From the NCBI GenBank assembly GCA_047974625.1, contig JBKECK010000068.1, forward strand, positions 68,714 through 132,713: DNA of 64,000 nucleotides, given 5' to 3'. Below, in pieces: positions 1-64,000 of the stretch. This DNA comes from Acidimicrobiales bacterium. Lineage in GTDB: Bacteria; Actinomycetota; Acidimicrobiia; Acidimicrobiales; SZUA-35. The notes below the pieces were generated by a model, which was not told the origin of the DNA, did no database searches, and worked only from the letters and a program-made list of their open reading frames with translations. The stretch's first letter is position 1, and each line of letters starts with the position of its first letter. The position numbers and the translations under genes were made by a program.

Positions 1-3000
1 TCGAGCCACACCCGGTCGCCGATCGACCCGGCGACCACGGTGGCCGAGACGTCGTTGGAGATCACATTGAGTGAGATCTCCGGGATCCGGCCTCCGAAGT
101 TGTTCGTGTAGATGTCGCCTCCGGAGGCACCGGTGACCCGTCCTGTGGGGTTGAAGGCCGGGGTCCCGCCAACGTTGCCCACTGGGTCGATGGTCACCGT
201 GACGGTGTGGGCCCCGCCCGCGCCGGAGATGACGCCGGTGTCGAACCGGATGGCGGTGATGTCGGCGGGATCGAGGGAGCCACACTCCAGTGGGCTCAGT
301 GCTGTGCACTGGGTCCACGTGGTGGTGCCGGTCCCGGCGGTCTGACCGTCGGGAAGGGTGGCACCGCTTGACGAGTAGGTCCGGTAGCAGAGGTCACCGT
401 CAGTCGGGACGTACCCGAGCGCCAGGTTCGATCCGGCGCACGGGTCGACGGACACGCTCCCCGGTTCGGCGTCGGTGGCCCAAAACACCTCGCTGTTGCC
501 ACCGCTCACCGCGGTGACCTGGTAGTCGCCGGAGTACCGGGAGGCCGGGGTCCGGTCGGTCTGGATCCCACCGGAGTAGTCGCCGTCTCCCCGGTACGGG
601 AGAACGTCGATGAACGAACCACCGCTGTAGTCCTCCAATCCAAGATTGCGGTACTGGAGGTCGAAGGCGATCGGGGTATCGACCTCGACGATCTGGTCGG
701 CCACCGCCTTCAGGACATCGAACCCTGTGCCGGCCTCCATGTAGACCTGGTATTTGACCGTGCGACGGTTGGAGGCACCATCACCGTCAGTGTCGGTGCC
801 CATGTCGGAGTCGATGGAGGCGCTGTTGGTGAACGTCCCCGAAGTCACGCTGCTGTCGACGGCGACCTGATACCTGATGAGCGGAAGCTGCTCGGAGTTC
901 TGGATGTCGGCGAAGTGGTACTCGAGACGCGACGCGGCTGCTCCGTGGCCGGTCGGGGTCACCGACGAACCGGCGAGGGTCATGGTCACGTCCGGGCTGG
1001 AGACCTGGTACTGCGCGAACGTGAGCCAGGTGCTCCCGCCATCGACACTGAATCGTTCGGACCCGAACACGAAGTCGGTCTGGCCCGGGAGTTGGTCCAT
1101 GATCTGCGCCGTGCTCTGGGTCGCCTCGTTCCACTGCCCTAGGACCTGGGGCTGGAGTTCGAACTCGACGGTCTGGCCGGCGTTGACCACCTTCAAACCG
1201 GCTGGGACCGTCCGTTTGGCGATGCTGTGGGCCGACGAAACGACCCGCATCCGGTCGGCATAAGCGCCTTCGTAGCTGAAGGAGGGGTCAGCAGGGTTGG
1301 CCGACCCGGTCCCCACACCGGACCATGACGACCAGGTACCAGCGGCATCGCTCCGTCTGGCGACCGCCCACAACGGAATCAGATTATTGGGCCCGTAGCC
1401 CATCGCACCGAGCTTGACCTTGATGTCGTAGTTGACTGCGATCGCCACGTGATCGACGCCAGGGTGCAAGGCGTTCAGATGGTCGGTGTCGATGTCGAGC
1501 TGATAGCGGATCTTGGTGATGGCCTGGTTGCCGCCTGGCACCGCTTGAGCGTCGGCGTACCAGTCGACTACAGCGCCCGGAGTCGACTGGGTGCCGTCGG
1601 CGGCCTGGATGTTGACGACGCTATCGCTGTTGACATCGTCGGCGCAGGTGTCGTTCTGGAGCTCGGTCAGCGCGGCGGCTGGTTCGGTCGAGTACAGGAA
1701 GGACAGGTACGTGGTCGGGTCGTGGTGGGTCGCGTTGGCGGTGGTTCCAGCCCACAGCACCAGAGACGGGTTCCGAGTTGATCGGTTGAACGAGTAGGCC
1801 GTCGTCGATGGTGCGGGGGCACCAGTAAGGCCCACGAACTCGGTGACTGAGGTGTCGATCTTGGTGCAATGTTGGTCCGAAGATCCGTCGATCATCCGGT
1901 AGTCCCAGACGTTCGCCTGGGCGAAGGCGACATCGCCGGGGGCGACCGCTTCGATGGTCGTGGCCTTCTGCGGAATACCCCAAGCCACCAGACCGTCCCA
2001 CCCGACCGAGGCCGACCAGCCGCCGGGGCTGGTCTTCCGCAGCGGGAACGACGCCGTCGAGTCGGTGGGGAACGCTTCGCCGGCGCCGCCGTAGTTCGGC
2101 AAGTTGTTTCCACCGGCGTCCTCGGTCGAGTACGGATTGAAGCCCACCTGCGCGCCACCTTCGAGGGCGCCCACCCGATTGGATTCGAAGATCTCACACA
2201 CCCCAGTGAGGCACGACGGGTCGGTATCGAGTTCGGAGGTGTGGAGGTGCCACAGGGTCAGCTTGAACTCGAATAGGTTGCCGTCGCCGTCCGGGTCACG
2301 GACATCGACGTTGTCCAACTGAACGGTGATGGTCGGATCATCCTGGGGAGGCTCGCCCCCGATAGCGCTGACGAAGTCACCCGACACCTGGTTCGGAGTA
2401 CAGGTGATCGACGCCGCGGCGCCGTGGTCACCCAGCAAGGTGCACGCCGAGCCGGTAGGTCCCCAGGTGTAAGGGATGGCGCCCGATGACAGACCCGAGC
2501 CGGTGGTGTTGTTGGGATTGTCGTCGGTGTAGGCGTCGAGCAGCGTGTAGTCGACCTGGTAGGTCACCTCGTCGGAGTCGGCCAGCATCGAACCTGGCTC
2601 GTAGGTAGCCCGGACCACATACTCCATCAGCGTTCCGGGTTGGTTGGACGGGCCCACGGCGTACCTGGGTTGGTACAGCGGGTTCCCTTCGGCGTCGACC
2701 CCCTCGACCGGCAACGACTTCGTCAGGTTAACCTTGAACCCGGCGGTCACCGTAGTCTCGGTCGGTCCGGCCGTAGCCTCCGCCGAGGGACCCTCAGCAT
2801 TCTGGGCCCACGCCCTCACCATGGCCGAGACGTGATCGTCGTTGCGGGTGACCTGGCCGTCGGAGGCCACGGGTACCACCCTCGCCGTCGGATAGAGGAC
2901 CCGGTTGGTGCCCTCGCTCCCGGTGCCGACGTTGCACACCAGTAGCCGTTTGTCACCACCAGGCTGCCCGGTCGCCGAGTCGGCGATGACCGACGCCGGT

Positions 3001-3368
3001 GTGCCGTCCGCACGGCACTCCTGGGGCATCTGGACCCACTGCTGTTTGGGATCGAGCATGACCTCGGCCACCAACGCGTCGGCCGCGCCATCGTTGAGGC
3101 TCAGCTCCACCTGATAAGCAATCGTGTCGTGCAGCCGGACGACGTCATTAGTCGCGTTGGCATCAAGCCCCGCATCGGTGACGGCGACCGGGTCCCAGGT
3201 GGCGCCATCGAACGGTTCCGAACCGGTCTTCGAGGTACTGAGGGTAACCCTTACCGTTGGGACGGCAGCCTCGGCTGCTGGTGCAGTCCACGTCAATGTG
3301 GTTGCCGTGACCGCGGCGACGGCCAGCAGCGCGAGCCAGACTGAACGTGGGGTGCGAGATGTGACCAT
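1..3368 (-). CDS. Large secreted repeat-domain surface (adhesin-like) protein, N-terminal ~1120 codons; the gene continues past the left edge
   Basis: Absent from the ORF track because no stop lies inside the window. The minus frame starting at ATG 3368 is the only frame with no competing listed ORF across 3.3 kb. Hand translation begins MVTSRTPRSVWLALLAVAAVTATTLTWTAPAAEA/AVPT, a Sec signal peptide with an AxA site. It runs through DUF11-like repeat segments (VNAGQTVEFELQ...MDQLPGQTDFV; IVEVDTPIAFDLQYRNLG...FIDVLP). At the window edge it reaches GSIGDRVWL, the usual start of SdrD/Cna-B-type repeats. Confidence 0.7.
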   Translation of the reverse strand, partial: MVTSRTPRSVWLALLAVAAVTATTLTWTAPAAEAAVPTVRVTLSTSKTGSEPFDGATWDPVAVTDAGLDANATNDVVRLHDTIAYQVELSLNDGAADALVAEVMLDPKQQWVQMPQECRADGTPASVIADSATGQPGGDKRLLVCNVGTGSEGTNRVLYPTARVVPVASDGQVTRNDDHVSAMVRAWAQNAEGPSAEATAGPTETTVTAGFKVNLTKSLPVEGVDAEGNPLYQPRYAVGPSNQPGTLMEYVVRATYEPGSMLADSDEVTYQVDYTLLDAYTDDNPNNTTGSGLSSGAIPYTWGPTGSACTLLGDHGAAASITCTPNQVSGDFVSAIGGEPPQDDPTITVQLDNVDVRDPDGDGNLFEFKLTLWHLHTSELDTDPSCLTGVCEIFESNRVGALEGGAQVGFNPYSTEDAGGNNLPNYGGAGEAFPTDSTASFPLRKTSPGGWSASVGWDGLVAWGIPQKATTIEAVAPGDVAFAQANVWDYRMIDGSSDQHCTKIDTSVTEFVGLTGAPAPSTTAYSFNRSTRNPSLVLWAGTTANATHHDPTTYLSFLYSTEPAAALTELQNDTCADDVNSDSVVNIQAADGTQSTPGAVVDWYADAQAVPGGNQAITKIRYQLDIDTDHLNALHPGVDHVAIAVNYDIKVKLGAMGYGPNNLIPLWAVARRSDAAGTWSSWSGVGTGSANPADPSFSYEGAYADRMRVVSSAHSIAKRTVPAGLKVVNAGQTVEFELQPQVLGQWNEATQSTAQIMDQLPGQTDFVFGSERFSVDGGSTWLTFAQYQVSSPDVTMTLAGSSVTPTGHGAAASRLEYHFADIQNSEQLPLIRYQVAVDSSVTSGTFTNSASIDSDMGTDTDGDGASNRRTVKYQVYMEAGTGFDVLKAVADQIVEVDTPIAFDLQYRNLGLEDYSGGSFIDVLPYRGDGDYSGGIQTDRTPASRYSGDYQVTAVSGGNSEVFWATDAEPGSVSVDPCAGSNLALGYVPTDGDLCYRTYSSSGATLPDGQTAGTGTTTWTQCTALSPLECGSLDPADITAIRFDTGVISGAGGAHTVTVTIDPVGNVGGTPAFNPTGRVTGASGGDIYTNNFGGRIPEISLNVISNDVSATVVAGSIGDRVWL

Positions 3369-3532
3369 CAGCGAAAGGCATCGGCAACTTTCGGTGATGA
3401 TTGAGTTATCAACGAAAACTGAACGAGCGCCATGCCGTCATGATGCTGGTCAATGCCGTGTCCGTCGTCGGCCAGTTCCAGTGATCAGTGCACGGTGAGG
3501 GCTGAACCTGACCCCTGATACCGGAGTCCGAA

Positions 3533-3870
3533 TTGAGAGGACCTAATACGGGAAGGCGTCCGAAGTTTGATGCGGAGTTTTGTGCTCACGCAGTGGAGAT
3601 GGTCGGGTCGTCTGGCCGTCCGAGGTATCAGGTCGCAAAGGATCTGGGTGTTTCTGGCACTACCATCGCGAAGTGGATGGCTGCTGAGAAAACCAATGAC
3701 GATCCGGAACCGTCGTCGGTCTCTGAACGATAGGATTATGAACGTCTCCTGAATGCCGAGCGTGAATGGCAGATGGAACGAGAGATCCTAAAAGGAAATG
3801 AGCTTCTGGGTGAAGGCGTCGACCGGCCGGTTGAAGTACCGGTTCATCGATGCCCAGAACGCCCGGATCG
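3533..3870 (+). mobile_element. Degraded IS3-family transposase orfA relic (in-frame TAG plus frameshift; 3' part missing)
   Basis: 3533-3733 encodes RRPKFDAEFCAHAVEMV...RYQVAKDLGVSGTTIAKWM, an IS3/IS911 OrfA-type HTH. After the TAG at 3731 the same frame continues ERLLNAEREWQMEREILK. The +1 frame then continues MSFWVKAS..RLKYRFIDA, a typical OrfA C-terminus. No orfB/DDE part and no terminal inverted repeats were seen. The relic abuts the 3' end of the YcaO operon, and GC is locally lower. Confidence 0.6.
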
Positions 3871-3905
3871 ATCCTTCGACTGGTGAGCGGGTCGGCGAGT
3901 TCCGT

Positions 3906-5285
3906 TCAGTGCGGAAGAGGTTGCAGACGGAGACCGGTGCCGTTGGCTCGCCTATCCATGCGGGTGCCGCCGAGGAAGGGGAACGCCGCGGCTCCGTTGG
4001 AGTACAGCCCGGAAGCGATCACGCGGACGACACTGAGCCCGGCTCTGCGAACGTCGGAGGTGGTGACATCCACCGACACGGCCCGGATTCCGGCGTCGGT
4101 GAGGGTTGCCACGATCCCGGGGAGGTCCATCGCGGGCGGTGAGCCCAATGGCTCATGCATCTCCGAGTCGAGAAGCGGCCAGGACGTCAGCTCCCGTTCG
4201 AGGTCATCGGCCAACTGGGGGTCGAGGTAGGCCTGCATGTGGCAACCGGGGTCGACTGCGTCATGCCAGTCCGGGCGGTAGTCGAGCAGGTAGGAACGGT
4301 CTTGTCGCCACGGCTTGAGCGGGCTGTCCGGGCTGCGGGTCAGTGGACCGAACGCTGAGTCCGGGTCGTTGAGGTCGGCCATCACGGTCTGAATGTGGGC
4401 CGCCTCGGCGAGCGCCTTCACACACGCCGCCGCGGTCACATCCGGATACCAGGCGGTACCAAGAGTGAGGTAGCCCCGGACCTGATCCCGCATGAGCGCA
4501 CCCACGCAGGGCGCACCGAAATCGCTCGGAAACGTCACGAAGGTAGTGCGCAACTCTCCGGTCGGCCCGGAAGCGAGTCGCTCCAACCAGTGCGGTGCCT
4601 GCAGCCGGGCTCCCGTCGCCCCTGTGGTCCAAGTCAGCGTCATCGCGTCCCGTTCGATGAGTTCCCGCACCGCGCTGGACTCGGCGTGGGTGCGGTCACT
4701 GCCTGCGGCGATGCCAGCGTAGACGGTCGCGTTGGTGATCGGTTCGCCGACGCTGAACCCGTGGGCGAAGTAGTTCGTCCAGACCAGGGAGGCCGGCACC
4801 CACACCGGGGCTCGGGTAAGCACGTCCTGGCCCTCCACCCACCGCACCGGCAAGTCGGGGGGGAACCGGCAGAACGGGAAACCGCGCTCGTTGTACTGGG
4901 CGTCGCTGTACAACGCCAATCCAGTCGGGTCGAGCGCGTCTTCGTCCGCAGCTTGCAACTGCTCGAACGAGGCCCGGCGCAGGCCTGGCGGAACGATGTT
5001 TCCGCTATACCGCTCGGCCGCCTCCCCGATGGCGGCTGCAACGGCTCCTGGTAGGTCCCACAGCACCGATCCCATTCCCGACGGATCGCTGCGCCAGGGG
5101 CAGAACCGCGTCGAATCGGCGATATCTGCTTGGACCAGCTGCAACGCCTGTGGCAGGTGGTCCGGGACAAGGCGTCGAGCGAGCCGGGACACGATCCCGG
5201 TCCGGGAGCCGACGAGTAGGTTCTTCGGGTCGGGGGCGGAGAGGTCGCCCCCGAGGTCCAACTGTGTGTTCGTCATCACGAGCAA
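3906..5285 (-). CDS. YcaO-domain protein, paralog C (last gene of the operon)
   Basis: Motifs AIGEAAERYSGN, LYSDAQYNERGFPFCRF...VRWVEG...VWVPASLV, YAGIAAGSDR...ELIERDAMTLTW and a Pro-rich C-terminal tail LQPLPH. The N-terminal SRTGIV...ADSTRF signature is shared with the other two paralogs. The true start may be GTG 5279 or ATG 5276, downstream of a GGAG. Confidence 0.85.
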   Translation of the reverse strand: MLVMTNTQLDLGGDLSAPDPKNLLVGSRTGIVSRLARRLVPDHLPQALQLVQADIADSTRFCPWRSDPSGMGSVLWDLPGAVAAAIGEAAERYSGNIVPPGLRRASFEQLQAADEDALDPTGLALYSDAQYNERGFPFCRFPPDLPVRWVEGQDVLTRAPVWVPASLVWTNYFAHGFSVGEPITNATVYAGIAAGSDRTHAESSAVRELIERDAMTLTWTTGATGARLQAPHWLERLASGPTGELRTTFVTFPSDFGAPCVGALMRDQVRGYLTLGTAWYPDVTAAACVKALAEAAHIQTVMADLNDPDSAFGPLTRSPDSPLKPWRQDRSYLLDYRPDWHDAVDPGCHMQAYLDPQLADDLERELTSWPLLDSEMHEPLGSPPAMDLPGIVATLTDAGIRAVSVDVTTSDVRRAGLSVVRVIASGLYSNGAAAFPFLGGTRMDRRANGTGLRLQPLPH

Positions 5286-5327
5286 CTCCGTTCAGCGACG
5301 CCCCGGCGAGCAGCGTCAGCCGTGGTT

Positions 5328-6683
5328 TCAGCAGGGCAGCGGGTAGTCACGAGGCGGACCGGGAGCGGCCGCACGGGCAGCATCCAGGCGCGCCCCACCA
5401 AGGAACGGGTAGGCGGCCGGGCCCGAGGAGTACAGCGCCGGGGCGATAACCCGGACGACGACCAGCCCGGTTCGGGCGAAGCCCGACGGGGTCAGGTCGA
5501 CCGACACGGGTGTGATCCCGGCAGCGGCCAACCGTGACAGGAGTTCGTCGGCGGCAGGGCCCGGGGACTGTGTCGGCGACGTTGGCGCTGCGAGCGGCCA
5601 CTGCCCGACGTCGGACTCCAGCCGATCGGCCAGCGCCGGGTCCAGGTACGCCTGCAGGTGACAGGCCGGGTCTCCGGCATCGCGCCAGTCGGGCCGGTAG
5701 CTACTGAGGTACCTGCGGTCGTCACGCCACGGTTTGAGCGGGCTGCTGGGATCGACTCGCAACGCCTCGAAGCCGGAGTCCGGGTCGTCCAGGTCCGCGG
5801 CGATCATCTGGCCGTGTAGGGCTTGGGCGAACGCTTCGTGCAGCGCAGTGCCCCTCACTGTGGCGGGTCGCCAGGAGGTGCCGAGTGTGAGGTAGCCCAA
5901 CGATCGGTCCCGCACCAACACGCCGACGCTTGGAGGGCCGAACTCGCTGGCGAACTCGACGAAGGTGGTCCGCAACCGGCCCGTGGGTCCGCGCCCAAGT
6001 GCGGCGAGGTGCCCGCCCACGTCCAGGCGTCGACCGACCGCTCCGCTGTGCCAGGTGAGTTCGCGCGCGTCTGCCTCGATCAGGCTGAACAGCGCAGCGC
6101 GTTCGGCTGCTTGGCGGGTGGGGCCCGAGGCGATGGCGGTGTGCAGGGTGGCGTGCGTTGCTGCTTCTGGCTCTCCTGTCTCGTCCGGTCGGGCTGTCCA
6201 TGCCAGCGAGGCGGGAACCCAGACCGCTTCGTGGCCGGTCATGGTGCGTCCACGGGCCCACCGCAGCGACAGGTCGGGGTCGAACGGCACGAACGGGAAG
6301 CCGGGAGCGGCGTACTGCGCGTCGGAGTACAGCGACAACGTAGTCGGGTCGAGTACTCGCTCGCCGCCTGCGGTGAGCTCGGCGTACGTGCTGCGCCGGA
6401 GTCGGGCTGTGACGAAATTGCCCGCGTAGCTCTCCACGGCGGCGGCCAGAGCAGCGTGGGTCGCCGCGGCGTCGTCCCACAGAGCCAGGCCGACGACGGC
6501 GACGTCAGTGGTCCACGGCCCGAAGCGGGTGGAGTCTGCCAGTTCGGCGCAGACCACCCGCAGGCACTGGGGCAGGTGCGGTGGAACTCCAGGCCGGAGG
6601 AGGCGTCGGACCAGGCCGGTTCGGGCATCCACCACCACGAGCTGCAACTGGTCGGTCGTTGGCCCCCGCGTCGCCACGTTCAC
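5328..6683 (-). CDS. YcaO-domain protein, paralog B (divergent nucleotide-binding motifs)
   Basis: Same overall architecture (LYSDAQYAAPGFPFVPF...LRWARG...VWVPASLAW, C-terminal DYPLPC). The two acidic motifs, however, read AAAVESYAGN and SLIEADARELTW instead of GEAxERY and ELIERDA. The GTG start at 6683 overlaps the TGA of paralog A (GTGA). Confidence 0.8.
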   Translation of the reverse strand: MNVATRGPTTDQLQLVVVDARTGLVRRLLRPGVPPHLPQCLRVVCAELADSTRFGPWTTDVAVVGLALWDDAAATHAALAAAVESYAGNFVTARLRRSTYAELTAGGERVLDPTTLSLYSDAQYAAPGFPFVPFDPDLSLRWARGRTMTGHEAVWVPASLAWTARPDETGEPEAATHATLHTAIASGPTRQAAERAALFSLIEADARELTWHSGAVGRRLDVGGHLAALGRGPTGRLRTTFVEFASEFGPPSVGVLVRDRSLGYLTLGTSWRPATVRGTALHEAFAQALHGQMIAADLDDPDSGFEALRVDPSSPLKPWRDDRRYLSSYRPDWRDAGDPACHLQAYLDPALADRLESDVGQWPLAAPTSPTQSPGPAADELLSRLAAAGITPVSVDLTPSGFARTGLVVVRVIAPALYSSGPAAYPFLGGARLDAARAAAPGPPRDYPLPC

Positions 6684-8041
6684 GAGTAGGGCAGTGGGTC
6701 ACGCACCAGATCCGCTTCGGTCAGCGGTTCCGATGCCCAGCCGAGGAGGTGCGGTACCTCATAGAGCCGCCGACCGCCGAGCAGGGGGAGCGCTGCGGGC
6801 GCGTATCCGACGAGGCCAGGAGCGAGGACCCGGGTTACGTGCCAGCCAGCGGCGGCTACGTCGGCGCTGGTGCTGTCCACCGCGATGGCCCGTACGCCTT
6901 CGCGCTCGAGCGCGGTCACGCAGTGGAGGAACACGTCGGGGCCGATCTCCGGCATGTCGGCCAGGGACACGATCTCGACGGGTTTCTCGAAGCGGTGGGT
7001 GATTCGCTGCTGGGCCTCCGGGTCGAGGTAGAGCTGGGTGTGCGAGGCGAGGTCGGAGACGTCACGTAGGTCGTCGCGGAAGCTGCGGACATACGACCGG
7101 TCGGCACGGAAGGGACGGTAGGGGTGAGCGTACGCTGCCGCTGACCCGTCCATCGTGTACAGCCGTGCGTCTGGATCGAGCAGTTCGACGCCGAACAGCA
7201 GCCCGTCGATGGCCTCGACCAGCGCCTTGGCCGCGGCCGCAACCGGCTCGCCGCGACTGGCCGCGCCCCAGGCGATGAGCCCCCGCCGAGTGTCGTGTAG
7301 GAACGCACCGACGACTGGGACACCGAAGGTCGTCCGTAGCCACAGCAGTCGACACACGGTGCCCTGCTCATCCAGTTCGGTAGCCCACGCGGCAAGCCGG
7401 CCGTCGGAGTTCACGTCGATCTCGGTTCCGGGGGCTCCGCTCATCCACCAGATCGTCATGGCGTCGCGTTCGATCAGTTCGAGCAGGGCCGAGACGTAGG
7501 CCTGGCCTCGACGCGTTCCCGCCGCCATCCCCGCGTACATCTGGGCAACCGTGGGTTCGCCGGGTGGCGGGAGGTAGTTCAACAGGACCAGGCAGGCCGG
7601 CACGAGCACCTGCGTGTCCGCGACCAGGTCCCGGCCGGGGATCCAGGCGATGGTGGATTCTGCCGTAATCGGTGCGAACGGGAACCCGGGGGTCTCGTAC
7701 TGGCTGGCCGAGTACGGTGCGGCTTGCGCCGGGTCCAGGGCGTTGTGTCCGGATTCCCGTAGTTCTCTGAACGAGGCCCGGGTCAGGCTGGTCGGTTCGA
7801 TGTTGCCGCAGTAGCGTTCGAGCGCCTCCCCGACCGCAGCGGCACGGGCGGCGTCGGGGTTGTCGAGAGCGCTGCCGTGCCCGCACGGGTCGGCGCGCCA
7901 GGTCGCGAACCGGCTGGTGTCCGCCACGTGGGCGGTGAACGCCGAGTGCGAACGCAGGTAGCGATGTCTCGGGTCATCGGGTCGCACCGCGGTGATCAGG
8001 CCGGTACGGCCGTCAACCAAGCGGCCAGAAATACTGCTCAC
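6680..8041 (-). CDS. YcaO-domain protein, paralog A
   Basis: Motifs AAVGEALERYCGN, PYSASQYETPGFPFAPI...IAWIPG...VLVPACLV, YAGMAAGTRR...ELIERDAMTIWW and C-terminal DPLPYS. The start lies 11 nt after the stop of the partner gene. Confidence 0.85.
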   Translation of the reverse strand: MSSISGRLVDGRTGLITAVRPDDPRHRYLRSHSAFTAHVADTSRFATWRADPCGHGSALDNPDAARAAAVGEALERYCGNIEPTSLTRASFRELRESGHNALDPAQAAPYSASQYETPGFPFAPITAESTIAWIPGRDLVADTQVLVPACLVLLNYLPPPGEPTVAQMYAGMAAGTRRGQAYVSALLELIERDAMTIWWMSGAPGTEIDVNSDGRLAAWATELDEQGTVCRLLWLRTTFGVPVVGAFLHDTRRGLIAWGAASRGEPVAAAAKALVEAIDGLLFGVELLDPDARLYTMDGSAAAYAHPYRPFRADRSYVRSFRDDLRDVSDLASHTQLYLDPEAQQRITHRFEKPVEIVSLADMPEIGPDVFLHCVTALEREGVRAIAVDSTSADVAAAGWHVTRVLAPGLVGYAPAALPLLGGRRLYEVPHLLGWASEPLTEADLVRDPLPYS

Positions 8042-8052
8042 CTGAGTGCTGC

Positions 8053-8886
8053 TCAGTCAGCGAAGGCCGGTAGGGGGAGCACCGGGTGGCGGTGCACCAG
8101 CAGATCCACCGGATCCAACTCGATCTGGTCGAGCGCGCCGGGCGGATCCTGTCCGTCGAGGTAGGTGAGGACGTCGGTGACAATGTGCCCGGCGGCAACG
8201 GCGAGCGCACCCGGGCCCGGCCAGGGAACCGGCGGCTTGTGGGCCGCGGAGTCCAAGTAGGCCCAATGCGCCAGCAGCGCGTCTGGGGCACCGGCGGCGG
8301 CGAGCCGGCGGCCGCGGGTGTCGTGATAGCCGGCACTGACCCCCGGGATCGACAAGGGCCCGACGAAGAGCCTGACCCCTTCCATGTAGGCCATGTGCCA
8401 GGCCGTTCCCCCCTCAGCGCACCAGCCCTCCGTCTGCCGCCAGTCGGTGTCAGGGAGCCAACCGACACAGCTGATGAGCAGGTCCGAGCTGTTGACCGAC
8501 TCGGGAGTCAGCGGGTCGGTGTTCAGCTGCACCTCTCCGTCGAGCAAGGCGAGAACCTGGCGACCCAACGGCGTGTCAACACCGCTGACGAGTACCGTCG
8601 CCGCACGGGGCAGCGATTGGGGAGGGCCAGGCCGGCTCAGAAGGCCGCGGGCCATCAAGGCGGCCGCGAAGTGCGCGTGCACGTCGCCGGGGTCCTCTTC
8701 AAGGTGTGCGGCTTCAAGGTGTGCGGCTTCAAGGTGTGTGTCGCCATGAAGCGTGGCAACAAAATGCTCGAACTCCGGGCCGTCCACCTGCAGCCGCAGA
8801 AAGCGATCCTGAGGGGACATTGCGTTCCACGACCCGTCAGCGGTGCGGTAGACGTGGTGGCCGGGGGTGAGCCGAAGGTCGGTCAA
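8053..8886 (-). CDS. E1-like (ThiF-fold, non-catalytic) / RRE-type leader-peptide-binding partner protein for YcaO enzymes
   Basis: 277 aa, immediately upstream of the three YcaO genes. The N-terminal ~70 aa (LRLTPGHHVYRTADGSW...FLRLQVDGPEFEHFVATL) look like a winged-helix RRE. This is followed by a Rossmann-like strand-loop ATVLVSGVDTPLGRQVLALL without a GxGxxG nucleotide loop, as in TOMM/thiopeptide docking proteins. The TTG start at 8886 is preceded by GGAGA with a 7-nt spacer. The family call is by pattern only. Confidence 0.55.
   Translation of the reverse strand: MTDLRLTPGHHVYRTADGSWNAMSPQDRFLRLQVDGPEFEHFVATLHGDTHLEAAHLEAAHLEEDPGDVHAHFAAALMARGLLSRPGPPQSLPRAATVLVSGVDTPLGRQVLALLDGEVQLNTDPLTPESVNSSDLLISCVGWLPDTDWRQTEGWCAEGGTAWHMAYMEGVRLFVGPLSIPGVSAGYHDTRGRRLAAAGAPDALLAHWAYLDSAAHKPPVPWPGPGALAVAAGHIVTDVLTYLDGQDPPGALDQIELDPVDLLVHRHPVLPLPAFAD
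8707..8751. repeat. 15-nt in-frame tandem repeat x3 (cttcaaggtgtgcgg), encoding HLEAA-HLEAA-HLEED in the partner protein
   Basis: Two perfect copies plus a third that differs only at its end, read directly from the sequence. Confidence 0.9.
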
Positions 8887-8920
8887 GGTGTCGTCTCCAC
8901 GCTTGTCAAACAGATAAGGC

Positions 8921-8962
8921 GTGTACCGGCCGAGCCATCAGGCTTCGGATCGGCCGGTACAC
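8921..8962 (-). terminator. Strong hairpin between the precursor ORF and the enzyme genes (candidate partial terminator/attenuator or processing site)
   Basis: Perfect 13-bp inverted repeat GTGTACCGGCCGA (8921-8933) / TCGGCCGGTACAC (8950-8962) with a 16-nt loop that can pair further (GCC..GGC). On the transcribed strand it is followed by GCCUUAUCUGUUUGACAAG, which is U-enriched for this genome but not a canonical U-tract. Confidence 0.45.
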
Positions 8963-9014
8963 GCTCGCATGATGGCCGCCCTCAACGAATGTCAGGGGGG
9001 CGGTACTAGCCCAG

Positions 9015-9164
9015 TCAGTCGTCGGACTGGCTGTCGTCGGACTGGCTGTCGTCGGACTGGCTGTCGTCATCCCAGGCGAACGCAGCGTGCACGAGCGAGT
9101 TGTGCTTGTGCAGGGCGGCGATCGGGGCGGCGGTCTCGATGCTGTCGATTTCGATCGTGGGCAT
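9015..9164 (-). CDS. Candidate RiPP precursor peptide, 49 aa (below the size floor of the ORF track)
   Basis: Minus-strand reading is GGAGGA (9169-9174), AGCT, ATG (9164), 49 codons, TGA (9015-9017). Translation: MPTIEIDSIETAAPIAALHKHNSLVHAAFAWDDDSQSDDSQSDDSQSDD. No in-frame ATG or GTG lies upstream before the stop at 9228-9230. The ORF is on the same strand as, and 128 nt upstream of, the partner/YcaO genes. Confidence 0.7.
   Translation of the reverse strand: MPTIEIDSIETAAPIAALHKHNSLVHAAFAWDDDSQSDDSQSDDSQSDD
9018..9068. repeat. Perfect 15-nt tandem repeat x3.4 (gtcgtcggactggct), encoding the (DDSQS)n core of the small ORF
   Basis: Copies at 9018-9032, 9033-9047 and 9048-9062 are identical, followed by a partial gtcgtc at 9063-9068. 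Confidence 0.95.
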
Positions 9165-9216
9165 AGCTTCCTCCAGTGGCGAGATCCAGTCGGCAGGGCC
9201 GACTAGGACTAGGTGG

Positions 9217-9258
9217 GATAGTAATCGTTATTATTCTCATTTCAGATCCGTGGTGCAA
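9217..9258 (-). promoter_or_regulatory. AT-rich divergent promoter region with a candidate sigma-70-type promoter for the precursor operon overlapped by a Fur-box-like 19-mer
   Basis: Minus strand shows TTGCAC (9258-9253), a 17-nt spacer, then AATAAT (9235-9230). The 19-mer GATAGTAATCGTTATTATT (9217-9235) matches the classical Fur box GATAATGATAATCATTATC at 13 of 19 positions, counted by hand. This is the only strongly AT-rich patch between the divergent precursor and MFS genes. Confidence 0.35.
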
Positions 9259-9430
9259 GTCGAGGTAGATCGGAGTGTTCTGTGACTCGTCGCACTCAGC
9301 CCAGCCGAGGGAACCGGACACCGACCGGGCCGATGTCCGGCGCGGTCAGGGGGCGCCGCACGCGCCCGCACCGCATGGTCTCGGACCCGCCGACGCCGCA
9401 GGCCCGCCGGGACAGGTGGCCCGGTTGCGC

Positions 9431-10669
9431 ATGAGGCTGCGTGAGCGTTACCCGGTCCCGGCGGCCGTGGTTCTCGTGTTGGTGGCACAGTTCGTCGCCC
9501 GCCTGCCCATGGGCATGTACTCGGTGGCGCTCGTGTTGGCGGTCGTGCACTGGACCAGTTCGTTCGCGACAGCCGGTGCTGCCGTGGCCGGTTTCAACCT
9601 TGCCGGTGGTGTGATCGCGCCGTTGGTCGGGCGACTGGCCGACCGTCATGACCCGCGCCCCATCCTTGGTGGCCTCGCTCTCGGACATGCGTTGGCAGTT
9701 GTCCTACTCGTTGCCACCGCCGAGGGGCTTCCCCACGTGGTCTTCCCGGTGCTCGCAGCGGTGGCCGGTGGCTGCATGCCTCCGATCGGGCCGGCGCTGA
9801 AGGCGACGTGGAGCCGACGATTCGATTCCGAGGACCGGGTGCTGCGGGCGGTGTTCGGCCTTGAGTCCGTGCTGGGCGAAGCGGTGTATCTACTGGGTCC
9901 CGCGCTGGCCGGTGCCGCGACCGCGCTCGGCGGGGAGCCGTTCTCGTTGCTCACGGCCGGTGCCCTGACCCTGGGCGGCACCGCAGCGATCATCGCCGGG
10001 TCGACGTTGGCCCACCCGCTCGCAGGAGCGACTCGTTCCGGTCCGAGCGCAGCGGCGCTGCGTTCACGGGGGCTGCAGATCCTGCTCGTGACCCAGGCGC
10101 TGTCGTTCGTCGCGTTCTCTGGGATCAGCCTCGGGGTGCTGGCCCTGGCGGAGGCCCAGGGCTTGTCCGCCACCGGTGCGCTGCTGCTGTCAGTGTGGGC
10201 GGCCGGTGCGGCCATCGGGGCGTTGATCTGGGGGGCGCGAGCCCAGTGGCCGGGTACACAGGCCCAGCAGTTGCACGCCGTGTTGTGGTTGGTCGCCGCC
10301 ACCAGCGGCGCGGTCGCGCTTGCGGGCGCAGCGCTTCCAGCCGTAGCTGCAACAGCAGGCTGGGCGTTGCTGGGCGCAGCCTTGCTGGCGGCGGGCGTGG
10401 CCCTCGCCCCCGGGGCGATCGTCGAGGCGACCCTGGTCGGTCAGGTCACGGCCGTCGGGCGTCGCACCGAGTCCTACGCCTGGCTCGGAACGGCGGCGCT
10501 GGTGGGGTCCGCTGCAGGCTCAGCACTGTTCGGCCTGCTGGTTGCACAGTGGGGAGGGGCAGCCGCCCTGATCGGCGCGGTGGTAACCGCCGCCGCCGCC
10601 GCGATGATCGCCGGCCTGGGACGACCGGCGCTGGAGCTGCCGACGGCTGTCGCGGACCGGGGATCCTGA
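9431..10669 (+). CDS. MFS transporter (putative exporter), divergent from the precursor gene
   Basis: About 12 hydrophobic segments, with MFS-like loops (GRLADRHDPRP after TM2). The track ORF starts at 9275, but its first ~50 codons are Arg/Pro/Gly-rich. ATG 9431 (MRLRERYPVPAAVVLVLVAQF) is the more plausible start. Confidence 0.7.
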   Translation: MRLRERYPVPAAVVLVLVAQFVARLPMGMYSVALVLAVVHWTSSFATAGAAVAGFNLAGGVIAPLVGRLADRHDPRPILGGLALGHALAVVLLVATAEGLPHVVFPVLAAVAGGCMPPIGPALKATWSRRFDSEDRVLRAVFGLESVLGEAVYLLGPALAGAATALGGEPFSLLTAGALTLGGTAAIIAGSTLAHPLAGATRSGPSAAALRSRGLQILLVTQALSFVAFSGISLGVLALAEAQGLSATGALLLSVWAAGAAIGALIWGARAQWPGTQAQQLHAVLWLVAATSGAVALAGAALPAVAATAGWALLGAALLAAGVALAPGAIVEATLVGQVTAVGRRTESYAWLGTAALVGSAAGSALFGLLVAQWGGAAALIGAVVTAAAAAMIAGLGRPALELPTAVADRGS

Positions 10670-10750
10670 CGCCGCCGGCAACGGGCAGGACCTCGGATCG
10701 TTGACGAGCTGTCTGATCGCCGGCCGATCCAGCACCTGTCGGGTGGCATA

Positions 10751-11614
10751 ATGGCGGTCATGGACGGCGGGCTGCACAGAGCGGGATTGATCGGCGGGGC
10801 AGGCCCCCACCGTCGGGTGGTGGCCATCGACACGGGTCCGCTGCTGGCCGTACATGCGCTCGGCGCCGCTGAGCAGCTGGTCGCGGTCAACGCACTGGAC
10901 GACGGGCGGCTTCCGGACGATGCCACCTGGACGGGGCGCCGGCTGGACCAGCGATTCCCGCCCCTGGAAGCCATCATCGACCTCGAGCCGGACCTGGTCG
11001 TCTCGGGTGACAACGAGGCGTTTGAACCCGGCGCCTTCGGAGACCGGTACGCCCTCGCAGATCGGGGCATCGCCAGCTTCCTCTTCGCCGAGGCCGCGAC
11101 CGAAGGAGACGACGACGCCGACCCGGTCACGCTCGAGTCAACGTGGGCGGACCTCACCGCGCTCGGCACAGCCCTCGGTCGCGACGAGGCGGCCGCGCAG
11201 CTGGTCGCCGATCAGCGAGCGGAGCTTTCGGCGGTTCCCGGAGGTTCGGCGGTTCCCGGAGGTAACGAGTCGGTGGTGCTGGTCGTGGATGACTGGTTCG
11301 CCGACGGGTCGATGCTGACCGCTGGCGGGGTGGCGGTCGTGTCAGATCTCCTCCGGCGAGCCGGCTGCCGGGGCACCTTCGACGACCGCCCATGGGCCTA
11401 CGGCACGGTCGCGGCGGACGACCTCGCCGAGCGCCCGCCCGAAGGGGTGCTCGTCAGTGACTACGGCCGTCGTAGCGTCGACGAGAAACTGCGACGCCTG
11501 GGACGGATCGTGGATCTCCACGGAGTCGGGGTCGTCGTGTTGCCGCTGCACACCACCGTGGAGGGGGTCGGCAACGCCGAAGCCATCGCCGAGCTCGCGG
11601 TGCTGCAGAAGTGA
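10751..11614 (+). CDS. FecB/BtuF-type (cluster A/type 8) periplasmic-binding-protein homolog lacking any signal peptide
   Basis: RVVAIDTGPLLAVHALGAAEQLVAV...PPLEAIIDLEPDLVV... is typical of siderophore/cobalamin binding proteins. The ORF is already maximal (a stop lies upstream) and has no signal or lipobox segment. It contains an 18-nt x2 repeat (11227-11262, SAVPGG x2). Confidence 0.5.
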   Translation: MAVMDGGLHRAGLIGGAGPHRRVVAIDTGPLLAVHALGAAEQLVAVNALDDGRLPDDATWTGRRLDQRFPPLEAIIDLEPDLVVSGDNEAFEPGAFGDRYALADRGIASFLFAEAATEGDDDADPVTLESTWADLTALGTALGRDEAAAQLVADQRAELSAVPGGSAVPGGNESVVLVVDDWFADGSMLTAGGVAVVSDLLRRAGCRGTFDDRPWAYGTVAADDLAERPPEGVLVSDYGRRSVDEKLRRLGRIVDLHGVGVVVLPLHTTVEGVGNAEAIAELAVLQK

Positions 11615-11678
11615 CCGCGGACCTCCCACGAGCGCTTCACCTGCCGAGTTGGGTCCGGTACCGGTCCGCGGGGCTGGA

Positions 11679-12461
11679 TCAGTTGGGCCTGAGGCGGACG
11701 CGTGGTTGGCCGTAGACAAGTTGCGGAACACCGTCCGGGCCGTCGACACGGCGGACGCTGATGCCGTAGACAGACTCGATGCGCTCCGGGTGCAGGACCT
11801 CTGACGGCAGGCCCTCGGCAATCACCGCGCCGCGGTTGAGCAGTACCAGCCGGTCGCAGTAGCGCGCCGCCAGGTTGAGGTCGTGGAGAACGATGACGAC
11901 AGACGACGCCAGGCGGCAGACCAGGTCCAGCAGTTCGTGTTGGTAGCGAACGTCGAGGTGGTTGGTCGGCTCGTCCAGGAAGAGGTGGTCGACATCCTGG
12001 GCCAGCGCCCTGGCCAGTAGCACCCGCTGCCGCTCGCCTCCAGAAAGCTCGGTGATCAGATCGTCGGCGCGGTCACGGAGCCCGACCTGGGTCAGCAGCT
12101 CCGCGGCGACCCGGTGGTCTTCAACGTCGTAGCTGAGGAACGGGCCACGTTGTGGGGCCCGGCCGAGCAGCACCATCTCCGCGACGGTCATCGCCAGTTC
12201 CGACACGGGGTCCTGCACCACAACGGCGACGCGGCGAGCGAGGTGGCGTGGGCGCAGGTCGGCAACGTCGTCACCGTCGATCAGGACGCTGCCGCCGCTC
12301 GGCCGGATGGCCTTGTAGAGAGACCGCAACATCGTGGTCTTGCCCGACCCGTTGGGGCCGATGAGGCCGACGATCTCACCGGCCGCCGCCCGAAACGAGG
12401 CGCCGTCGAGGGCCCGCCGCGAGCCGTAGTCGACGGTGACGCGGCGGGCGTCGACGCTCAC
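11679..12461 (-). CDS. ABC transporter ATP-binding protein, FecE/FepC-type (iron-siderophore/cobalamin importer class)
   Basis: Walker A GPNGSGKTT, signature LSGGERQRV and Walker B LFLDEPTNHLD. The GTG start overlaps the stop of the binding-protein gene (GTGA). Confidence 0.85.
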   Translation of the reverse strand: MSVDARRVTVDYGSRRALDGASFRAAAGEIVGLIGPNGSGKTTMLRSLYKAIRPSGGSVLIDGDDVADLRPRHLARRVAVVVQDPVSELAMTVAEMVLLGRAPQRGPFLSYDVEDHRVAAELLTQVGLRDRADDLITELSGGERQRVLLARALAQDVDHLFLDEPTNHLDVRYQHELLDLVCRLASSVVIVLHDLNLAARYCDRLVLLNRGAVIAEGLPSEVLHPERIESVYGISVRRVDGPDGVPQLVYGQPRVRLRPN

Positions 12462-13450
12462 GAGGTGGCGAGTCCCTCGCTGATGATCTGCAGCCCCTCC
12501 AGCGCGGAGGGTGACGGCTCGGCGAAGACCCCCGGGACCGACACGAGGCGGTCGTTCGCTATGGCCTGGAGGTCCTCCGCACCCGGCAGAGCCAGCAGTC
12601 GGCGCATCGTCTCCTCCTCGTCGATTTCAGGGCTCAGGCTGTGGAACAGCACAATGGTGTCCGGGTCGGCCGCGATCAGCTCTTCGATGTTCAGCTCGAA
12701 GAACTGCTCCTGCACATCGCCGAAGACGTTGTCCAGACCCAACTGGTCGAATACTGCGTCGACCACCGAGTCGTCACCGAATGCCGACGGGTCCGCCCCG
12801 AACCAGTAGAGGCCGGCGACCGTCCCACCGCCCTCAACCGGTTCGACGTCCTCAAGGGTGCTGTCGAACTCATCCGCGGCCGCGTCCGCGGTGCCCTGGG
12901 TCCCGAACAGTTCGCCGTAGGTGCGAATGTCGGCGCTGACCAACTCCAGGGCCGAGGCATCCGCCAGCTCGCCGTCGTGGTCGCCGCAGTAGTTGGCGAT
13001 CAAGAGATGGTCGACGCCGGCCGCGGCGAGGTCCTCTGGAGTGGTCTCGAACAGTCCGTAACTGACCACCAGGTCAGCCCCGGTTCCGAGGATCGCCTCC
13101 TGTCCGGGGTCGCCGTCGGTCAGGACCTCGACATCGGCGACCGCTTCCCCGGCCTCGCCCGGTGCCGTCGCGCCGAACTCGCCGGCACGGGACACGATGA
13201 GATCGGACGCACCGGCAGCATGCAGGATCTCGACCGCGACGGTGCCGATGGTCAGAATGCCCTCGGGGGCATCCTCGATCACGACCTCCTCGCCACAGTT
13301 CTCGATGGTCATCGGGAACGAAGCTGCCGTATCGTCGCCCTCGTCGACAGTGGTCGCCGCGGACTCCTCGTTCGGCTCCGCGCTGCTGCAGGCGCTGGCG
13401 ACGAGTACCAGGACCAGGACGGTGACGATCGATGCAATTCGTGTGGTCAC
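12458..13450 (-). CDS. ABC substrate-binding lipoprotein, FecB/siderophore-binding type
   Basis: The real start is GTG 13450, preceded by AGAGGA with an 8-nt spacer. The N-terminus VTTRIASIVTVLVLVLVASAC is a lipoprotein signal with a lipobox Cys. The listed longer ORF (to 13624) overlaps the permease gene. Confidence 0.7.
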   Translation of the reverse strand: MTTRIASIVTVLVLVLVASACSSAEPNEESAATTVDEGDDTAASFPMTIENCGEEVVIEDAPEGILTIGTVAVEILHAAGASDLIVSRAGEFGATAPGEAGEAVADVEVLTDGDPGQEAILGTGADLVVSYGLFETTPEDLAAAGVDHLLIANYCGDHDGELADASALELVSADIRTYGELFGTQGTADAAADEFDSTLEDVEPVEGGGTVAGLYWFGADPSAFGDDSVVDAVFDQLGLDNVFGDVQEQFFELNIEELIAADPDTIVLFHSLSPEIDEEETMRRLLALPGAEDLQAIANDRLVSVPGVFAEPSPSALEGLQIISEGLATS

Positions 13451-13469
13451 GAACAGGTTCCTCTCTGGA

Positions 13470-14609
13470 TCAGGGATTGGTGGGAGTCTTGGGGGCTGTG
13501 CGGCGGAGCAGCAGAACGATGAAGGGGGCCCCGACCAGGGAGGTGACGACGCCGATGGGCAACTCACGGGGGGCGAACGCGACGCGGGCGAGGATGTCGG
13601 CGCCGACCAGCAGGGCAGCCCCACTCAGGGCGGCGACGGGTAACAGCCGACGGTGGACACCGCCGACCAGCCGGCGTGCCAGGTGGGGAACCACCAGGCC
13701 GACGAATCCAATGGTGCCCGACACCGCGACCATGACGCCGATGCAGAGTGCGACCAAGACGAGCGTGTTCGTGCGGACCCGCGTCGGGTCGGTGCCGAGG
13801 GTCCGTGCGGTCTCGTCGCCGGCAGCGATCGCGTCGAGGGACCTGCTGAGGGCGATGAGGACGAGCAGCACGACGACAACGGTCAGCATGGGGACCGCCA
13901 CACTCGACCATCGGGCCTGATCGAGGCCGCCGAGCAGCCAGAACAGCACCGCTCGGGCACCCTCCCGGGCGTCAGAGGCGAAGATGGTGAAGCTGGTCAG
14001 CGCCGACAGGGTGTACCCGACGGCGACCCCTGCCAGGATCAGGCGGATCGCCGTCGCCGGTCCGCCCAGCCGTGCCAGCGCGAAGACCAGGCCGATGGCA
14101 GCCAACCCCCCGACGAAGGCGCTGCCCGCCAACGCGTTTGCCCCCAGCGCGCTGCCCACCCCGAACAGGATGCTGAGCGACGCCCCGAACGACGCGCCCG
14201 AGGAGACGCCGAGCAGGTAGGGATCGGCCAGCACGTTGCGGACCAGAGCCTGGATCGCCACCCCGCAGATCGACAGCCCCGCCCCGACGGCAAGGCCCAG
14301 CAGCACCCTGGGTGTCCGGACCAGCCAGACGATGTTGTCCTGCGTCGTGGTCCAGGTGACCTCCGCAGGGACGCCGACGGTGTGATGACCGATGACCGAC
14401 CAGACAACGTCCGGAGGGATCGGCACCGGGCCCAGGGCCACGCCCAAGGTGACAACCGCCACCAGCGCCGCCGCGGTTCCCAGGGTCCAGATCAGAACCT
14501 GCCGACGCCGACGGTTGTAATCCAGGTCGTCGGTGAACTCAGGTGCCGGCTCATCGGGTTCGGCACCTCCAAGCGGCACCGCCTGGCGTTCGACGTCGGC
14601 CTGGCTCAC
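13470..14609 (-). CDS. FecCD-family ABC permease
   Basis: Polytopic membrane protein with typical FecCD segments (LLGLAVGAGLSICGVAIQALVRNVLADPYLLGVSSGASFG...; C-terminal VVTSLVGAPFIVLLLRR). Confidence 0.85.
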   Translation of the reverse strand: MSQADVERQAVPLGGAEPDEPAPEFTDDLDYNRRRRQVLIWTLGTAAALVAVVTLGVALGPVPIPPDVVWSVIGHHTVGVPAEVTWTTTQDNIVWLVRTPRVLLGLAVGAGLSICGVAIQALVRNVLADPYLLGVSSGASFGASLSILFGVGSALGANALAGSAFVGGLAAIGLVFALARLGGPATAIRLILAGVAVGYTLSALTSFTIFASDAREGARAVLFWLLGGLDQARWSSVAVPMLTVVVVLLVLIALSRSLDAIAAGDETARTLGTDPTRVRTNTLVLVALCIGVMVAVSGTIGFVGLVVPHLARRLVGGVHRRLLPVAALSGAALLVGADILARVAFAPRELPIGVVTSLVGAPFIVLLLRRTAPKTPTNP

Positions 14610-14824
14610 ATCCTCTCCGACCGGTAGGTGGCGAGTGGCGTGTGGTGGGAGTCGCCCGCGCCGAGAAGCGCCCGGATCTCCGTTGCGGTTGGCCCCACAG
14701 CGCCGCCTCGGCGACGAGCGACGCGAGGGTGACTAGCCCGACAGCCAAGCACGTGAGGACCGGTCCGGCGACGGCTCCCACCAGGTGGAGTAGCAACAAT
14801 GCAGACGGTGGAGCACGTGGGGAC

Positions 14825-14861
14825 GATAACACTGGCAGGAATGAGAACCAGTATCGTTATC
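14825..14861. promoter_or_regulatory. AT-rich imperfect palindrome upstream of the FecCDE-type operon (candidate operator)
   Basis: GATAACACTGG-cAGGAATGAGAA-CCAGTatcGTTATC. It contains the octamers AATGAGAA (14840-14847) and ATCGTTAT (14853-14860). Both also occur in the precursor promoter patch: ATCGTTAT at 9224-9231, and TTCTCATT (the reverse complement of AATGAGAA) at 9234-9241. Confidence 0.3.
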
Positions 14862-14930
14862 TAGTGTTTAGGTCGATCGACTCACCACATGATCCTGGAC
14901 TTCGACTGGCGACGGTGACTCGGCCGCGCC

Positions 14931-15130
14931 ATGGCTGGATCGATCGCGTCTCCGGTGCTGGGGGGGATGCTCGTGGATGCCGCGGTCGCGGTGGATGTCC
15001 CTTATCAACGTTCCGCTGGGGCCGGTGGCGATCGTAATCAGCGCCGCGAGCGGGACGGGAGCAGGTTCGACCTGCTCGGCGCGCTCCTGCTCGGGGTTCG
15101 TCCCCCAGCCCCGGGAACCACCCCGTGCGG
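14931..15130 (+). pseudogene. Relic of a DHA2 (EmrB/QacA-type) MFS transporter gene, short and frameshifted
   Basis: Three consecutive pieces lie in two frames: GSIASPVLGGMLVDA, then RWMSLINVPLGPVAIVISA, then RFDLLGALLLGV. Together they reproduce the conserved TM5-TM6 region (G.LGG.LVD..WRW.FLINVP.G) of DHA2 transporters. No intact ORF is present. Confidence 0.5.
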
Positions 15131-15498
15131 ATCGCCTCGGAGCGTCTGCGAGGCGATATTCGCCGACTCGATCGCCGACGATGTGATGAAGTGATCTCCA
15201 GGCGTCGGCTCCGGCGGGCAGGGGGTTCCAGTTGGAGCCCCGGTTCCCCAGGTCGGGGCCCGTCATCGGCGAAGGGTTCGACTCCCCACCGGTCGGCCCT
15301 CGGCACCACACGCTCGGCGTGACTCAACGAGACGGCTCTGCGGGCTTCGGGCCCCCGTCGACTCGATGAGGGTGTCGGGGGTCGGCTGCCATGGGTCCGG
15401 TCCGGCACGTCCGGAAGCGATTGCGCCGTGGCCGGATGAGGCCCCCGCCGCGTCCGTTCTCACCCCCCACTCACTCGAATGACCCGAAGGAGGCCACG

Positions 15499-16230
15499 AT
15501 GGTTCGATCGCGACAGACTTGGCGGTACAAGGTCGCCGACCCCGATCGGCCCCTTCGGCTGGGCCAGCGGGCCACGGTGAACCCGTGGCAGCGTGGTGTC
15601 CTGCTCCGACGGGGGAAGCTGATCGGTGAGGTCGGCCCGGGTTCGTTCCGATGCTGGCGAACCGGAACCGTACTGCGTCGGGTCGACACCCGGCCCTCGG
15701 TAGTGACCGTCCGGGGCCAGGAGATGTACACCGCCGACGGGGTATCGGTGAAGGCCACTGCGACGGCGCTGGTGCGGATCGTCGACGTCACCGAGCACAT
15801 CACCGGAACCGGCGACCCCCAGGAGGTGCTCCACCTCGCGGTGCAACTGGCCCTCCGGCAGGTGACCAACGCCCGCACTGTCGATGAGCTCCTTGAGCAG
15901 CGGGCCGGGCTCGGCGCCGAGCTCAGCGGCGCCCTGGGCGACCTGACCGGGACCGGCGCCGTGGTGGACCATGCGGACGTGAAGGACCTGGTGCTTCCCG
16001 CCGACCTGCGGCGGGCCCAGGTGGAGGTGCTGGTGGCCCGGGCCTCCGGTCGGGCCGCCCTCGAGCGGGCCCGGGGCGAGACCGCCGCCCTGCGCAACCT
16101 GACCAACGCGGCCCGGCTCCTGGCCGACCAACCGGCCCTGCTCCAGCTCCGAGCCCTGGACCACTCCGACACCACCACCGTGGTGGTCGGCCTGCCGGAC
16201 ACCCCGGTGGCCGTCAAGCCCACCCCCTAG
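15499..16230 (+). CDS. SPFH/Band 7 (stomatin/prohibitin-like) domain protein
   Basis: ATG 15499 is preceded by GAAGGAGG with a 5-nt spacer. The SPFH core is visible (DGVSVKATATALVRIVD...ADVKDLVLPADLRRAQ...AALERARGETAALRNL). Confidence 0.7.
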   Translation: MVRSRQTWRYKVADPDRPLRLGQRATVNPWQRGVLLRRGKLIGEVGPGSFRCWRTGTVLRRVDTRPSVVTVRGQEMYTADGVSVKATATALVRIVDVTEHITGTGDPQEVLHLAVQLALRQVTNARTVDELLEQRAGLGAELSGALGDLTGTGAVVDHADVKDLVLPADLRRAQVEVLVARASGRAALERARGETAALRNLTNAARLLADQPALLQLRALDHSDTTTVVVGLPDTPVAVKPTP

Positions 16231-16372
16231 AGACCGGAGCCGGTGGGGGTCGCTCCGGTATCGTCGGGGCGGCCCACCAGCGACGGATGGAGGCCGGTTC
16301 GCGCCGGTCGCCCGGCCCCGATCCGGGCGGGGACGTTGCGAACGATGGCGCCCCCGTTCCTGCGATACCGGG

Positions 16373-17359
16373 TCAGGGCGTGACCACCAGGCGGCCGACG
16401 ACGGTGCGGGCCTCGAGAGCGGCCAGAGCTCCGGGCACCTCGTCCAACGACAAGGTGCCCGCCACATCGGGGTCGATGCGCCCGGCCCGGTGGAGGGCGA
16501 GCAGATCGGCGTGGGCGGCCTCGATCACCGCCCGACCACCATGCTCCACGTAAGCCCCCCAGTGGAGACCGAGAACGGCATAGTTCTTGACCAGCACATG
16601 GTTGGCCGGGTAGCTGGGGATCCCGCCGGAGGCGAAGCCGACGACGACGAGGCGCCCCTCCCAGGCCATGACGCGACGGGTCGTCTCGCCGACGGATCCA
16701 CCGACCGGGTCGAAGGCGACGTCGACCCCTCGGCCTCCGGTCAGGTCCAGGACCTGCGCTCGCAGATCACCCTGGCGGGAGTCGAGCACATGGTCGGCCC
16801 CCAGGTCACGGCAATGGGCCCGCTTGATGTCGCTCCCGGCGGTGGCGATGACCCTCGCCCCGGCCGCCACCCCGAGCTGCACCGCCGCGGCGCCGACACC
16901 GCTGGAGGCGCCGTGGACGAGGAGCCACTCACCCTCGCGGAGCGCGGCCCGGTGGTGGAGCCCCACGTGGGCGGTCTGGAAGGTCGAGTACAGGACGGTG
17001 GCCGTCACGGGCGGAACGTCGTTGGGAACGACCAGGGCGGTAGGCGCCCGCACCAGGGCCTGCTCGGCGTAGCCGCCCGCCGGGAGGGCGGCCATCCCGG
17101 CCACCCGGGTCCCGACGGCGAGACCGACCCCGGGGCCGACGGCCTCCACCACCCCCGAGGTCTCCAGCCCGGGGGTGAAGGGCACTTCGGGCCGGTCCTG
17201 GTAGACGCCCTGGCACAGCAGGATGTCGGCGAAGTTGACGTTGCCGGCCTCGACCCGGATCCGGACCTCGTCGGGGCCGGGCTCGGGCCCGGGCAGGTCC
17301 TCCACCAGCCGGAGCGACACCGACGGGTGCCCCAACTCCTCCACACGCCACGCTCGCAC
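16373..17359 (-). CDS. NADPH:quinone oxidoreductase / zeta-crystallin-type MDR
   Basis: VRIRVEAGNVNFADILLCQGVYQ..PEVPFTPGLETSGVVEAVG, with nucleotide loop VHGASSGVGAAAVQLG. Likely start is GTG 17359 after GGGGAG. Confidence 0.75.
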   Translation of the reverse strand: MRAWRVEELGHPSVSLRLVEDLPGPEPGPDEVRIRVEAGNVNFADILLCQGVYQDRPEVPFTPGLETSGVVEAVGPGVGLAVGTRVAGMAALPAGGYAEQALVRAPTALVVPNDVPPVTATVLYSTFQTAHVGLHHRAALREGEWLLVHGASSGVGAAAVQLGVAAGARVIATAGSDIKRAHCRDLGADHVLDSRQGDLRAQVLDLTGGRGVDVAFDPVGGSVGETTRRVMAWEGRLVVVGFASGGIPSYPANHVLVKNYAVLGLHWGAYVEHGGRAVIEAAHADLLALHRAGRIDPDVAGTLSLDEVPGALAALEARTVVGRLVVTP

Positions 17360-17413
17360 CGTCTTCGCTCCCCCGCCTGGTCTCCCCAACCAGCGTCAGA
17401 TTAGCCTGCCGCC

Positions 17414-18541
17414 ATGGGTCCGCTCTCTGGGGTGAAGCTCGTCGAGCTGTTCTGCATCGGTCCCGGACCCTTCGCCGGGATGCTGCTGTCCGACATGGGG
17501 GCCGACATCATCCTGGTCGACCGGGCCGTCGAGCCCAAACTCGGCTACCCGGATCACCCCTACCGCTTCCTGTACCGCAACCGCCGCTCGGTCACCGCGG
17601 ATCTCAAGACCGAGGCCGGCCGCGAGGCTGTCCTGACGCTGGTCGAGCAGGCCGACGGACTGATCGAGGGGTTCCGGCCGGGCGTGGCCGAACGGCTGGG
17701 GCTGGGGCCCGACGAGTGCCTGGCCCGCAACCCCCGCCTCGTCTACGGCCGGATGACCGGTTACGGCCAGGAGGGCCCGCTGGCCGCACGGGCCGGCTTC
17801 GACCTCAACTATCTCTCCCTCACCGGGGCCCTGTGGGCGATCGGCGAAGCCGACCGGCCCCCGGTTCCGCCCCTCATCCTGGCCGGCGATCTCGGCGGGG
17901 GTGGGGCCTTCCTCGCCCTGGGCATGCTCGGCGCCCTGTTCGAGGCCCGACGCTCGGGACGCGGCCAGGTGGTGGACGCCGCCATCGTCGACGGGGCCGC
18001 CAACCTGATGGCCTACGTCTACGGCAACCTCCAGGGTGGAACCTGGGCCCACGAGCGCCAGGCGAACCTGATCGACGGGGGCGACTGGCGCTACGCCGTC
18101 TACCGCTGCTCCGACGGTGGCTTCGTGTCACTGGCCGTCATCCAGGGCAGATTCCTCCACAACTTCCTGACCAAGGCCGGGGTCGAGCCACCCGCCGACC
18201 TCGGCGATCCGGATGACCGGTCGAACTGGCCGGGCTACCGGGCCTGGATGGCCGACGTCATCGCCGCCCGCACCCGCGATCAGTGGGTGGATCTGTTCGA
18301 CGGTGACGACGACTGCGTCCAGCCCGTGCTCGACCTGCACGAGGCCCCCCATCATCCCCACCACCGGGCCCGGGGCTCGTTCGTCGAGGTCGACGGCACC
18401 ACCCAACCGGCTCCCGCTCCCCGGTTCAGCCGGACCCGGTCGACGGTCGCGCGGCGCAGCCCCCGCCCCGGAGAGGGTGGGCGAGAAGCCCTCGCCGACT
18501 GGGGCATCGATCCGGCCGACGTGCCCGGCCTGGGCTGCTGA
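17414..18541 (+). CDS. CoA-transferase family III protein (CaiB/BaiF; alpha-methylacyl-CoA racemase-like)
   Basis: N-terminus GPLSGVKLVELFCIGPGPFAGMLLSDMGADIILVDR, then GFRPGVAERLGLGPDE; both are typical family III motifs. Confidence 0.8.
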   Translation: MGPLSGVKLVELFCIGPGPFAGMLLSDMGADIILVDRAVEPKLGYPDHPYRFLYRNRRSVTADLKTEAGREAVLTLVEQADGLIEGFRPGVAERLGLGPDECLARNPRLVYGRMTGYGQEGPLAARAGFDLNYLSLTGALWAIGEADRPPVPPLILAGDLGGGGAFLALGMLGALFEARRSGRGQVVDAAIVDGAANLMAYVYGNLQGGTWAHERQANLIDGGDWRYAVYRCSDGGFVSLAVIQGRFLHNFLTKAGVEPPADLGDPDDRSNWPGYRAWMADVIAARTRDQWVDLFDGDDDCVQPVLDLHEAPHHPHHRARGSFVEVDGTTQPAPAPRFSRTRSTVARRSPRPGEGGREALADWGIDPADVPGLGC

Positions 18542-18608
18542 GCTCCCGACCGGTCATTGTTTCCGGTCGCGGGCCCGGACGACGAGGTCGGGGTCGCGCT
18601 CGCCAGGA

Positions 18609-19235
18609 TCAGACGACGGGCAGGTCGACGAGCTGACCGACGGTGAACGCCACCAACACCCCGGCCATCGTCAGCAGGGCCAGCTGCACGGCACGGGACC
18701 GGAACGAGCTCGTGACCCCAGCGAAGAACAGGGCGCCGGCCAGGACGAGGGTGAGCACGATGTACCGGTCGGCCACCTGGCCGGCGTCGCCGGCCTCGTT
18801 CGCCGCCGCGTCGGAGGCCGCCATCGCCTCCTCGTAGCCGGCGAGCTGGCCGGCGAGGTAGTCCTCGTCGGTGAGGAGCGACCCGAGCCGGGAGTCCCCG
18901 GCCTCGGCCGTCGAGGCCCACTCGTCGAGCACGGGCACGAACTCCGGTCGGGCGAGGACGTTACGGTAGAAGTTCTGGAGATCGACGTCTCCGTTGACGT
19001 ACGCCTCGGCGTAGGCCGAGGCGATGCTGGAGTCGTAGGCGACGGTCTGGGTTCCGAACGAGAACAACCGGGTCGCTTCCACCCGGTCGTCGGTCGACTC
19101 CCGGGCCAGGGTCGCCTCCTCCCCGTTCCACCTGGTCGACTGGTAGGCGCACCAGGCCGACGCCACGGTGGACAGGGCCAGCAACACGACGGCCATGACC
19201 TCGATGAGGCGGCTGTCACGTTCCGATCGGCTCAC
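18609..19235 (-). CDS. Hypothetical membrane protein (one N-terminal and two C-terminal TM segments)
   Basis: Coding-looking composition. The 4-nt start/stop overlap with the upstream SPFH gene suggests co-translation. Confidence 0.5.
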   Translation of the reverse strand: MSRSERDSRLIEVMAVVLLALSTVASAWCAYQSTRWNGEEATLARESTDDRVEATRLFSFGTQTVAYDSSIASAYAEAYVNGDVDLQNFYRNVLARPEFVPVLDEWASTAEAGDSRLGSLLTDEDYLAGQLAGYEEAMAASDAAANEAGDAGQVADRYIVLTLVLAGALFFAGVTSSFRSRAVQLALLTMAGVLVAFTVGQLVDLPVV

Positions 19236-20215
19236 GACGCGGCCTCGTCGACCTCGGCCGGATCCTCGGCGGCCGCGGGGGTTGGTTCCACCCGGCGGGC
19301 CACCGGATCACCGATGCCCGGCCAGGCCAGGGGCAACTGTCCCTTGCCGTCCCACCGGTCCACGTACTCCCGCCAGGCCTCAATCTGCAGGTACCGCACC
19401 GCGGTATCGTCGAGGGCACCGGTCAGCTTGCGGGCCTGGGCGATCTCGTGATCCACCCGGGCCTGGCGGATCGCCGCCCGGGCCTCCTCCCGTTGGAGTT
19501 CGAGCTGGACCCGGCTCGTGTCGCGGATCACCATCCCGGACGGGCCCAGATCGACGTCGCGCAGCCCGAACAGGGTGACGGCGATGCCCCGGCCGGCCAG
19601 ACGCTCGGTGACCACGGTGGACAGACGCCGCTCGAGCTCCCGTCGGGCCGGGCCGTGGACGTTGGCCGAGGTCACCTCACCGCCTTCGAGCAGTTCCACC
19701 ACGGCCTGGGTGGCGAAGTCCCGGGCCAGGCGACCGACGCCGTCGGGGCCGACGTGCTCGTGTACGTCGAACAACATGTCCGGGTCGATCCGGTACCGCA
19801 TGACGCACGAGACCCGGGCCGCGGCCCCGTCGGCCAGATCGACGTTGACCGGTGGGCCGTCGGCCTGGTCGTCGTCGGACGCCAGGGAGGACACGTCCCG
19901 TAGGGAGTCGATCTCGATGGTCTGCCGCCGGTAGGGCCACACATAGTGCACCCCGGGCCGTAATGCCTCCTGGCGGGCCTGACCCCGGGCGATCAGCAGG
20001 CCGGCGTGGCCGGATTCGATCTGGACCCGGGCCTCCTGACGGTACAGCCAGAACAGCACAGCCAGGAGCGGCAGCAAGATGACGGCGGTGACGACGTAGG
20101 GCACGATGGGCTCCCTGGGTCTCGGAACGGTTCGGCTCGGCAACGGCGGAGCCTTCGAGAGAGTAGCCACGGGCGGCACCGGTGGATCAGGGTGCGGGGC
20201 GGGACGGGCGGTCAC
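19232..20215 (-). CDS. SPFH/Band 7 domain membrane protein
   Basis: An N-terminal TM (VVTAVILLPLLAVLFWLY) is followed by an SPFH core and a coiled-coil-like tail (QLELQREEARAAIRQARVDHEIAQARKL). The exact start is uncertain. Confidence 0.65.
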   Translation of the reverse strand: MTARPAPHPDPPVPPVATLSKAPPLPSRTVPRPREPIVPYVVTAVILLPLLAVLFWLYRQEARVQIESGHAGLLIARGQARQEALRPGVHYVWPYRRQTIEIDSLRDVSSLASDDDQADGPPVNVDLADGAAARVSCVMRYRIDPDMLFDVHEHVGPDGVGRLARDFATQAVVELLEGGEVTSANVHGPARRELERRLSTVVTERLAGRGIAVTLFGLRDVDLGPSGMVIRDTSRVQLELQREEARAAIRQARVDHEIAQARKLTGALDDTAVRYLQIEAWREYVDRWDGKGQLPLAWPGIGDPVARRVEPTPAAAEDPAEVDEAAS

Positions 20216-20283
20216 GACGGCCCGTCCCCCACCATGATCCGGAACGGCTGGTGCAACCCCTACCGGCCCTGGACAATGAGATC

Positions 20284-21225
20284 ATGCCTGCCTGCTGCGG
20301 ACCCTCCCGAGCCACCGACGGAGATTCGGCCACACCCGTGGACGGTGTCGGGACCGGCGGACGTCGGGCGGGGCCGGCCGGGCTGGACATGGTCGATCTC
20401 CCCGGCGGAGAGTTCACCATGGGCACCTCCGACCCGAACGGGTACCCGAGCGACGGGGAGGGGCCCGAGCACCCCGTCGAGGTATCGCCCTTCTCGATCG
20501 CCCGGGGCCCGGTCACCAACGATCAGTTCGGGTCCTTCGTCGACGCAACCGGTCACCGGACCACAGCCGAGCGGTTCGGCACCACCTTCGTGTTCGCCGG
20601 ACTGCTCCCGGACGACTTCCCCGAGACCAGGGCGGTCGCCGCGGCCCCATGGTGGCGCGAGGTGCTCGGCGCCGACTGGCGGCACCCCGAAGGTCCGCAG
20701 AGCGACATCTCATCGCGTGGCGACCATCCCGTTGTCCACGTGAGCTGGGACGACGCCGTGGCGTTCGGCCGCTGGAGCGGTACCCGGCTACCCACCGAGG
20801 CGGAGTGGGAGTATGCCGCCCGGGGTGGCCTCGCCGGCGTCCACTACCCGTGGGGCTCCGAGCGCGAACCCGACGGTGAGCACCGCATGAACGTGTTCCA
20901 GGGCCGGTTCCCCGCCCGGGACACCGGTGACGACGGCTGGGTCGGGACCTGCCCAGTCGGCTCGTTCCCACCCAACGGCTACGGCCTGCACGAGATGACT
21001 GGGAACGTGTGGGAGTGGTGCTCTGACTGGTTCGACCCGACCTACTACACCCGGTCACCCCGGGTGGACCCCCAAGGACCACCGGCCGGACCGGCCCGGA
21101 TCATGCGCGGCGGGTCGTACCTCTGCAACGAGAGCTACTGCTGGCGATACCGGGTCGACGCCCGCAGCACCAACACCCCCGACAGTACGACCGGCAACCT
21201 CGGCTTCCGCGTCGTCGTCGCCTGA
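20284..21225 (+). CDS. Formylglycine-generating enzyme (FGE/SUMF1) family protein
   Basis: GGEFTMGTSD...PEHPVEVSPFSIARGPVTNDQF..., HPVVHVSWDDAVAF..W.G.RLPTEAEWEYAARGG, GLHEMTGNVWEWCSDW, RIMRGGSYLC...YCWRYRVDAR. ATG 20284 avoids overlap with the convergent upstream gene. Confidence 0.85.
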   Translation: MPACCGPSRATDGDSATPVDGVGTGGRRAGPAGLDMVDLPGGEFTMGTSDPNGYPSDGEGPEHPVEVSPFSIARGPVTNDQFGSFVDATGHRTTAERFGTTFVFAGLLPDDFPETRAVAAAPWWREVLGADWRHPEGPQSDISSRGDHPVVHVSWDDAVAFGRWSGTRLPTEAEWEYAARGGLAGVHYPWGSEREPDGEHRMNVFQGRFPARDTGDDGWVGTCPVGSFPPNGYGLHEMTGNVWEWCSDWFDPTYYTRSPRVDPQGPPAGPARIMRGGSYLCNESYCWRYRVDARSTNTPDSTTGNLGFRVVVA

Positions 21226-21237
21226 CCGGCGACCGGC

Positions 21238-21292
21238 CCATCCTGTCGTCCAGGTGAGCTGGGACGACGCCGTGGCGGTCACCCGCCGGAGC
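21238..21292 (+). pseudogene. 55-nt duplicated fragment of the FGE gene (relic of a second copy)
   Basis: 21238-21292 aligns with 20724-20778 inside the FGE gene. This includes a 24-nt identical run gtgagctgggacgacgccgtggcg (20740-20763 = 21254-21277). It would encode HPVVQVSWDDAVAVTRRS versus HPVVHVSWDDAVAFGRWS. Confidence 0.7.
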
Positions 21293-22102
21293 TCAGGTGA
21301 AGCGGCCCCACGGGGCGGTGGGGCCGGCCGCGCCCCGGCCCGCGTCGAGCAGGGCCAGGAGCTCGGTCTTGCGAGCCACGAAATCGGGGTCGGTGACCAG
21401 CGACGGGTCACGGGGCCGGCGGGCGGGGTTGGTCACCGAACCGATGAGGGTGCCGGGCCGGGCCGACATCACGTACACCGTGTCGGACAGATAGAGGGCC
21501 TCCTCCACGTCGTGGGTGATGAGCAGGGCGCTCCGGGTTCCCCGGTCGGTCACCCACAGGTGCTGCATCCAGTCCTGGAGGTCACGGCGGGTGATGGCGT
21601 CCAACGCCCCGAACGGCTCGTCGAGGGCCATCACCGGGGCGTCGGTAAGGTGGGTGCGGAGCAGGGCGAGGCGCTGCCGCATACCGCCGCTGAGCTGGGA
21701 TGGCCACGCCCGCTCGAACCCGGTGAGACCGAACCGGTCGAGCAGGCCGAGGGCCCGGTCCCGGGTGGCGGCCCGGTCGGCGCCGCCGATCACGGCTCCG
21801 AGGCAGGCGTTGTCGAGCACCCGTTTCCACGGGAGCAGTAGGTCCCGTTGGGCCATGTACCCCACCGTGGCGCCGGGCCGGGCCCAGGACCCGCCGCCGA
21901 TCACGGGGCGACCGGCCACCGTCACCGAACCCCGCTGGGGCACCAGCAGACCGGCCATGACCTTGAGCAGGGTGCTCTTGCCGCACCCCGACGGGCCGAC
22001 CACGCTGACGAACGCCCCGGCCGGGATGCTCAGCGACACGTCCCTCACCGCCCGGGTGGTGCCGTAGACGTGGCTCAGCCCGGTGATCTCGACTGCGTTC
22101 AC
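21293..22102 (-). CDS. ABC transporter ATP-binding protein (NitT/TauT-type)
   Basis: Walker A GPSGCGKST and signature LSGGMRQRL. GTG 22102 overlaps the TGA of the upstream binding-protein gene. Confidence 0.85.
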   Translation of the reverse strand: MNAVEITGLSHVYGTTRAVRDVSLSIPAGAFVSVVGPSGCGKSTLLKVMAGLLVPQRGSVTVAGRPVIGGGSWARPGATVGYMAQRDLLLPWKRVLDNACLGAVIGGADRAATRDRALGLLDRFGLTGFERAWPSQLSGGMRQRLALLRTHLTDAPVMALDEPFGALDAITRRDLQDWMQHLWVTDRGTRSALLITHDVEEALYLSDTVYVMSARPGTLIGSVTNPARRPRDPSLVTDPDFVARKTELLALLDAGRGAAGPTAPWGRFT

Positions 22103-23160
22103 CCGGGCAGGAACTCGTTGGTGAAGGCCGTGTCCACGTCGACGGGCTCGTCGAGCATGCCCGCCTCCACCAGGAAGTCGTTGAACGCCACCCACACCTC
22201 GCGGTCCTGATGGCCCCACTGGGGGGCGTCGAGGGCGTACTGCCCGGCGAGGTAGTCGGCGCTGGCCCTCACCAGCTCGGGGTCAAGCTCGGGAGCGCCG
22301 ACCAGGAGGGCGTCGGCGGCGGCCGACGGGCCGTCGATGGCTGCCTGGTACCCCTGGGCGGTGGCGGCCATGAAGGCCGAGACGAGTTCGGGATCGTCGG
22401 CGGCCAATTCGGTGCTGGTGATCAGGAGCGGGGTGTACCAGTCGGGGATGCAGTCGACATGATCGATGAAGGGGATGGTGACGACGTCGACGCCGGCCTG
22501 CTCCATGCGGATCTTGTCCCACCCGTCGAACACCCAGACGAAGTCGAAGGCGTCCGTCTCCAGCCCCACCCGGTAGTCGGTGTTGCCCACCTCCACATAG
22601 GTGACGTCGGACGGATCACCGCCCGAGCACGTCACCAGCCGGTCGATCAACGCACGCTCCAACTGGCCGCCGAACCCCCCGTAGGTCCGGCCGGGCAGGC
22701 TGGCCGGGCCGGTGATGCCGGACGAGGCCAGGGCCATCAGGCTCGAGGTGTTGTGCTGCACGATGGCGGCCACCGACACCACCGGAACCCCCTGCGCCTG
22801 GGCCGGGATCAGGGACTCCTGGACCGAGACCCCGAAGTCGGCGTGGCCGGTGGCCACCGCCTGGATCGACCCGGTGTCACCGGGCTGGATTATCTCCAGG
22901 TCGATCCCGGCCTCGTCGTAGTAGCCGGCCTCCTCGGCCAGGTAGATGCCCCCGTGGTTGGTGTTGGGGGTCCAGTCGAGGACCAGCGTGACGGTCCGCG
23001 ACCCGGGGTCGGACCCCGTCCCGGTGGCAGCAGCCGCCTCCCCGCCGGCGGCGTCGGCCGTTTCGGTCGAGGCGTCGCCGCCGCATGCGGCCAGGCCGAG
23101 CAGGCCGAGCACGGCGATGAGGATGGTGACGCGTCGGACGACACCACGGTGGTTGATCAT
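22099..23160 (-). CDS. NMT1/THI5-like (ThiY-type) ABC substrate-binding lipoprotein, probably for pyrimidine (HMP/FAMP) thiamine-precursor uptake
   Basis: Real start is ATG 23160 (MINHRGVVRRVTILIAVLGLLGLAAC, lipobox), overlapping the permease stop (ATGA). Core: VTLVLDWTPNTNHGGIYLAEEAGYYDEAGIDLEI. The operon is under a TPP riboswitch. Confidence 0.75.
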   Translation of the reverse strand: MINHRGVVRRVTILIAVLGLLGLAACGGDASTETADAAGGEAAAATGTGSDPGSRTVTLVLDWTPNTNHGGIYLAEEAGYYDEAGIDLEIIQPGDTGSIQAVATGHADFGVSVQESLIPAQAQGVPVVSVAAIVQHNTSSLMALASSGITGPASLPGRTYGGFGGQLERALIDRLVTCSGGDPSDVTYVEVGNTDYRVGLETDAFDFVWVFDGWDKIRMEQAGVDVVTIPFIDHVDCIPDWYTPLLITSTELAADDPELVSAFMAATAQGYQAAIDGPSAAADALLVGAPELDPELVRASADYLAGQYALDAPQWGHQDREVWVAFNDFLVEAGMLDEPVDVDTAFTNEFLPG

Positions 23161-23963
23161 GGGGGACCCTCTCTCTGTTCGGATGTCGAGGTGACGTAAC
23201 GCCACGGGGAAGCGAGGCGGGCCAGGGCCCCGATGACCAGGAACAGGGCGGTGGACAGGAGGGCGACGATGGTGACGGCCACGAACACCTGGTCGACCCG
23301 GAACGAGGCCTGGGAACGGCTGATGTAGATGCCCAGGCCGCGACTGGCTCCGGTCCACTCGGCGATGACGGCCCCGGCCACCGTGTAGGCGGCGGCGATG
23401 CGCAGCCCGTCGAACAGGGCGGGCAGGGCGTTGGGGATAAGCACGTTGGTGAGGACCTGGCGGCGCGACGCCCCCATCGAACGGAGTAGGTCTACCAGTT
23501 CGGGATCCGCGCTCATCAGGCCCCCGACGGTGGAGATGGCCACCGGGAAGAAGGTAACCATGGCCACCACCACCACCTTGGGAGTGAGTCCGAACCCGAA
23601 CCAGAGCACCAGCAGCGGGGCCATGATGATCATGGGGATGGTCTGGCTGGCCACCACGATCGGGTAGAGGACCCGGCGGGCCGGCGCAGATCCGGCGATG
23701 ATCACGGCTAGACCGACCCCGAGCACGGCGCCGACGGACAGGCCGAGCATCGCCTCACCCAGGGTGGCGAGCACGTGCTCGCCGAGCAGCTGGCGATCGA
23801 CGAGGAAGGCGGCCCAGATCTTCGAGGGCGGGGGCAGCAGGTAGCTGGGGGTGTCCCGCCACCGGACCCACACCTCCCACGCCACCGCCCCGGCGACGAG
23901 CGCGGCGATGGCCGGGAGTAGATCGAGGAGCCGCCGCGCCGCCGACGCGACGCGACGGTTCAC
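23157..23963 (-). CDS. ABC transporter permease (NitT/TauT-type)
   Basis: Polytopic, with the EAA-like loop region LLRSMGASRRQVLTNVLIPNALPALF. GTG 23963 overlaps the upstream stop (GTGA). Confidence 0.8.
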   Translation of the reverse strand: MNRRVASAARRLLDLLPAIAALVAGAVAWEVWVRWRDTPSYLLPPPSKIWAAFLVDRQLLGEHVLATLGEAMLGLSVGAVLGVGLAVIIAGSAPARRVLYPIVVASQTIPMIIMAPLLVLWFGFGLTPKVVVVAMVTFFPVAISTVGGLMSADPELVDLLRSMGASRRQVLTNVLIPNALPALFDGLRIAAAYTVAGAVIAEWTGASRGLGIYISRSQASFRVDQVFVAVTIVALLSTALFLVIGALARLASPWRYVTSTSEQREGPP

Positions 23964-24250
23964 GTCCGGAATTTGGCGGTGAGGGCCTGCATCGTGGTGG
24001 GCTCGGCGGAACGGTCGCCGATGCGGATACTGGTGATCACCCCGTCGGCTCCCGACCCGAGCCCGGCCTCGTGGGCGGCCCGGAGGGTGGCCCATACGAC
24101 GTCGGCGTCTCCCTCGAACGTGGTGCCGAGGGCGGTTACCTCGTAGGCCAGACCGCTCTTCTGCACCACCCCGATGGCTGCCTCGACGTGCTGGTACCGA
24201 TTCGCCTCGGTGCCCGATGGTGACGGTGAGACGTGGATCTCGGCGATCAT
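23960..24250 (-). CDS. MTH1187/YkoF-family thiamine-binding protein
   Basis: 96 aa, MIAEIHVSPSPSG...YQHVEAAIGVVQKSGLAYEVTALGTTFEGD. First gene after the TPP riboswitch, with ATG at 24250. Confidence 0.7.
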   Translation of the reverse strand: MIAEIHVSPSPSGTEANRYQHVEAAIGVVQKSGLAYEVTALGTTFEGDADVVWATLRAAHEAGLGSGADGVITSIRIGDRSAEPTTMQALTAKFRT

Positions 24251-24254
24251 GTGC

Positions 24255-24350
24255 GCTCCCTTCGCTGGCATTACCCAGATCAGGTCGGCGGGTCGACGAC
24301 GGTGACGGTCGTCCTCTCAGTTCGCGTGCCGCGAACTCCCCGGTGACGTG
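24255..24350 (-). promoter_or_regulatory. TPP (THI-box) riboswitch
   Basis: Minus strand reads CACCGGGGAGTTCGCGGCACGCGAACTGAGAGGACGACCGTCACCGTCGTCGACCCGCCGACCTGATCTGGGTAATGCCAGCGAAGGGAGC. This carries the conserved GGGG..CTGAGA...ACCC...ACCTGATCTGGGTAATGCCAGCGAAGGGA core. The GAAGGGAG at the 3' end doubles as the SD for ATG 24250. Confidence 0.9.
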
Positions 24351-24382
24351 GCGACGACGCTACGCAGGGCGGGGACCGCCCG

Positions 24383-25246
24383 TCAAGCGGCGAACGTCAC
24401 GGAGACGGCGGTGACCAGGACGGTGACCAACCCGTAGACGGTCTGCTGGACCCCCACCACCACCGCCGGCCGGACCGAGCCCCGCACCGCCGCCAGGTTG
24501 GCCGCGGCGATGGCGGCCACCACGACCAGCGGGGCGAGGGGTACGGCACCAACGGCCCAGGCCACCGCCACCACGGCCACCGCCAGCAGCTGGGCCAGAT
24601 CGCTCGTCCCGCAGCGGACCGGACGGCGGTGCAGGCGGAACACCTGGACCCGGGCGTACGGGATGGCGGCCACGGCCCGGGCCGCCACCACCGCCCACAG
24701 GCCGAGGGCCAGGGTCATCGATCCACCCCCGGCCAGGGTGATGGCGGCCGCCACCGACGAGATCCCGACCGCGCCGGCCAGTTCCGGCGGCAACCGCCGG
24801 CTGCGGGACCGCATGTCGAACCACAACTCGACCGCCACCAGCGGGGCGGCCACGACCAGCGGGACCCAGAACCGACCGTCGGTGGCGGTCACCGCGGCGA
24901 GGACGGCCAGGATCGTGATCACGGCCACCTCGGCCAGGGCCACCACGGCGGCCCGTCGGGTCCGGTCCAGCCACCGTCCCCGCCACCGGTCCACCAGCAC
25001 CACCTTGAGCGGGGTGCGGGCCACGAAGGCCCCCATGGCGGCCAGGCCGAGGGCGAGGCCCGGCCACGACGGTGCCACCAGCAGACCCAGGACGGCGGGT
25101 TCCGCGGTCAGGCTCCAGCCGCCGTGCTCGGTGGGCATGGCCACCTGCCGCCACGGCGACACCGGCCGGGGGGCGGCGCCGGTTCCGGACCGGTGCCCCG
25201 ACCCGGAGCCCCGACCGGGGACGGGTCCGTCGTCGACCGTGGTCAT
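24383..25246 (-). CDS. YwiC-like family membrane protein
   Basis: Polytopic membrane protein with the N-terminal PTEHGGWSL motif typical of YwiC-like proteins. The start is probably ATG 25246 (MTTVDDG). Confidence 0.55.
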   Translation of the reverse strand: MTTVDDGPVPGRGSGSGHRSGTGAAPRPVSPWRQVAMPTEHGGWSLTAEPAVLGLLVAPSWPGLALGLAAMGAFVARTPLKVVLVDRWRGRWLDRTRRAAVVALAEVAVITILAVLAAVTATDGRFWVPLVVAAPLVAVELWFDMRSRSRRLPPELAGAVGISSVAAAITLAGGGSMTLALGLWAVVAARAVAAIPYARVQVFRLHRRPVRCGTSDLAQLLAVAVVAVAWAVGAVPLAPLVVVAAIAAANLAAVRGSVRPAVVVGVQQTVYGLVTVLVTAVSVTFAA

Positions 25247-25490
25247 GGCCGGACCCCTGGCGACCGAATATCCAGTTGCACACTGCAAGACTAGGTGTGA
25301 GCAGGCGCCGTCCGGTAGCGGGAGCTAATCTGGTTGGTGGACAGCACATGACGCGCAGACGTCAACCACCACGTCGACACCAACCACGTGCTCGCCCAGT
25401 CGGCGGCCCACCCCCATTCCTACGGCCGCCGCCGGCCCCGCCCGGACCCTTTACCGGCGGGGCGACAACTCAGGAAAGGACACGAAGACC

Positions 25491-25913
25491 ATGGTCGCGC
25501 CCCTCGATTTTGCCGCGCCCCAGCCGACCCTGGACCGGCCCGATCTCGACTCGACCGATCAGATCGCCGAGATGGTCCGCCGCTTCTACCGTGACGTCGA
25601 CACCGACGATCTCCTCGGACCGATCTTCAACGACGTTGCCGAAGTGGACTGGGACACCCACCTCCCGAAACTCACCGCGTTCTGGGCCCGGGCCCTGCTC
25701 GGCCACGACGGGTACCACGGCAACCCGTTCGGTCGACACGCCGCCGTACACTCGGTCTCGCCCCTGGAACCGGTCCACTTCGAACGCTGGCTGAAACTGT
25801 TCGACGCCACCCTCGACGGAGGTTGGTCCGGTCCGGCCACCGAGCGGGCCCGGGCCCTGGCTCACAATGTGGCCCGGGTGCACAGCACCCAGCTCGGGGT
25901 AACCGGCGTCTGA
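25491..25913 (+). CDS. Group III truncated hemoglobin (globin-like protein)
   Basis: 140 aa; MVRRFYRDVDTDDLLGPIF...HLPKLTAFWARALLG...YHGNPFGRHA...HFERWLKLF. Confidence 0.7.
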   Translation: MVAPLDFAAPQPTLDRPDLDSTDQIAEMVRRFYRDVDTDDLLGPIFNDVAEVDWDTHLPKLTAFWARALLGHDGYHGNPFGRHAAVHSVSPLEPVHFERWLKLFDATLDGGWSGPATERARALAHNVARVHSTQLGVTGV

Positions 25914-26016
25914 GGACCGGCGCCGGGCGCGCCGCTCCTGTACTGTCGGGCCACGGACCGGGCCGGTATGCCGGCCTCTCACATCGACGGTCGTCGCGAC
26001 CAGGTAGGGGATCCGA

Positions 26017-27048
26017 ATGCGAGCAGTGGTGATGCGGGCGGGAGCCATGGCCGTCGAGGAGGTCCCCGAACCGAAGCCGGGGCCGGGCCAGGTCCTCATC
26101 GCCCCCCACGCCACCGGCATCTGCGGAAGTGACCTGCACTTCCGCGAGGAGTCGATCGCCGCCGCCCAGGCGGCCCCGGACGAACCCCAGCCGCCGGTCA
26201 TCCCCGGCCACGAGATCGCCGGAGAGGTGGTCGCCCTCGGCCCCGACGTCCCGGCCGGGACGGTGAAGCCGGGCGACCGGGTCACCGCCATCCCGTTCAC
26301 CATGGGGCCGGACGGCCCCGAGACCATCGGCCTGTCTCCCACCCACGGTGGTGGCCTGGCCGAGCTGGCGGCCTTCGACGCCTCCCGCACCCTGCTGCTA
26401 CCCCCGGATCTCGACCTCCGCCTGGCCGCCCTGGCCGAGCCGGTGGCCGTGGCCGCCCACGCCGCGGCCATGGCGGCACCGGACGGGCCGATCGTGGTGG
26501 TGGGGGCTGGGCCGATCGGCCTGGGCATCATCGCGGTGAGTGCCGCGGCCGGCCGGGGGCCCATCATCGCCGTCGACCCCTCCCCCAGCCGCCGCGCCAA
26601 GGCCCTGGCCGTCGGGGCCACGTCGGTCCACGAGCCCGGCACCCCCCTCATCGAACTGATGGCGGCCCACGGCTACACCCCGAGCACCATCTCACCCCTC
26701 CTCGACGCCGACCCGAACCCGTCCACCGTGTTCGAATGCGTCGGCCGGGCGCCCGTGGTTCAGGCCATCGTGGCCGAGGCCCCGCCCCACAGCCAGGTGG
26801 TCCTGGCCGGAGCCTGCCCGCACACCATCGAGGTGGAGCCCCTGCAGCTCACGGTGACCGAGGTGAAACTGGCCGCCAGCTTCGCTTACCGCCACCACGA
26901 CTTCGCCACCGCCCTCCGGCTCCTCAACCAGGAACCGGAACGGTTCGGGCAGCTGATCACCAGCGAACGCCCCCTCGAGGAGGCGGAGGCCGCGTTCGAC
27001 GACCTCGCCGGCCACGCCGACGAGGTGAAGATCCTGATCCGGCCCTGA
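26017..27048 (+). CDS. Zinc-dependent alcohol dehydrogenase family (MDR) oxidoreductase
   Basis: ATGICGSDLHF, PGHEIAGEVVALG and nucleotide loop VVGAGPIGLG. Confidence 0.8.
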   Translation: MRAVVMRAGAMAVEEVPEPKPGPGQVLIAPHATGICGSDLHFREESIAAAQAAPDEPQPPVIPGHEIAGEVVALGPDVPAGTVKPGDRVTAIPFTMGPDGPETIGLSPTHGGGLAELAAFDASRTLLLPPDLDLRLAALAEPVAVAAHAAAMAAPDGPIVVVGAGPIGLGIIAVSAAAGRGPIIAVDPSPSRRAKALAVGATSVHEPGTPLIELMAAHGYTPSTISPLLDADPNPSTVFECVGRAPVVQAIVAEAPPHSQVVLAGACPHTIEVEPLQLTVTEVKLAASFAYRHHDFATALRLLNQEPERFGQLITSERPLEEAEAAFDDLAGHADEVKILIRP

Positions 27049-27130
27049 TCCACTTCCGGACCGTTCGGGCCCGGTGTCAGGGGAGGTTCCCGGGATCAGG
27101 TTGCGGGTCCTTCACCCGGAATCGCTCCGA

Positions 27131-27733
27131 TCACCCGGAATTGCTCTGTGAGCTACTGCGGATCAGGTCGGCGACCTCGGCCTCGTCGAGGCGGCCGGAC
27201 CACTGTCCGAGCACCGTCCCGTCCCCGTCGTAGAGGATGGCGGCCGGCGGTGCCGTGATCCCGAGCGCAGCCCACGTGGCGGACGTCCCGTCCCACAGCA
27301 TGGTGAACGTGACCCCTCCGGCCAGGGCGAACTCGCGGGCCGCGTCCAGATCGCCCTGGATGCCCAACCCGACCACGCTCACCTCGCCGTCATGTTCCCG
27401 AGCGAACCGCTCGAGGCCGGGCGCCTCGGCCCGGCAGATGGTTCACGGGGATGTCCACAACCAGAGCAGCACCGGTTGATCGGCCGGGAGCAGGGAGGCC
27501 AGATCGACCGGGTCGCCGGTGGCCACGTCGGTGACGTCCACGACCGGGAGCGGGTTCGATCCCGCCTCGCCGCTGACCACGGCCGGACCGGCCTCCTCGT
27601 CGGACCCGCTCACGCAGCCGGCCAGGCTGAGGACGGCGGCGAGCACCAAACCCAGCCCGATGGCGGCCCGGCGGGGCGAACCGGTTCGGCGCGGCACGGC
27701 TTCGGGTCGGCTCATGGGGGTCCGCTCGATCAC
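27131..27733 (-). CDS. TlpA/ResA-like thioredoxin-fold lipoprotein with an in-frame TGA (27443-27445) at the first Cys of CxxC: selenocysteine (UxxC) candidate or pseudogene
   Basis: Track ORFs 27443-27733 and 27131-27382 lie in the same frame, separated only by one TGA. The joined reading is ...LAGC(lipobox)...QPVLLWLWTSP-TGA-TICRAEAPGLERFAREHDGEVSVVGLGIQG...ILYDGDGTVLGQW. This aligns with the canonical VLVNFWASWCxxCRAE redoxin motif, placing the TGA on the nucleophilic Cys. Confidence 0.6.
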
Positions 27734-27868
27734 CCGGATTCGGTACGGGACGGCCCGTGGGCCTCACATCGGCAGGCCGGCGTTCTGGCCTTGAGCGCCG
27801 AAAACCCCGGATCACCGCCGACAGGAGCGGAGGTTCCCGGCCGACGGTGGCAGCTAGCCTTCCGCTCA

Positions 27869-28771
27869 GTGGGTAATCCCGTTCCCGACGATACCCGCGG
27901 CATCGTCGATCCGACCGCGATGTTCGAGGTGGTGGACTTCCAACGGTACCCCGCCGGCCCTTCGCTGGAGGGCTTGGTGGCGTGGTTGTGGTCGGTCTCC
28001 TGGGCGCTCCCGCCGGGCACCGTCCACGACCAGCAGGTGCTGAACCATCCGGCCGGCCACATCAGCGTGGGCACGATCGACGACGCCGGGGTCCCCCTCG
28101 ATCCGGCCGAGGGTCGGGTGTACGGCGTGCTGGACCGGTTGAGCCACCGCCGGCTGACGGGGGCCGGATGGACGGTGGCCGCCCGCTCGACCGTGGGCGG
28201 CCTCGGCGTGCTCCTCGATCAGCCGGCCCGCAACGCGACCGGCCGCCAGCTCTCCCTGGGCGAGGCGCTTCCCGGGATCGACCCCGACCTGGTGCCCGCC
28301 GTGAACGCGGCGGTCGACGCCCATGGTACGGCCGCCGGGATCGCGGCCGGGGTGGAGCGGCTCCGTGCGGGACTGGAGGCCGTGGTCGGCCAGCGACCAT
28401 CCGCCCTGGTGGAGGAGGCCCGCTGGGTCGTCGAGGTGGCCCGCCTGGCCGAGACCGACCGGACCGTGTGCCGGGTGGAGCAGCTGGCCGAACGGGCGTG
28501 CGTCAGCGTCCGCTCGTTGCAACGCCGCTTCGACCGGCACGTCGGAGCCAGTCCCTCGTTCGTGATCCGCCGGTGGCGCATCATCGAAGCGGCCGAGTCC
28601 GCCCGTCACGCCCGAACCACCGGTGGAGAATGGCCCGGTTGGTCGGCGGTGGCGGCCCGGCTCGGCTACGCCGATCAGGCCCACCTCAGCCGCGACTTCC
28701 GTCACCATCTCGGCGTCACCCCTTCCGCCTACGTTCGTCGTCCCCCGCCCCGATCGACCCCGGCGCGATGA
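27869..28771 (+). CDS. AraC-family transcriptional regulator
   Basis: C-terminal HTH: ERACVSVRSLQRRFDRHVGASPSFVIRRWRIIEAAE...ARLGYADQAHLSRDFRHHLGVTPSAY. The listed ORF (from 27392) overlaps the divergent redoxin gene; GTG 27869 is the plausible start. Confidence 0.75.
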   Translation: MGNPVPDDTRGIVDPTAMFEVVDFQRYPAGPSLEGLVAWLWSVSWALPPGTVHDQQVLNHPAGHISVGTIDDAGVPLDPAEGRVYGVLDRLSHRRLTGAGWTVAARSTVGGLGVLLDQPARNATGRQLSLGEALPGIDPDLVPAVNAAVDAHGTAAGIAAGVERLRAGLEAVVGQRPSALVEEARWVVEVARLAETDRTVCRVEQLAERACVSVRSLQRRFDRHVGASPSFVIRRWRIIEAAESARHARTTGGEWPGWSAVAARLGYADQAHLSRDFRHHLGVTPSAYVRRPPPRSTPAR

Positions 28772-28891
28772 CGCCCCGGACCCCGATGTTGGACGCCGCA
28801 GGCCACGGTCGACTCAGATACCCACCGGGAACGCGTCCGACCGGGGATCGACCCGGGTCCGGCGACCGTGTTCCGACGGAAGGGGAAAACC

Positions 28892-29800
28892 ATGGTTTCA
28901 CAACCGAGTCGTTCGATCCGGACCCTGGTGGGCGTCGCTGTGCTCACCGCCGGTGTCGCCGTCGGGGGCGGCGCCGCGTCGGCGGGCAACGACAAACCCG
29001 ACGATCCGCTCCGGATCATGGTGACCAATGACGACGGCTGGCAGGCCGAAGGCATCACCGCGGTCTACGACGCCCTGGTCGCCGCCGGCTACGACGTGAC
29101 CATGGTGGCCCCCGCCGGCAACCAGAGCGGGATGGGGGGCCGGGTCACCCTGACGGGCCCGTTGGTGGTGTCGCAGCCCGAGGCGGGCAAGTTCGCGGTC
29201 GAGGGGACCCCGGCCGACGCCACCGAGTTCGGTCTGTCCACCCTGTACGCCGGGGAACCACCCGACCTGGTGATCTCGGGGACCAACATCGGGCAGAACA
29301 TCGCCGCCGCCGAGATCCACTCCGGTACCGTCGCCGCCGCCGCCACCTCCCTCAACGAGGGTGTTCCCGCCATCGCCGTCAGCACCGAGGTGCCCGTGGG
29401 CAGCGCCGTCGGCGAGCCCGACTTCGCCGGCACCGCCGACTTCACCGTGGAACTGGTGGAGGAGCTCGACGAACGGTCGCGCGGTGGGGCCCTCCTCCCC
29501 GAGGGCCTGGGCCTCAACGTCAACTATCCCCTGGTCACCGAGGGTGAGACCCTCGGTGACGCTGTCCTGGTGAACACCGGCACCGGCTTCCTCGACGGCA
29601 CCTACGAGGGCGCGATCCCCGGAGTCGGGGAGTCTACCGATTTCGAGATCGTGCTCACCCTCAAGCCCGAGACGGTGGCCGATTCCGACACCGAGGCGCT
29701 GGCCGACAACAACATCACGATCACCCCGATCAACGGCAACTACGACGCCGGCCGCACCGACTCCCTCATCCGCCGGGTGGTGAAGTCGCTGAACAAGTAG
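28892..29800 (+). CDS. SurE-family 5'/3'-nucleotidase, secreted
   Basis: ATG 28892 after GAAGGGGA. Signal peptide IRTLVGVAVLTAGVAVGGGAASA, then IMVTNDDGWQAEGI...VTMVAPAGNQSGMGG. Confidence 0.7.
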   Translation: MVSQPSRSIRTLVGVAVLTAGVAVGGGAASAGNDKPDDPLRIMVTNDDGWQAEGITAVYDALVAAGYDVTMVAPAGNQSGMGGRVTLTGPLVVSQPEAGKFAVEGTPADATEFGLSTLYAGEPPDLVISGTNIGQNIAAAEIHSGTVAAAATSLNEGVPAIAVSTEVPVGSAVGEPDFAGTADFTVELVEELDERSRGGALLPEGLGLNVNYPLVTEGETLGDAVLVNTGTGFLDGTYEGAIPGVGESTDFEIVLTLKPETVADSDTEALADNNITITPINGNYDAGRTDSLIRRVVKSLNK

Positions 29801-29854
29801 TGGGCCAACCCCGCCGAGCCGGGTCCGCCGAACGGGCGGGGCGACACCGGCGGA

Positions 29855-31894
29855 TCAGACCGGCTCGACCTCGACCAGGGTTTCGTGGAAGAAGGCGGAA
29901 CCCTGGTCGTCGTCGGCCACGGCCGGGTTGGTGAGAGCGTTCACGGCCCGGCCCTCGGGGCTGGAGCGGTGCCACCAGCCAAAGGGCATGGTCACCAGGC
30001 CGGGTTGCCCGTCGGTGCCGACATGGGCGGTGATGGTGAGGCTGCCGCGGTCGTTGTGGACCCTCACCCGGTCACCGTCGCCGACGCCGCGGGCGGCGGC
30101 GTCGAGGGGATGGATGTGGAGCCGCGGTGCGGGCGGCTGAGGGAAGTGGGGCTCGGAACCCCCATAGTTGGCGTTCAGGAAGGCCGGGTGCTGCTTGCGG
30201 CTCATCAGGGCCAGCGGGAACCGCCCGGTGAGGGCGGGATCGCCCCCGGGGGTCTCCGGGCCGACCTCGGTGGACACCGCCCCGAGCCGGAACCGGGGGC
30301 GGGGCGCCGCGTCACCGGGGCCACCGGCGGCGGCCGGGTCGGGGTCGAGGTGGGGTCGGTGGTCGGCGGGGACGGCCAGCCGGGCCCATCCCTCGGCCGC
30401 CAGCCGCTCGTAGCTGATCCCGTCCAGCCACGGATGTCCGGAGGCCAGCAGGCGCCGGATCACGGTCTCGTCGTCGGCGGCCAGCATCGGATCGTCGTCC
30501 ACCCCCAGAGCCCGGGCCAACCGGCGGAAGATCTCGCTGTTCGGCCTGGCCTGGCCGAGCGGGGCGATGGCCGGCTGATTGAGCGACAGGTACAGGTGAC
30601 CCCAGGCGATACCCAGGTCGAGGTGCTCCACCTGGGTGGTGGCGGGCAGGATCACGTCGGCGTACCGGGCCGTGTCGGTCATGACCTGCTCGATCACCAC
30701 GGTGAAGAGGTCGTCCCGTTCCAACCCGGCGACCACCCGGTTCTGGTCGGGGACGATCACGGCCGGGTTGGCGTTGTGGACCACCAGGGCCTCGATGGGG
30801 GGATCGAGGGACTGGTCGGTGAGGACCTGACCGAGGCGGGCCATGTTGAAGCTGCGACGGTCGGGCCGGTCGGTGGGCAGGGCCAGGGCGGTCTCGAAGT
30901 ACACCTGGGTGGACCGGGCCAGACCCCCGCCGACGTCCCGCCAGGCCCCGGTGACCGCCGGCAGCATGGTCACGGCGCGGAGCAGTTCCCGGCCCCCGGC
31001 CCGGTGCTCGGGGCCGACCAGGGTGCGTACCACGGCCGGGCGTTGGGTGGCGTAGGTGTGGGCCAACCATTCCACGTCGGCGGCGGCCACCCCGGTGGCC
31101 TCGGCCGTGGTGTCGGGTGCCCAGGGCGCCGCTGAGGCCTGGAGCTCCTCCCATCCGACGGTGGCGGCCTCGATCCAGGCCCGGTCGAGGAGACCGTCCC
31201 GCTCCATGACGTGGATCAGGCCCAGCACCAGGGCGGCGTCGGTTCCCGGCCGGACCTGGAGGAACCGGTCGGCCCGGCGGGCGGTGGCGGTGCGGACTGG
31301 GTCGATCACCACCACGGTGGCCCCGGCCACCCGGGCCCGGTCGATCACCGGCCACAGGTGCCGGTTGGTGAGTGCGGTGTCCGTCCCCCACAGGACGATG
31401 GTGCGGGCGTCGGCCAGGCGTTCCGGGTCGACCCCGAAGGGGGTGCCGGTCACGTCGGCGGCCGCCATCCAGGCGGTGGAGCCGCACAGGTGCCGGATGA
31501 CGTCACTGGCCCCGATCCGGTCGAAGAACCGGTCGGCGATGAGGCCCTTCTGCACCACCCCCTGGGTGCCGTCGAACGAGAACGGCAAGATGGCCTCGGC
31601 CCGGCCGGCCGCGATCAGAGCGCCGAGCCGGTCGGCCACCAGGGCCTCGGCCTCGTCCCAACCGATCGGGGTGTACCGACCGGACCCCTTGGGGCCGGTG
31701 CGGACCAGCGGGGTGAGGATCCGGTCGGGGTGGTAGACCCGGTCGAGGTAGCGGTTGACCTTGGGACACAGCTGACCGGCCGTCAAGGGGTGTTCGGCGC
31801 TGCCCCGCAGGGCCACGGCCCGACCGTCGGTCACCGTCACCTCCCACATGCAGGTGTCGGGGCAGTCGTGGTGGCAGGAGCCTCGGACCAGCAT
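29855..31894 (-). CDS. Molybdopterin-dependent oxidoreductase (MopB superfamily, BisC-like)
   Basis: N-terminal 4Fe-4S motif SCHHDCPDTC, MopB core, and a C-terminal molybdopterin dinucleotide-binding domain (LHIHPLDAAARGVGDGDRVRVHNDRGS). Confidence 0.8.
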   Translation of the reverse strand: MLVRGSCHHDCPDTCMWEVTVTDGRAVALRGSAEHPLTAGQLCPKVNRYLDRVYHPDRILTPLVRTGPKGSGRYTPIGWDEAEALVADRLGALIAAGRAEAILPFSFDGTQGVVQKGLIADRFFDRIGASDVIRHLCGSTAWMAAADVTGTPFGVDPERLADARTIVLWGTDTALTNRHLWPVIDRARVAGATVVVIDPVRTATARRADRFLQVRPGTDAALVLGLIHVMERDGLLDRAWIEAATVGWEELQASAAPWAPDTTAEATGVAAADVEWLAHTYATQRPAVVRTLVGPEHRAGGRELLRAVTMLPAVTGAWRDVGGGLARSTQVYFETALALPTDRPDRRSFNMARLGQVLTDQSLDPPIEALVVHNANPAVIVPDQNRVVAGLERDDLFTVVIEQVMTDTARYADVILPATTQVEHLDLGIAWGHLYLSLNQPAIAPLGQARPNSEIFRRLARALGVDDDPMLAADDETVIRRLLASGHPWLDGISYERLAAEGWARLAVPADHRPHLDPDPAAAGGPGDAAPRPRFRLGAVSTEVGPETPGGDPALTGRFPLALMSRKQHPAFLNANYGGSEPHFPQPPAPRLHIHPLDAAARGVGDGDRVRVHNDRGSLTITAHVGTDGQPGLVTMPFGWWHRSSPEGRAVNALTNPAVADDDQGSAFFHETLVEVEPV

Positions 31895-31918
31895 CAGGGG
31901 GCCGCCGCTTCGGTCCGG

Positions 31919-32419
31919 TCAGTCCGTGGTCAGGGGGAGGCCGGCGGCCTCCCAGTCGATCACGCCACCGTCGATCTCGTACACCTGGTCAAAGCCGGCC
32001 GCCCGCATCTCCTCGGTGGCCGCGGCCGACCGGTTACCGGACCGGCAGTAGACGAGATAGGGCTGGCCGGGATCGAGTTCGGCGATCTGGCCGGCGAAGT
32101 CGGGGCCCTCGAAGTCGATGTCGACCGCCCCGTCCAGGTGGCCCTCCTGGAACTCCTGTGGGGTGCGGACGTCGAGGACGGTGACCGAGTCGTCGGCGGC
32201 CAGCGCGGCCGCCTGCTCCGGGGTGACCAGGCCCGGGGCGGCCGCCGCGGTGCCGATCTCGCCGGCCACCACGATCTCGGTGGTGGTGCCGCCGGCGTCG
32301 GCCCCGTCCTCGGAACCACCGCAGCCCGCCAGGATCCCGGCCAGGGCCACGGCCCCGGCCAGGGCCACCCCGACGCTCCGGGACCGGGGTCGGTATCGAA
32401 CGTGGCGGATCTCCCGCAT
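31919..32419 (-). CDS. Rhodanese-domain lipoprotein (sulfurtransferase)
   Basis: Lipobox LAGILAGC and active-site loop YCRSGNRS; LDVRTPQEFQEGHLDGAVDI. Confidence 0.75.
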   Translation of the reverse strand: MREIRHVRYRPRSRSVGVALAGAVALAGILAGCGGSEDGADAGGTTTEIVVAGEIGTAAAAPGLVTPEQAAALAADDSVTVLDVRTPQEFQEGHLDGAVDIDFEGPDFAGQIAELDPGQPYLVYCRSGNRSAAATEEMRAAGFDQVYEIDGGVIDWEAAGLPLTTD

Positions 32420-32579
32420 GGCTGCTCCCTGATGTCCCTTGGTCTGGACGCGATCGACCTGTCGATCGCGTCGTCGGTGTGCCGGGCCCAGGGTAGGCAG
32501 CCGGCCGGCGCCCGACGCCGCATCCGGCGCCGGATCGGTGGCCGGGCCGCCCCGCCGGGCCAGTGGTTATGGTTGCCCT

Positions 32580-34283
32580 GTGACCGGTATCACCCACCCA
32601 ACGGCGACCACCATCTACCCGGCTCGACGGGTGGTGACGATGAACCCGTCGATCCCCCGGGCCGAGGCGGTGGCGGTGCGGGGTGACCGCATCCTCGCCG
32701 TTGGCACCGTCGACGAGTTGGCCTCCTGGGGCGACCATGTGGTCGACCGCCGCTTCGCCGACCGGGTGCTGCTGCCCGGCTTCGTCGAGGCCCACACCCA
32801 CGTGATGAGCGGCGGCATGTGGGACCACCCCTATATCGGCTGGTTCGACCGGACCGGTCCGGACGGTCGCCACTGGCCCGGGGCCCGCGACGTCGCCACC
32901 GTGATCGACCTGCTCCGCCACTACGAGGCCGAGTTGGACGACCCCGACGATCCCCTGATCGCCTGGGGCCTCGACCCGATCTACTTCGCCGGGGAACGGC
33001 TGGTGGCCCGGCACCTCGACCAGGTGTCGGACCGACGGCCGATCTTCGTCTACCACGCCAGCGGCCACCTGGCCACGGTCAACACCGCCATGCTCCGGCG
33101 GGAGAACATCGACGCCACCACCCCCACCCCGGGGGTGGCCAGGGGCCCCGACGGCCAACCGAACGGGGAGTTGCAGGAGCCTGCTGCCATGATGCTGGCC
33201 TCGGCCGCCTATCCGACCATGTTCCGTTCCATGCACGGGCCCGACGCCATCCGCGCCTTCGCGGCGGAGGCGCGCAACACCGGCCAGACCACCGTCACCG
33301 ATCTGGGGAGCACGGCCATCGACCGGCCCCGCCAGCTCGAGGCGTGGAAGGCGGTCACCGCCCAACCCGACTTCCCGGTACGGGTCATGGTGGCCGCCGC
33401 CCCCGGCCTGGCCCAGATCGCCCCGTCCGAGCTGGGGTCCATGGTCCGGGACCTGGCCGCCGAGATGGAGGCGGCGGGCAACACCAAGCTCCGGTTCGGT
33501 ATCGCCAAGATCATCCTGGACGGGTCGATCCAGGGGTTCACGGCCCGGATCAGCTGGCCCCACTACTACCGACCCCCCGAGGGCCATCCCGGAAACGGCC
33601 TGTGGCTCGTGCCCCCGGACCGGATGGCCGACCTGGTCACCGACCTGCACCGGGCGGGCCTGATCGTCCACTGCCACTGCAACGGCGACGAGGCCTCGGA
33701 GGTGTTCATCGACGCGGTGGCCACCGCCCTGGAACGTCATCCCCGGGCCGATCACCGCCACACCGTGCAGCACTGCCAGCTCACCACCCCGGCCCAGTAC
33801 CGGCGGATGGCCGCCCTCGGGATGCAGGCCAACATCTTCTCCAACCACATCTTCTACTGGGGCGACCAGCACCACGACGTCACCCTCGGGCCCGACCGGG
33901 CCGCCGCCATGGACGCCTGCGCCACCGCCCACCGCGAGGGGGTCCGGTTCGCCATCCACGCCGACACCCCGGTGACCCCCATGGGCCAGCTCCACACCGC
34001 CTGGTGCGCGGTGAACCGGCTCACCGCCTCCGGCCGGGTGCTCGGTCCCGACGAGCGGATCCCGGTGGAGACGGCCCTGGAGGCCATCACCCTGGGGGCC
34101 GCCCACCAGCTCGGCCTGGATCACGAGATCGGCAGCATCGAAGCCGGGAAGCTGGCCGACTTCGCTGTCCTCGACGACGACCCCCTCACCGCGGACCCGA
34201 CCACCCTGGCCGAGATCGGGGTGTGGGGCACCGTCCTGGGCGGGGTGCCCCAGCCGGGCGCCGGCCGGTCGGACACCCCGTGA
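32580..34283 (+). CDS. Amidohydrolase family metal-dependent hydrolase (Amidohydro_3/YtcJ-like)
   Basis: AEAVAVRGDRILAVG...LLPGFVEAHTHV; C-terminal GSIEAGKLADFAVLD. GTG 32580 is the likely start. Confidence 0.75.
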   Translation: MTGITHPTATTIYPARRVVTMNPSIPRAEAVAVRGDRILAVGTVDELASWGDHVVDRRFADRVLLPGFVEAHTHVMSGGMWDHPYIGWFDRTGPDGRHWPGARDVATVIDLLRHYEAELDDPDDPLIAWGLDPIYFAGERLVARHLDQVSDRRPIFVYHASGHLATVNTAMLRRENIDATTPTPGVARGPDGQPNGELQEPAAMMLASAAYPTMFRSMHGPDAIRAFAAEARNTGQTTVTDLGSTAIDRPRQLEAWKAVTAQPDFPVRVMVAAAPGLAQIAPSELGSMVRDLAAEMEAAGNTKLRFGIAKIILDGSIQGFTARISWPHYYRPPEGHPGNGLWLVPPDRMADLVTDLHRAGLIVHCHCNGDEASEVFIDAVATALERHPRADHRHTVQHCQLTTPAQYRRMAALGMQANIFSNHIFYWGDQHHDVTLGPDRAAAMDACATAHREGVRFAIHADTPVTPMGQLHTAWCAVNRLTASGRVLGPDERIPVETALEAITLGAAHQLGLDHEIGSIEAGKLADFAVLDDDPLTADPTTLAEIGVWGTVLGGVPQPGAGRSDTP

Positions 34284-35269
34284 CCCCGGCGGGTCCCGCG
34301 GGCCGGGCCGGGCCGGAACCGGGACCGATCGCGGTGACGGTGGTGGGTGGCTATCTCGGTGCGGGCAAGACCACCCTGGTCAACCGGGTCCTGGCCGGGG
34401 CCGACGAGCGGATCGCCGTGCTGGTCAACGACTTCGGGGAGGTCGTGGTGGACGACAGCCTGATCGTGGCCCGCGACGGTGCCACGATGACCCTGGCCAA
34501 CGGGTGCATCTGCTGCAGCCTGGTGGACGGTTTCGCCGCCGCGCTCGACCGGGTCAGGCGGGCCGAGCCCCGACCCGACCGGCTGCTGGTGGAGACCAGC
34601 GGAGTATCCGACCCGGCCACCGTGGCCGCCTACGCCACCGTCCCCGGTTTCGTCCTGGACGGGGTGTTGGTGATGGTCGACGTGGAGACCGTCCGCCGCC
34701 ATGCCACCGACCGGTACGTGGGCGACATGGTGCTCCGCCAGCTCCGCTCGGCCGATCTGCTGGTGGTGAACAAGGCCGATCTGGTACCCGCCGACCAGCG
34801 GGCGGGGGTCCAGACCTGGCTGGCGGGCCAGGCCCCCGGTGTCCACCAGGTGGCCGGGGTGGCGTGGCGCCTCCCCCTGTCGATGGTGCTGGGCCCGCCC
34901 GGGCTCACGGCCCCGACCGGCCGCGGCCCCGGCCCCGCCGACCATGACCACCACGACGAGCACGGTGCCGGCGAGCACGGGTTCCGTTCCTGGACCCGAC
35001 GGTGGGAGCACCCCCTCGACCGGCGCCGGTTGGAGACCGCCCTGTCCGAGCTGCCCGGCGACGTCCACCGGGTCAAGGGCCCCGTCCGTCTCCGCCCGGG
35101 CCCCGGTGACGAACCGGGCCGGTGGGTGCTGGTCCAAGCGGTGGGGGCCCGGTGGGGGTTGTCCCCGTTCACCCCGGGTGGTCGCCCCGACGGACCGGGC
35201 ACCCTGGTGGTGGTGGGCACGACCGGGGCCGACGGGGACGCCTGGCTCGACCGTCTCGGGGACGCCTGA
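34280..35269 (+). CDS. CobW/G3E-family metallochaperone GTPase
   Basis: Hidden inside an 816-aa shadow ORF. P-loop GGYLGAGKTTL, metal motif GCICCS, ETSGVSDP, NKADL, and a His-rich patch DHDHHDEHGAGEH. GTG 34280 overlaps the amidohydrolase TGA. Confidence 0.8.
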   Translation: MTPAGPAGRAGPEPGPIAVTVVGGYLGAGKTTLVNRVLAGADERIAVLVNDFGEVVVDDSLIVARDGATMTLANGCICCSLVDGFAAALDRVRRAEPRPDRLLVETSGVSDPATVAAYATVPGFVLDGVLVMVDVETVRRHATDRYVGDMVLRQLRSADLLVVNKADLVPADQRAGVQTWLAGQAPGVHQVAGVAWRLPLSMVLGPPGLTAPTGRGPGPADHDHHDEHGAGEHGFRSWTRRWEHPLDRRRLETALSELPGDVHRVKGPVRLRPGPGDEPGRWVLVQAVGARWGLSPFTPGGRPDGPGTLVVVGTTGADGDAWLDRLGDA

Positions 35270-35374
35270 CCCGACCCGACCAGGCCCCCGGTTCGACGGC
35301 GCAGGAAGGCCTCGGTGCCGGTCCTCATCGGGCCCCGGGGCCTCATCCCGCGCCCCGACTCCCCGACCGGGGCC

Positions 35375-35851
35375 TCATCCGGGGTCGGTGAAACCGACCC
35401 GGACGTGGCTCCCGTCGCAGAACGGCTTGTTGTCACTCGCCCCGCAGCGACACAACGCCACTCGGTCCGCGGTCCTGATCAGCTCGCCCTCGTTGGTGCG
35501 GACCTCTACCGGCCCCCGCACCACGTTCGGTCCGTCGGCCATGACGGTGACGACGACGGCAGCCCCGGCCGGCTCGTCGGCGGCCGTGCCGGCCGACGCG
35601 TCTTCCGTGGCGTCCGTTCCCCCCGGACCGGTCCGGGTGTAGGACAAGGCCCCGCTCGGGCAACGGTCGATCGCGGCGGCGATGTCGTCGGCGTCGGCCG
35701 CGTCGACGACGATCCACGGCCGCTCCTCCGGCTTGAACACCTGGGGCAGGGCCCGGGTGCATTCGGCGGAATGCTGGCAGATGTCGGGCTGCCAGTGCAC
35801 CACGATGCCCGGAGCCGTGTAGTCGTGAACCACCGGTTGTTCGTTCCCCAT
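35375..35851 (-). CDS. Iron-sulfur protein: divergent 4Fe-4S mono-cluster domain fused to a CDGSH zinc-finger-type 2Fe-2S domain
   Basis: HWQPDICQHSAECTRALPQVF...IDRCPSGALSY, then CRCGASDNKPFCDGSH. ATG 35851 (MGNEQP) is the plausible start. Confidence 0.7.
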   Translation of the reverse strand: MGNEQPVVHDYTAPGIVVHWQPDICQHSAECTRALPQVFKPEERPWIVVDAADADDIAAAIDRCPSGALSYTRTGPGGTDATEDASAGTAADEPAGAAVVVTVMADGPNVVRGPVEVRTNEGELIRTADRVALCRCGASDNKPFCDGSHVRVGFTDPG

Positions 35852-35967
35852 CGCTTGATCGTAGGTCAACGGTCGGCACCCGGCCCTGGAACGGGCCGCC
35901 CACCGGTCGGGGCCGGCCGGTTCGGTCAACTGGGAGCCCACCGACCGGGTGCCGTAGGGTCGACCCC

Positions 35968-37101
35968 ATGCCACTGAACGTGATCGGCATGATCGGAGTG
36001 ACCCGCCCGACCGGTGGCGCCACCGTCCACGTGATCGACGGCGGCGTCTCCCCGGAGCACCTGGTGGAGTACGCCCAGATCCACGAACGGGCCGGCTTCG
36101 ACCTCGTCCTCGTGGGGTACACGTCCACCTCGGCCGACGGCTGGACGGTGGCCACCCACGCCGCCGCCCACACCGACCGGCTTGGTTACCTGATCGCCCA
36201 CCGTCCGGGGTTCGTCTCCCCCACCCTCGCCGCCCGGAAGGCGGCCACCTTCGACCGTCTCAGCCGGGGCCGCTTCGCCCTGCACATCATCGCCGGGGCC
36301 AGCGACCGCGACCAGCGGCGGGACGGCGACCATCTCGACAAGGCGGGCCGGTACGCCCGGGCGGCCGAGTACATCGACGTGATGCGGGCCACGTGGACGG
36401 CAACCGAGCCGTTCGACCACGACGGCACGTACTACCAGATGTCCGACGTCCGCTCCGACGTACTCCCCTACCAGCAGCCGGCCCCACCGATCTTCTTCGG
36501 CGGATCGTCCACCGAGGCCGTTGAGATGGGCGCGGCCCGGTGCGACGTCTACGCCCTATTCGCCGAACCCCGGGCCGAGATCGCGGCCCGGTTCGACGAC
36601 TACCGGGCCCGGGCCGCTCGGTACGGCCGGTCGGCCTCGTTCTCCCTCAGTGTCCGACCCATTCTCGGCGCCACCGAAGGCGAGGCGTGGGACCGGGCCA
36701 ACATCATCCTCGCCGGCATCGAGGGGGATGGGGCCGATCGACCCGCCCCGACCGGGGCGGCGGCCTCGGCCCCCAGCCGGCCCCGCCGGGCGTTCGACCA
36801 CAGTGGCGAGCGGATGCTGGCCCACGCCGCGGCGGCGGACGTCCACGACGAACGGCTGTGGATGCGGATCGCCGCGGCCACCGGGGCGCCGGGCAACACC
36901 TCGTGCCTGGTGGGGACGGCCGAACAGGTGGCCGACTCGCTACTCGCCTACTACCGGCTGGGGGATCTCAGCCACATCCTGATCCGTGGCTTCGACCCTC
37001 TGAACGACGCCACCGAGTTCGGTGAGGAACTCATCCCCCGCCTCAAGGCCGGGGCCCTGGCTATCGACGCCGAACCCCCGACCGCAGGAGGGACCCCATG
37101 A
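35968..37101 (+). CDS. LLM-class flavin-dependent monooxygenase (luciferase-like)
   Basis: ERAGFDLVLVGY...LIAHRPGFVSPTLAARKAATFDRLSRGRFALHIIAG; SsuD/NtaA-like layout. Confidence 0.75.
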   Translation: MPLNVIGMIGVTRPTGGATVHVIDGGVSPEHLVEYAQIHERAGFDLVLVGYTSTSADGWTVATHAAAHTDRLGYLIAHRPGFVSPTLAARKAATFDRLSRGRFALHIIAGASDRDQRRDGDHLDKAGRYARAAEYIDVMRATWTATEPFDHDGTYYQMSDVRSDVLPYQQPAPPIFFGGSSTEAVEMGAARCDVYALFAEPRAEIAARFDDYRARAARYGRSASFSLSVRPILGATEGEAWDRANIILAGIEGDGADRPAPTGAAASAPSRPRRAFDHSGERMLAHAAAADVHDERLWMRIAAATGAPGNTSCLVGTAEQVADSLLAYYRLGDLSHILIRGFDPLNDATEFGEELIPRLKAGALAIDAEPPTAGGTP

Positions 37102-37565
37102 CGTCATCCGCCAGCAACCAGCCCACCAGCAACCAGCCCACCGCCGACCGGACCGCCTCGGACCGGGCGGCCGTCGAACAGCTCCTGGCCACCTACAACA
37201 TGGCTATCGACCTGGGCGACATCGACACCTGGGTCTCGTGTTTCACCGACGACGGCGAGTTCGTGTGCGACGGCCTCCCCGAGGGTGCCCCCCTCGGCGG
37301 GCTCCACCGCGGCAAGGACGCCCTCCACGCCTACGGCCGGACCCACTACGGGATCAACAAGGGACGGGCCCGGCACTGGAACTGGAACCTGCTGCTCGAC
37401 GTCGACGGCGACACCGCCACCCTCCAGTGCTACCTGAACGCCTGCTCGGCCGGCCAGGGCGACTCGGCCACCCTCCGCTCCACCGGGATCTATCGGGACC
37501 GGCTGGTCCGCACCGCGGACGGCTGGCGCTTCCGGCGCCGCCACGTCACCATCGACCCGGCCTGA
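37098..37565 (+). CDS. SnoaL-like / NTF2-fold protein
   Basis: AVEQLLATYNMAIDLGDIDTWVSCFTDDGEF...YRDRLVRTADGWRFRRRHV. ATGA overlap with the LLM gene. Carries a 15-nt x2 repeat (37113-37142, SNQPT x2). Confidence 0.6.
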   Translation: MTSSASNQPTSNQPTADRTASDRAAVEQLLATYNMAIDLGDIDTWVSCFTDDGEFVCDGLPEGAPLGGLHRGKDALHAYGRTHYGINKGRARHWNWNLLLDVDGDTATLQCYLNACSAGQGDSATLRSTGIYRDRLVRTADGWRFRRRHVTIDPA

Positions 37566-37705
37566 CCCCGGCCCTCGCCCCACGCCGGAGCGTCGCCCGA
37601 CCCGGTCGGGTGGCGGGTCCTGCGGACACGTGCCACCATCGGGCCCGGCCTGAGCCCGCGGCTCATCGCCATCGGACCGAATCTCCACAACCGCTGAGGT
37701 ATCCC

Positions 37706-37972
37706 GTGGCCGCACTCGTCATGTTCCTCGTCGTGGGCCTCGTCGCCGGCTACCTGGCTCGGGCGATCCTCCCCGGCCCCGATCAGGTATCCCTGCTCGG
37801 CACCCTGGTCCTCGGCCTGATGGGATCGTTCCTGGGCGGGTTCGCCGGCTTCATCGCCTTCGGCTACGACCTCTCCGACGGGGCCATCGAGGCCTCCGGA
37901 GTCGTGGGCTCCGTGATCGGCGCGGTGATCGCCCTGCTGATCTACCGGGGCGCGGTCAGCGACCACGCCTGA
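37706..37972 (+). CDS. GlsB/YeaQ/YmgE-family small membrane stress protein
   Basis: 88 aa; VAALVMFLVVGLVAGYLARAILPG...LGTLVLGLMGSFLGGF...VVGSVIGAVIALLIY. GAGG lies 6 nt upstream of GTG 37706. Confidence 0.7.
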   Translation: MAALVMFLVVGLVAGYLARAILPGPDQVSLLGTLVLGLMGSFLGGFAGFIAFGYDLSDGAIEASGVVGSVIGAVIALLIYRGAVSDHA

Positions 37973-38053
37973 GACCCGTCTCGGGCGGTTCGCCGCCGAC
38001 GTCGACACCGGCCCCAGCGGCCTTCCGGGACCGACCGGTGAGGTTGAGCCGGG

Positions 38054-38650
38054 CTAGGCCTCCGAACCCGCCGGCGCCGCATCGACCGGCAGGAGGCCGG
38101 CCGCCCGCCCCACCTCGGCGTACCGGGCAGCCAGGGAGTCGACGGTCTCGTGGGCGTTCAGACCACTCGGGTTGGGCACCACCCACAGCTCGGCCCCGGC
38201 CAGGTCGTGGGGTTGCCGGCCGAGCTTCGCCCGCCGTTCACCGAACGCGGTGCGGTAGGCGGTCACCCCGGCCACCGCCACCACGACCGGCCGCCAGGAG
38301 GCCGCCCTGGTGGCCAACCGTGCCCCACCGGCGCGGAGCTCCTCGGCGGTCAGCTCACTGGCCCGGGCCGTGGCCCGCGGTGCCAGGTTGGTGATACCGA
38401 TACCCCGCTCGATCAGGGCGGCCCGGTCGGTGTCGTCCATTCCGGCGGCCGGATCGACCGGTTGGTCGATGAGACCGGCCGCCGACAGGGCCGGGTAGAA
38501 GCGGTTCGACGGATGGGCGAAGTGGGTCTGGGTGGCCGCGGTCCACAGGCCGGGGTTGATCCCGACGAAGAGAAGCCGCAGGCCCGGCCCGACCAGATCG
38601 GGCACGGTCGTGTCCCGGTAGCGCTCGAGCTCCGCCTTGGTGTAGCCCAT
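38054..38650 (-). CDS. mug: G/U mismatch-specific uracil-DNA glycosylase (UDG family 2)
   Basis: LLFVGINPGLWTAATQTHFAHPSNRFYPAL...GIGITNL...VVPNPSGLNAH. Confidence 0.8.
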   Translation of the reverse strand: MGYTKAELERYRDTTVPDLVGPGLRLLFVGINPGLWTAATQTHFAHPSNRFYPALSAAGLIDQPVDPAAGMDDTDRAALIERGIGITNLAPRATARASELTAEELRAGGARLATRAASWRPVVVAVAGVTAYRTAFGERRAKLGRQPHDLAGAELWVVPNPSGLNAHETVDSLAARYAEVGRAAGLLPVDAAPAGSEA

Positions 38651-38688
38651 AGGAGGACCCTAGCTCCGAGCCTGGAGACAGAAGACCA

Positions 38689-40023
38689 GTGGCTGACCGC
38701 ACCGCCCTTGTCAACGACACGAGCCCTCACAACGACACGAGCCCTCACAACAACACGAGCCCGTCCGGCCGGCGCGTCGCCGGGTCGCCGGCCGGCGGGA
38801 TCGGGGCGGAGGCCGACGCCTGGCTGGCCGCCAACTGGGATCCGGAACTCCCCCTCGGGCTCTGGTGGCGCCGCCTGGCCGAGTCCGGCTGGGGCTTCCC
38901 CCACTTCCCGACCGAGTGGTTCGGACGAGGGCTCAACCCCGCGGCCGAGGCGGAGACAGCGGCCGCGATCCGTCGGGCGGGTGCCTTCGGCCCACCCCGG
39001 GGGATCGCCACCATGATGGTGGCTCCGCTCCTGTTGGAGATCGGGACCGAGGAGCAGAAGCGGGCCTGGCTACCCGGCATCGTCACCGGCGCCGACGTCT
39101 GGTGCCAGTTGTTCTCCGAACCGGGGGCCGGATCCGACCTGGCCAGCCTGAGCACCCGGGCCGAGCTCGACGGCGACCAGTGGGTAGTCAACGGGCAGAA
39201 GGTCTGGACCTCGGGCGGCCACTACGCGGAGCGGGCCATCCTGGTGGCCCGGACCAACCCCGACGTACCCAAGCACCGGGGTCTGACCTTCTTCGCGATC
39301 GAGATGAACCAGGCGGGGGTGGAGCCCCGTCCGCTGGTCCAGATGACCGGCGACGCCGAGTTTAATGAGGTGTTCCTCACCGACGCCACCGTCCCGGTCG
39401 GCCACGTCATCGGCGAGGTCGACCACGGTTGGGGCGTGACGCTCCAGCTCCTCTCCCACGAGCGGGGCTCCCTGGACCCCGACGCCGAATCGGGCCTCCA
39501 GCACGCCCTCGACCTGGACCAACCGGCCGGCCGCTACGCCTCCGGTGAGCTGAACGACGGCACCCGGGGCTTCATGCCCAAGGCGGGCGAGGCATGGGCC
39601 CTGTTGGTTGACCTGCTGCGCCGGGGCGGGGCCCTGAACGACCCGGTCCGCCGCCAGCAGGCCATGGAGATCTGGTCGCGGTTCGAGATCGCCCGCTACC
39701 ACGCCCTGCGGGTGGCCACCGCGGCCCGGGCCGGCTACGAACCCGGCCCGGAGATGTCCCTCACCAAGCTGGCCGCCGGTGACCTGATGCGTCGCTGGCG
39801 TGACCTCGCCCTCGCCGCACTCGGACCGGCCGGGACCCTGGCCGGCCCCGATGCCCCCGAGGGCGGGCTGGTCACCCAGGTCGCCCTGTCCATCTGCGGG
39901 ATGTCGATCGCCGGCGGGACCGATGAGATCCAGCGGAACATCGTGGGCGAACGAGTCCTCGGCCTCCCGGCCGAGCCCCGGGTCGACAAGGATCAGCCGT
40001 TCTCGGCCACCCGGCGGGCCTGA
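38689..40023 (+). CDS. Acyl-CoA dehydrogenase family protein
   Basis: WCQLFSEPGAGSDLASLSTRAELDGDQWVVNGQKVWTSGG...; C-terminal GGTDEIQRNIVGERVLGLP. An N-terminal 18-nt repeat (38713-38766) encodes NDTSPH x2-3. Confidence 0.8.
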   Translation: MADRTALVNDTSPHNDTSPHNNTSPSGRRVAGSPAGGIGAEADAWLAANWDPELPLGLWWRRLAESGWGFPHFPTEWFGRGLNPAAEAETAAAIRRAGAFGPPRGIATMMVAPLLLEIGTEEQKRAWLPGIVTGADVWCQLFSEPGAGSDLASLSTRAELDGDQWVVNGQKVWTSGGHYAERAILVARTNPDVPKHRGLTFFAIEMNQAGVEPRPLVQMTGDAEFNEVFLTDATVPVGHVIGEVDHGWGVTLQLLSHERGSLDPDAESGLQHALDLDQPAGRYASGELNDGTRGFMPKAGEAWALLVDLLRRGGALNDPVRRQQAMEIWSRFEIARYHALRVATAARAGYEPGPEMSLTKLAAGDLMRRWRDLALAALGPAGTLAGPDAPEGGLVTQVALSICGMSIAGGTDEIQRNIVGERVLGLPAEPRVDKDQPFSATRRA

Positions 40024-40048
40024 CCCCGGCCCGGGGTCCGGCGGCCGG

Positions 40049-42433
40049 TCAGCTCAGGATGGGGAGTTCCTCCACGGCGGACACCTCCACCGGGCCGCCG
40101 CCGACGTCAACGACCACCGGGGGACCGTCGAGCACGGCCACCGACACGGTCCCGTGCCCCACCGTCACCTCCAGGAGGGATCCCTGCCGCAGGAGACGGA
40201 ACCGCATTCCCGCCCACGACTCCGGTAGCCGAGAGACGAACCGGAGGCCCTCGCCCCAGTCGTTCATCCCGGCGAAGCCGTACACGATCGCCGCCCAGAC
40301 CCCGCCGGCGTTGGCCACGTGCACCCCGTCGGCGGTGTTGCCGTGGGTGTCGAGCAGGTCGAGGTAGAGCGACTGGTGGAAGTACTGGAGGGCCAGGTCG
40401 GGGAAGCCGACCTCGGCGGCCACGATCGACTGGACGCACGCCGACAGGGACGAGTCCCCCGTCGTCATGGGGTCGTAGTACTCGAAGTTGCGGCGCTTCT
40501 GGTCGAGGCTGAAGTGGTCACCCTGTTGGAACATGGCCAGCACCACGTCGGCCTGCTTGAGGACCTGGTGACGGTAGATGACCAGCGGGTGGTAGTGGAG
40601 CAGAAGGGGGTACTTCTCCGGCGGGGTTCCGGCGAAATCCCACGGCTCGAGGTCCAGGAAGGCGTCGTCCTGGGGATGGATGCCCAGACCCTCGTCGAAG
40701 GGGAGGAACATGGCGTCGGCGGCCGCCCGCCACCGTCCGGCCTCGTCGGGGGTCAGGCCCGTGGCCCGCTGGAGGGCCTCGTACCCGCTCGGATCCACCT
40801 CGGCCAACAGATCGACGGCGTCGGCGGCGTAGCGGAGGTTGAACCGGGCCATCACGTTCGTGTACAGGTTGTCGTTGACGACCGTGGTGTACTCGTCTGG
40901 GCCGGTGACCCCGTGGATGCGGAACACCTCGGCCCCGTTGACGGCGTAGAACCCGAGGTCGTCCCAGAGCCGGGCCGTCTCCACCAGCATCTCAGCCGCC
41001 TCGCCCCGAAGGAAGTCGTAATCGCCCGATCCGGTGACGTACCGGTGGATGGCCAGGGCGATGGCCGCGTTGATGTGGTACTGGGCCGTCCCGGCCGCGT
41101 AGTAGGCGGACGCCTCCTCACCGTTGATCGTCCGCCACGGGTACAGGGCCCCGCGCTGGGACAGCTCCACCGCCCGGGTCCGGGCCGCGTCGAGCATGTG
41201 GTACCGGAACCGCAGCAGCTTCCGAGCCGCGTTGGGGTTCGTGTAGGCCAGGAACGGCACGACGTAGGCCTCGGTGTCCCAGAAGTAGTGGCCGTCGTAG
41301 CCGCCGCCGGTGACCGCCTTGGCCGCCACCCCCTGCTCGTTGGTGCAAGCCGAGGCCTGGGCCAGCTGGAACAGGTTCCAGCGCACGGCCTGCTGGGCGG
41401 CCGGGTCGCCCTCGATCTCCACGTCCGCGGTCCGCCAGAACTGGTCGAGCCATTCGGTCTGGGCGGTCCGCAGGCGTTCCGTCCCGTACGTGCGGGCCCG
41501 GCGGAGGGTCCGGCCACAGCGGTCGGCCAGCTCCTCGGCGGGCACCCCGCGCGAGGAGTGGTAGCTCACGTACTTGGTGATCCGGATCGGGGAGCGGGCC
41601 ACCCCGTCGATGGTGAACACGGTCTTGGCATGGTCGGCGTCGACGTTGGTCTCGACCGTGGTGGCACAGCCGGCGTCCAGCTCGTGCTGGTAGCCGCAGG
41701 CCAGGGTCATCCCGCTTTCGGCCGTCCGGTAGCCGAGCACCACTTGGCCGCCACAATCGGCCTCGTCGGCGAGCCGGTGGAGACGGGGCAGCAGGACCCG
41801 ACGGTCGAACCGGCGGGCCTGGCGGGGGTCGGCACCCTCCCCTAGGGCGGCCGAGCGGACGTGGTACTCGTCCTCCCCGTCCTGCCGGTTCTGGAGCTGG
41901 GACGACACCAGCACCGGGGCGTCGCCATCAAGCAGTTCGAGCTCGAGGGTGAGCACGGCGAGGTGCCGTTGGGCGAGACTGACCATCCGGGTGGTGACCA
42001 CCCGGATGCGCTTGCCGGACGGGGTGCGCCACACCAGTTCCCGCCGGTACAGGCCCCGCCGGAAGTCGACGGAACGTTCGTACTCGTCGAGGTCGGCCTC
42101 GCCGAGCAGCAGGGGTTCGTCGTCGACGTAGAGCTTCATCAGCTTGGCGTCGGGCACGTTGACGATGGTCTGGCCCGTCTTGGCGAAGGCAAAGGCGCTC
42201 TCGGCATGGTGGATCGGCCAGGTCTCGTGGAACCCGTTCAGGTAGGTGCCGTGGGTGTGGGCGTCCCGGCCCTCGGCCGGGTTGGCCCGCATCCCCAGGT
42301 AGCCGTTGCCGACGGCGAACAGGGTCTCGGTGAGACCGAGATCGTCGAGGCTGACCTCGCTCTCCACCAGGGCCCAGGGGTCGACGGGGAACCGATGGGC
42401 GGGCAGACCGAGCGGGTTGGCCAGGCGAGCCAT
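40049..42433 (-). CDS. Glycoside hydrolase family 65 phosphorylase (maltose/trehalose/kojibiose phosphorylase type)
   Basis: From ATG 42433: MARLANPLGLP...ETLFAVGNGYLGMRANPAEG...TYLNGFHE. The catalytic region is visible (GYDGHYFWDTEAYVVPF). The 160-codon upstream extension in the track overlaps the beta-PGM gene and is Arg/Gly junk. Confidence 0.85.
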   Translation of the reverse strand: MARLANPLGLPAHRFPVDPWALVESEVSLDDLGLTETLFAVGNGYLGMRANPAEGRDAHTHGTYLNGFHETWPIHHAESAFAFAKTGQTIVNVPDAKLMKLYVDDEPLLLGEADLDEYERSVDFRRGLYRRELVWRTPSGKRIRVVTTRMVSLAQRHLAVLTLELELLDGDAPVLVSSQLQNRQDGEDEYHVRSAALGEGADPRQARRFDRRVLLPRLHRLADEADCGGQVVLGYRTAESGMTLACGYQHELDAGCATTVETNVDADHAKTVFTIDGVARSPIRITKYVSYHSSRGVPAEELADRCGRTLRRARTYGTERLRTAQTEWLDQFWRTADVEIEGDPAAQQAVRWNLFQLAQASACTNEQGVAAKAVTGGGYDGHYFWDTEAYVVPFLAYTNPNAARKLLRFRYHMLDAARTRAVELSQRGALYPWRTINGEEASAYYAAGTAQYHINAAIALAIHRYVTGSGDYDFLRGEAAEMLVETARLWDDLGFYAVNGAEVFRIHGVTGPDEYTTVVNDNLYTNVMARFNLRYAADAVDLLAEVDPSGYEALQRATGLTPDEAGRWRAAADAMFLPFDEGLGIHPQDDAFLDLEPWDFAGTPPEKYPLLLHYHPLVIYRHQVLKQADVVLAMFQQGDHFSLDQKRRNFEYYDPMTTGDSSLSACVQSIVAAEVGFPDLALQYFHQSLYLDLLDTHGNTADGVHVANAGGVWAAIVYGFAGMNDWGEGLRFVSRLPESWAGMRFRLLRQGSLLEVTVGHGTVSVAVLDGPPVVVDVGGGPVEVSAVEELPILS

Positions 42434-43170
42434 CAGGACTCCCCGCCCGTCGACCGAGCCGGGGCGCCGAGCGTTTCGCCCAGATCGTCGATGACCAGGT
42501 CGGCTCCGGCCTTGACCAGGGCGTCGTGGTTCCCGCCCCGGTCCACCCCGAGGACCAACCCGAAGTCGCCGGCCGCGCCCGCGCTGACCCCGGCCACCGC
42601 GTCCTCCACCACCACCGATCCGGGGGTGGGGACGTCGAGCAGGCGGGCGGCGAACTCGAACATCTCGGGCGACGGCTTGCCCGCCAGTTCCTCCTGGGCG
42701 GCGGTCACCCCGTCCACCACCACCTCGAACCGACCGGCCAACCCGGCCGCAGCCAGGACCGGCCGGGCGTTGCGGGAGGAAGACACCACCGCCTGGGGGA
42801 TCCCCATCCGGTCGAGGGTGTCCATCACCGCGATGGTGCCGGGGTAGGGGGCGATCCGGTCTCGGGCCAGGATGGCGTTGAACAGTTCGTCCTTGCGGTT
42901 CCCGAGGGCGCACACCGTCCCGTCGCCGGGGGCGTCATCCGGCCCGCCCCAGGGGAGGTGGATGTCCCGGGAGACGAGGAACGCCCGCACCCCCTCGTAA
43001 CGAGGTTTTCCGTCGATGTGGGTCAGATAGTCCTGGGAGGTGTAGCCGTAGTCGGCGAACAGCTCACCCCAGGCCCGTTCGTGGATTTCCGCGGTCGGGG
43101 TGATCACCCCGTCGAGGTCGAACAGGACCGCTTGGTATCGCTCCCACTCCACCGTGGTCAGGCTGGGCAT
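42433..43170 (-). CDS. pgmB: Beta-phosphoglucomutase (HAD superfamily)
   Basis: AVLFDLDGVITPTAEIH...; SSSRNA...; VVEDAVAGVSAGAAG. Its stop overlaps the GH65 start by 1 nt. Confidence 0.8.
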   Translation of the reverse strand: MPSLTTVEWERYQAVLFDLDGVITPTAEIHERAWGELFADYGYTSQDYLTHIDGKPRYEGVRAFLVSRDIHLPWGGPDDAPGDGTVCALGNRKDELFNAILARDRIAPYPGTIAVMDTLDRMGIPQAVVSSSRNARPVLAAAGLAGRFEVVVDGVTAAQEELAGKPSPEMFEFAARLLDVPTPGSVVVEDAVAGVSAGAAGDFGLVLGVDRGGNHDALVKAGADLVIDDLGETLGAPARSTGGES

Positions 43171-43216
43171 GGCGGATCAGTGTAGGGAACCGTCGTTTCC
43201 TGGGGGTGACGCGCGC

Positions 43217-44971
43217 ATGACGCTTCAGCCCGGCCGACGGGTGGCATCGACCCCGGCGACCGGGCAGAATCGGGCGTTCATGTCCCGCCCTCCGGCTCCT
43301 GCCCCATCGGCCCCCGCGCCGACCCGAACGGTCCGGCTCCGCCCCTGGCAACGCCGGGCCCTCGACGCCCTGCTGGCCAGTGACGAACCCGACTTCTTGG
43401 CTGTAGCCACCCCCGGTGCCGGGAAGACCACCTTCGCCCTCACCGCGGCCCGGCTGCTGCTGCCCCAACTCGGCGGCCGCCTCGTGGTGGTGGCCCCGAC
43501 CCGCCACCTGAAGCAGCAGTGGGCGGACGCCGCGGAACGGTTCGGGCTCCACCTCGACACCGAGTGGGCGCCAGGCCAACGGCTACCCGCCGACCTGGCC
43601 GGGGTGGTCACCACCTACCAGCAGGTGGCGGCGTCCGCCACCGACGTCCAGACCCTGGCCCGGGGCGGGATGGCCGTACTCGACGAGGTCCACCACGCCG
43701 GCGACGATCTGGCCTGGGGCGACGGGGTCAGCATTGGCCTCGGATCCGCGGCCCGTCGCCTGGCCCTGTCGGGCCCCCCGTTCCGGAGCGACACCGCGGC
43801 CATACCCTTCCTCCGCTACGTGGGCGGTCAGGTCCGGCCCGACGTCGAGTACGGCTACGGCGACGCCCTCGGCGAGGGTGGGGTCGTCCGGCCCGTCTAC
43901 TTCCCCCGCTTCGGCGGTCACATGGAGTGGACGTCGGCCGACGGGTCCGAGCTGTCGGCCAGCTTCGACGACACCCTCAACCGGTCGCTGGCCAACCAGC
44001 GGCTCCGGGCCGCGCTCAGCCTCGACGGCGAATGGCTCCCCGCCGTGCTCGGCCAGGCCAACCGGCAGCTCAACGAGATCCGGACCCGCCGACCCGACGC
44101 CGGCGGCCTGGTGATCTCCAGCGACCAGGACCACGCCCGGGGGATCGCCCGGATGCTCCGGGACCGGTTCGGGGTCCGCCGGCCCACCGTGGCCGTCAGC
44201 GAGGATGCCGACGCCTCGGCCAAGATCGCCCGGTTCGCCGCCGGCCACGACCCCTGGATCGTGGCCGTACGCATGGTGTCCGAGGGGGTCGACATCCCCC
44301 GCCTCCGGATCGGGGTGCACGCCACCACCACCACGACCGAGCTGTTCTTCCGCCAAGCGGTGGGGCGCATCGTGCGCCACACCGGCGACCGGGACCGCGC
44401 CTACCTGTTCGTGCCCGACGACCCCCGGCTCCGCCACCACGCCGACCGGATCGCCGAGAGTCGCCGCCACCACCTCCACAAGGACTCCACCCACGACGAC
44501 CGGACCGATGACGACCGGGACACCACGGAGCGGCCCGAACGGGACGGCGACCAGCTCTCCCTGTTCACCGTGCACTCTGCTACCGCCACCGACACCGACA
44601 CCAACGCCGACATCTTCGCCCGGTTCGACGAACCCGAGCTGCCCCTCGGCCACCCGGCATCCGACGACCTCCGCGATCTCGAGATCGACCTCACCAGCCT
44701 GCCTCCGGTGACCCGGGTGGAGGCCGGGGGACGCCGCGGCGGCGGCCGGGCCGATCGGGAACGGCAGAGGCGGCTCAACACCACCCTGGTGCGTGACCTG
44801 GCCGGCCTGACCGGTCTCGATCACGCCAAGATCAACGCCGAACTGAACCGCCGGTCCGGGGTGAGCCGGGTGGCCGAGGCCACCGTCGCCCAGCTGGAGA
44901 AGCGGGCCAGAACGGCCAGCGACTGGATCGCCGCCGAGCAGCGACGACGGTCCGTCCGCCGGTCCGGCTGA
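43217..44971 (+). CDS. Superfamily 2 DEAD/DEAH-box helicase (ResIII-like N-domain)
   Basis: LRPWQRRAL, motif I ATPGAGKTT, motif II VLDEVHHAG, and motif VI-like QAVGRIVR. Acidic, repeat-poor C-terminal tail. Confidence 0.75.
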   Translation: MTLQPGRRVASTPATGQNRAFMSRPPAPAPSAPAPTRTVRLRPWQRRALDALLASDEPDFLAVATPGAGKTTFALTAARLLLPQLGGRLVVVAPTRHLKQQWADAAERFGLHLDTEWAPGQRLPADLAGVVTTYQQVAASATDVQTLARGGMAVLDEVHHAGDDLAWGDGVSIGLGSAARRLALSGPPFRSDTAAIPFLRYVGGQVRPDVEYGYGDALGEGGVVRPVYFPRFGGHMEWTSADGSELSASFDDTLNRSLANQRLRAALSLDGEWLPAVLGQANRQLNEIRTRRPDAGGLVISSDQDHARGIARMLRDRFGVRRPTVAVSEDADASAKIARFAAGHDPWIVAVRMVSEGVDIPRLRIGVHATTTTTELFFRQAVGRIVRHTGDRDRAYLFVPDDPRLRHHADRIAESRRHHLHKDSTHDDRTDDDRDTTERPERDGDQLSLFTVHSATATDTDTNADIFARFDEPELPLGHPASDDLRDLEIDLTSLPPVTRVEAGGRRGGGRADRERQRRLNTTLVRDLAGLTGLDHAKINAELNRRSGVSRVAEATVAQLEKRARTASDWIAAEQRRRSVRRSG

Positions 44972-45019
44972 GCGCCGCCCCGAAGCTCCAGGTCGGATCC
45001 GGGTCGAGATGACCTCGGT

Positions 45020-45376
45020 TCAGATGATCTGGAGCCCTTCCAGCATGCGTTCCAGAAGGTCGAGGTCCGGCCGCTCCTCGGGGGTGGTGCCCACACTCAG
45101 GGCCCCCACCTCGACCAGGTCGCCGATCAGCACCCGGGCCACCTGGAGCGGGACCCCGAGCCGGGCGGCCACCTCGGCCACCGGCAACGGTTCGGTCCAG
45201 CACATCTCGACGATGGCCGACGAATCGTCGCCCATGGCCCGGATTGCAGGACGAGCCGACGATCCGGTCGCCTGGACCTGGGCATCCATAGCCACCTCGA
45301 CCGTGGACCGGGTTCGACCCCCGGTCAGCACATAGGGCCGGACCCGGACGGGGCGGACGTGCCGACCGGCCGTCAT
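45020..45376 (-). CDS. DUF742 protein (conservon CvnC-like)
   Basis: VRPYVLTGGRT...EPLPVAEVAARLGVPLQVARVLIGDLVEVGAL. ATGA overlap with the Roadblock gene. Confidence 0.75.
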   Translation of the reverse strand: MTAGRHVRPVRVRPYVLTGGRTRSTVEVAMDAQVQATGSSARPAIRAMGDDSSAIVEMCWTEPLPVAEVAARLGVPLQVARVLIGDLVEVGALSVGTTPEERPDLDLLERMLEGLQII

Positions 45377-45795
45377 CGGGGCAGCGCCGACTGGAGTTCG
45401 GCCCTGAGCTCGGGGGTCAGCCGGGGACCCGCCCACTCCACCAGGACCGCCATCTCGTAGGCCACGGAGCCGACGTCACAGCCCGCCTCGGCCATCACCG
45501 CCAGTAGGGAACCGTCGCTGATACCGGTGACGAACAGGAAGGCGCGCTCCATCTCCACCACCACCTCGGTGACCGCACCGCCATCGAACCGGTCGGCGGC
45601 CCCGAAGGCTAGGCCGATGAGACCGGACGAGACGGCGGCGAACCGGTCGACCCCGTCCCGGTCGAGGCCCGGGGAGGCGGCGAACGGCAACCCGTCCGAT
45701 GACACTGCCACCGCGTCGGTGACCCCGGCTACCCGTTCGACGAACGACGTGACCAGCTGGTTCACGTCCTCGGCCTGACTACTGAGCATGCTCAT
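45373..45795 (-). CDS. Roadblock/LC7 domain protein (CvnB-like)
   Basis: VNQLVTSFVERVAGVTDAVAVSSDGLPFA...VSSGLIGLAFG. Confidence 0.8.
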   Translation of the reverse strand: MSMLSSQAEDVNQLVTSFVERVAGVTDAVAVSSDGLPFAASPGLDRDGVDRFAAVSSGLIGLAFGAADRFDGGAVTEVVVEMERAFLFVTGISDGSLLAVMAEAGCDVGSVAYEMAVLVEWAGPRLTPELRAELQSALPR

Positions 45796-47753
45796 GATGC
45801 TGCTCCTGGATCGGAAGGGTGGGGAGACGACGGGTTGGACGGATGGGGCATGGTCCGGTGCCGGCCCCGGCGGTAGCGGCCGTACATGGCCCGCTTCTCC
45901 TCCGGGCTGCGACGGCTGGCGGCGACGGTCCGATGCTCTCCGGGCGCCGACGGCACCGGCGCCGAGGACCGGGTCCTCCGCACCAACCCACTGGCCGTCC
46001 GGCCGTGAGCCTCGGGCGTGGTGGCCCCCGCCGGATCCTCCGCCGGGGCCAGCAATGAGGCGACGCCGGCGTCGAACCGGTCCCCGGTGGGCAGGGCGTC
46101 GGCCAAGCGAGCCGGCGGACCGGCGGCCGCAGCGGCCCGGCTGGGGAGGGGGGCGACGGGCCCGTCGCCGCGGAGGCGGGCCACCGGATCGCGGATCGGT
46201 TCGGGTGCCGGTTCGACCGGCGGGGCCACCGGGTGGTCGTGATTCCCCTGGTGGTCAGGGAGGTCCTGGTGGCCGGGGCGGTCGCGGCCGTCCGCCAGCA
46301 CCCCCGGGGCGGGCACCTGGCCCGGGGTCGGTGACGGAGCCCCGTCCGACGACCGCTGTTCCGCGGCGGGCGGGACCGGGAACCGGGGCGAGGTCGGCGG
46401 GGGCGGTGACAGCTTACCGGGGGTGGCCGCCGCCATGTCGGCCGGGCTGAGCAGTTCGGAGGCCGGGATCAGGACCAGGGCCGTGATGCCCGATCCGGTG
46501 GGCGACGCCAGTTCCACCCCGATGCCGTGGCGTCGGGCCAACAGGCCGACGACGGCCAGGCCGATCGACTGCTCGCTGGCCCCGTCGGCCAGGGCCGGGT
46601 CGGCCAGGCCCCGATTTACTTGCTCGATCTGGGCCGGGCTCAGGCCGCGGCCGTGGTCGACCACGGCCAGCAGGTAGCAGCCGTCGGGTTGGGGGATGCC
46701 CTTGATGTCCACCGCGGCCCCCTCCGGCGAGGCGGCGCAGGCGTTGTCGATCAGTTCGGCGACCAGGCGGGCGAGGTCCTGCGACGTCGACGCGGCCAGG
46801 GTCGTGTCGGCCACCCGGTGGGCGACCACGGCCCGGTAGTCCTCCACCTGGCCCACGGCGGCCCGCAGGGTGTCGATCATCCGCACCGGCTCGCCCCCGT
46901 CACCCGCCACCCCGCCGGCCGTCGAACCCTCGGGGACACCGGCCACGATGAGCAGGTTCTCGGCGTGGCGCCGGATACGGGTGGCCAGATGGTCGACGCT
47001 GAAGAGCAGTTCCAGCCGGGCCGGGTCCTGCTCGCCCGCCTCGAGCTGGTCGAGCAGGACGAGCTGCTGGTCCACCAGCTCCAGGCTGTGGTGGAGGACG
47101 GCCGCGGTGAGATCGTCGACCGACCCCCGCCCGGCCGGCGCCGCCCCTTCCGACCCAGGTCCGTCCACCTCACACCCGTCGAACCCAGGGCCGTCGGCCC
47201 CGGCGCCGTCCAACCCCGGACCGTCCAACGCAGGCCCCCCGAACGCAGGACCGTCCAGCGCAGGACCGTCCAGCGCAGGACCGTCCAGCGCAGGACCGTC
47301 GACCGCAGACCCGTCAGGGCTCGGATGGCCGGTGCCCGGGCCCGAGTTCGAGCCGGGGGACGCGGTGAAATCGGGGGCGTGGTCAGGATCGGCGACCGGC
47401 CCGGTCGCACCCTCGTCGGTCCGGTCGTGGACCGGTCCGGCGGCCCGTAGCTGCTTGGTGGCCGTCATGACGCCGCCGGCGGTCGCTCCCGTGTCCGCGT
47501 CCACCCCCTGGGCGTCACCGTCGCGGGACCAGATCCACCGGCCGAGGGAGACCAGGAGGCCGGCGGCGACGATGCCCCCGGCCGCGGCCTGGACCGCGAC
47601 ATCACCGAGAGCACCGGATTCGCCGAACACGGCCACTAGGGCCAGGCCGGCGACGGCTAGGACGACGGCGATCACCGCCGGGGCCGCGATGCGAGCTGAA
47701 TGTTGGCGGATCACAAGACCTCCCGCAACCACACGATTCGATCGTGGCTCCAT
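45792..47753 (-). CDS. Membrane sensor histidine-kinase-like protein (CvnA-like) with a long Pro-rich tail
   Basis: N-terminal TMs and an HATPase_c region (LARLVAELIDNACAAS...VVDHGRGLSPAQI...GLAVVGLLARRHG). An internal 15-nt repeat (about 47248-47300) encodes GPALD x3. Confidence 0.75.
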   Translation of the reverse strand: MEPRSNRVVAGGLVIRQHSARIAAPAVIAVVLAVAGLALVAVFGESGALGDVAVQAAAGGIVAAGLLVSLGRWIWSRDGDAQGVDADTGATAGGVMTATKQLRAAGPVHDRTDEGATGPVADPDHAPDFTASPGSNSGPGTGHPSPDGSAVDGPALDGPALDGPALDGPAFGGPALDGPGLDGAGADGPGFDGCEVDGPGSEGAAPAGRGSVDDLTAAVLHHSLELVDQQLVLLDQLEAGEQDPARLELLFSVDHLATRIRRHAENLLIVAGVPEGSTAGGVAGDGGEPVRMIDTLRAAVGQVEDYRAVVAHRVADTTLAASTSQDLARLVAELIDNACAASPEGAAVDIKGIPQPDGCYLLAVVDHGRGLSPAQIEQVNRGLADPALADGASEQSIGLAVVGLLARRHGIGVELASPTGSGITALVLIPASELLSPADMAAATPGKLSPPPPTSPRFPVPPAAEQRSSDGAPSPTPGQVPAPGVLADGRDRPGHQDLPDHQGNHDHPVAPPVEPAPEPIRDPVARLRGDGPVAPLPSRAAAAAGPPARLADALPTGDRFDAGVASLLAPAEDPAGATTPEAHGRTASGLVRRTRSSAPVPSAPGEHRTVAASRRSPEEKRAMYGRYRRGRHRTMPHPSNPSSPHPSDPGAAS

Positions 47754-47858
47754 CGGTGCCAGCGGCCCCGGGTTGAGGGGTCGGGCGTCAGGAGGGGTGC
47801 GGTGAGGTCATCGGCCGGACATGGACCGGACGGGCCGATTCCGCCTGGTGGGGGCGGG

Positions 47859-48149
47859 TCAGCCCTCGTAGGCCAGCATGCCGCCTTCGAGGTTGACCAC
47901 GTCGCCGAATCCGGCCGCGGTCAGGAAGTTGGCCGCCTGGGTGCTGCGGCCTCCGCTGCGGCACAGCAGGACGACCCGCCGGCCCGGATCAAGCTCACCG
48001 ACCCGGTCGGGCAGCTCGCCGAGCGGGATGTTCACCGCTCCGGGCAGGGTCCCCTCGGCCACCTCATCGGGTTGCCGGACATCGATCAGCTGACCGTCGA
48101 CACCCAGCGCGGTGGCAAAATCGTTGACGGGATGATCGGTGTGGGGCAT
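47859..48149 (-). CDS. Single-domain rhodanese (GlpE-like sulfurtransferase)
   Basis: 96 aa; LIDVRQPDEVAEG.LPGAVNIPL; active-site loop LCRSGGRS. Confidence 0.8.
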   Translation of the reverse strand: MPHTDHPVNDFATALGVDGQLIDVRQPDEVAEGTLPGAVNIPLGELPDRVGELDPGRRVVLLCRSGGRSTQAANFLTAAGFGDVVNLEGGMLAYEG

Positions 48150-48287
48150 CAGGCTCCGGCCTTTCGCGTCGAGTCGCGGGTCTGCTCATCACGAACCCTA
48201 GTCTTCCGGCCCGGCCACCCGTCGACCCCCGGTCACCGTTGCCCGGTGAGCTTGGTCGTCGCTCGGCCCATCTGCTAGCGAAAGGCC

Positions 48288-49052
48288 ATGGAGTTCTGCA
48301 CCGTCGAGAAGGCGGACCACATCACCACCGTCACCCTCAACCGTCCGGACCGGCTCAACGCCCTCCATCCGCCGGCTAACGCCGAGCTCGCCGGGGTGTT
48401 CGACGACTTCGCCGCCGACGACGACGCATGGGTGGCCATCATCACCGGCTCGGGCCGGGGCTTCTGCGCCGGCAACGACCTTCGCTACCAGGCCGAGGGC
48501 GGGGAGATGTTCCGAGTCCCCCAGGGTTTCGCCGGCCTCACCTCACGGTTCGATCTCACCAAACCGGTGATCGCCGCCGTGAACGGGGTGGCCATGGGCG
48601 GGGGGTTCGAGATCGCCCTTGCCTGCGACCTGATCATCGCCTCCGATCAGGCCACCTTCGCCCTGCCCGAACCCAAGGTGGGCCTGGCTGCACTGGCCGG
48701 GGGCCTCAACCGGCTCCCCCGGCTGATCGGGTCCAAACGAGCCCTCGGCATGATCCTCACCGGTCGGCACGTCCCGGCGGCTGAGGGTGAGCACCTCGGC
48801 TTCGTCAACGAGGTCGTCCCCCACGACGACCTGCTCGCCGCGGCCCGCCGGTGGGCGGAGCAGATCTGCGCCTGCGCCCCCCTATCGGTGCGGGCCAGCA
48901 AGGAGGTCGTCTACCGGAGCCTGGACATGGGTTTGGAGGAGTCGATGCGCACCAAGTACGACGGGGTCTTGGCCATGACCACCAGTGAGGACTTCGTGGA
49001 GGGACCCAAGGCGTTCGCCGAGAAGCGAGCCCCCCAGTGGAAGGGGCGCTGA
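48288..49052 (+). CDS. Enoyl-CoA hydratase/isomerase (crotonase) family protein
   Basis: VTLNRPDRLNAL...ITGSGRGFCAGNDL...AAVNGVAMGGGFEIALACDL. Confidence 0.85.
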   Translation: MEFCTVEKADHITTVTLNRPDRLNALHPPANAELAGVFDDFAADDDAWVAIITGSGRGFCAGNDLRYQAEGGEMFRVPQGFAGLTSRFDLTKPVIAAVNGVAMGGGFEIALACDLIIASDQATFALPEPKVGLAALAGGLNRLPRLIGSKRALGMILTGRHVPAAEGEHLGFVNEVVPHDDLLAAARRWAEQICACAPLSVRASKEVVYRSLDMGLEESMRTKYDGVLAMTTSEDFVEGPKAFAEKRAPQWKGR

Positions 49053-49088
49053 GGAGGCTCCGCCGGCCCGAAGCGCCGGACGGGTCGG

Positions 49089-49931
49089 TCAGCGGGGCCA
49101 GGCCAACGGGAAGTACGGGTGGTCGAACTCGGCCCCTTCGGGCAGGTCCCGGCTGAGGCCGGGGAACTCGGGCGAGGTCGGCCACGGCCGGGGGGCGTGG
49201 CGGGCCTCGGCACTGAGGAACCGGAGCGACAGGACCCGTCGACGGTAGGAGAACGGAAACCCGGGGGCCGAGTGCACGGTGGCGAAATCGAAGAAGACGA
49301 CATCGCCGGGATCCAGGGCCCACCGGCGAATGTCGTAGCTCGACCGGTCGGCGTCGATGTCGGGGACCTCGGCCAGCGTCCCCTCGGGGAACCACTTGGC
49401 CTGCTGGTCGAGAAAGCTCCGGGGCAGCCGCCACGGCCCCAGATGCGACCCGGCCCAGAACTCGGGGGAACCCTCCTTGGGGATCGGATCCACCGGGATC
49501 CAGGCGCTGATACCCCGACCCTCCACGTTGTAGTACGGGGCGTCCTGGTGCCAGGGGGTGGGCTGGATGGTCTCCGCCTCCTTGACCAGGATGTGATCGT
49601 GGTAGAACCGGGCCGTCGGCGAGTCCATCAGTTCGGCTGCCACGCGAGGTACCGCCGACCGCAGGGCGACCTTGCCCAGCTCATCGATTTCGCCCCACCG
49701 GGAGAAATCCTCGAAGAAGAGCCCCGGATCATCATCGGCGCTGACCACGCGGGCGGCCGAACTAGGGTTGGCCAGAACCTTGTTGAGTCCCGCCGAGATC
49801 ATCTCTAACTCGTTGGCCGCCACCAGGCCGCGCACCACCACCACCCCATCCTGGGCGAAGGCGATCACGGCGTCATCGGCGACCATGGCGTCCGTTCTAG
49901 CGGTGCTCGGCCACGGTTGTTCGGTCAGCAA
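49089..49931 (-). CDS. Phytanoyl-CoA dioxygenase (PhyH) family Fe(II)/2-oxoglutarate oxygenase
   Basis: FAQDGVVVVRGL...; TPWHQDAPYY (HxD motif); ISAWIPVD; ...FFDFATVHSAPG (distal His). Confidence 0.6.
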   Translation of the reverse strand: MLTEQPWPSTARTDAMVADDAVIAFAQDGVVVVRGLVAANELEMISAGLNKVLANPSSAARVVSADDDPGLFFEDFSRWGEIDELGKVALRSAVPRVAAELMDSPTARFYHDHILVKEAETIQPTPWHQDAPYYNVEGRGISAWIPVDPIPKEGSPEFWAGSHLGPWRLPRSFLDQQAKWFPEGTLAEVPDIDADRSSYDIRRWALDPGDVVFFDFATVHSAPGFPFSYRRRVLSLRFLSAEARHAPRPWPTSPEFPGLSRDLPEGAEFDHPYFPLAWPR

Positions 49932-50125
49932 GCGGACTCATAAACTTGCAACACTCCCTCTCCCGATCCCCCGACCACTCCCCCCAGTGGAGCAAATCCG
50001 GGCCTCATCGGGCAACCGCACCCCACCGTTCGGGTCCCGCGGAGCAGGAGATCGGGGATGACCGGGGACGACACCGGGGACGACAGGGTGGGGGCCGAGA
50101 CCGTGGCTGCGAGACTCGATTGACG

Positions 50126-51157
50126 GTGGACCGACTCACACTGGCCGAGCTCGACCTCATCTCCGGGACCGTCGAATCGGCCGTCGACCGCACCGCGGAG
50201 ATAGACCGCTGGTGTTCGGGTCCGGACTGGGTGCTGCCGGTCCGTTCCGGGTTCGATCCGCACAGCGAGCCGTTGGTGTGGCAGGTCGAGACCGGCGACG
50301 GGCCCGGGTTCGGGTTGTGCCGCCGGTTCGAGCTGGACGACGGCCGGTGGGTGGTCGCCGGGCTCGAACCGATGTGGGGCTTCGCCGCCCCCCTGGTGGG
50401 GATGGACGTGACCTCGGTGGCCGCGTCGCTCCCCGAGATCCTCGCCGACTCCCCCTGGGACGTGGTGGTGTTGCCTGGCTTGCCCGAACCCGTGCACCAG
50501 GCCTCCTACCTGCCCCGGGTGGTGGGTGGGGTGGCCCCGCTGGGCCAGGTGGGCGTGACCGAGGGCATGACCCGGCGGGTGGCCGACGTGAGCGACGGCT
50601 TCGACCCGTGGCTCCGACGACGGTCCGCCCGATTCGCCCGCAACCTCCGGCGGATCGAACGGCGGGCCGCCGGGGCGGGCCTGACGATCGAGGACATCGC
50701 GGCCGACGCCGACGGGCCCGACGGGGCCGAGCGGGTGTTCGAGCGGATCCTCGCCGTCGAACGGCGTTCGTGGAAGGGGGTCGACGACCAGGGTCTCACC
50801 GGTGCCGGCATGGAGCCCACCTACCGGGCGATGATGGTGCGCCTGGCCGTGGAAGGACGCCTCCGGGTGGCGGTGGCCCGACACGGGGGTGACGACGTCG
50901 GCTACATCATCGGCGGGGTACGCAGCCGCGTCTATCGGGGCCTGCAACTCGGCTACGTCGAACCGGCCCGGCCATGGTCGGTCGGCCACCTGCTCCAGCT
51001 CCACCAGCTCCGGGTGGCCGGCGCCGACCCGACCATCGACGACTACGACCTCGGGATGGACATCGCCTACAAGGAACCGTGGTCGGACCGGACCCCCCGC
51101 TCGTACCGGCTGGTCATCGAGCGTCGTTCGAAACGGGCCCGGCCCGGGATCCACTAG
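50126..51157 (+). CDS. GNAT-type acetyltransferase (Acetyltransf_6/CelD-like)
   Basis: FARNLRRIERRA...ERILAVERRSWKG...GYIIGGVRSRVYRGLQLGY...IDDYDLGMDIAYKEPW. The start is uncertain (TTG 50120 or GTG 50126); the first 60 codons of the track ORF look non-coding. Confidence 0.5.
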   Translation: MDRLTLAELDLISGTVESAVDRTAEIDRWCSGPDWVLPVRSGFDPHSEPLVWQVETGDGPGFGLCRRFELDDGRWVVAGLEPMWGFAAPLVGMDVTSVAASLPEILADSPWDVVVLPGLPEPVHQASYLPRVVGGVAPLGQVGVTEGMTRRVADVSDGFDPWLRRRSARFARNLRRIERRAAGAGLTIEDIAADADGPDGAERVFERILAVERRSWKGVDDQGLTGAGMEPTYRAMMVRLAVEGRLRVAVARHGGDDVGYIIGGVRSRVYRGLQLGYVEPARPWSVGHLLQLHQLRVAGADPTIDDYDLGMDIAYKEPWSDRTPRSYRLVIERRSKRARPGIH

Positions 51158-51168
51158 CGTTGGGCCCC

Positions 51169-52044
51169 ATGATCGACATCGGACGAGTGGGAATCTGGCA
51201 AGGGGTCTTTGACGCTCACCCCGCAGGAGAGGTACGGGAGGCGGTGGCCGAGCTCGACGAGCGCGGCTGGCCCACCCTGTGGGTACCCGAAACGGTCTCG
51301 CGCGACCCGTTCGTCGCCGCCGCCATGATCCTGGAGGCCACCGGGCGGCTGAAGGTGGCCACCGGTATCGCCTCGATCTGGGCCCGGGACGCCATGACTA
51401 CCGCCAACGCCTCGCTCACCCTCAACGAGGCCTACGACGGGCGGTTCCTGCTCGGTCTCGGGGTCAGCCATCACACCCTCACCGAGTGGGTCCGCAAGCA
51501 CGACTACTCCAAACCGTTGTCCACCATGCGGGAGTATCTGGAGCGGATGGAACGGTCGATGTTCAAGGGTGTCATGCCGGCCGAGCCCCCCTCCACCGTC
51601 CTGGCCGCCCTCGGCCCGAAGATGCTTGCCCTTTCCGCTGAGAAGGCCGACGGCGCCCACCCCTATTTCGTTCCCGTCGACCACACCCCGATCGCCCGGG
51701 AGGCGATCGGCCCCGACAAGCTGCTTGCCGTGGAACAGATGGTGGTGCTCGATGACAACCCCGAGACGGCGCGGGAAACGGCCAGGGGCCATATGGCCGT
51801 GTACCTCCAGCTCCCGAACTACGCCAACAACCTCAAACGGTTCGGCTTCACCGATACCGACATCGCGGACGCCTCCGACCGCCTAGTCGACGCCATCGTG
51901 GCCTGGGGAGACGTCGACGCCATCGTCGAACGGGTGGCCGCCCACCACGACGCCGGCGCCGACCATGTCTGCGTCCAGGTCCTTCGACCGGATCGGGCCA
52001 TCCCCCGCGACGAGTGGGGCCGTCTAGCGGACGCCCTGCTGTGA
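51169..52044 (+). CDS. LLM-class F420-dependent oxidoreductase
   Basis: From ATG 51169: MIDIGRVGIWQGVF...ELDERGWPTLWVPE...ATGIASIWARD...FLLGLGVSH. Confidence 0.7.
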   Translation: MIDIGRVGIWQGVFDAHPAGEVREAVAELDERGWPTLWVPETVSRDPFVAAAMILEATGRLKVATGIASIWARDAMTTANASLTLNEAYDGRFLLGLGVSHHTLTEWVRKHDYSKPLSTMREYLERMERSMFKGVMPAEPPSTVLAALGPKMLALSAEKADGAHPYFVPVDHTPIAREAIGPDKLLAVEQMVVLDDNPETARETARGHMAVYLQLPNYANNLKRFGFTDTDIADASDRLVDAIVAWGDVDAIVERVAAHHDAGADHVCVQVLRPDRAIPRDEWGRLADALL

Positions 52045-52108
52045 ACGCCCGTGCCGTGACACCCCCCACCACGGCCGGGTCCGGGGCCACCACTCCGGGG
52101 GCCCGGAC

Positions 52109-52384
52109 GTGATCGGGCCGTTGGCTGTGCTCGGGCCGTTGGCTGTGACCGGGCCGTTGGCTGTGACCGGACCGTTGGCTGTGGTCGGGGTGGGTTTGAT
52201 GGCCACCGGCGTGCTGGCGATGATCGTCTTGGTGCTCGCCGTCGCCCTCGGCTTGGCCGTGGTCATGGTCGACCGCGTCAACTTCCCCCAGCGGCAGTTC
52301 CGGCCCCGCCGGATCGAGGTGGCCGAGGGTGACGAGCGGGACCGCACCGGCGCCCACATCGTCGAGGAACACGCCGAACCGTGA
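52109..52384 (+). CDS. Small membrane protein with an N-terminal (GPLAVx)x4 repeat, translationally coupled to the YihY gene
   Basis: GTG 52109. One clear TM (VVGVGLMATGVLAMIVLVLAVALGLAVVMV). Its TGA overlaps GTG 52381 of the next gene (GTGA). Confidence 0.4.
   Translation: MIGPLAVLGPLAVTGPLAVTGPLAVVGVGLMATGVLAMIVLVLAVALGLAVVMVDRVNFPQRQFRPRRIEVAEGDERDRTGAHIVEEHAEP
52115..52186. repeat. 18-nt in-frame tandem repeat x4 (gggccgttggctgtgNNN)
   Basis: Units at 52115, 52133, 52151 and 52169. Units 2 and 3 are identical. Confidence 0.9.
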
Positions 52385-53358
52385 GCCGTCTCACCGCCGA
52401 CGACGGCGTCACCACCCGGGTGGTCCCGGTCGCCCTGGCGGTCAAGAACCGGATCAACCGGCACTCGATGGTGGTCATGGCGGCCGGGATCGCCTTCTAC
52501 GGCTTGCTGGCCCTCGTCCCCTCCCTGGTGGCCATCGTGTCCGCCTACGGCCTGATCAACCAGGGCAACGAGGCGGAGATCACCAACCAGATCGAGGACG
52601 CCGCCGGCTCCCTCGACGGGCCCACGAAGGACTTCGTGATCGACCAGCTCACCCAGGTCACCACGAGCGACGGGAACATCGTCGCCCTCGTCCTGGGCTT
52701 GGGGGTGGCCCTCTACTCGGTGTCCGGGGCGGTCCAGAAGACGATGCGGGCGGTGGCCACCGCATACGAGGCCGAGGAACACCGATCGGGGGTAGTGCTC
52801 CGCATCGTCGCCTTCGGCTTCACCCTCGCCGCGGTGGTGGGCGTGGTACTCATCGTGATCCTGATCGGGGTGATCCCGGCCGTGCTGGCCAACATCAAGC
52901 TCGGCTCGGCGGCCCGCACCGCGATCAACATCCTCCGCTTCCCCGTGTTCGCCGTCCTGTTCGCAGGGGCGATGAGCGTGCTGTACCGCTACGGCCCCGA
53001 CCGTGAGCCCCGCACCCGGTGGTTCAACCTGGGATCGATCGTGGCCACCGTGTCATGGATCCTGATGGCCATCGGCTTCAGCATCTACGCCACCCAGGTG
53101 GGTACCATGCCGGCCTCCTACGGCGTGCTCGGCACGGTGGCCGTCCTGATGGTCTTCCTCCAGCTCACATCCCTGGCCGTGATCATCGGCGCCGAGCTCA
53201 ACGCCGAGCTGGAGGAGCGGTGGGCCCGGGTCGCCGGGCGCCGACCGGCCGCCTCCGCCCGGACCGTGGCCCAGGTCACCGCCCCGCCCGAACCGGTGGG
53301 CTTTGTCCCAGCCCTGGCCGCGACCGCCCTCCTGGTTCTCCTCGGCCGCCGGGACTGA
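52381..53358 (+). CDS. YihY/BrkB-family membrane protein
   Basis: MAAGIAFYGLLALVPSLVAIVSAYGL...; polytopic; C-terminal VIIGAELNAELE. Confidence 0.75.
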   Translation: MSRLTADDGVTTRVVPVALAVKNRINRHSMVVMAAGIAFYGLLALVPSLVAIVSAYGLINQGNEAEITNQIEDAAGSLDGPTKDFVIDQLTQVTTSDGNIVALVLGLGVALYSVSGAVQKTMRAVATAYEAEEHRSGVVLRIVAFGFTLAAVVGVVLIVILIGVIPAVLANIKLGSAARTAINILRFPVFAVLFAGAMSVLYRYGPDREPRTRWFNLGSIVATVSWILMAIGFSIYATQVGTMPASYGVLGTVAVLMVFLQLTSLAVIIGAELNAELEERWARVAGRRPAASARTVAQVTAPPEPVGFVPALAATALLVLLGRRD

Positions 53359-53404
53359 CCGCCCTCCGGGGGCACCGAATCCGGGGAGCCGGGTGGACTG
53401 GGGA

Positions 53405-54409
53405 TCAGCCCTCGCCGCCGGTGCCGTCCCCCGGGGCCGGCGTCTCACCCCCCGGAGCGGCCTCGGGAACCGGGGTCTGATCCCCGACGACGGGGACGCC
53501 GGTGCCACAGTTCAGCAACGATCCGCAGAGCTGATCGATCCCGGGTGCGGTACCGACCGCGCCGGGGTCGACCCCGTAGGGCCGGAAGTGGGTGGTGGCC
53601 AGGCCGATGACCCGACCGTCCGAGCTCAACAGGGGACCCCCCTGGTAGAGGGTGCCGACGGGGGCGGTGTGCTGGACGCCCTGGTCGGACAGGTCGACGA
53701 TCACCCCGGGTACGGCGCTGGACCCGCGACCCCCCACCCCCGACATGGCGAACAGGCGGAGACCGGTGAGGCGGTCGAGGTCGGCGTGGGTGGCGATCTC
53801 CAACACCGGGACGTCGATGTCGACCCGCACGATGGCCAGGTCCCGCTCGGCGTCCCAGCTCCACAGCTGGGCCGGGTAGCGCTGCCCGTTCTTGACCACC
53901 TCGATGGGTGGGGCCGGGGCGACGGCCGAGGCCGACACCAGCTCGTAGCTGGTGAGCAGGGCGGTACCGGACTCCATCTTGGCCACCGCGAACGCCGAAC
54001 CCAGCCGGAGCTCGCCGTCCTGGCCTCGGGTCTCCACCCGCCACACCGACGGGCCGGCCTGGTCGGGCAGGCCGATCACGCCGTTGGCGTCGGTCACCAC
54101 GTCACCCAGGGGTGACAGCTCGTTGCGGACGTCGTCCACGGCGGCCACCCGCTGGGCGTCGATGGCCGCGGTGGCGTCGTTGAACTGGGTTTCGAAACCG
54201 TCGACGAACCGGGAGACGGTCTGTTCGTTCTCGGCCAGGCGGGCGTCGTAGTAGGCGTAGAAGGCCGCCCCGGCGAAGGCCGCGCCCACCCCCAGGCAGG
54301 CGAGGGAGAAGGTGATCCCGATGACGGTGCGGGCAGGATGCGGTGGCGTAGCTTCACCTTGGCCGGGCTGAGGGCCACGAAGCCCCGTCGCTGCAACCGG
54401 TGCCGCCAC
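53405..54409 (-). CDS. Membrane-anchored trypsin-fold (HtrA/S1C-like) domain protein with a substituted catalytic triad (probable pseudoprotease)
   Basis: TM IGITFSLACLGVGAAFAGAAFYAY. The fold motifs are GSAFAV...LLTSYELV (canonical TNAHVV; His replaced by Glu), ERDLAIVRV (Asp kept) and TLYQGGPLL (canonical GNSGGPL; Ser replaced by Gln). The N-terminal part may lie in another frame (see findings). Confidence 0.55.
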   Translation of the reverse strand: MAAPVAATGLRGPQPGQGEATPPHPARTVIGITFSLACLGVGAAFAGAAFYAYYDARLAENEQTVSRFVDGFETQFNDATAAIDAQRVAAVDDVRNELSPLGDVVTDANGVIGLPDQAGPSVWRVETRGQDGELRLGSAFAVAKMESGTALLTSYELVSASAVAPAPPIEVVKNGQRYPAQLWSWDAERDLAIVRVDIDVPVLEIATHADLDRLTGLRLFAMSGVGGRGSSAVPGVIVDLSDQGVQHTAPVGTLYQGGPLLSSDGRVIGLATTHFRPYGVDPGAVGTAPGIDQLCGSLLNCGTGVPVVGDQTPVPEAAPGGETPAPGDGTGGEG

Positions 54410-54807
54410 CGGAGCCGTCCGGCCCGGTCGCCGGGGGCCACGAACGGGGCCACGCCCGGCTCGGCCTGCCAGGCCCCGACCTGGCCGGGTGACCAGCGGG
54501 ACCGGCCCGGCGCCACCGACGACGGTTCTACCGTTTCGGGTCGGGCCAGCCGACGCCAGCCCGGGCCCCCGTCGTCGGTGGCGCCGGTGTCCGGGTCAGC
54601 CCCGTCGGCCAGGTCAGCCCGGTCGCCCAGGTCGGCGGCCAACGGGCGCCGGGCGGGGACGTCGGGACGGTCGTCACGGTCGTCGTCGCCGGATGGGGGC
54701 CGGTGGTCGACCAGGATGCCGGCGCCGGAGCCGCCGGTCCGTGCCGCGGCCCGACGTTCCGTGGTGGTCTCATCGGCCGGCGGGGCGACGGTGGGGTCGG
54801 ACATGGG

Positions 54808-57087
54808 TTATCCCCTCGGGGTGGACGGCGTGGTGGTGGAGGAGCTGGTCGGGGGCGGGGTACCCCCGGTCGACGAGGTCGGCCCGCTCGTCGGGGGGAC
54901 CGACGACGGCGTGGACGGCTGGGTCGGCGGGGGCCGGGTGGTGGGCGGCGCGGTGGTGGTCGGACGCTCCGACGGGGGAAGCACCGGGCGGGGCAGGGTG
55001 CCCGCGGAGGGGACGCAGGCCCGGCCCCCGCAGTCCGCGGCCAGGGCCCCGGGGGCCTGCTGGCCCCTCGCCCGGGTGGGTCGGTATTCGACCTCGGCCG
55101 GGTCCGGGGTCGCCGACCCCGCCTCGACCGCGGCGGAGCCGGGCACGACCAGGGGGCCGGGAACCGGGAACGGCACCGGCTCGGTGCCGGCCAGGGCGGC
55201 GGTCATATAGTTGCGCCAGGCCGCCGCCGGGTGGGAACCGCCGGTGACCCGCCCCACCCCGTTGACGCCGTACAGGGGCCGGACCCCGTCTGCGTGGCCC
55301 ATCCACACCGCGGTCGACAAGCGGGGGGTGTAGCCGACGAACCAGGCCGCGCTGTAGTTCTGGGCCGTGCCCGTCTTGCCGGCCGCGGGCCGGTCGAGTT
55401 TGGCCGAGGTACCCGTCCCCCGTTCGATCACCCCGACCAGGACGTCGGTGACGGTGTCGGCGGCGGCCTGGTCGAGGACGGGGGTTCCGGCCGGGGCGGT
55501 GTTGTCGATCAGCACGTTGCCGTCGGCGTCGGTGACCCGGAGCAGGCCGGTGGGCTCCACCCGGACCCCGCGGTTGGCGAACACCCCGTAGGCCGACGCC
55601 ATCTGCAGGGGTGAGGTCTCGGCCGCGCCCAAGGCGAGGGAGACCCCGTAGTCCCGGTCCGGATCGATGCTCTCGAGGCCGAGACGGCGGGCGAGCTCGA
55701 CGGTGTTGTCCACCCCGACGTCCATGATCTCACCCACCGAGACGGTGTTGATTGACAGTTCCATGGCCCGGCGCAGGGTGGTCGGCCCCCGGCCGGCCCC
55801 GTCGTAGTTGCTGATCGTGCAGGTTCCCCCGCAGCCGGGCACCCGGAGCTGGCCCGGGGCCGGATACACGGTCTCGGGGCCGATGCCCCGTTCGAAGCCG
55901 GCGGCCAGGACGAACGGTTTGAACGACGAGCCGGGCTGGAAACCGGTGGAGCCCCCGGTGGCCAGGTTGACCTGGCTGGTCACGTAGTCCCGGCCGCCGA
56001 CCATGGCCACCACATGGCCGGTGGCCGGGTCCAGCGACACCAGGGCCATCTCCACCGGCCATTCGGTGCCGGCCAGGCGCTCCCAGGCGGCCGCCTCGGC
56101 CATCTGCTGAAGGCGGGGGTCGATGGTGGTCTGGACGGTGAGGCCCCCCTTGTAGACGAGGTCCGGTCCGAACCGTTCCACCAGGTCGGCCTCGATCCAG
56201 TCCACGAAGTAGGGGTGGGCGGTGGCTCCGTTGGCCGGCCGGGGGGCCACGAGGGTGACGGGGCCCTCGGGGACCGGGCCGAGGTCGGGCACCCACAGCC
56301 GCCTGACCAGCTGCTGCTGGAACTCCTCCTCGGTGATCTTGTGCTGGTCCCGCATGGCCTCCAGCACCATCCGGCGCCGGCGTTCAGCCGCGTCGAGATC
56401 GTTGCGGGGCGACAGCCGCGAGGGGGCCTGGAGCAGGCCGGCCAGGGTGGCCGCCTCGGAGAGGTCGAGCTCCGACACCGGTTTGGCGAAGTAGACCTCG
56501 GCGGCGGCCCCGGCCCCGTAGGCGCCGTCCCCGAAGTACGAGGTCGTCAGGTAGCCGAAGAGGATCTCCGGCTTGGTCATCCGCTTCTCCACCTCGACGG
56601 CCAACAGAGCCTCCTCCACCTTCCGTTCGATGGTCTGCTCCTGGCTGAGGTACACGTTCTTGACGTACTGCTGGGTGATCGTCGATCCGCCCTGGGCGAT
56701 GCCCCCGGCCCCCAGGTTGACCCGGGCCGCCCGGGCGACCCCCTCCACGTCGACCCCGTTGTGCTCGTAGAACCGTTGGTCCTCGATAGCCACCACGGCG
56801 TCGGTCAGGGTGGTGGGAATGTCCCCGGGGCTGACCTCCACCGTCCGGTCGTAGCTCCGGAAGGTGGCGATCTGGGTGCCGTCGACGTCGACGACCACCG
56901 ACGGCACGGCGAACGGCTGCGGCTTCTCGTCGGGCAGGTTCCCGGCCGGGAGGGGGGCTTCGAGCAGGGTGGCCGCGGCCACCCCCAGCATCAGGGGCGG
57001 AACGAGCAGAGCGGCCAGGCCGAAGCCCCCGAGGAGACGGAGCAGGCCCCGGAACCGGGCCGGCCAGCCGGTGAGGTCCGGGGTCAC
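54808..57087 (-). CDS. Class A penicillin-binding protein (PBP1A-type transglycosylase/transpeptidase)
   Basis: GT51 motifs AIEDQRFYEHNGVD and GGSTITQQYVKN. Transpeptidase motifs SSFKP and KTGT. GTG 57087 overlaps the upstream stop (GTGA). Pro/Thr/Ser-rich C-terminal tail. Confidence 0.9.
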   Translation of the reverse strand: MTPDLTGWPARFRGLLRLLGGFGLAALLVPPLMLGVAAATLLEAPLPAGNLPDEKPQPFAVPSVVVDVDGTQIATFRSYDRTVEVSPGDIPTTLTDAVVAIEDQRFYEHNGVDVEGVARAARVNLGAGGIAQGGSTITQQYVKNVYLSQEQTIERKVEEALLAVEVEKRMTKPEILFGYLTTSYFGDGAYGAGAAAEVYFAKPVSELDLSEAATLAGLLQAPSRLSPRNDLDAAERRRRMVLEAMRDQHKITEEEFQQQLVRRLWVPDLGPVPEGPVTLVAPRPANGATAHPYFVDWIEADLVERFGPDLVYKGGLTVQTTIDPRLQQMAEAAAWERLAGTEWPVEMALVSLDPATGHVVAMVGGRDYVTSQVNLATGGSTGFQPGSSFKPFVLAAGFERGIGPETVYPAPGQLRVPGCGGTCTISNYDGAGRGPTTLRRAMELSINTVSVGEIMDVGVDNTVELARRLGLESIDPDRDYGVSLALGAAETSPLQMASAYGVFANRGVRVEPTGLLRVTDADGNVLIDNTAPAGTPVLDQAAADTVTDVLVGVIERGTGTSAKLDRPAAGKTGTAQNYSAAWFVGYTPRLSTAVWMGHADGVRPLYGVNGVGRVTGGSHPAAAWRNYMTAALAGTEPVPFPVPGPLVVPGSAAVEAGSATPDPAEVEYRPTRARGQQAPGALAADCGGRACVPSAGTLPRPVLPPSERPTTTAPPTTRPPPTQPSTPSSVPPTSGPTSSTGGTPPPTSSSTTTPSTPRG

Positions 57088-58052
57088 GGCCCGACCCCGT
57101 CGGGTACAGCCCCCACGGGCGGTTCGACCGGGGGCGCGGCAGGTAGCCGGGCCCCGGGCACGGCCAGGCACGACGGCAGGGCGGCACTGGCGGTGACGGT
57201 GTTGACGGTGTTGACGGTGTTGACGGTGGCCTGCACCGTCCCGGCCCCCGGCTGCTGGCAACGCACCGAGAACCGGGCCACCCCGGCCCCGTCGGTGTTC
57301 CGTATCAGATCGGTGATGATCAGCCCGGACGGTGAGCTCAGGGTGACGGGAACCCCCGGCAGGCCGCTGATCGTGGCCGCTCCAGCGTCGTCGACGGTGC
57401 GGGCCGCCACCGTGACAGCCACCGTGGCCGACAGTCCGGTGTACATGGTGCCCGAGTCGACGATGGTCAGGAAGGGGGTCGTGTCCACGGCGACCACCGG
57501 GGTGGCCACCTCGGTCACCGACCCGGCGTCGACGAACAGGACCGAGGAGCCGGTCGAGGCGTGGCTACCCGATCGCCAGGCCCGGATGCGGTACCGGCCG
57601 CCCAGGGCACTGCCGACCCGCCACCGTCCCGTTGCGTCCGTGGCCACCGTCAGCTCGGCCGCGCCGGTGATGGTGTGGCGCTCCAGGCGGACGGTCGCCC
57701 CGGCTACCGGACCGGACCCGTCGCTCACCGTTCCCGTGATCGTGCTGTCCCCGCCGGTCACGGCCACCTCGGGTGGTGGTGGGGCGGCGCCGACCACCGT
57801 CTCGGTGCCGGTCAGGGCCGGGGGTGGGTCGGCCACCGCGAACGGGGACGGTTCGATCGCCGTGGGTTCGATCGCCAGGTCGATCCCGTCGAGCTGGATG
57901 GGGGCGACCGACGGACCGGTGTTCTGGTAGGCGGCCACCACCGGCCCACGGATGGTCCACAGTCCGAACATGGTCGCCATGGCAGCCGCCCCGGCCACGG
58001 CCTTGAACAGCGGGAACCCGGCGAACGGTGGCACCCCGGACCCGTCGACCAA
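57084..58052 (-). CDS. Membrane-anchored protein with a carboxypeptidase-regulatory-like (Ig-like) domain
   Basis: N-terminal TM, then ITGTVSDGSGPVAGATVRLE...TDATGRWRVGSALGGRYRIRA. A 9-nt repeat near 57195-57230 encodes TVN x3. Confidence 0.5.
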   Translation of the reverse strand: MVDGSGVPPFAGFPLFKAVAGAAAMATMFGLWTIRGPVVAAYQNTGPSVAPIQLDGIDLAIEPTAIEPSPFAVADPPPALTGTETVVGAAPPPPEVAVTGGDSTITGTVSDGSGPVAGATVRLERHTITGAAELTVATDATGRWRVGSALGGRYRIRAWRSGSHASTGSSVLFVDAGSVTEVATPVVAVDTTPFLTIVDSGTMYTGLSATVAVTVAARTVDDAGAATISGLPGVPVTLSSPSGLIITDLIRNTDGAGVARFSVRCQQPGAGTVQATVNTVNTVNTVTASAALPSCLAVPGARLPAAPPVEPPVGAVPDGVGP

Positions 58053-58162
58053 AACGGCGAGGAGCTGAGCCGTTGGGCCCAGCTCCCTACCAGGATGTTC
58101 GTTGTCCGGTGGGGCCCGGCGGGGCCGGCCTCACCGAGCCGGGGCGAACCCCCGTCGAGCGG

Positions 58163-58432
58163 TCAATCGTCGACGTCGATGAAGATGCACTCGCCCGGGC
58201 ATTCCTCGGCCGCCTCGATCACCCGATCCAGGCCACCATCAGGGATCCGGGCCATGCCTTCGGCGCCCGCCGGGTTGGTGGACCCGTCGAACAGCTTCTC
58301 GGAACCGAAGTTCTCCGACGCTTCCTTGACGTAGTAGAGGCCGTCGTCCTGCCCGAAGAACACGTCGGGGGCAATCTCCGCGCAGAGGCCGTCGCCCGTG
58401 CACAGATCCTGGTCGATCCAGACCTTCACCAT
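58163..58432 (-). CDS. Ferredoxin (single-cluster Fe-S type)
   Basis: MVKVWIDQDLCTGDGLCAEIAPDVF...ECPGECIFI. Confidence 0.8.
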   Translation of the reverse strand: MVKVWIDQDLCTGDGLCAEIAPDVFFGQDDGLYYVKEASENFGSEKLFDGSTNPAGAEGMARIPDGGLDRVIEAAEECPGECIFIDVDD

Positions 58433-58800
58433 GGTTCTCTCTCAGCTCCTCGTTCGCCTGGTCCGATCCGGTCGCTCGGGGCCACCGGTCCGGCGTCAGG
58501 TTGACTGCACGGGTAGCCACCGCCTCCACGCCCGGATCCCGTTCCGGCCCGGCTGGGCCGTGGGGAGGCGGGGTGAACACGCCCGGGATCCGATCCCGAA
58601 TGGTTCCTGGCACCCTACGGCGCGAACTCTATCGGCGCCAGGTCAGAATACCCTGAGGCCCGGGCCGAGGAGCCGGCGGTCCGGCGACCAACCGCGCCGG
58701 CGACCGGCCGCACCACCCCGAGCGACGGAGCCCCGGTCGGAGAGCGGGCGGTACGACCCTGAACCGGGACCGGGCCGACCCCAACCGGTAGCGTCGAGAG

Positions 58801-60975
58801 ATGGCTTCACCTTCGCCACCCACCGCGGCGCTGGCCGATTTCCCGGCGGTGTTCGCCCGGACAGGCCGATTCAGCCACGGGGCTCCCCGATCCTTCACGG
58901 TGGGCGACACCGGCCGGGTGTTCTTCTGCCGGTCGACCCGGCCCGACCAGGGGAACCTGGCTCTGTGGACCATCGACCCGGACGGGACCGAACGCCTCCT
59001 GGTCGACCCGGCCGAGCTGGACGCCGACGGGGCCGACCTCCCGGCGGCGGAGCGGGCCCGTCGGGAGCGGGCCCGGGAGAGCGCGGGAGGGATCGTCAGC
59101 TACGCCATCGACCGGGCCGGCACCGCCGTGGTCTTCGTGCTCGCCGGGTCCCTGTTCCGATACGACGTCGCGGCCGAACGGCTCGACGCGGTGTGGACCG
59201 ACGAGGCCGTGTTCGATCCCCGCCAGTCCCCCGACGGTTCCGCGGTGGCCTACGTGGACGGCCACGGGGCCCTGCACCGGGTGGACCTCGGCCCCCCGAC
59301 CGTCGACCGGGTGCTCCGCTACGACGACGACCCCCTGGTCAGCCACGGGCGGGCCGAGTTCGTGGCCGCCGAGGAGATGGGCCGCATGCACGGCTTCTGG
59401 TGGTCGCCCGACGGCGCCAGCCTCCTGGTCACCCGGGTCGACGAGGCCCCGGTGGCCTCCTGGTGGATCGCCGACCCGGCCCGACCCGACCGTGCCCCCC
59501 ATCCCGTACGCTACCCGGCCGCCGGCACTGCCAACGCCCGGGTTGGCCTGGAGCTCATCGGGGCCGACGGCGAGGTGACCGGGATCGACTGGGACGACGG
59601 GGGCGCCTTCGCCTACCTGGTCGACGTGGTGTGGGCGGCGGGCCGGCCACCCCTGGTGGTCCGCCAGACCCGTGATCAGCGCCTGGTGTCGGTGGCGGTG
59701 GTGGACACCGGAACCGGCGCGGTGGCCGAGCGGCAGCGAATCGAACATCCCCGCTGGGTCGACCTCGTCCCCGGCACCCCCCGCTGGTCGGCGTCGGGCC
59801 TGCTCACCATCGAGGATCACGGAGCCGCCCGCCGGTTGTGCCTCGACGGGCGACCGATCACCGGCGACCGGTTCCAGGTGCGACGCCTGGTGGGCGTGGC
59901 CGACGACACCACCGCCCTGGTGCTCGCCTCCCACCGGGACCCGACGGCCACCGTCCTGGCCACGGTCGACCTGGGCGACGGGTCCCACACCGTGCTGACC
60001 CCCGAGGATTCCCTGGTCGGCGCCGTCCTCGGCGGAGGCGGCGGGGCCCCAACGGTGGTGGTCACCTCGGCCACGGCCGGGGTGACCCGGTCCACCAGTT
60101 CGGTTACCTCTCTAGGACCGGACGGGCGGCTCGGCCCTCCGAGGGCGGTGTTGGCCAACCGGGCCGCCGATCCCGGGTTCGCCCCGGATCCGACCTTCCT
60201 CTTCCTCGGCGACCGGGAGCTGGCCACCGCCTTCTTCCTGCCCTCCGACCACGACGGGGAATCCCCCCTCCCGGTGATCCTCGACCCCTACGGTGGACCC
60301 ACGGCCCAGCGCGCCGTCCGGTCCGGCCAGGCCCATCTGGTGTCCCGCTGGTTGGCCGAGCAGGGGTACGCCGTGGCCGTGACCGACGGCCGGGGCCCCT
60401 CGGGCCGGGGCCCGGACTGGGAGCACGCGGTGGCCGGCGACCTGGCCGGGCCGGTCCTCGACGACCAGATCGACGCCCTCGACGCCCTGGCCGAGCGCCA
60501 TCCGTTCCTGGACCTCGAACGGGTGGGCATCCGAGGCTGGTCGTTCGGCGGCTACCTGGCCGCCCTGGCCGTGCTCCGCCGGCCCGATCGGTTCCACGCC
60601 GCCGTGGCCGGGGCGCCGGTGACCCGGTGGGAGTGGTACGACACCCACTACACCGAGCGCTACCTCGGCCTCCCCGGCGACGCCCCGGACGCCTACGAAC
60701 GGTCGAACGTGTTCTCCGAGTCCACCCCGCTGGTACCGGAGCGGCACCGCCCGCTGCTCCTCATCCACGGCCTGGCCGACGACAATGTGGTGGCCATGCA
60801 CACCCTCCGGCTTAGCACCGCCCTGCTGGCCGCCGGTTACCCCCACCAGGTTCTCCCCCTCTCGGGAGTGACCCACATGACCCCCCAGGTGGCGGTGGCC
60901 GAGAACCTGCTCCGGTTCCAGCTCCGGTTCCTGGACGGCGCCCTCGGGCGGCGGGGCGACGGGTCACCGCGGTGA
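58801..60975 (+). CDS. S9-family serine peptidase (dipeptidyl aminopeptidase/DPP IV-like)
   Basis: N-terminal beta-propeller region. Catalytic domain DPYGGP..., nucleophile elbow [12 protein letters not shown], and HGLADDNV...H. Confidence 0.8.
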
Positions 60976-62159
60976 CCCCGGCGGCGGAGCCGGACGGCCC
61001 GGTCGAGCTCGACGACCTGGCCCATCTCACCCCCGACCTGGCCAGTCTCGGATGGGACGAGGAGCTGGACCGTTGGGCGGCGGGGGAGCCCGGGCGCCGA
61101 GCCGCCGCCGACCCCGACGACGCGGCGGTCGACGCCGAGATCGTGCCGGGACGGTTGGCCCGGGTGAGTCGCGGGTTCTCGCTGGTGTTCACCGGGGGCG
61201 ACGCCCTGCTGGCCGCCTCCGGTTCCACCCGGGCCGCCGACGTCGGCGAGCCGGCCACGGGCGACTTCGTCCTGGTCCGGGTGGACGGGGACGACGGCCC
61301 AGTGCTGAGCGCCATCGCCCCCCGCCGGACCTCCCTGTGCCGGCGGGCCCCGGGCCGCTACCCCGAACCCCAGGTGCTGGCGGCCAACGCCGACGCCGTG
61401 CTGGTCATGCACGGCCTCGACCGAGACCTCAACCTCCGCCGGATCGAGCGGCAGCTGGTGGTGGCGTGGGACTCGGGGGCCCGGCCGGTGGTGGTTCTCA
61501 CCAAGACCGACGTCGCCGACCGGGTCGGCCCGGTGGTGGAGCGGGTGGCCGCCGTGGCTCCCGGTGTGGAGGTGATCCCGGTCTCCGCCGCCGACGGTGA
61601 AGGCCTCGACCGGGTGCACGCCCTGGTCGAGAACCATCATGCCGTGGTCATGCTCGGCCTGTCCGGTATAGGCAAGTCCACCCTGGTCAACGCCCTCTCG
61701 GACGGTCTGGTGCAGAGGACGGGCGAGGTGCGGGCCGCGGATCGTCGGGGCCGGCACACCACTGTGACCCGGGACCTGATCCCCCTGCCCTCGGGGGGCT
61801 TCGTGATGGACACCCCCGGCATCCGGGAGATCGGCCTGTGGCAGGCCCGCGACGGTCTGGACCGGACCTTCCCCGAGATCGCCGAAGCGGCCGGGGGCTG
61901 CCGGTTCGGCGACTGCACCCACGACGGCGAACCGGGCTGTGAGGTCATGGCCGCCACCGTCGTCGGGCTGATCCTCCCCCGCCGGCTCGACCACTGGAGG
62001 GAGCTCAACGCCGAGATCGACCTCCAGGACACCCAGCTCACCGAGTTCGCCCGCCGGGCCGAGTCCCGCCAACGGGTCGACGCCGAGGAACAACGGGATC
62101 GGACCCGGTCGGCCCGTCGGCGCAACCGACCGGGCTCCCGGCGCCGGCGACGCCGCTGA
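60972..62159 (+). CDS. rsgA: Ribosome small-subunit-dependent GTPase A
   Basis: LTKTD, GLSGIGKSTLVNAL, GRHTT, DTPGIRE, and the zinc knuckle CRFGDCTHDGEPGC. 4-nt overlap with the upstream gene. Confidence 0.85.
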   Translation: MTPAAEPDGPVELDDLAHLTPDLASLGWDEELDRWAAGEPGRRAAADPDDAAVDAEIVPGRLARVSRGFSLVFTGGDALLAASGSTRAADVGEPATGDFVLVRVDGDDGPVLSAIAPRRTSLCRRAPGRYPEPQVLAANADAVLVMHGLDRDLNLRRIERQLVVAWDSGARPVVVLTKTDVADRVGPVVERVAAVAPGVEVIPVSAADGEGLDRVHALVENHHAVVMLGLSGIGKSTLVNALSDGLVQRTGEVRAADRRGRHTTVTRDLIPLPSGGFVMDTPGIREIGLWQARDGLDRTFPEIAEAAGGCRFGDCTHDGEPGCEVMAATVVGLILPRRLDHWRELNAEIDLQDTQLTEFARRAESRQRVDAEEQRDRTRSARRRNRPGSRRRRRR

Positions 62160-62240
62160 CCCGGGCCGGGATGAACGGGAAGCCTCCCCCGAACCGGAGC
62201 CCGCGTCGGCCATACTCGGGCGGAGAGGTGCCACGACTCC

Positions 62241-62825
62241 ATGTACTCCCATCGGGACTCCACTCCTTCCCCTCCCCCCGCTCCCGCGTTCCTTCCCCTC
62301 CCCCGGTCCGAGACCGACCCGGGGCGTCTTGGGGTTGCGTCCACCGGCCGATCGAGGTCGCCCCACCGAACCGGCCCGACCTGGATCGGCGTCGTCGCGG
62401 TCGCCTCCGTGGCGCTCGCCGGCTGTGGCCGAACGGCCCCGGACGGGGCTTTCCCGGCCTCCGGTAGCGACCCGAACGTGGCCGGGGTCCAGATCACCAG
62501 CCCCGACGCGGTCATCTCCGTCCCCGACACCGCCGCCGGCGAGGCGGGCACGTCCGAGCCGGCCACCACGATCCCCTCGTCGGTCCCGGCCGGGCCTGAG
62601 ACCAGCCCACCGCCCACCGGGGCCACCGAGGCGGTGTCGGGGACCCCGTACACGGTGGCCGACGGCGACACCCTGTGGGGCCTGTCGAACCGGTTCGGTG
62701 TGTCGGTGGAGGCCCTGGCCAGCGCCAACGGCCTGACCGACGTGGACACGCTCAAACCCGGCCAGCAGCTGGTGGTACCCGACGTCGACACGGTCGACGT
62801 GGAGGTCAACGACGAGTCGGACTGA
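62241..62825 (+). CDS. LysM-domain lipoprotein
   Basis: Lipobox VALAGC, a Pro/Ser/Thr linker, and a C-terminal LysM (YTVADGDTLWGLSNRFGVSVEALASANGL...LKPGQQLVVP). The start is uncertain. Confidence 0.7.
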   Translation: MYSHRDSTPSPPPAPAFLPLPRSETDPGRLGVASTGRSRSPHRTGPTWIGVVAVASVALAGCGRTAPDGAFPASGSDPNVAGVQITSPDAVISVPDTAAGEAGTSEPATTIPSSVPAGPETSPPPTGATEAVSGTPYTVADGDTLWGLSNRFGVSVEALASANGLTDVDTLKPGQQLVVPDVDTVDVEVNDESD

Positions 62826-62965
62826 CTCGTCGTCCGCACCCGGCCGCCGTCCCGCAGGGCCGGACAAATCCTATTCCTGACTTGTCCGATCGGTTTTATC
62901 GGTGTTGTCGGTTAGCCTCGGCGACCTGCCACACCACCGATGACCACAGGAAAGGCTGGCCGACC

Positions 62966-63601
62966 ATGGCGATCCGACTTGGAGACACCGCTCCCGACTT
63001 CACCGCCCCGACGACCGAGGGCGAGATCTCCTTCCACGAGTGGAAGGCCGACCGGTGGGCGGTGCTGTTCTCCCACCCCAAGGACTTCACCCCGGTCTGC
63101 ACCACCGAGCTGGGGTACACGGCCAAACTGGCCGACGAGTTCGCGGCGCGCGACACCAAGGTCCTGGCCCTCAGCGTCGACTCGGTCGACGATCACCGGC
63201 GCTGGAGCGAAGACATCGTGGAGACCCAGGGCACCCCGGTCAACTTCCCGATCATCGGCGACCCGGACCGCACCGTGGCCGACCTCTACGACATGATCCA
63301 CCCGAACGCCAACGACACCCTGACCGTCCGGTCGGTGTTCGTGATCGACCCGGCCAACAAGGTGCGGCTCACCCTCACCTACCCGGCGTCGACGGGCCGG
63401 AACTTCAACGAGATCCTGCGGGTCATCGACTCCCTCCAGCTCACCGACGGCTACAAGGTGGCCACCCCGGTCAACTGGGAGAAGGGTGACGACGTGATCG
63501 TCTCCCCCGCCCTGTCCGACGAGGAGGCCAAGGAGCTGTTCCCGGCCGGGTTCGACACCAAGACCCCGTACCTTCGGGTCACCCCCCAGCCCGGGAGCTG
63601 A
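62966..63601 (+). CDS. 1-Cys peroxiredoxin (Prx6-type)
   Basis: From ATG 62966 (AGGAAAGG upstream): MAIRLGDTAPDFTAPTTEGEISFHEW...VLFSHPKDFTPVCTTELG. Confidence 0.85.
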   Translation: MAIRLGDTAPDFTAPTTEGEISFHEWKADRWAVLFSHPKDFTPVCTTELGYTAKLADEFAARDTKVLALSVDSVDDHRRWSEDIVETQGTPVNFPIIGDPDRTVADLYDMIHPNANDTLTVRSVFVIDPANKVRLTLTYPASTGRNFNEILRVIDSLQLTDGYKVATPVNWEKGDDVIVSPALSDEEAKELFPAGFDTKTPYLRVTPQPGS

Positions 63602-63625
63602 CGGCCCCGCCGCCGGGCCGGCCGG

Positions 63626-64000
63626 TCAGCCGACGGGGCCGACCGGCCGGTGGGCGGCCAGGTCGAAGGCGGCCATCCAGCCGGCCGCCTCCAGGCCGGC
63701 CGCCCGCATGCGCCGCTGGGCCTCGGGCAGGGAGCTCTGCCCGCACACCCCGGCCACCAGGTCGATCATGTAGCGGCTGGGCTGGTCGTCGGTGGGTTCC
63801 AGTACCGCCTTGGCCGCCCACAGGGCCTGGACGCAGCCGTGATCGTCGCCCTGCTGGCGCCGACAGGCAGCCCGGGCGGCGAGGGCGAAGACCCGATCAA
63901 GGTAGGTGCCCCGCCCGGAGAGCACCTCGACGGTGAGGGCCTCGGAGCGGCCGAGATCACCGGCCGCCGCCTGGGCGATGGCTCCGATGGCCGAGGCATA
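63626..64000 (-). CDS. C-terminal fragment of a protein that starts beyond the right edge (helical/TPR-like; function unknown)
   Basis: The frame is open from the window edge (YASAIGAIAQAAAGDLGRSEALTVEVLSGRGTYLDRVFALAARAA...) to TGA at 63626. The listed 99-aa ORF is only its tail. Confidence 0.4.
   Translation of the reverse strand, partial: YASAIGAIAQAAAGDLGRSEALTVEVLSGRGTYLDRVFALAARAACRRQQGDDHGCVQALWAAKAVLEPTDDQPSRYMIDLVAGVCGQSSLPEAQRRMRAAGLEAAGWMAAFDLAAHRPVGPVG

Follow-up and report, generated by a model that had tools for sequence, protein, structure and literature searches.

The closest described system is the streptamidine (ami) cluster of Streptomyces albidoflavus J1074, which has roughly 230 relatives (PMC8442711). 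Streptamidine carries an amidine, not azolines, and the acidic follower of its precursor, AmiA, is no part of the product; the AmiC hydrolase and the AmiE dehydrogenase are essential in the type cluster and are missing from many relatives (PMC8442711). Russell et al. (2021) had already described the linkage to fecBCDE genes and proposed metal import (PMC8442711), so the idea of metal uptake considered here for a related island is not new. CAS and LC-MS assays detected no binding of Fe, Co, Cu, Mg, Mn, Ni or Zn by streptamidine, no metal-starvation phenotype was seen in the amiD mutant, and amiF1-4 were needed for streptamidine production, which amiF deletion abolished (PMC8442711).

The island lies in a 64,000-nucleotide window (the whole stretch of Acidimicrobiales DNA that was analysed) of a host genome of 4.7 Mb and 70% GC. 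Its features, in window coordinates, are:

3533-3870, plus strand: plausible relic of an IS3-family orfA (transposase HTH) at the left border; PF01527 match on 3533-3733
3906-5285, minus strand: YcaO3, SagD-type; PF02624 E=4.5e-41, TIGR03604 245 bits, over the cut-off
5328-6683, minus strand: YcaO2, degenerate paralogue of YcaO3; PF02624 E=7.6e-35, TIGR03604 under the cut-off
6680-8041, minus strand: YcaO1; PF02624 E=1.4e-57, TIGR03604 285 bits
8053-8886, minus strand: AmiB-like partner (E1-like/leader-binding protein); weak TIGR03882 match, E=6.5e-5
9015-9164, minus strand: precursor of 49 codons, MPTIEIDSIETAAPIAALHKHNSLVHAAFAWDDDSQSDDSQSDDSQSDD, by translation; sub-threshold NF040715 match
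9018-9068: perfect tandem repeat (15 nt x 3.4, TRF) encoding (DDSQS)x3
9222-9241: Zur-type box 1; matrix score 20.3 bits
9275-10669, plus strand: putative MFS exporter, divergent from the precursor; PF07690 E=5.5e-16
10751-11614, plus strand: leaderless Peripla_BP_2 protein; PF01497 E=3e-12
11679-12461, minus strand: ABC ATPase of the importer; PF00005 E=8.9e-33
about 12458-13450, minus strand: Peripla_BP_2 substrate-binding lipoprotein; PF01497 E=5.7e-14, lipobox LVASAC
13470-14609, minus strand: FecCD-family permease, a single gene; PF01032 E=1.6e-89
14840-14859: Zur-type box 2; matrix score 20.1 bits
14931-15130, plus strand: right-border fragment of a DHA2-type MFS gene, frameshifted; read from three frames

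Gene calls and family matches bore out the gene content and coordinates proposed in the sequence-only reading, and a family search of the remaining open reading frames in 3533-15130 gave no further match. The gene relics said to bracket the island fared less evenly. On the left, the PF01527 (IS3-type transposase HTH) match on 3533-3733 (E=4.7e-5) scored 24.0 bits, just under the cut-off of 24.1, and this identity is plausible though marginal; the relic has an internal stop and is followed by no orfB. The right-hand relic comes from the reading of frames (GSIASPVLGGMLVD, next RWMSLINVPLGPVAIVISAAS in a shifted frame, next FDLLGALLLG), and a Pfam search of the single-frame ORF at 14931-15194 matched no family.

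Like the streptamidine cluster, the island has an AmiB-like partner and standalone YcaO genes adjoining the precursor, neighboring fecBCDE-like importer genes, an exporter and a Zur-type box upstream of the precursor, which is itself homologous to AmiA from end to end (leader, variable core, N-A/S-L-V...F motif and acidic tail). The partner homologues that adjoin streptamidine-related precursors and the alignment of the precursor with AmiA (both below) place the island in the streptamidine family, as a divergent member. It differs in having three YcaOs, one of them degenerate, where the streptamidine cluster has one, and in lacking the AmiC S15-type hydrolase and the AmiE nitroreductase-type dehydrogenase; no S15 peptidase or nitroreductase gene was found in 3533-15130, while relatives carry such genes. 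Further, the island has an MFS protein where the streptamidine cluster has the AmiT1/T2 ABC exporters, and a single permease gene where that cluster has two. The core-equivalent, ALHK/H, is shorter than the HLSATH of streptamidine, and the acidic tail is enlarged relative to AmiA by the tandem repeat.

The precursor runs from the leader through the ALHK(H) core-equivalent and the NSLVHAAFAW recognition/follower motif to the acidic tail. It scores under the cut-offs of both NF040714 and NF040715 (19.3 bits for the latter, cut-off 45) and aligns over its full length with bona fide AmiA precursors, with NSLVHAAF pairing with NALVENPF of AmiA. The sequence-only reading had taken the Asp- and Ser-rich tail for the core and its Ser residues for future oxazolines. 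This chemistry did not withstand the comparison with relatives. In the alignment, the DDSQS tail falls opposite AmiA's acidic follower rather than the streptamidine core. The repeat is missing from the closest orthologue, whose three YcaOs are the same but whose precursor carries GDDSPVGNESA at this place, and the tail is devoid of Ser in many relatives having the same enzyme types. The repeat (100% matches, TRF score 102) is young, and we rejected the tail as an azoline core on these grounds. The core-equivalent itself contains no Ser, Thr or Cys, and the corresponding segments of relatives are variable and often contain His. Thus, despite YcaO1 and YcaO3 passing TIGR03604, the conserved Ser/Thr/Cys-rich core of azol(in)e TOMMs was not found.

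The motifs of YcaO3 (GEAAERY and ELIERDA) are retained, and both this enzyme and YcaO1 look active. YcaO3 shares 85% identity with the third YcaO of locus L045; for YcaO1 the values are 87% with the first YcaO of that locus and 35% with the YcaO in the AmiD position of L038. In relatives, the YcaO1 clade is placed after the partner or an AmiC-like peptidase. YcaO2 (51-53% identical to YcaO3) has lost the Glu and Arg of both ExxER motifs (AAAVESY, SLIEADA), a loss that is also kept in a stromatolite orthologue with 83% identity. Homologues of the partner numbered 22 among the 5.8 billion proteins searched. Homologues in 41 genome loci adjoin YcaOs and streptamidine-related precursors (NF040715 70-119 bits, cut-off 45) and are 27-44% identical to the partner of the island, while one in a stromatolite contig reaches 75%. 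A search of 59 related genomes did not recover the partner gene.

The MFS protein, which would export the product, shares 76% identity with its counterpart next to the orthologous cluster. No signal peptide was found on the protein encoded at 10751-11614, for which an upstream in-frame start is impossible. It shares 30% identity over 115 aa with the binding protein that occupies the equivalent place after the MFS in L044 and is probably a cytoplasmic binding-protein paralogue or a decayed copy. As for the importer, the top NCBIfam matches of the ATPase are type II importer ATPases, each under its cut-off, and the closest solved structures of the lipoprotein are uncharacterised or Fe-hydroxamate-type binding proteins. 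Among the fetched loci and the genome itself, the closest permease (63% identity) belongs to a second Fec operon beside the L004 cluster.

Scoring a FecCD permease within 10 kb as linked and counting loci with adequate flanks, we found linkage in 21 of 27 close loci. About 2.6% would be expected by chance, given the 6 FecCD loci of the 4.7-Mb genome; the importer is no chance neighbor of the peptide operon. Linkage extended to the 6 ami-architecture loci having a YcaO match (6/6), to the sole other three-YcaO locus and to the second paralogous YcaO cluster of the same genome (contig C81), and it spans at least 10 genera with varied gene orders. The co-occurrence and synteny check suggested by the sequence-only reading came out in its favor. 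Compared with the nearest relative, identities were 41% for the permease and 25-30% for the binding protein versus 75-87% for the enzymes and MFS; on these values the importer is not orthologous to its counterpart there, and the permease tree resolved no single origin of cluster-linked importers. Since the importer lineage differs beside the nearest orthologous cluster, the binding protein has apparently not co-evolved with the near-identical core.

Each of the two units carries a Zur-type box. Box 1 (AATGAGAATAATAACGATTA, minus strand) falls in the 110-bp promoter region between the divergent precursor and MFS genes, at 58-77 nt before the precursor ATG, and ATGATAACGGTTGTCAT of L044 is its positional orthologue. 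Box 2 (AATGAGAACCAGTATCGTTA), both arms of which are common to box 1, precedes the permease start by about 230 nt. The octamers AATGAGAA and ATCGTTAT occur 11 and 13 times, respectively, in the 4.7-Mb genome and are found less than 40 nt apart solely at the precursor/MFS and importer promoters; five of the 11 AATGAGAA copies fall at znuA or at one of the two window or two C81 promoters. Both boxes match the mycobacterial consensus at 14 of 20 positions, and no box in the window came within 4 mismatches of TGAAAATNATTTTCA.

Seven published M. avium (mycobacterial) Zur boxes (PMC4298942) were made into a matrix and used to scan 9.4 million positions, and boxes 1 and 2 ranked 7th and 8th among the distinct sites of the genome. 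The higher-ranked sites were at an SBP_bac_5 gene, a COG0523 gene (a top match of this independent matrix), the C81 precursor promoter and an AMP-binding gene, together with a C9 site of unknown context and one false match in the rpsF coding sequence. The matrix favors AT-rich DNA, and the host genome is 70% GC. Only a consensus drawn from the genome's own sites picked up a closely related palindrome at a second COG0523 gene and the same box type at an Fe-type alcohol dehydrogenase gene. The box of the znuA-family gene scored only 14 bits with the Zur matrix, and the PF01297 family takes in Mn and Fe binders too. COG0523, znuABC and zinc-free paralogues are hallmark members of Zur regulons (PMC6103462), and the box type of the island recurs at such genes. 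The "Fur-like box" of the sequence-only reading is thus real and non-random, but we rejected a classical iron Fur box because the sites group with COG0523 and znuA genes (Zur), not with iron genes. Across the family, 25 of 35 related loci had a matrix match in the 200 nt preceding the precursor (0.34 expected). All 23 bona fide streptamidine (NF040714) precursors sampled from Streptomycetaceae had a near-perfect Zur box (for example, AATGAAAATCATATTCATTA) about 92-117 nt upstream of the match, and one other subfamily had Nur-like boxes. From these sites we infer that Zur regulates both units; any of the four Fur-family genes of the host is a candidate regulator.

We favor, with moderate confidence, the explanation that the island is a three-enzyme, divergent, horizontally spread member of the streptamidine RiPP family under zinc-limitation control. 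The conserved unit comprises the precursor, the AmiB-like partner, three YcaOs (two that look catalytic and a degenerate paralogue that is conserved) and the putative MFS exporter, adjoining a type II FecBCDE-like importer, with a putative Zur-type operator of roughly 20 bp for each transcription unit. Most likely, a zinc-sensing Fur-family repressor represses both units and zinc limitation induces them together, which would make them part of the zinc-starvation regulon of the host. By homology to AmiA, the product would come from the short His-containing segment (ALHK/H) just 5' of NSLV, and NSLVHAAFAW and the DDSQS tail would act as recognition/follower sequence that is later removed. Biosynthesis, exporter, importer and a metal-sensor-type operator occur together, as in metallophore loci. 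The island would have a role in zinc (metal) homeostasis, and the importer may take up a peptide-metal complex. Because the peptide operon and the importer have Zur-like boxes in common, the idea of metal uptake for these peptides becomes testable.

Several observations weigh against the zinc explanation, and some of them suit a rival that we consider rather unlikely: that the units are co-regulated under zinc limitation and the peptide is no chelator but a signal, competition factor or other zinc-starvation product, with the FecBCDE-type system importing another ligand or serving biosynthesis or induction rather than re-uptake. Streptamidine showed neither metal binding nor, in the amiD mutant, a starvation phenotype, and production needs amiF1-4, a dependence not predicted by a simple role in re-import. 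The importer lineage also differs beside the nearest orthologous cluster, and the closest solved binding proteins are generic or hydroxamate-type. Set against the zinc explanation, too, are the degenerate window boxes (14/20), the 230 nt or so between box 2 and the permease start, the lack of a single origin in the permease tree and the 14-bit znuA box in a family (PF01297) that includes Mn/Fe binders. Against a non-chelating peptide stand the standard metallophore layout of biosynthesis, exporter, importer and metal-sensor operator, and the core-equivalent segments, which are variable and often His-containing. Moreover, the boxes are Zur-like or Nur-like by subfamily, which fits metal-specific ligands.

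Still less probable is a mosaic assembled by horizontal transfer, in which AT-rich boxes are no shared operator and the importer serves an unrelated substrate such as heme, cobalamin or a xenosiderophore. Although the relics at both borders, the non-orthologous importer, the partner gene missing from 59 related genomes and the matrix bias to AT-rich DNA in a 70% GC genome could all be read in this way, such a mosaic would not readily account for two rare octamers found together solely at these two promoters in 4.7 Mb, for both promoters being within the top 8 distinct matrix sites, for linkage in at least 10 genera with differing gene orders or for the conserved position of box 1 in the orthologue. 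We give very little credence to the original proposal of a DDSQS core whose Ser-oxazolines and Asp chelate a hard metal such as Fe(III), with Fur/iron control and siderophore-like re-import. The tail, a recent perfect repeat, is unconserved in an orthologue with the same enzymes and pairs with the AmiA follower, not the core, and relatives with the same enzyme types lack Ser at this place; the characterised family product carries an amidine and no azolines; and the box belongs with the sites at COG0523 and znuA, not with iron genes. These findings outweigh the abundant Asp and regularly spaced Ser of the tail, the scores of YcaO1 and YcaO3 over the azoline-forming TIGR03604 cut-off and the similarity of the importer to siderophore systems.

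The preferred explanation of a zinc-controlled streptamidine relative could be extended, tentatively, to the whole superfamily, whose members would possibly be ribosomal metallophores: short His-containing amidine-type peptides recovered by FecBCDE and controlled by metal-specific Fur-family sensors, Zur in most lineages and Nur-like in one subfamily. If so, they would represent the first class of zincophores/nickelophores made on ribosomes. The elusive role of streptamidine would also be explained, the hexapeptide being perhaps a fragment or having been assayed under the wrong conditions.

Methanobactins and bufferins are, like the predicted product of the island, ribosomal modified peptides with dedicated transport genes and a metal-handling role; unlike it, they depend on MbnBC/MNIO instead of YcaO, handle copper and have other ligand chemistry and other regulators. 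The coelibactin NRPS cluster of Streptomyces coelicolor resembles the island in placing biosynthesis and transporters under a Zur box, in a type of Zur regulon to which znuABC and COG0523 genes also belong (PMC6103462). Coelibactin-type zincophores are, however, non-ribosomal, whereas the product predicted for the island is ribosomal, and streptamidine gave a negative result for zinc binding. The two-YcaO NF040715 repeat-precursor clusters of Frankia, Rhodococcus, Dactylosporangium and Amycolatopsis differ from the island in having an S15 X-Pro peptidase-like gene between partner and YcaOs, often duplicated precursor modules and no degenerate third YcaO. Yet their partner is 38-44% identical to that of the island, their YcaO clades match YcaO1 and YcaO3, a FecCD/ATPase/binding-protein operon likewise adjoins them, and a Zur-like box lies 36-42 nt upstream of their precursors.

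The ORF list and family searches bore out the gene content that the sequence-only reading had assigned to the island (3533-15130), with the relics at its borders as the weakest parts:

9015-9164, minus strand: precursor of 49 codons (ORF translation and sub-threshold NF040715 match)
8053-8886, minus strand: partner of 277 aa (weak TOMM leader-binding match)
6680-8041, 5328-6683 and 3906-5285, minus strand: three YcaO genes, YcaO1, YcaO2 and YcaO3 (family search)
9275-10669, plus strand: MFS transporter, divergent from the precursor (family search)
10751-11614, plus strand, after the MFS gene: Peripla_BP_2 protein without signal peptide (family search)
13470-14609, minus strand, convergent: FecCD permease (family search)
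about 12458-13450, minus strand: Peripla_BP_2 lipoprotein, lipobox LVASAC (family search)
11679-12461, minus strand: ABC ATPase (family search)

The left relic matched an IS3-type transposase HTH just below the Pfam cut-off, and the right MFS relic was readable solely across a frameshift. Searching both relics against the genome by tblastx returned only high-GC noise (the window DNA is high-GC), so the right relic rests on frame reading. Nor could the borders be mapped by comparison, as the partner gene was not found in 59 genomes from the host's genus, family and order, a distribution that fits horizontal spread, and the same-genus genomes had no wider synteny with the locus, just the ADH/CoA-transferase pair in common. 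The left neighbor of the island is an open reading frame longer than 1122 codons (3-3368) that runs past the window edge and had no significant Pfam match (best DUF6087, E=0.028). The protein at 10751-11614 also lacks a lipobox and contains a SAVPGG x2 repeat; at the equivalent position, the stromatolite locus encodes a binding protein that is full-length and secreted. The window protein may act in the cytoplasm as a binding protein, or be the decaying remnant of an older importer operon.

The sub-threshold match of the precursor was to the NCBIfam "streptamidine-related RiPP repeat protein" (NF040715). The partner had only 22 homologues in a large protein collection, and a scan of one genome per species located 41 partner loci, where the partner adjoins YcaO genes and small ORFs. 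In Dactylosporangium, Amycolatopsis, Frankia, Rhodococcus and Protofrankia these ORFs scored 70-119 bits on NF040715 (cut-off 45). The island locus is a new variant of the known streptamidine family, which is present in more than 230 actinobacterial species, including the model streptomycetes (Russell et al., 2021; PMC8442711). Its closest relative is a stromatolite-metagenome contig (L044-46) that carries FecCD, binding protein and MFS genes on one strand and precursor, partner and three YcaO genes on the other.

A search of 301 Streptomycetaceae genomes yielded 23 bona fide streptamidine precursors (NF040714, 60-69 bits), which served as reference; the family was not found in the genus of one related locus (L028) and was recovered when the search was extended to the family level. 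All 23 read ...GQLA-HLSATH-SNALVENPF-DDAVEADTA..., and streptamidine is the dehydrated HLSATH hexapeptide (PMC8442711). In a joint alignment, the window precursor matched AmiA, the streptamidine precursor, from leader through tail. Residues A17-L18-H19-K20 fell opposite HLSATH, N22-SLVHAAF29 opposite NALVENPF and the acidic tail opposite the acidic follower of AmiA. Hence, by homology, the Asp/Ser tail is predicted to be follower sequence, not core. At the DNA level this tail, (DDSQS)x3, is a 15-nt repeat whose copies are 100% identical; the stromatolite precursor keeps MPTIEID.IE....IAALHKHNSLVHA.FAW but ends in GDDSPVGNESA. As the core-equivalent of the window precursor has no Ser, Thr or Cys, the earlier argument for a core of Ser-derived oxazolines plus carboxylates falls. 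The modification would instead be of the backbone (amidine-type) and act on a short segment that contains His, which corrects which part of the precursor likely becomes product. A second perfect tandem repeat (15 nt x 2.8) lies near the precursor repeat within the partner gene (8697-8738), and the locus seems prone to gaining perfect repeats that stay in frame. Among the enzymes, YcaO2 and YcaO3 are paralogues (51-53% identical), and YcaO2 has lost the Glu and Arg of both ExxER motifs, a loss also present in the stromatolite copy (83% identical). The enzyme set is unusual, with two active-looking YcaOs, a conserved inactive-looking paralogue and neither hydrolase nor dehydrogenase.

The proposed linkage of the peptide operon to the importer held across genomes. 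Of the 27 loci whose flanks were adequate and whose partner was at least 33% identical, 21 had a FecCD permease no more than 10 kb away, in most cases accompanied by an ATPase and a binding protein; chance adjacency would be about 2.6%, because the 4.7-Mb genome has six FecCD loci. The linkage extended to all six ami-architecture loci with a YcaO match, to the stromatolite locus and to a second, paralogous cluster in the same genome (contig C81). Because gene order differs among lineages, the linkage has been kept through rearrangements. The enzymes and MFS transporter of the window and stromatolite loci are 75-87% identical, whereas their permeases (41%), ATPases (41%) and binding proteins (25-30%) are far less so; therefore, the importer module was exchanged. 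Among the permeases compared, from the related loci and from this genome, the window permease is closest (63%) to that of a second Fec operon adjoining another cluster (L004). A permease tree (33 rows, quick method) contained two well-supported cluster-linked clades, with long branches in a backbone that neither supported nor rejected a single origin of the cluster-linked importers. Sequence searches of the PDB with both binding proteins retrieved structural-genomics or generic entries only, with no ligand clue. In the stromatolite importer operon, a DDE transposase gene (L044:2359-3135) interrupts the operon between the FecCD permease and ABC ATPase genes.

The patch upstream of the precursor that had been read as a "Fur-like box" shares two octamers, AATGAGAA and ATCGTTAT, with a second patch upstream of the permease. 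The genome has 11 and 13 copies of these octamers, respectively, and these two promoters are the only places where the two are separated by no more than 40 nt. Of the 11 AATGAGAA copies, five are accounted for by the two window promoters, the two C81-cluster promoters and the DNA immediately upstream of a znuA-family gene. With up to 4 mismatches allowed, a strict scan for TGAAAATNATTTTCA gave no match in the window, and its genome matches were mostly noise from coding sequence. In its place, as an independent test, we scanned both genome strands with a matrix from seven published Zur boxes of Mycobacterium avium (PMC4298942). The top distinct sites were, by rank:

1: SBP_bac_5 gene
2: COG0523 gene
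3: C81 precursor promoter
4: AMP-binding gene
5: site on contig C9
6: false match within the rpsF coding sequence
7: window precursor/MFS promoter, 9222-9241, 20.3 bits
8: window importer promoter, 14840-14859, 20.1 bits

The octamers are therefore the two arms of one roughly 20-bp box, AATGAGAAT-A-ATAACGATT and AATGAGAAC-C-AGTATCGTT. The first is 58-77 nt from the ATG of the precursor and 34-53 nt from the start of the MFS gene, upstream of both, and its columns align one to one with those of ATGATAACGGTTGTCAT in the promoter of the stromatolite locus. A simple sigma-70/terminator scan of 8880-9300 found none, and the small ORFs between the permease start and the second box look non-coding. 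The box itself stood, as one metal-sensor-type element common to both promoters; its iron/Fur reading did not, for the motif falls into one class with the COG0523 and znuA sites.

The second streptamidine-type cluster (C81:2500-11700, L049) contains, in order, a MatE exporter, the perfect palindrome AGGAATGATTCTCATTCCT in the precursor promoter, a 26-aa precursor (MTFSKVSTRPKAAAFCSANHAVTRHR), the partner, an ORF of about 370 aa that shares its frame with the gene that follows, two YcaO genes, a GGAATGTGAATGAGAATGA box, a binding protein, FecCD and an ATPase. The best genome matches to the AGGAATGATTCTCATTCCT consensus directly precede five genes: two for CobW/COG0523 GTPases, one for the SBP_bac_5 lipoprotein, one for an AMP-binding enzyme located in an NRPS region and one for an Fe-type alcohol dehydrogenase. 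Zur regulons characteristically include COG0523, znuABC and paralogues of enzymes that do without zinc (PMC6103462). On contig C85 (2500-16000), a Zur-type box precedes the stand-alone AMP-binding enzyme, a COG0523 GTPase carries the second-best box of the genome, and an NRPS adenylation fragment and two FecCD permease genes are also present, making this a candidate zinc-regulated non-ribosomal metallophore region. The SBP_bac_5 lipoprotein with the genome's best box (C89:29357-30989), the second CobW/COG0523 gene (C10:4586-5597) and the alcohol dehydrogenase (C14:10676-11941) are predicted as further Zur-regulon members. The sequence around the rpsF start is near-identical on two contigs (C60:830-900 and C81:148410-148480), which could reflect a duplication or, in a genome listed at about 5% contamination, an artefact of assembly or contamination.

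The boxes extend across the family. With the same matrix, matches of at least 14 bits were present within 200 nt upstream of the precursor in 25 of 35 related loci from at least 10 genera, which are kin and not independent; the rate in the rest of these loci predicts about 0.34. Every one of the 23 bona fide streptamidine precursor genes had a strong box (up to 36 bits; e.g., AATGAAAATCATATTCATTA) 92-117 nt upstream of the match. Two or three tandem TTGCGA-N5-TCGCAA palindromes take the place of the Zur-like boxes in the single-YcaO "HTPAVD" subfamily (Herbidospora, Acrocarpospora, Nonomuraea); in its HTPAVD..F.W loci (L017, L019, L023, L025, L030) they are located about 40-126 nt upstream of the precursors. 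The palindromes fit the Nur consensus, tTGCaa-N5-ttGCAA (PMC2691836), which suggests nickel-responsive control in this branch.

We propose that a Zur-like repressor would let go of both units in zinc limitation, that the MFS transporter would export the product and that the system would serve zinc (metal) homeostasis. The genome encodes four Fur-family proteins (C14:19998, C77:3020, C31:40419, C10:36442), which are candidates for this repressor. The peptide may chelate metal and return through the importer, but several results argue against simple export and re-import: streptamidine did not bind Fe, Co, Cu, Mg, Mn, Ni or Zn, no metal-starvation phenotype was found, and amiF1-4 were essential for streptamidine production (PMC8442711); the importer is also non-orthologous to that of the nearest relative. 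However, the discoverers of streptamidine suspected that it may be a fragment of a larger product (PMC8442711). Of the ribosomal metallophore first envisaged, the functional and regulatory linkage survives, without the Asp/Ser-oxazoline chemistry, the iron reading or the novelty of the idea: metal import was already proposed for ami clusters by their discoverers, who call the biological role unknown (PMC8442711). That paper does not mention Zur, and in the library searched we found nothing relevant beyond it joining Zur with YcaO, zincophores with ribosomal synthesis, or YcaO with fecBCDE.

A typical ami cluster comprises amiA, amiB (E1/RRE-like partner), amiC (hydrolase), amiD (YcaO), amiE (dehydrogenase), exporters and the four fecBCDE-like genes amiF1-4 (PMC8442711). 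In most relatives of the island locus, an S15 X-Pro-peptidase-like gene separates the partner from two YcaO genes, and a nitroreductase is sometimes present; the window has neither. A coupling of Pro loss in the NPF motif to the absence of the peptidase was considered and rejected, as four loci (L004, L005, L044, L047) lack the peptidase yet keep Pro. The island is a streptamidine-family cluster variant with conserved linkage to a type II ABC importer. With near-perfect Zur boxes in all 23 sampled loci of the Streptomyces type, Zur-like boxes in the two clusters of this genome and Nur-like palindromes in another subfamily, the distribution of boxes turns the metal-import guess into a specific, testable one, and family-wide Zur/Nur-type control makes the role of streptamidine-type peptides directly testable.

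Follow-up and report, generated by a model that had tools for sequence, protein, structure and literature searches.

Does an operon in which three tandem YcaO genes follow a single E1-like/RRE partner define an undescribed RiPP family, or is it a modified form of a known one? In the window, that is, the whole 64-kb stretch of Acidimicrobiales DNA analysed here, the evidence favours the latter. With a probability of about 0.7, the locus belongs to the two-YcaO (motif-B-like) branch of streptamidine-family RiPP operons, with a duplication of the second YcaO, and we infer the steps of its mechanism.

A compact operon with one docking protein

The four large genes lie on the minus strand exactly where they had been predicted (8053-8886, 6680-8041, 5328-6683 and 3906-5285), and the sequence bears out their tight packing, with an 11-nt gap between the partner and YcaO-A, a GTGA overlap between YcaO-A and YcaO-B, and a 42-nt gap between YcaO-B and YcaO-C. 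The operon runs from the precursor through the AmiB-like RRE/E1-like partner to YcaO-A, YcaO-B and YcaO-C. The downstream edge is marked by an IS3-type transposase HTH fragment (3533-3733, plus strand; PF01527 at 4.7e-5), where the GC content drops to about 0.60.

The partner (277 aa; 8053-8886, minus strand, start codon uncertain) has no Pfam match and only a weak match to TIGR03882 (6.5e-5). Its AlphaFold (AF2) model, with a pLDDT of 86, retrieved LynD, TruD, MccB, PaaA and McbB in a Foldseek search (E = 6e-11 to 4e-9). In the predicted fold, an RRE-like beta3-alpha3 unit at the N-terminus precedes an E1-like domain, matching the corresponding part of LynD, TruD, MccB and McbB, so that the predicted nature of the partner held up. 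The reading of the locus as a real peptide-modification operon of the RiPP type, combining YcaO enzymes with one E1-like/RRE docking protein, is thus supported.

Among solved structures, LynD, TruD and McbBCD come closest to both the YcaO domain and the partner, and they share the logic of RRE, E1-like domain and YcaO with ATP-dependent activation of backbone amides. However, partner and YcaO are fused in the cyanobactin heterocyclases LynD and TruD, whereas the microcin B17 synthetase acts on a Cys/Ser/Thr-rich core and includes an FMN dehydrogenase (McbC); the operon studied here has neither. The bottromycin pathway resembles the window in using more than one YcaO per precursor (two, for thiazoline and macroamidine) and makes an amidine. 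As summarised in PMC8442711, however, its YcaOs work without an E1-like/RRE partner, and the text consulted reports no metal-transport context for it; its precursor has a follower, but one unrelated in sequence to that in the window.

Probable placement in the streptamidine-like family

Upstream of the partner, we identified a 49-aa precursor gene (9015-9164, minus strand; MPTIEIDSIETAAPIAALHKHNSLVHAAFAWDDDSQSDDSQSDDSQSDD) with GGAGGA 7 nt ahead of its ATG and with homologous peptides at the equivalent position in relatives (L001-3, L004, L088, L089 and L090). The stretch common to all of them, I[PA]A[LF]HK[HKR]N[AS]L[VL]Hx[PA]FxW, corresponds in alignment to "motif B" (…PQGPGTNALVHNPFAW) as defined for streptamidine-like precursors (Russell et al. 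2021, PMC8442711). Motif-B peptides were published as …AAPQGPGTNALVHNPFAW (PMC8442711), and the equivalent stretch in the window reads …IAALHKHNSLVHAAFAW, with SLV where motifs A and B are defined by ALV. Three loci (L088, L089 and L090) are intermediate, with IPA[LF]HK[HKR]NAL[VL]HxPFxW. Among the matches listed in the available part of the paper's tables, there are no HKHN-type peptides (PMC8442711).

The published family spans more than 230 species and includes a group of two-YcaO clusters with motif-B precursors, in which an AmiB-like partner is accompanied by FecBCDE-type transporters (PMC8442711). Its genes are amiF1-4 (FecBCDE-like), amiA, amiB (RRE/E1-like by Phyre2), amiC, amiD (the YcaO) and amiE (PMC8442711). 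The precursor and the partner fit this family, as do YcaO-A and the neighbouring FecCD, binding-protein and ABC genes, and we assign the locus to it on these grounds. The original claim of novelty therefore lacks support in the form in which it was made: the family is already described, and the locus is a variant of it (Russell et al. 2021, PMC8442711). In agreement with this assignment, a search for YcaO-A homologues returned Clavibacter, Frankia, Rhodococcus and Amycolatopsis loci with published precursor types, and the partner is 40% identical to that of a Frankia motif-B cluster (E = 3e-54).

Like the streptamidine (ami) cluster of Streptomyces albidoflavus J1074 and the 'Network 1' streptamidine-like family (PMC8442711), the window encodes a short precursor with a short variable segment followed by a conserved N-A/S-L-V-x-x-P/A-F block, an AmiB-like partner, a YcaO with a Pro-containing C-terminus, and adjacent FecBCDE-type importer genes and an exporter. 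It differs in that it has three YcaOs where the ami cluster has one, encodes an MFS exporter in place of the ABC exporters amiT1/T2, has a predicted core that is LHKH-like rather than HLSATH, and carries SLV rather than ALV. Clusters with two YcaOs and motif B from Frankia, Clavibacter, Rhodococcus and Amycolatopsis (L087, L082, L022 and L014; PMC8442711) resemble the window in their order of precursor, partner, YcaO1 and YcaO2, in their MFS gene with FecCD, binding-protein and ABC genes, and in precursors ending in …NALVHNPFA[WF]. Unlike the window, however, these clusters usually encode two PQGPGT-NALVHNPF units per precursor, retain intact catalytic motifs in both YcaOs, and all carry a Peptidase_S15 hydrolase between partner and YcaO1, often with a nitroreductase.

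The acidic C-terminal tail of the precursor, which had been taken for a Cys-free acidic core, does not fit that role. Its DDSQS repeats are encoded by a perfect 15-bp tandem repeat of 3.4 copies (9018-9068; TRF) that is unique to the window. A relative with 87% identity and the same three YcaOs lacks the repeat and has the tail GDDSPVGNESA, and the tails of other relatives are acidic but unrelated in sequence. Judging from these comparisons, the repeat is most likely a follower, a window-specific expansion of a variable acidic segment. The same observations bear on the possibility of a RiPP class not described before, whose three YcaOs would all be active, share one docking partner and each modify an acidic C-terminal core, for example by converting the Ser residues of three DDSQS repeats to oxazolines. 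The three YcaO genes do coincide in number with three Ser-containing repeats, and both YcaO-A and YcaO-C score above the cut-off of the azoline-type model TIGR03604; nevertheless, given the lack of conservation of the tail, the prior description of the family and the loss of catalytic motifs in YcaO-B, we consider this scenario highly improbable.

Two motif-intact YcaOs and a degenerate copy

As predicted, all three ~450-aa proteins match the whole PF02624 domain (1.4e-57, 7.6e-35 and 4.5e-41 for YcaO-A, YcaO-B and YcaO-C, respectively), and all share the N-terminal RTG[LI][IV]...AD[ST][ST]RF signature and a C-terminal PLP. The shared signature is in line with the proposed mutual paralogy, but the copies are not equivalent: YcaO-B and YcaO-C are 53% identical, whereas YcaO-A is 35-38% identical to either. 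YcaO-A (6680-8041, minus strand; TIGR03604, 284.8 bits) clusters with the first, AmiD-like YcaOs, of which it is an orthologue, and the single YcaOs of motif-A loci are nearer to this clade. YcaO-C (3906-5285, minus strand; 245.1 bits), which may start at the ATG at 5276, is orthologous to the second YcaO in clusters with two, sharing 53% identity with the second YcaO of Micromonospora and 60% with P0146 and P0147. YcaO-B and YcaO-C are co-orthologues, both derived from the second YcaO, which was duplicated in this lineage.

The GEAxERY and ELIERDA hallmarks attributed to all three proteins are present in YcaO-A and YcaO-C but not in YcaO-B (5328-6683, minus strand), which retains a full-length YcaO fold and carries AAAVESY, LIEADA and EAFAQA in place of GEAxERY, LIERDA and KALxEA. 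We scored eight motif residues (E72, E75, R76, E188, E191, R192, K272 and E276), presumably involved in ATP/Mg binding, as is generally assumed from YcaO structures. All eight are kept in 108 of the 112 family YcaOs and are intact in both YcaO-A and YcaO-C, whereas only two are kept in YcaO-B and its L002 orthologue; with 174 bits, YcaO-B also misses the TIGR03604 cut-off of 219. In McbD, the conserved Mg-coordinating Glu residues are essential, and E167A almost abolishes processing (PMC6395948). By sequence, therefore, only two of the three YcaOs look catalytically competent, and YcaO-B is probably a non-catalytic paralogue, although it could retain some activity via other residues.

Such a protein might be a functionless, decaying, pseudogene-like duplicate in an otherwise ordinary two-YcaO cluster, and the loss of six of eight conserved residues together with somewhat faster evolution (dN/dS of 0.30 against L002, compared to 0.20 for YcaO-A and 0.21 for YcaO-C) would agree with this. 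However, the ratio is well below 1, the full-length reading frame is uninterrupted, the start codon continues to overlap the YcaO-A stop, and the same substitutions recur in the orthologues P0144 (83% identity) and P0145 (63%), persisting across three separate assemblies. Thus, YcaO-B is under purifying selection despite the loss of most ATP/Mg motif residues, and decay of the gene appears quite improbable.

Missing tailoring genes

The predicted absences were confirmed. Homologues of TfuA, the AmiC-type Peptidase_S15 hydrolase and the nitroreductase-type dehydrogenase were not detected in the 64-kb window (phmmer, E <= 1), and when the main ORFs between about 0.9 and 18.5 kb were scanned against Pfam and NCBIfam, no lanthipeptide (LanB-type) dehydratase or protease family was returned. 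Streptamidine production requires both AmiC and AmiE (PMC8442711), so the pathway in the window cannot be identical to that of streptamidine.

Given that an AmiC-type hydrolase is present in every one of about 27 typical two-YcaO loci, the extra YcaO could have replaced it, acting as a MusD-like ATP-dependent peptidase that exposes the N-terminus needed for amidine formation. Peptidase activity of a YcaO is documented (PMC10885120), and MusD is among the solved structures closest to the YcaO domain (E = 2.3e-18), but LynD and TruD score as well. Moreover, two loci (L089 and L090) lack the hydrolase yet have only two YcaOs, and therefore hydrolase loss does not require a third copy; the extra copy, YcaO-B, is the one without catalytic residues, and YcaO-C is orthologous to the second YcaO of hydrolase-containing clusters. 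We regard the replacement as rather unlikely.

Other three-YcaO relatives (L048, L050, L036, L041 and L068) have a TfuA-linked YcaO as the third copy. The first four represent 'Network 7, unknown family' (PMC8442711 supplement), with L048 as an Acidimicrobiia example, and resemble the window in having three tandem YcaOs after one partner; their precursors end in …NHAT[IL]RNxx[FV]AW. Their third YcaO is divergent but motif-intact and is followed by TfuA (a presumed thioamidation pair), whereas the extra copy in the window is a degenerate duplicate of the second YcaO with no TfuA. The unusual feature is the precise combination of genes, in which the second YcaO has been duplicated, one of its copies has degenerated, and neither a hydrolase nor a dehydrogenase is present.

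Metal transport and a model of the pathway

Divergent from the operon lies an MFS transporter gene (9275-10669, plus strand; PF07690), a probable exporter whose N-terminal ~50 residues are probably not translated; an MFS gene is conserved beside the operon in a total of 41 loci, among them L001-3, L004 and L087. FecBCDE-type importer genes, implying metal uptake, follow: by Pfam and NCBIfam scans, these encode two periplasmic binding proteins (Peripla_BP_2; 10751-11614, plus strand, and 12458-13624, minus strand), an ABC ATPase of the FecE, FhuC or heme type (11679-12461, minus strand) and a FecCD-family permease (13470-14609, minus strand; PF01032 at 1.6e-89). Most full-length family loci have FecCD, binding-protein and ABC genes alongside the cluster. 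The importers of the window and L002 are only 27% and 38% identical and not orthologous, and therefore the association of importer and cluster arose more than once. Streptamidine itself displayed no metal binding, and its mutant had no metal-starvation phenotype (PMC8442711).

The divergent promoter contains an AT-rich imperfect palindrome (9219-9239; minus strand, TGAGAATAATAACGATTACTA). At the aligned position, the 87% relative has a Zur-type 7-1-7 box, TGATAACGGTTGTCA, of which the site in the window is a degenerate form matching 8 of the 11 positions of tGaNNatSatNNtCa. Zur-type boxes with at least 10 of 11 positions occur upstream of the precursor or partner in 9 loci, compared to a mean of 0.28 loci (maximum 3) for column-shuffled patterns. 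This family-wide enrichment upstream of precursor genes suggests zinc-linked regulation.

Taken together, these results translate into a tentative model of the two-YcaO-derived pathway. The RRE of the partner would bind the conserved N[AS]L[VL]Hx[PA]FxW stretch, and YcaO-A with the partner would phosphorylate a backbone amide at the expense of ATP and close a ring within the short basic segment that immediately precedes this stretch (…ALHKH), a core position assigned, like the chemistry, by analogy; the ring may be a streptamidine-like amidine or else an azoline. YcaO-C would carry out a second ATP-dependent backbone modification, with YcaO-B as a non-catalytic subunit, for instance as part of a B:C heteromer or as a scaffold that holds the peptide. 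Peptidases encoded elsewhere would trim the leader along with the acidic follower and its DDSQS repeats, and the MFS pump would export the small product. For the streptamidine-like family as a whole, the promoter sequences point to zinc-linked regulation, and the product may be functionally linked to metal acquisition, with zinc more likely than iron.

Operon organization

ORF calling in the high-GC DNA of the window bore out the coordinates originally predicted for four densely spaced minus-strand genes, namely those of the partner protein (277 aa, positions 8053-8886), YcaO-A (453 aa, 6680-8041), YcaO-B (451 aa, 5328-6683) and YcaO-C (459 aa, 3906-5285). The partner gene is separated from the gene for A by 11 nt, A and B overlap by GTGA, as read in the sequence, and B and C are 42 nt apart. 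As predicted, all three proteins are YcaOs: each matches PF02624 over its full length (approximately positions 7-324 of the 325 in the model) and above the gathering score of 25.7 bits, with scores of 196, 121 and 142 bits and whole-domain E-values of 1.4e-57, 7.6e-35 and 4.5e-41 for A, B and C, respectively. Three YcaO genes in tandem are far beyond chance. Against the SagD-type model TIGR03604, A (284.8 bits) and C (245.1 bits) exceed the curated cut-off of 219.25 bits, and B (174 bits) falls under it.

Positions 1-3900 of the window, which adjoin the downstream end of the operon, have a lower GC content (0.60-0.66) and hold only short ORFs, none with a Pfam match, as well as a transposase HTH fragment of IS3 type (3533-3733); this stretch may be a degraded mobile element. 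No Pfam match was obtained for the ORFs at 877-1263, 1869-2276, 3124-3498, 14857-15408 and 15460-16467, and scans of the operon for terminator and promoter consensus sequences gave nothing useful. Unrelated to the operon, a TPP riboswitch lies at 24240-24352 on the minus strand (RF00059; its 56.7 bits exceed the gathering score).

Placement in the streptamidine-like family

The gene set had been taken for an undescribed RiPP family. It belongs instead to the streptamidine-like family of Russell et al. (2021), who mined the stand-alone YcaOs of actinobacteria (PMC8442711). In that study, 'Network 1' comprises 237 precursors from 57 genera, and the conserved family genes are four FecBCDE-like transporter genes, amiA (precursor), amiB, amiC (hydrolase), amiD (YcaO), amiE (flavin dehydrogenase) and two ABC exporters; AmiB is without a domain match and has a TruD-like RRE/E1 fold according to Phyre2 (PMC8442711). 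In streptamidine itself, HLSATH carries an N-terminal six-membered amidine, and SNALVENPF follows the core immediately in the precursor; a subset of loci from Frankia, Rhodococcus and Clavibacter combines two YcaOs with 'motif B' precursors (…AAPQGPGTNALVHNPFAW in the supplement), which share with motif A an ALV followed by xNPF (PMC8442711).

A YcaO-A profile run against a single genome from each species retrieved 80 loci, many of which hold exactly the published precursor types (e.g. Clavibacter michiganensis L082 and Amycolatopsis L014). The nearest homologues of YcaO-A are the first YcaOs of motif-B loci, such as those of Clavibacter L082 and Frankia L087, and BLAST and NJ analysis, in a comparison set without the characterised AmiD, places the protein in the precursor-associated clade.

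An AmiB-like protein with the RRE/E1 fold adjoins the precursor gene. This partner has no Pfam match and only a weak match to TIGR03882 (6.5e-5); its AlphaFold2 model, built from 23 homologues (mean pLDDT 86), consists of three N-terminal strands, three helices and a Rossmann-like domain, in this order. A Foldseek search of the PDB with the model recovered LynD (4V1T), TruD (4BS9), MccB, PaaA and McbB (E = 6e-11 to 4e-9), so that the predicted architecture is an RRE followed by an E1-like domain and the label originally given to the partner is right. The protein shares 40% identity (E = 3e-54) with its counterpart in the Frankia motif-B cluster L087 and shows weak but detectable similarity to a motif-A partner (E = 7e-5).

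The precursor peptide

Upstream of the partner gene, a minus-strand ORF of 49 codons (9015-9164) with a GGAGGA ribosome-binding site encodes MPTIEIDSIETAAPIAALHKHNSLVHAAFAWDDDSQSDDSQSDDSQSDD. The original prediction took the acidic, Cys-free C-terminal stretch for the core. That stretch is the product of a perfect 15-bp tandem repeat (3.4 copies) and varies among the same-position precursors of relatives, in which the tail reads GDDSPVGNESA (L001-3, a stromatolite metagenome locus, 87% relative, with the same three YcaOs), TETADA (Micromonospora tulbaghiae L004), GESEDAQ (L089), DEDAEGEG (L088) or DDEAEDVRKPPE (L090). Because the tail is not conserved and the preceding block, I[PA]A[LF]HK[HKR]N[AS]L[VL]Hx[PA]FxW, is constant, comparison of these peptides suggests that the supposed core is most likely a variable follower. 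Cys does not occur in the constant part, whose single Ser is replaced by Ala in L088, L089 and L090, and the precursor lacks the Cys/Ser/Thr-rich core expected of TIGR03604-type azoline systems.

The partner gene itself contains another perfect 15-bp tandem repeat (8697-8738; 2.8 copies). It encodes HLEAAHLEAAHLE, which falls in a low-confidence loop of the RRE region of the model and is missing from the 267-aa orthologue. The two repeats represent in-frame 15-bp expansions within 400 bp.

Aligned to motif B, the window peptide reads …IAALHKH--NSLVHAAFAW, its NSLVHAAFAW containing no exact ALV. Close relatives with NALVHSPFTW and NALLHNPFAW link it to the NALVHNPFAW of motif B, and the peptides of L088-L090 (…IPALHK[KHR]NAL[LV]HxPFxW) bridge the two. 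Among the peptide entries listed in the accessible part of the PMC8442711 tables, HKHNS, LHKH and KHN are absent; judged against these entries, the window precursor looks like a subtype outside that data set.

Origin of the three YcaO proteins and degeneracy of YcaO-B

YcaO-A is 35-38% identical to B and C, which are 53% identical to each other. Both BLAST and NJ analysis group A with the first YcaOs of two-YcaO loci (99/100 NJ replicates with its closest relative, the first YcaO of Micromonospora L004) and place B and C within the clade of second YcaOs. The single YcaOs of streptamidine-type loci with motif A resemble the first-YcaO clade (37-40% identity) more than the second-YcaO clade (32-35%), which indicates, at the level of sequence, that YcaO-A is the equivalent of AmiD. 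YcaO-C is 60% identical to P0146 and P0147, the second YcaOs of two-YcaO relatives, and in this comparison only 50% identical to B. Together with P0146, P0147 and the second YcaO of L089, B and C form one clade (93%, NJ). A sister relationship of B and C received 97% NJ support when only distant relatives were included and 22% once these three proteins were added; therefore, the duplication is left undated.

Eight motif positions were scored in the family (E72, E75, R76, E188, E191, R192, K272 and E276, YcaO-A numbering), which we take, from published YcaO structures, to form the ATP/Mg2+ site. All eight are intact in 108 of 112 family YcaOs, 2 more differ at one position, and heavy divergence is confined to window B and its orthologue in L002, the 87% relative, each with 2/8 residues kept. 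The GEAxERY and ELIERDA regions attributed to all three window proteins are present in A and C, which retain the GEAxERY, ExxERD and KAxxEA helix residues, but not in B, where the corresponding motifs are AAAVESY, LIEADA (S..EAD) and EAFAQA. The same replacements occur in P0145, a 63%-identical B orthologue flanked by a truncated gene upstream and a gene of at least 454 aa downstream. In comparison with L002, dN/dS is 0.30 for B, 0.20 for A, 0.21 for C and 0.24 for the partner. Because the orthologues share the replacements and dN/dS is 0.30, B is a maintained protein and not a decaying one. Replacement of a conserved Mg-coordinating Glu in McbD (E167A) almost abolished processing (PMC6395948), and we infer that B is non-catalytic. 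The literature searched yielded no paper joining YcaO with the term pseudoenzyme.

A different family branch has, 3' of the YcaO gene, a gene for a weakly scoring YcaO-like protein that is likewise without the catalytic motif residues (e.g. ALSEHY…HAHD). Such genes were seen in L055 (11142-13103), L063 (11350-13146), L060, L062, L065, L066, L081, L045 and L061, the L045 copy having no Pfam match at all. Judging by these motifs, YcaO paralogues seem to have degenerated on more than one occasion.

Three YcaO genes in a row, originally considered an unrecognised arrangement, are not unique to this locus because L048 (Desertimonas, Acidimicrobiia), L050, L036, L041 and L068 also have three in tandem. 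In these five loci, the third copy, although divergent, is a genuine member of PF02624 (E as low as 1e-72) with TfuA next downstream, whereas the window has a degenerate duplicate and no TfuA detected in its 64 kb. The L048 precursor, …HSSNHATIRNPGFAWK, belongs to 'Network 7, unknown family' of PMC8442711. The gene order at L048 (12446-14958) and in the other four loci is partner, YcaO, YcaO, divergent YcaO, TfuA, with precursors of the form …SSNHAT[IL]RN..[FV]AW; these clusters are a separate three-YcaO kind, one that presumably adds a thioamide. A further architecture in the wider YcaO clade was observed in Streptomyces iakyrus (L086, 3530-9621), with a single YcaO, no separate partner, and, as neighbours, a Fur-family regulator, a superoxide dismutase gene, an FhuF-like reductase, a luciferase-like oxidoreductase and a MatE exporter.

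Missing tailoring enzymes

Within the 64 kb of the window (part of a 151-kb contig), HMM and phmmer searches seeded from relatives (E <= 1) found no AmiC-type Peptidase_S15 hydrolase, no nitroreductase-type (AmiE/FMN azoline) dehydrogenase, no TfuA and no Fur-family regulator; the TfuA query did detect TfuA in L048, L050, L036, L041 and L068. The lack of TfuA and of an FMN-dependent dehydrogenase had been noticed from the sequence, and these searches uphold it. AmiC and AmiE are essential in the streptamidine cluster, but both are missing from many family members (PMC8442711).

The absence of the hydrolase raises the possibility that one of the YcaOs took over proteolysis in the manner of MusD. 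All of the approximately 27 loci with two high-scoring YcaOs have a hydrolase gene between the partner and the first YcaO. Yet the hydrolase is also missing from L089 and L090, where only two YcaOs are present, and therefore its loss is not tied to the third copy; moreover, sequence similarity to MusD (E = 2.3e-18) does not exceed that to LynD or TruD. Both observations weaken the case for a proteolytic YcaO. Separately, muscoride, considered as a multi-YcaO cluster with peptidase activity, was discarded as a precedent: it is a linear cyanobactin unrelated to this locus (PMC10885120).

Transport genes and Zur-type boxes

As in the family at large, FecBCDE-like importer genes lie beside the operon. 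An MFS gene (9275-10669) is divergent from it and is followed by genes for a Peripla_BP_2 binding protein (10751-11614), an ABC ATPase (11679-12461), another Peripla_BP_2 binding protein (12458-13624) and an FecCD permease (13470-14609), the last assigned by Pfam and the others by Pfam/NCBIfam. The core and MFS genes of the window and L002 are orthologous (78-87% identity), whereas the binding protein and the FecCD permease encoded at 12458-14609 are only 27% and 38% identical to those at L002:80-2483 and are not orthologous. With non-orthologous importers beside an orthologous core, the importer cassette has been swapped, and the link to this type of importer arose on more than one occasion.

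A role in metal import was suspected by Russell et al., but streptamidine showed neither metal binding nor a phenotype (PMC8442711). The Streptomyces Zur box is tGaNNatSatNNtCa (PMC5472717), and 7-1-7 palindromes matching it lie just 5' of many family precursor genes, for example TGAAAATGATTGTCA (L074:7588-7602), TGACAATCATTATCA (L007:7162-7176), TGAGAATCATTCTCA (L026:7200-7214) and TGATAACGGTTGTCA (L002:4031-4045). Within a 600-nt region spanning the start of the partner gene, at least 10/11 box positions are matched in 9 of 71 loci, compared to a mean of 0.28 and a maximum of 3 loci for 300 column-shuffled patterns; the enrichment over the rest of the loci is ten-fold (p = 5e-7). Similar boxes occur at divergent transporter promoters of other loci (e.g. 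L045, L055, L063 and L036). Taken as sequence patterns, these boxes suggest that the family is controlled by zinc rather than iron. The window site homologous to the L002 box (9219-9239) is AT-rich and degenerate (8/11), and for the window operon itself zinc control is only a lead. Inspection by eye revealed no IdeR/DtxR iron box in the window promoter, and a Fur-family 7-1-7 element fits better. Our literature searches yielded no publication that connects these clusters with Zur.

Discussion

The locus is a variant of the streptamidine-like family, not a new class of system. Its precursor is of a new subtype, its second YcaO has been duplicated, with one copy conserved but probably dead, and the hydrolase and dehydrogenase are missing from the 64 kb. 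Under the mechanism we propose, the RRE of the partner would bind the conserved, follower-like block of the precursor, and YcaO-A (AmiD-like) and YcaO-C would each carry out a single ATP-dependent activation and ring closure of the backbone in the short basic segment that precedes this block, with B acting as a non-catalytic subunit. The ends would be trimmed by unlinked peptidases and the product exported by the MFS pump, and the importer and metal-type regulation would tie the product to metal acquisition. The boldest reading, to which we give roughly one chance in five, links two proposals: that B, conserved but catalytically dead, is an obligatory non-catalytic subunit redirecting C, and that zinc limitation, acting through Zur, induces the whole streptamidine-like family, this operon included, which would make small His-rich, backbone-cyclised peptides serving as zinc-scavenging metallophores. 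Our literature searches found no report of a conserved, catalytically dead YcaO serving as an obligatory non-catalytic subunit that redirects a sister enzyme.

The retention of a YcaO paralogue without catalytic motifs offers a direct test of non-catalytic partners for YcaO enzymes. The compact operon (precursor, partner and YcaOs), free of hydrolase and dehydrogenase genes, is also convenient for reconstitution and for study of the chemistry of the two-YcaO branch, and, with …ALHK[HKR]N[AS]L[VL]H…, the locus contributes a type of precursor that forms a bridge between the published motifs. Streptamidine-like clusters span hundreds of actinobacterial species, and the enrichment of Zur boxes provides a concrete zinc-limitation hypothesis that could account for the empty iron-centred assays. 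If true, the metallophore reading would explain what a widespread 'orphan' RiPP family does, one in which the original study detected no activity.

Follow-up and report, generated by a model that had tools for sequence, protein, structure and literature searches.

In the present study, the 49-codon open reading frame at 9015..9164 (minus strand) of a 64,000-nucleotide stretch of DNA (the window) is proposed to be, with good probability, the precursor gene of an Acidimicrobiales RiPP operon of the streptamidine-like (AmiA-related) kind, whose product would mature by the mechanism outlined below; our verdict on the locus is that it represents a new clade and architecture of the known streptamidine-like family. 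The assignment draws on the translation, GC3, a family HMM, orthologues and identity to an NCBI entry. First, the minus strand reads GGAGGA (9174-9169), 4 nt, ATG (9164), 49 codons and TGA (9017-9015), on the same strand as the partner and YcaO genes, and every sequence fact given for this ORF in an earlier note was confirmed; the full translation is MPTIEIDSIETAAPIAALHKHNSLVHAAFAWDDDSQSDDSQSDDSQSDD. The ribosome-binding site (9169..9174, minus strand), 4 nt ahead of the ATG, recurs as GGAGGA-spacer-ATG in locus L043, and 128 nt separate the precursor stop from the TTG start (8886) of a gene encoding a 277-aa partner, which is followed by three YcaO genes. Second, the ORF has a GC3 of 0.92 and a GC2 of 0.42, the sole such coding signature among the 107 window ORFs of 40-60 aa. 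Third, codons 15-31 show three synonymous changes and one A/P change relative to the closest relative, with flanks that are ~52-56% identical. The precursor gene is real and under purifying selection. The concern that a routine caller could miss it did not materialise, as the identical 49-aa protein is already in NCBI (MFV0525287.1, "hypothetical protein", Acidimicrobiales MAG) and homologues have also been called on metagenome contigs; an exact-sequence lookup of the peptide gave no match in the contig index, and the peptide is present in the protein collection.

A small homologous ORF was observed by synteny at the same position, upstream of the partner and YcaO genes, in approximately 35 related loci, which upholds the view that the ORF is a RiPP precursor heading a partner-YcaO operon. 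The D/S/Q-repeat C-terminus, whose conservation the earlier note had proposed to check, is not conserved with it, since the tails of the relatives differ (GDDSPVGNESA in the closest). A profile search retrieved 57 relatives, and a custom HMM of 20 family peptides, with the window peptide left out, scored it at 37.8 bits (E 3.5e-10) when searched against the six-frame segments of the window (n=1002; next best E 2.7). The curated model NF040715 gave 19.3 bits (E 7.8e-4), under its 45-bit cut-off, with ALV reading SLV here, and bridging members between the window peptide and the family scored 26 and 70 bits. Homology to the family covers residues 4-36 and ends there; orthologues of the precursor were found in L043-45, L046, P0042 (the 41-aa precursor peptide of the P0002 contig) and P0046. 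Family position was defined as an ORF of 31-89 aa on the same strand and at most 8 kb from a YcaO gene of the clade of the family, and the window ORF has 49 aa, lies on the same strand, 128 nt from the partner gene and ~1 kb from the first YcaO gene. The partner and YcaO proteins are homologous to those of the Frankia, Rhodococcus and Amycolatopsis clusters. These comparisons suggest that the window peptide is a family-level homologue outside the curated subfamily models (NF040714/NF040715). The earlier note regarded the peptide as not belonging to a described YcaO substrate class; it falls instead in the described streptamidine-like family (Russell et al. 2021, NF040714/NF040715), where the acidic C-terminus is the follower and the characterised core is N-terminal of NALV.

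The partner (8053..8886, minus strand; 277 aa) is AmiB-like, with an N-terminal RRE-like beta3-alpha3 unit and an E1-like domain, based on a weak TIGR03882 match, an AF2 model (pLDDT 86) and Foldseek matches to LynD, TruD, MccB, PaaA and McbB at E 6e-11 to 3e-8. The predicted structure thus agrees with the suggestion that this protein is the leader-binding partner. YcaO-1 (Y1; 6680..8041, minus strand; 453 aa) is AmiD-like (Pfam 196 bits, TIGR03604 285 bits, LynD alignment) and retains both E-x-x-E-R motifs and the LynD-like C-terminus (…PLTEADLVRDPLPYS). YcaO-3 (Y3; 3906..5285, minus strand; 459 aa) represents the second YcaO type of the two-YcaO clusters of the family, with motifs intact in the Pfam and motif comparisons, and TIGR03604 is above its cut-off for both Y1 and Y3. 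YcaO-2 (Y2; 5328..6683, minus strand; 451 aa) is a degenerate paralogue of YcaO-3 (51% identity) according to motif comparison and dN/dS: GEALER has become AAAVES and ELIERD has become SLIEAD (AAVES and GLIEAD in orthologues), and E..ER/E..ER is kept in 57 of the 62 other complete YcaO proteins of the loci. YcaO-2 is nevertheless kept in the orthologue at a dN/dS of 0.30, indicating purifying selection. The exact mapping of E-x-x-E-R to the Mg/ATP residues is our assumption, following Dunbar et al. 2014 and the LynD alignment. The motif assignment as a whole leaned on the McbBCD paper (PMC6395948), the LynD alignment and family-wide conservation, and the Mg-coordinating Glu is essential in McbD (PMC6395948); we infer that YcaO-2 is non-catalytic. 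The picture of three YcaO paralogues facing the peptide is therefore right in the number of genes, and the catalytic motifs are intact in only two of them (Y1 and Y3).

The surroundings of the operon were also characterised. A divergent MFS transporter gene (9275..10669, plus strand; Pfam MFS_1), whose true start is probably later than 9275, encodes a likely exporter and occupies the same position in L043-45 and the P0002 contig. Genes for Fec-type metal-chelate ABC import span 10751..14609, with domain matches to Peripla_BP_2 (10751-11614, plus strand), an ABC ATPase (11679-12461, minus strand), a second Peripla_BP_2 (12458-13624, minus strand) and a FecCD permease (13470-14609, minus strand); the presence of FecBCDE-like genes nearby is characteristic of the streptamidine-like family (Russell et al. 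2021, PMC8442711). At the other end, the operon stops at Y3, beyond which come a 540-nt spacer and a gene for an unrelated secreted protein; a frame plot of 1-3900 shows one long minus-strand gene that leaves the window, its secreted product (1122 aa or more) having no relation to the operon, and Pfam gave no match for the short ORFs of 1-3900.

Two enzymes were sought and not found. For an AmiC-like S15 hydrolase, tblastn gave no match at E<=0.01 in the 64-kb window or in L043-47, and 23 related loci as well as L048 carry an S15 peptidase. For a flavin dehydrogenase of the McbC/SagB type, tblastn gave no nitroreductase-family match in the window. The AmiC-type hydrolase is essential for streptamidine, and the gene set of the family is treated as variable (PMC8442711); because of this variability, the missing hydrolase indicates a variant rather than exclusion from the family. 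Its absence nonetheless counts against our model, as the source of a free N-terminal amine is left unexplained. It also invites the reading, to which we assign a low probability, that the operon is a decaying, non-functional remnant: the hydrolase is lost, the Y2 motifs are gone, the Zur-like box of the promoter has three mismatches against a perfect box in a relative, and in-frame repeat insertions are present in two adjacent genes. However, all five operon ORFs (precursor, partner and three YcaOs) are intact, and the three-YcaO architecture without a hydrolase persists in a lineage whose enzymes differ from those of this operon at dS 0.33-0.56 with dN/dS 0.21-0.30. In addition, both insertions are in-frame and placed in the precursor tail and in a low-confidence loop of the partner (pLDDT 55 block), and a second sample has the same locus at 99.6% identity.

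With the operon read as a functional member of the streptamidine-like family, the precursor can be divided into parts. The conserved stretch is I15-W31 (IAALHKHNSLVHAAFAW), and the proposed layout comprises a leader (M1-~P14), a predicted core (~I15-H21), a recognition/follower block (N22-W31) and an acidic tail (D32-D49; 18 residues after W31, holding six Ser, those of the DDSQS units). AmiA has a leader, the HLSATH core and then SNALVENPFDDEQE (PMC8442711), and in the family alignment HLSATH aligns with I15-K20 (IAALHK), directly N-terminal of NSLV. In streptamidine, the one characterised member, the core precedes the NALV motif, and the acidic C-terminus serves as a follower that is discarded (PMC8442711). 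The conserved centre of the family peptides has no invariant Cys, Ser or Thr, and the invariant residues L24, V25, F29 and W31 sit inside the proposed follower; given these, the true core could instead be located there. Because motif-B peptides lack any residue that could be heterocyclised in the region equivalent to the core (Russell et al., PMC8442711) and the chemistry of the sub-family is unreported, the modified residue(s) and the nucleophile named below are guesses.

The acidic tail is encoded by a perfect 15-bp repeat of 3.4 units (9018..9068, minus strand; TRF score 102, 100% identity), giving (DDSQS)x3+DD, a structure that cannot have arisen by chance. The repeat is recent, since its DNA units are 100% identical. 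In the closest relative, which shares the three-YcaO operon, GACGACAGCCCCGTC stands in single copy at the place of the repeat, and the tail is the repeat-free one given above; further clade tails read DEERRSESGI, RDASQERTSR, DDEAEDVRKPPE and DEDAEGEG. Tails of the clade range from 0 to 21 residues and are hypervariable in sequence, orthologous tails hold 0-2 Ser, and those of L046/P0023 and P0040 have no Ser, Thr or Cys. In L001, an independent sequencing run (99.6% identical over 5.3 kb), at least two repeat units are present and the contig breaks inside the repeat. The caution that perfect short repeats also turn up in unrelated genes of this genome proved well founded: the partner gene has its own perfect 15-bp repeat (8697-8738, minus strand; (HLEAA)x2.8) with no counterpart in the orthologue. 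On these comparisons, (DDSQS)x3 is apparently a recent, lineage-specific slippage expansion of a variable acidic follower and not a new Asp-rich substrate. The expanded tail could have a role in solubility, metal binding or protease spacing. That the expansion is adaptive, serving as a longer spacer, to aid solubility, to bind cations or as a recognition element for a protease or the exporter, is improbable: acidic tails after F-x-W are almost universal in the family, P0064 has independently evolved a repetitive acidic tail (DDETEVETEVETEAKAEVEAE) and the repeat is common to two samples, but the clade shows no constraint on the length or sequence of the tail, the same slippage occurs elsewhere in the genome and the perfect identity of the units points to an event so recent that selection has had no time. 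A graspetide reading, with Asp/Ser ester cross-links, was rejected on the gene content of the operon, which encodes the partner and YcaOs only, and because the tail is not conserved.

The least credible reading, to which we give hardly any weight, is that of the earlier note, in which the D/S/Q repeat is the core and three YcaOs modify three DDSQS units through Ser cyclodehydration or new Asp-directed chemistry, forming a new substrate class: the peptide indeed has no classical nucleophiles besides the six tail Ser, there are as many repeats as YcaO genes and family precursors may carry 1-3 repeated cassettes (PMC8442711), but family homology stops at residue 36, the closest three-YcaO relative lacks the repeat, some clade tails are free of Ser, Thr and Cys, Y2 is catalytically degenerate, true multi-cassette members repeat the whole leader-core-NALVxNPF unit rather than five tail residues, the perfect repeat is recent with one of the same kind in the neighbouring gene, and the operon has no azoline dehydrogenase. 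Since the tail of the closest relative differs, the clade tails are hypervariable and the partner gene has its own slippage repeat, the match of three repeats to three YcaOs is a coincidence.

Regulatory elements were examined on both sides of the precursor gene. A GC-rich hairpin (8919..8964, minus strand) between the precursor stop and the partner gene has a fold z-score of -2.9 in the window and -4.0 in L043; its stem (GTGTACCGGCCG/CGGCCGGTACAC versus GTGCACCGGCCG/CGGCCGGTGCAC) shows a compensatory pair change within a spacer that is otherwise ~52% identical. The hairpin is taken to be a partial terminator or an mRNA-stabilising element raising the ratio of precursor to enzyme transcript. 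A scan of 8700-9500 for consensus sigma-70 promoters and intrinsic terminators found none, and Rfam gave no credible RNA family on 1-16000. With a Zur consensus taken from PMC5472717, an AT-rich remnant of a Zur-type box (TAATAACGATTACTA; ~9216..9232, minus strand) was located at the position of a perfect box in the closest relative; as the best site has three mismatches, we do not firmly claim a Zur box for the precursor promoter of the window itself. Another Zur-box-like site (14842..14856, minus strand; two mismatches) lies upstream of the Fec-type operon, a match that alone is at chance level. Many family members have a Zur-type box ahead of the precursor gene, good ones being present in Amycolatopsis suaedae and Protofrankia, and such boxes also adjoin COG0523 genes. 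The founding study of streptamidine found no metal binding (PMC8442711).

Herein, we propose a mechanism for the streptamidine-like operon. The RRE of the partner would bind the acidic/hydrophobic leader (I-x-[IF]-[DE]-x-[IV]-E), the invariant N-x-L-V…F-x-W block, or both. The motif-intact Y1 (AmiD-like) and Y3 would draw on ATP to activate backbone amides of the conserved centre, where I15-K20 aligns with the AmiA core, and an intramolecular nitrogen nucleophile would attack the activated amide, as in the N-terminal amidine of streptamidine. Y2, which has lost both Mg/ATP E-x-x-E-R motifs yet is conserved, would serve as a non-catalytic scaffold. The acidic C-terminus D32-D49 would be cut off as a follower, (DDSQS)x3 probably having no specific role, and the product would be exported by the divergent MFS transporter. 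A role connected with metal, zinc being a candidate, is suggested by the neighbouring Fec-type importer together with the Zur-type boxes of relatives.

Several known systems resemble this model in part. The streptamidine (ami) cluster of Streptomyces albidoflavus J1074 (Russell et al. 2021, PMC8442711; NF040714) likewise encodes a short acidic precursor ahead of its RRE/E1-like partner (AmiB-like) and a YcaO of the AmiD type; shared as well are the N-x-L-V-x-x-x-F block with an acidic C-terminus after it, FecBCDE-like importer genes alongside and a small gene that is poorly annotated. However, AmiA has the HLSATH core and a tail of ~5 residues, whereas the window peptide has IAALHK(H), no Ser3, and F-A-W with the 18-residue tail; the ami cluster of Streptomyces has one YcaO, the AmiC hydrolase, the AmiE dehydrogenase and AmiT ABC exporters, whereas the window, from an Acidimicrobiales host, has three YcaOs, an MFS transporter and none of the other three. 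Also similar are the motif-B ("streptamidine-related RiPP repeat protein") clusters of Frankia, Rhodococcus, Clavibacter and Amycolatopsis (NF040715), with two YcaOs of the Y1 and Y3 types, a partner 38-44% identical to that of the window, precursors to which the window peptide aligns end to end (e.g. the Protofrankia peptide MEEISFEVLNEEPVLAAPQDPTTHALVQNPFAWDEEK) and a product that is likewise uncharacterised. These clusters differ in having an S15 peptidase between partner and Y1 and no third YcaO, and their repeats, where present, duplicate the whole cassette. A literature search returned nothing on characterised motif-B or two-YcaO products, zinc links or inactive YcaO paralogues, and neither a product of any motif-B or PALHK-type member nor the chemistry of the sub-family has been described. 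Bottromycin and klebsazolicin, amidines made by YcaOs, are likened to our model in the ATP-dependent YcaO activation of a backbone amide and the amine nucleophile; bottromycin uses two YcaOs with different jobs and klebsazolicin an E1-like partner (as summarised in PMC8442711), but their precursors have no sequence relationship to the window peptide, their cores hold heterocyclised Cys/Ser and they have no degenerate YcaO paralogue. Classical TOMM/LAP systems (microcin B17, cyanobactins) also combine an E1-like/RRE partner with a SagD-subfamily YcaO; in contrast to their conserved Cys/Ser/Thr-rich cores and dehydrogenase, the only Ser-rich segment of the window peptide is not conserved and the window has no dehydrogenase, so azoline formation of this type does not fit.

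Had an Asp-dominated repeat defined a new class of YcaO substrate, the finding would have been important, but that proposal is not supported by the evidence; a conspicuous repeat misled the prediction of the core peptide, and comparison with the nearest orthologue settles the question. The precursor clade IPALHKHNxLVH…FxW, missed by the curated NCBIfam models and absent from the founding published data set of the family, is a useful if incremental gain for RiPP genome mining, as is the operon variant, which lacks a leader hydrolase and keeps a YcaO paralogue that is conserved but apparently dead as a catalyst. A bolder extension, which we consider rather unlikely, is that the IPALHKHN[AS]LVH clade (the window and metagenome contigs, among them stromatolite ones) follows a hydrolase-independent route to an undescribed product, in which a pair of active YcaOs and a conserved pseudo-YcaO scaffold modify the His/Lys-rich core IAALHKH, e.g. 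as a side-chain (Lys20) or internal rather than N-terminal amidine, and that the whole family is Zur-controlled and acts in zinc acquisition. If true, Zur-controlled zinc acquisition would provide a function for the streptamidine family, for which none is known. The Zur-type boxes lead to a testable hypothesis, zinc limitation, on what a widespread RiPP family does and under which conditions it is induced, and this by-product may matter more than the main finding.

The minus-strand ORF at 9015-9164 is a new member of a known family of RiPP precursors, in which it belongs to a clade that is itself new, and it heads a variant operon. First, it is a real, conserved precursor gene. The GGAGGA 4 nt before the ATG (9164), the 49 codons, the TGA (9015-9017) and the place in the operon, with 128 nt between its stop and the TTG start (8886) of the AmiB-like partner gene (8053-8886, minus strand), were all reproduced as the earlier note had described them; the translation is MPTIEIDSIETAAPIAALHKHNSLVHAAFAWDDDSQSDDSQSDDSQSDD. 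In a window of 71% G+C, it has a GC3 of 0.92 and a GC2 of 0.42, and no other ORF among the 107 of 40-60 aa carries such a coding signature. The concern that a routine caller could miss it was unfounded, as an identical protein is present in NCBI (MFV0525287.1, a hypothetical protein of an Acidimicrobiales MAG) and homologues were called on metagenome contigs. Second, residues 1-33 match the NCBIfam model NF040715, 'streptamidine-related RiPP repeat protein' (E 7.8e-4, 19.3 bits; cut-off 45 bits). This family was described as 237 short, mostly unannotated peptides beside one clade of actinobacterial YcaOs, with a motif A or B sharing 'ALV' in 1-3 copies per peptide, in clusters that encode the cryptic RRE/E1-like partner AmiB, the hydrolase AmiC, a FecBCDE-like importer and, in some cases, the dehydrogenase AmiE, and with a two-YcaO sub-group in Frankia, Rhodococcus and Clavibacter (Russell et al. 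2021, PMC8442711). Only about 22 partner homologues were found in a large protein collection; an alignment of these, used as the query, retrieved 41 genome loci and then metagenome contigs. About 35 of the retrieved loci have, directly before the partner gene, a small ORF homologous to the window peptide; among them are those of Protofrankia (MEEISFEVLNEEPVLAAPQDPTTHALVQNPFAWDEEK), a Pseudonocardiales MAG (…VLPALSKHNALVDNPFSWDEPEGD) and an Egibacteraceae MAG (…AIPALGHGHALVHNPFAWEAEEE). A family HMM trained on 20 such peptides, with neither the window peptide nor its nearest relative among them, gave the ORF 37.8 bits across residues 4-36, and among 1002 stop-to-stop segments of the window it had an E of 3.5e-10, the runner-up having 2.7. 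Bridging family members reach 26 and 70 bits with NF040715. The AlphaFold model of the partner (pLDDT 86) matches the RRE and E1-like parts of LynD, TruD, MccB, PaaA and McbB at E of about 1e-10, and the operon has genes of a Fec-type importer and an MFS gene as its neighbours. The HMM match and the conserved upstream position uphold the reading of the ORF as a RiPP precursor heading a partner and YcaO operon, and membership in the streptamidine-like family is solid at the family level. The window peptide falls outside the curated sub-family models, and neither its clade, …IPALHKHN[AS]L[VL]H..F.W…, nor the order Acidimicrobiales was found in the published family data set.

Third, judged by sequence comparison, the Asp/Ser/Gln tail that had been put forward as a YcaO substrate is not the core. 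Stromatolite metagenome contigs (L043-45) supply the closest relative, which has the same operon: FecCD and FecB, a divergent MFS gene, then the precursor, the partner (75% identical) and three YcaOs (83-87% identical). Over codons 15-31 its precursor, MPTIEIDGIEINTHIAALHKHNSLVHAPFAWGDDSPVGNESA, matches that of the window except for three synonymous codons and a single A/P exchange, while identity in the flanking non-coding DNA is about 52-56%; the two are unrelated beyond …FAW-x-DDS. Other tails of the clade are DEERRSESGI, RDASQERTSR, DDEAEDVRKPPE, DDEAEDVK, DEDAEGEG and DEPEDD, several of them free of Ser, Thr and Cys. In AmiA, the only characterised member (leader-HLSATH-SNALVENPFDDEQE), the NALV block directly follows the core, and the acidic C-terminus is a follower that is discarded (PMC8442711); HLSATH aligns with I15-K20 of the window peptide in the family alignment. 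Moreover, truly repetitive family precursors duplicate the whole leader-core-NALVxNPF cassette, not five tail residues. An assembly artefact was rejected and the repeat is taken as real, because an independent sequencing run recovered the same locus at 99.6% identity with at least 2 units visible before its contig ends within the repeat. The tail DNA consists of a 15-bp unit repeated 3.4 times at 100% identity, and the expansion is therefore recent; L043-45 have one related unit, GACGACAGCCCCGTC. A distant family precursor (L049:110-280) has a different repetitive acidic tail, DDETEVETEVETE… (DDETEVETEVETEAKAEVEAE), which evolved independently, and low-complexity tail expansion thus recurs in the family. 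The earlier caveat that similar perfect repeats occur elsewhere proved apt: the partner gene contains a perfect 15-bp unit repeated 2.8 times (8697-8738, minus strand), encoding (HLEAA)x2.8 in a low-pLDDT loop and replaced by a 10-residue gap in the 75%-identical orthologue, and further perfect in-frame repeats lie at 11227-11263, 37111-37142, 38712-38762, 52109-52189 and 57194-57228. This genome appears to acquire short in-frame duplications by slippage readily, and the tail repeat is most probably a neutral outcome of such slippage.

The three YcaO genes downstream of the 277-aa partner gene (6680-8041, 5328-6683 and 3906-5285, minus strand) are not equivalent. YcaO-1 is of the AmiD-like type, is the best match to the lone YcaO of one-YcaO loci and has a LynD-like C-terminus, and YcaO-3 is of the second type found in two-YcaO loci. 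YcaO-2 (5328-6683) is a paralogue of YcaO-3 (51% identity, against 33% to YcaO-1) and has lost both E-x-x-E-R Mg/ATP motifs (GEALER to AAAVES, ELIERD to SLIEAD), as have its orthologues in L043-45; both motifs are intact in 57 of the 62 other complete YcaO genes of the loci. Mutation of a Mg-coordinating Glu nearly abolished McbD activity (PMC6395948). With a dN/dS of 0.30, compared with 0.21 for YcaO-1 and YcaO-3, YcaO-2 is under purifying selection; on these sequence grounds it is a conserved pseudo-YcaO, of which a literature search found no description, and it may have a non-catalytic, scaffolding role. The three-YcaO arrangement occurs only in the window lineage and L043-45. The suggested correspondence of three repeats with three YcaOs fails, because the repeat is missing from the relative and just two of the YcaOs appear to be active. 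In other loci, the YcaO-3-type gene of Protofrankia coriariae (L008:13930-15218) was recovered as two tblastn segments, possibly a frameshift or pseudogene, and the second YcaO of L048 is called as two genes (195 and 248 aa).

The counterpart of AmiC, a peptidase of the S15 family, is encoded between the partner and YcaO-1 genes in 23 related loci and in L048, which has a PALHK-type precursor and also a nitroreductase; the peptidase is absent from the window (none by tblastn of the whole 64 kb), L043-45 and L046-47. In the stretch that separates the precursor and partner genes, a GC-rich hairpin (8919-8964, minus strand; L043:7449-7494) carries a compensatory T-A to C-G pair change within an otherwise diverged spacer, and might act as a partial terminator or stabiliser. 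Such elements are common downstream of RiPP precursor genes. The operon ends with YcaO-3 and a 540-nt spacer of low G+C (about 57%). Beyond it, a single long gene unrelated to the operon occupies 1-3368 (minus strand); because it extends past the window start, it is absent from the ORF listing. Its secreted product, at least 1122 aa long, carries a signal peptide and ends in a GSIGDRVWL-type motif, and four short ORFs in this region had no Pfam match. The Fec-type gene order also differs between the window (10751-11614, plus strand) and L043:4464-5666: two Peripla_BP_2 genes lie on opposite strands in the window, a short one (287 aa vs 400 aa) among them, and a DDE transposase adjoins the transporter genes in L043, which points to local rearrangement.

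Directly upstream of the precursor RBS, many loci have an AT-rich palindrome that fits the actinobacterial Zur box, taaTGaNAANNNTTNtCANta (PMC5472717), for example GTGATGAAAACCGTTTTCATCAC in Amycolatopsis suaedae and ATATGATAACGGTTGTCATCA in L043. When TGANAANNNTTNTCA was scanned with at most 1 mismatch, the 200 nt before the precursor ATG held matches at 119 times the density of the rest of the loci (13 in 7.2 kb vs 10 in 662 kb), which suggests that streptamidine-like clusters might be under zinc-responsive control. The upstream matches come from 11 of 36 family loci and lie 19-113 nt before the start codons; they are L006:9735-9749, L008:9674, L009:9736, L019:9672, L020:9658, L032:9573, L033:9319, L034:9470/9496, L035:9293/9319, L037:9311 and L043:7214. 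Other matches lie upstream of CobW/COG0523 zinc-chaperone-type genes (L034:3502, L037:4107), classical Zur-regulon members (PMC6103462), and in the FecCD/MFS divergent promoter (L002:8371, L013:8368), supporting genuine, co-regulated boxes. The homologous window site (about 9216-9232) is degenerate, with 3 mismatches, and a two-mismatch site upstream of the window Fec-type operon is, taken alone, at chance level. No paper linking the family to Zur or zinc was found in a literature search, and no metal binding was found for streptamidine (PMC8442711). In the single-YcaO 'HTPAVD…F.W' sub-family (L016, L018, L022, L024, L026 and L029), 2-3 copies of a different palindrome, TTGCGAATCGTTCGCA, and its variants, not a Zur-type box, lie some 48-112 nt before the precursor ATG and may be the site of another metal regulator or of some other regulator.

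The operon comprises the precursor, an RRE/E1-like partner, two intact YcaOs and a degenerate one, and we propose the following scheme for it. The partner would bind the leader and/or the NxLV…FxW block, and YcaO-1 and YcaO-3 would use ATP to activate amides of the peptide backbone within the conserved centre, YcaO-2 serving as a scaffold. A nitrogen nucleophile might then close the ring, by analogy with streptamidine. The acidic tail, slipped repeat included, would be cut off, and the MFS transporter would export the product, for which the Fec-type importer and the Zur boxes of the relatives indicate a possible metal-related role. As an outside chance, the cluster might represent a pathway that needs no hydrolase, is assisted by a pseudo-YcaO and leads to a zinc-regulated product rich in His and Lys.
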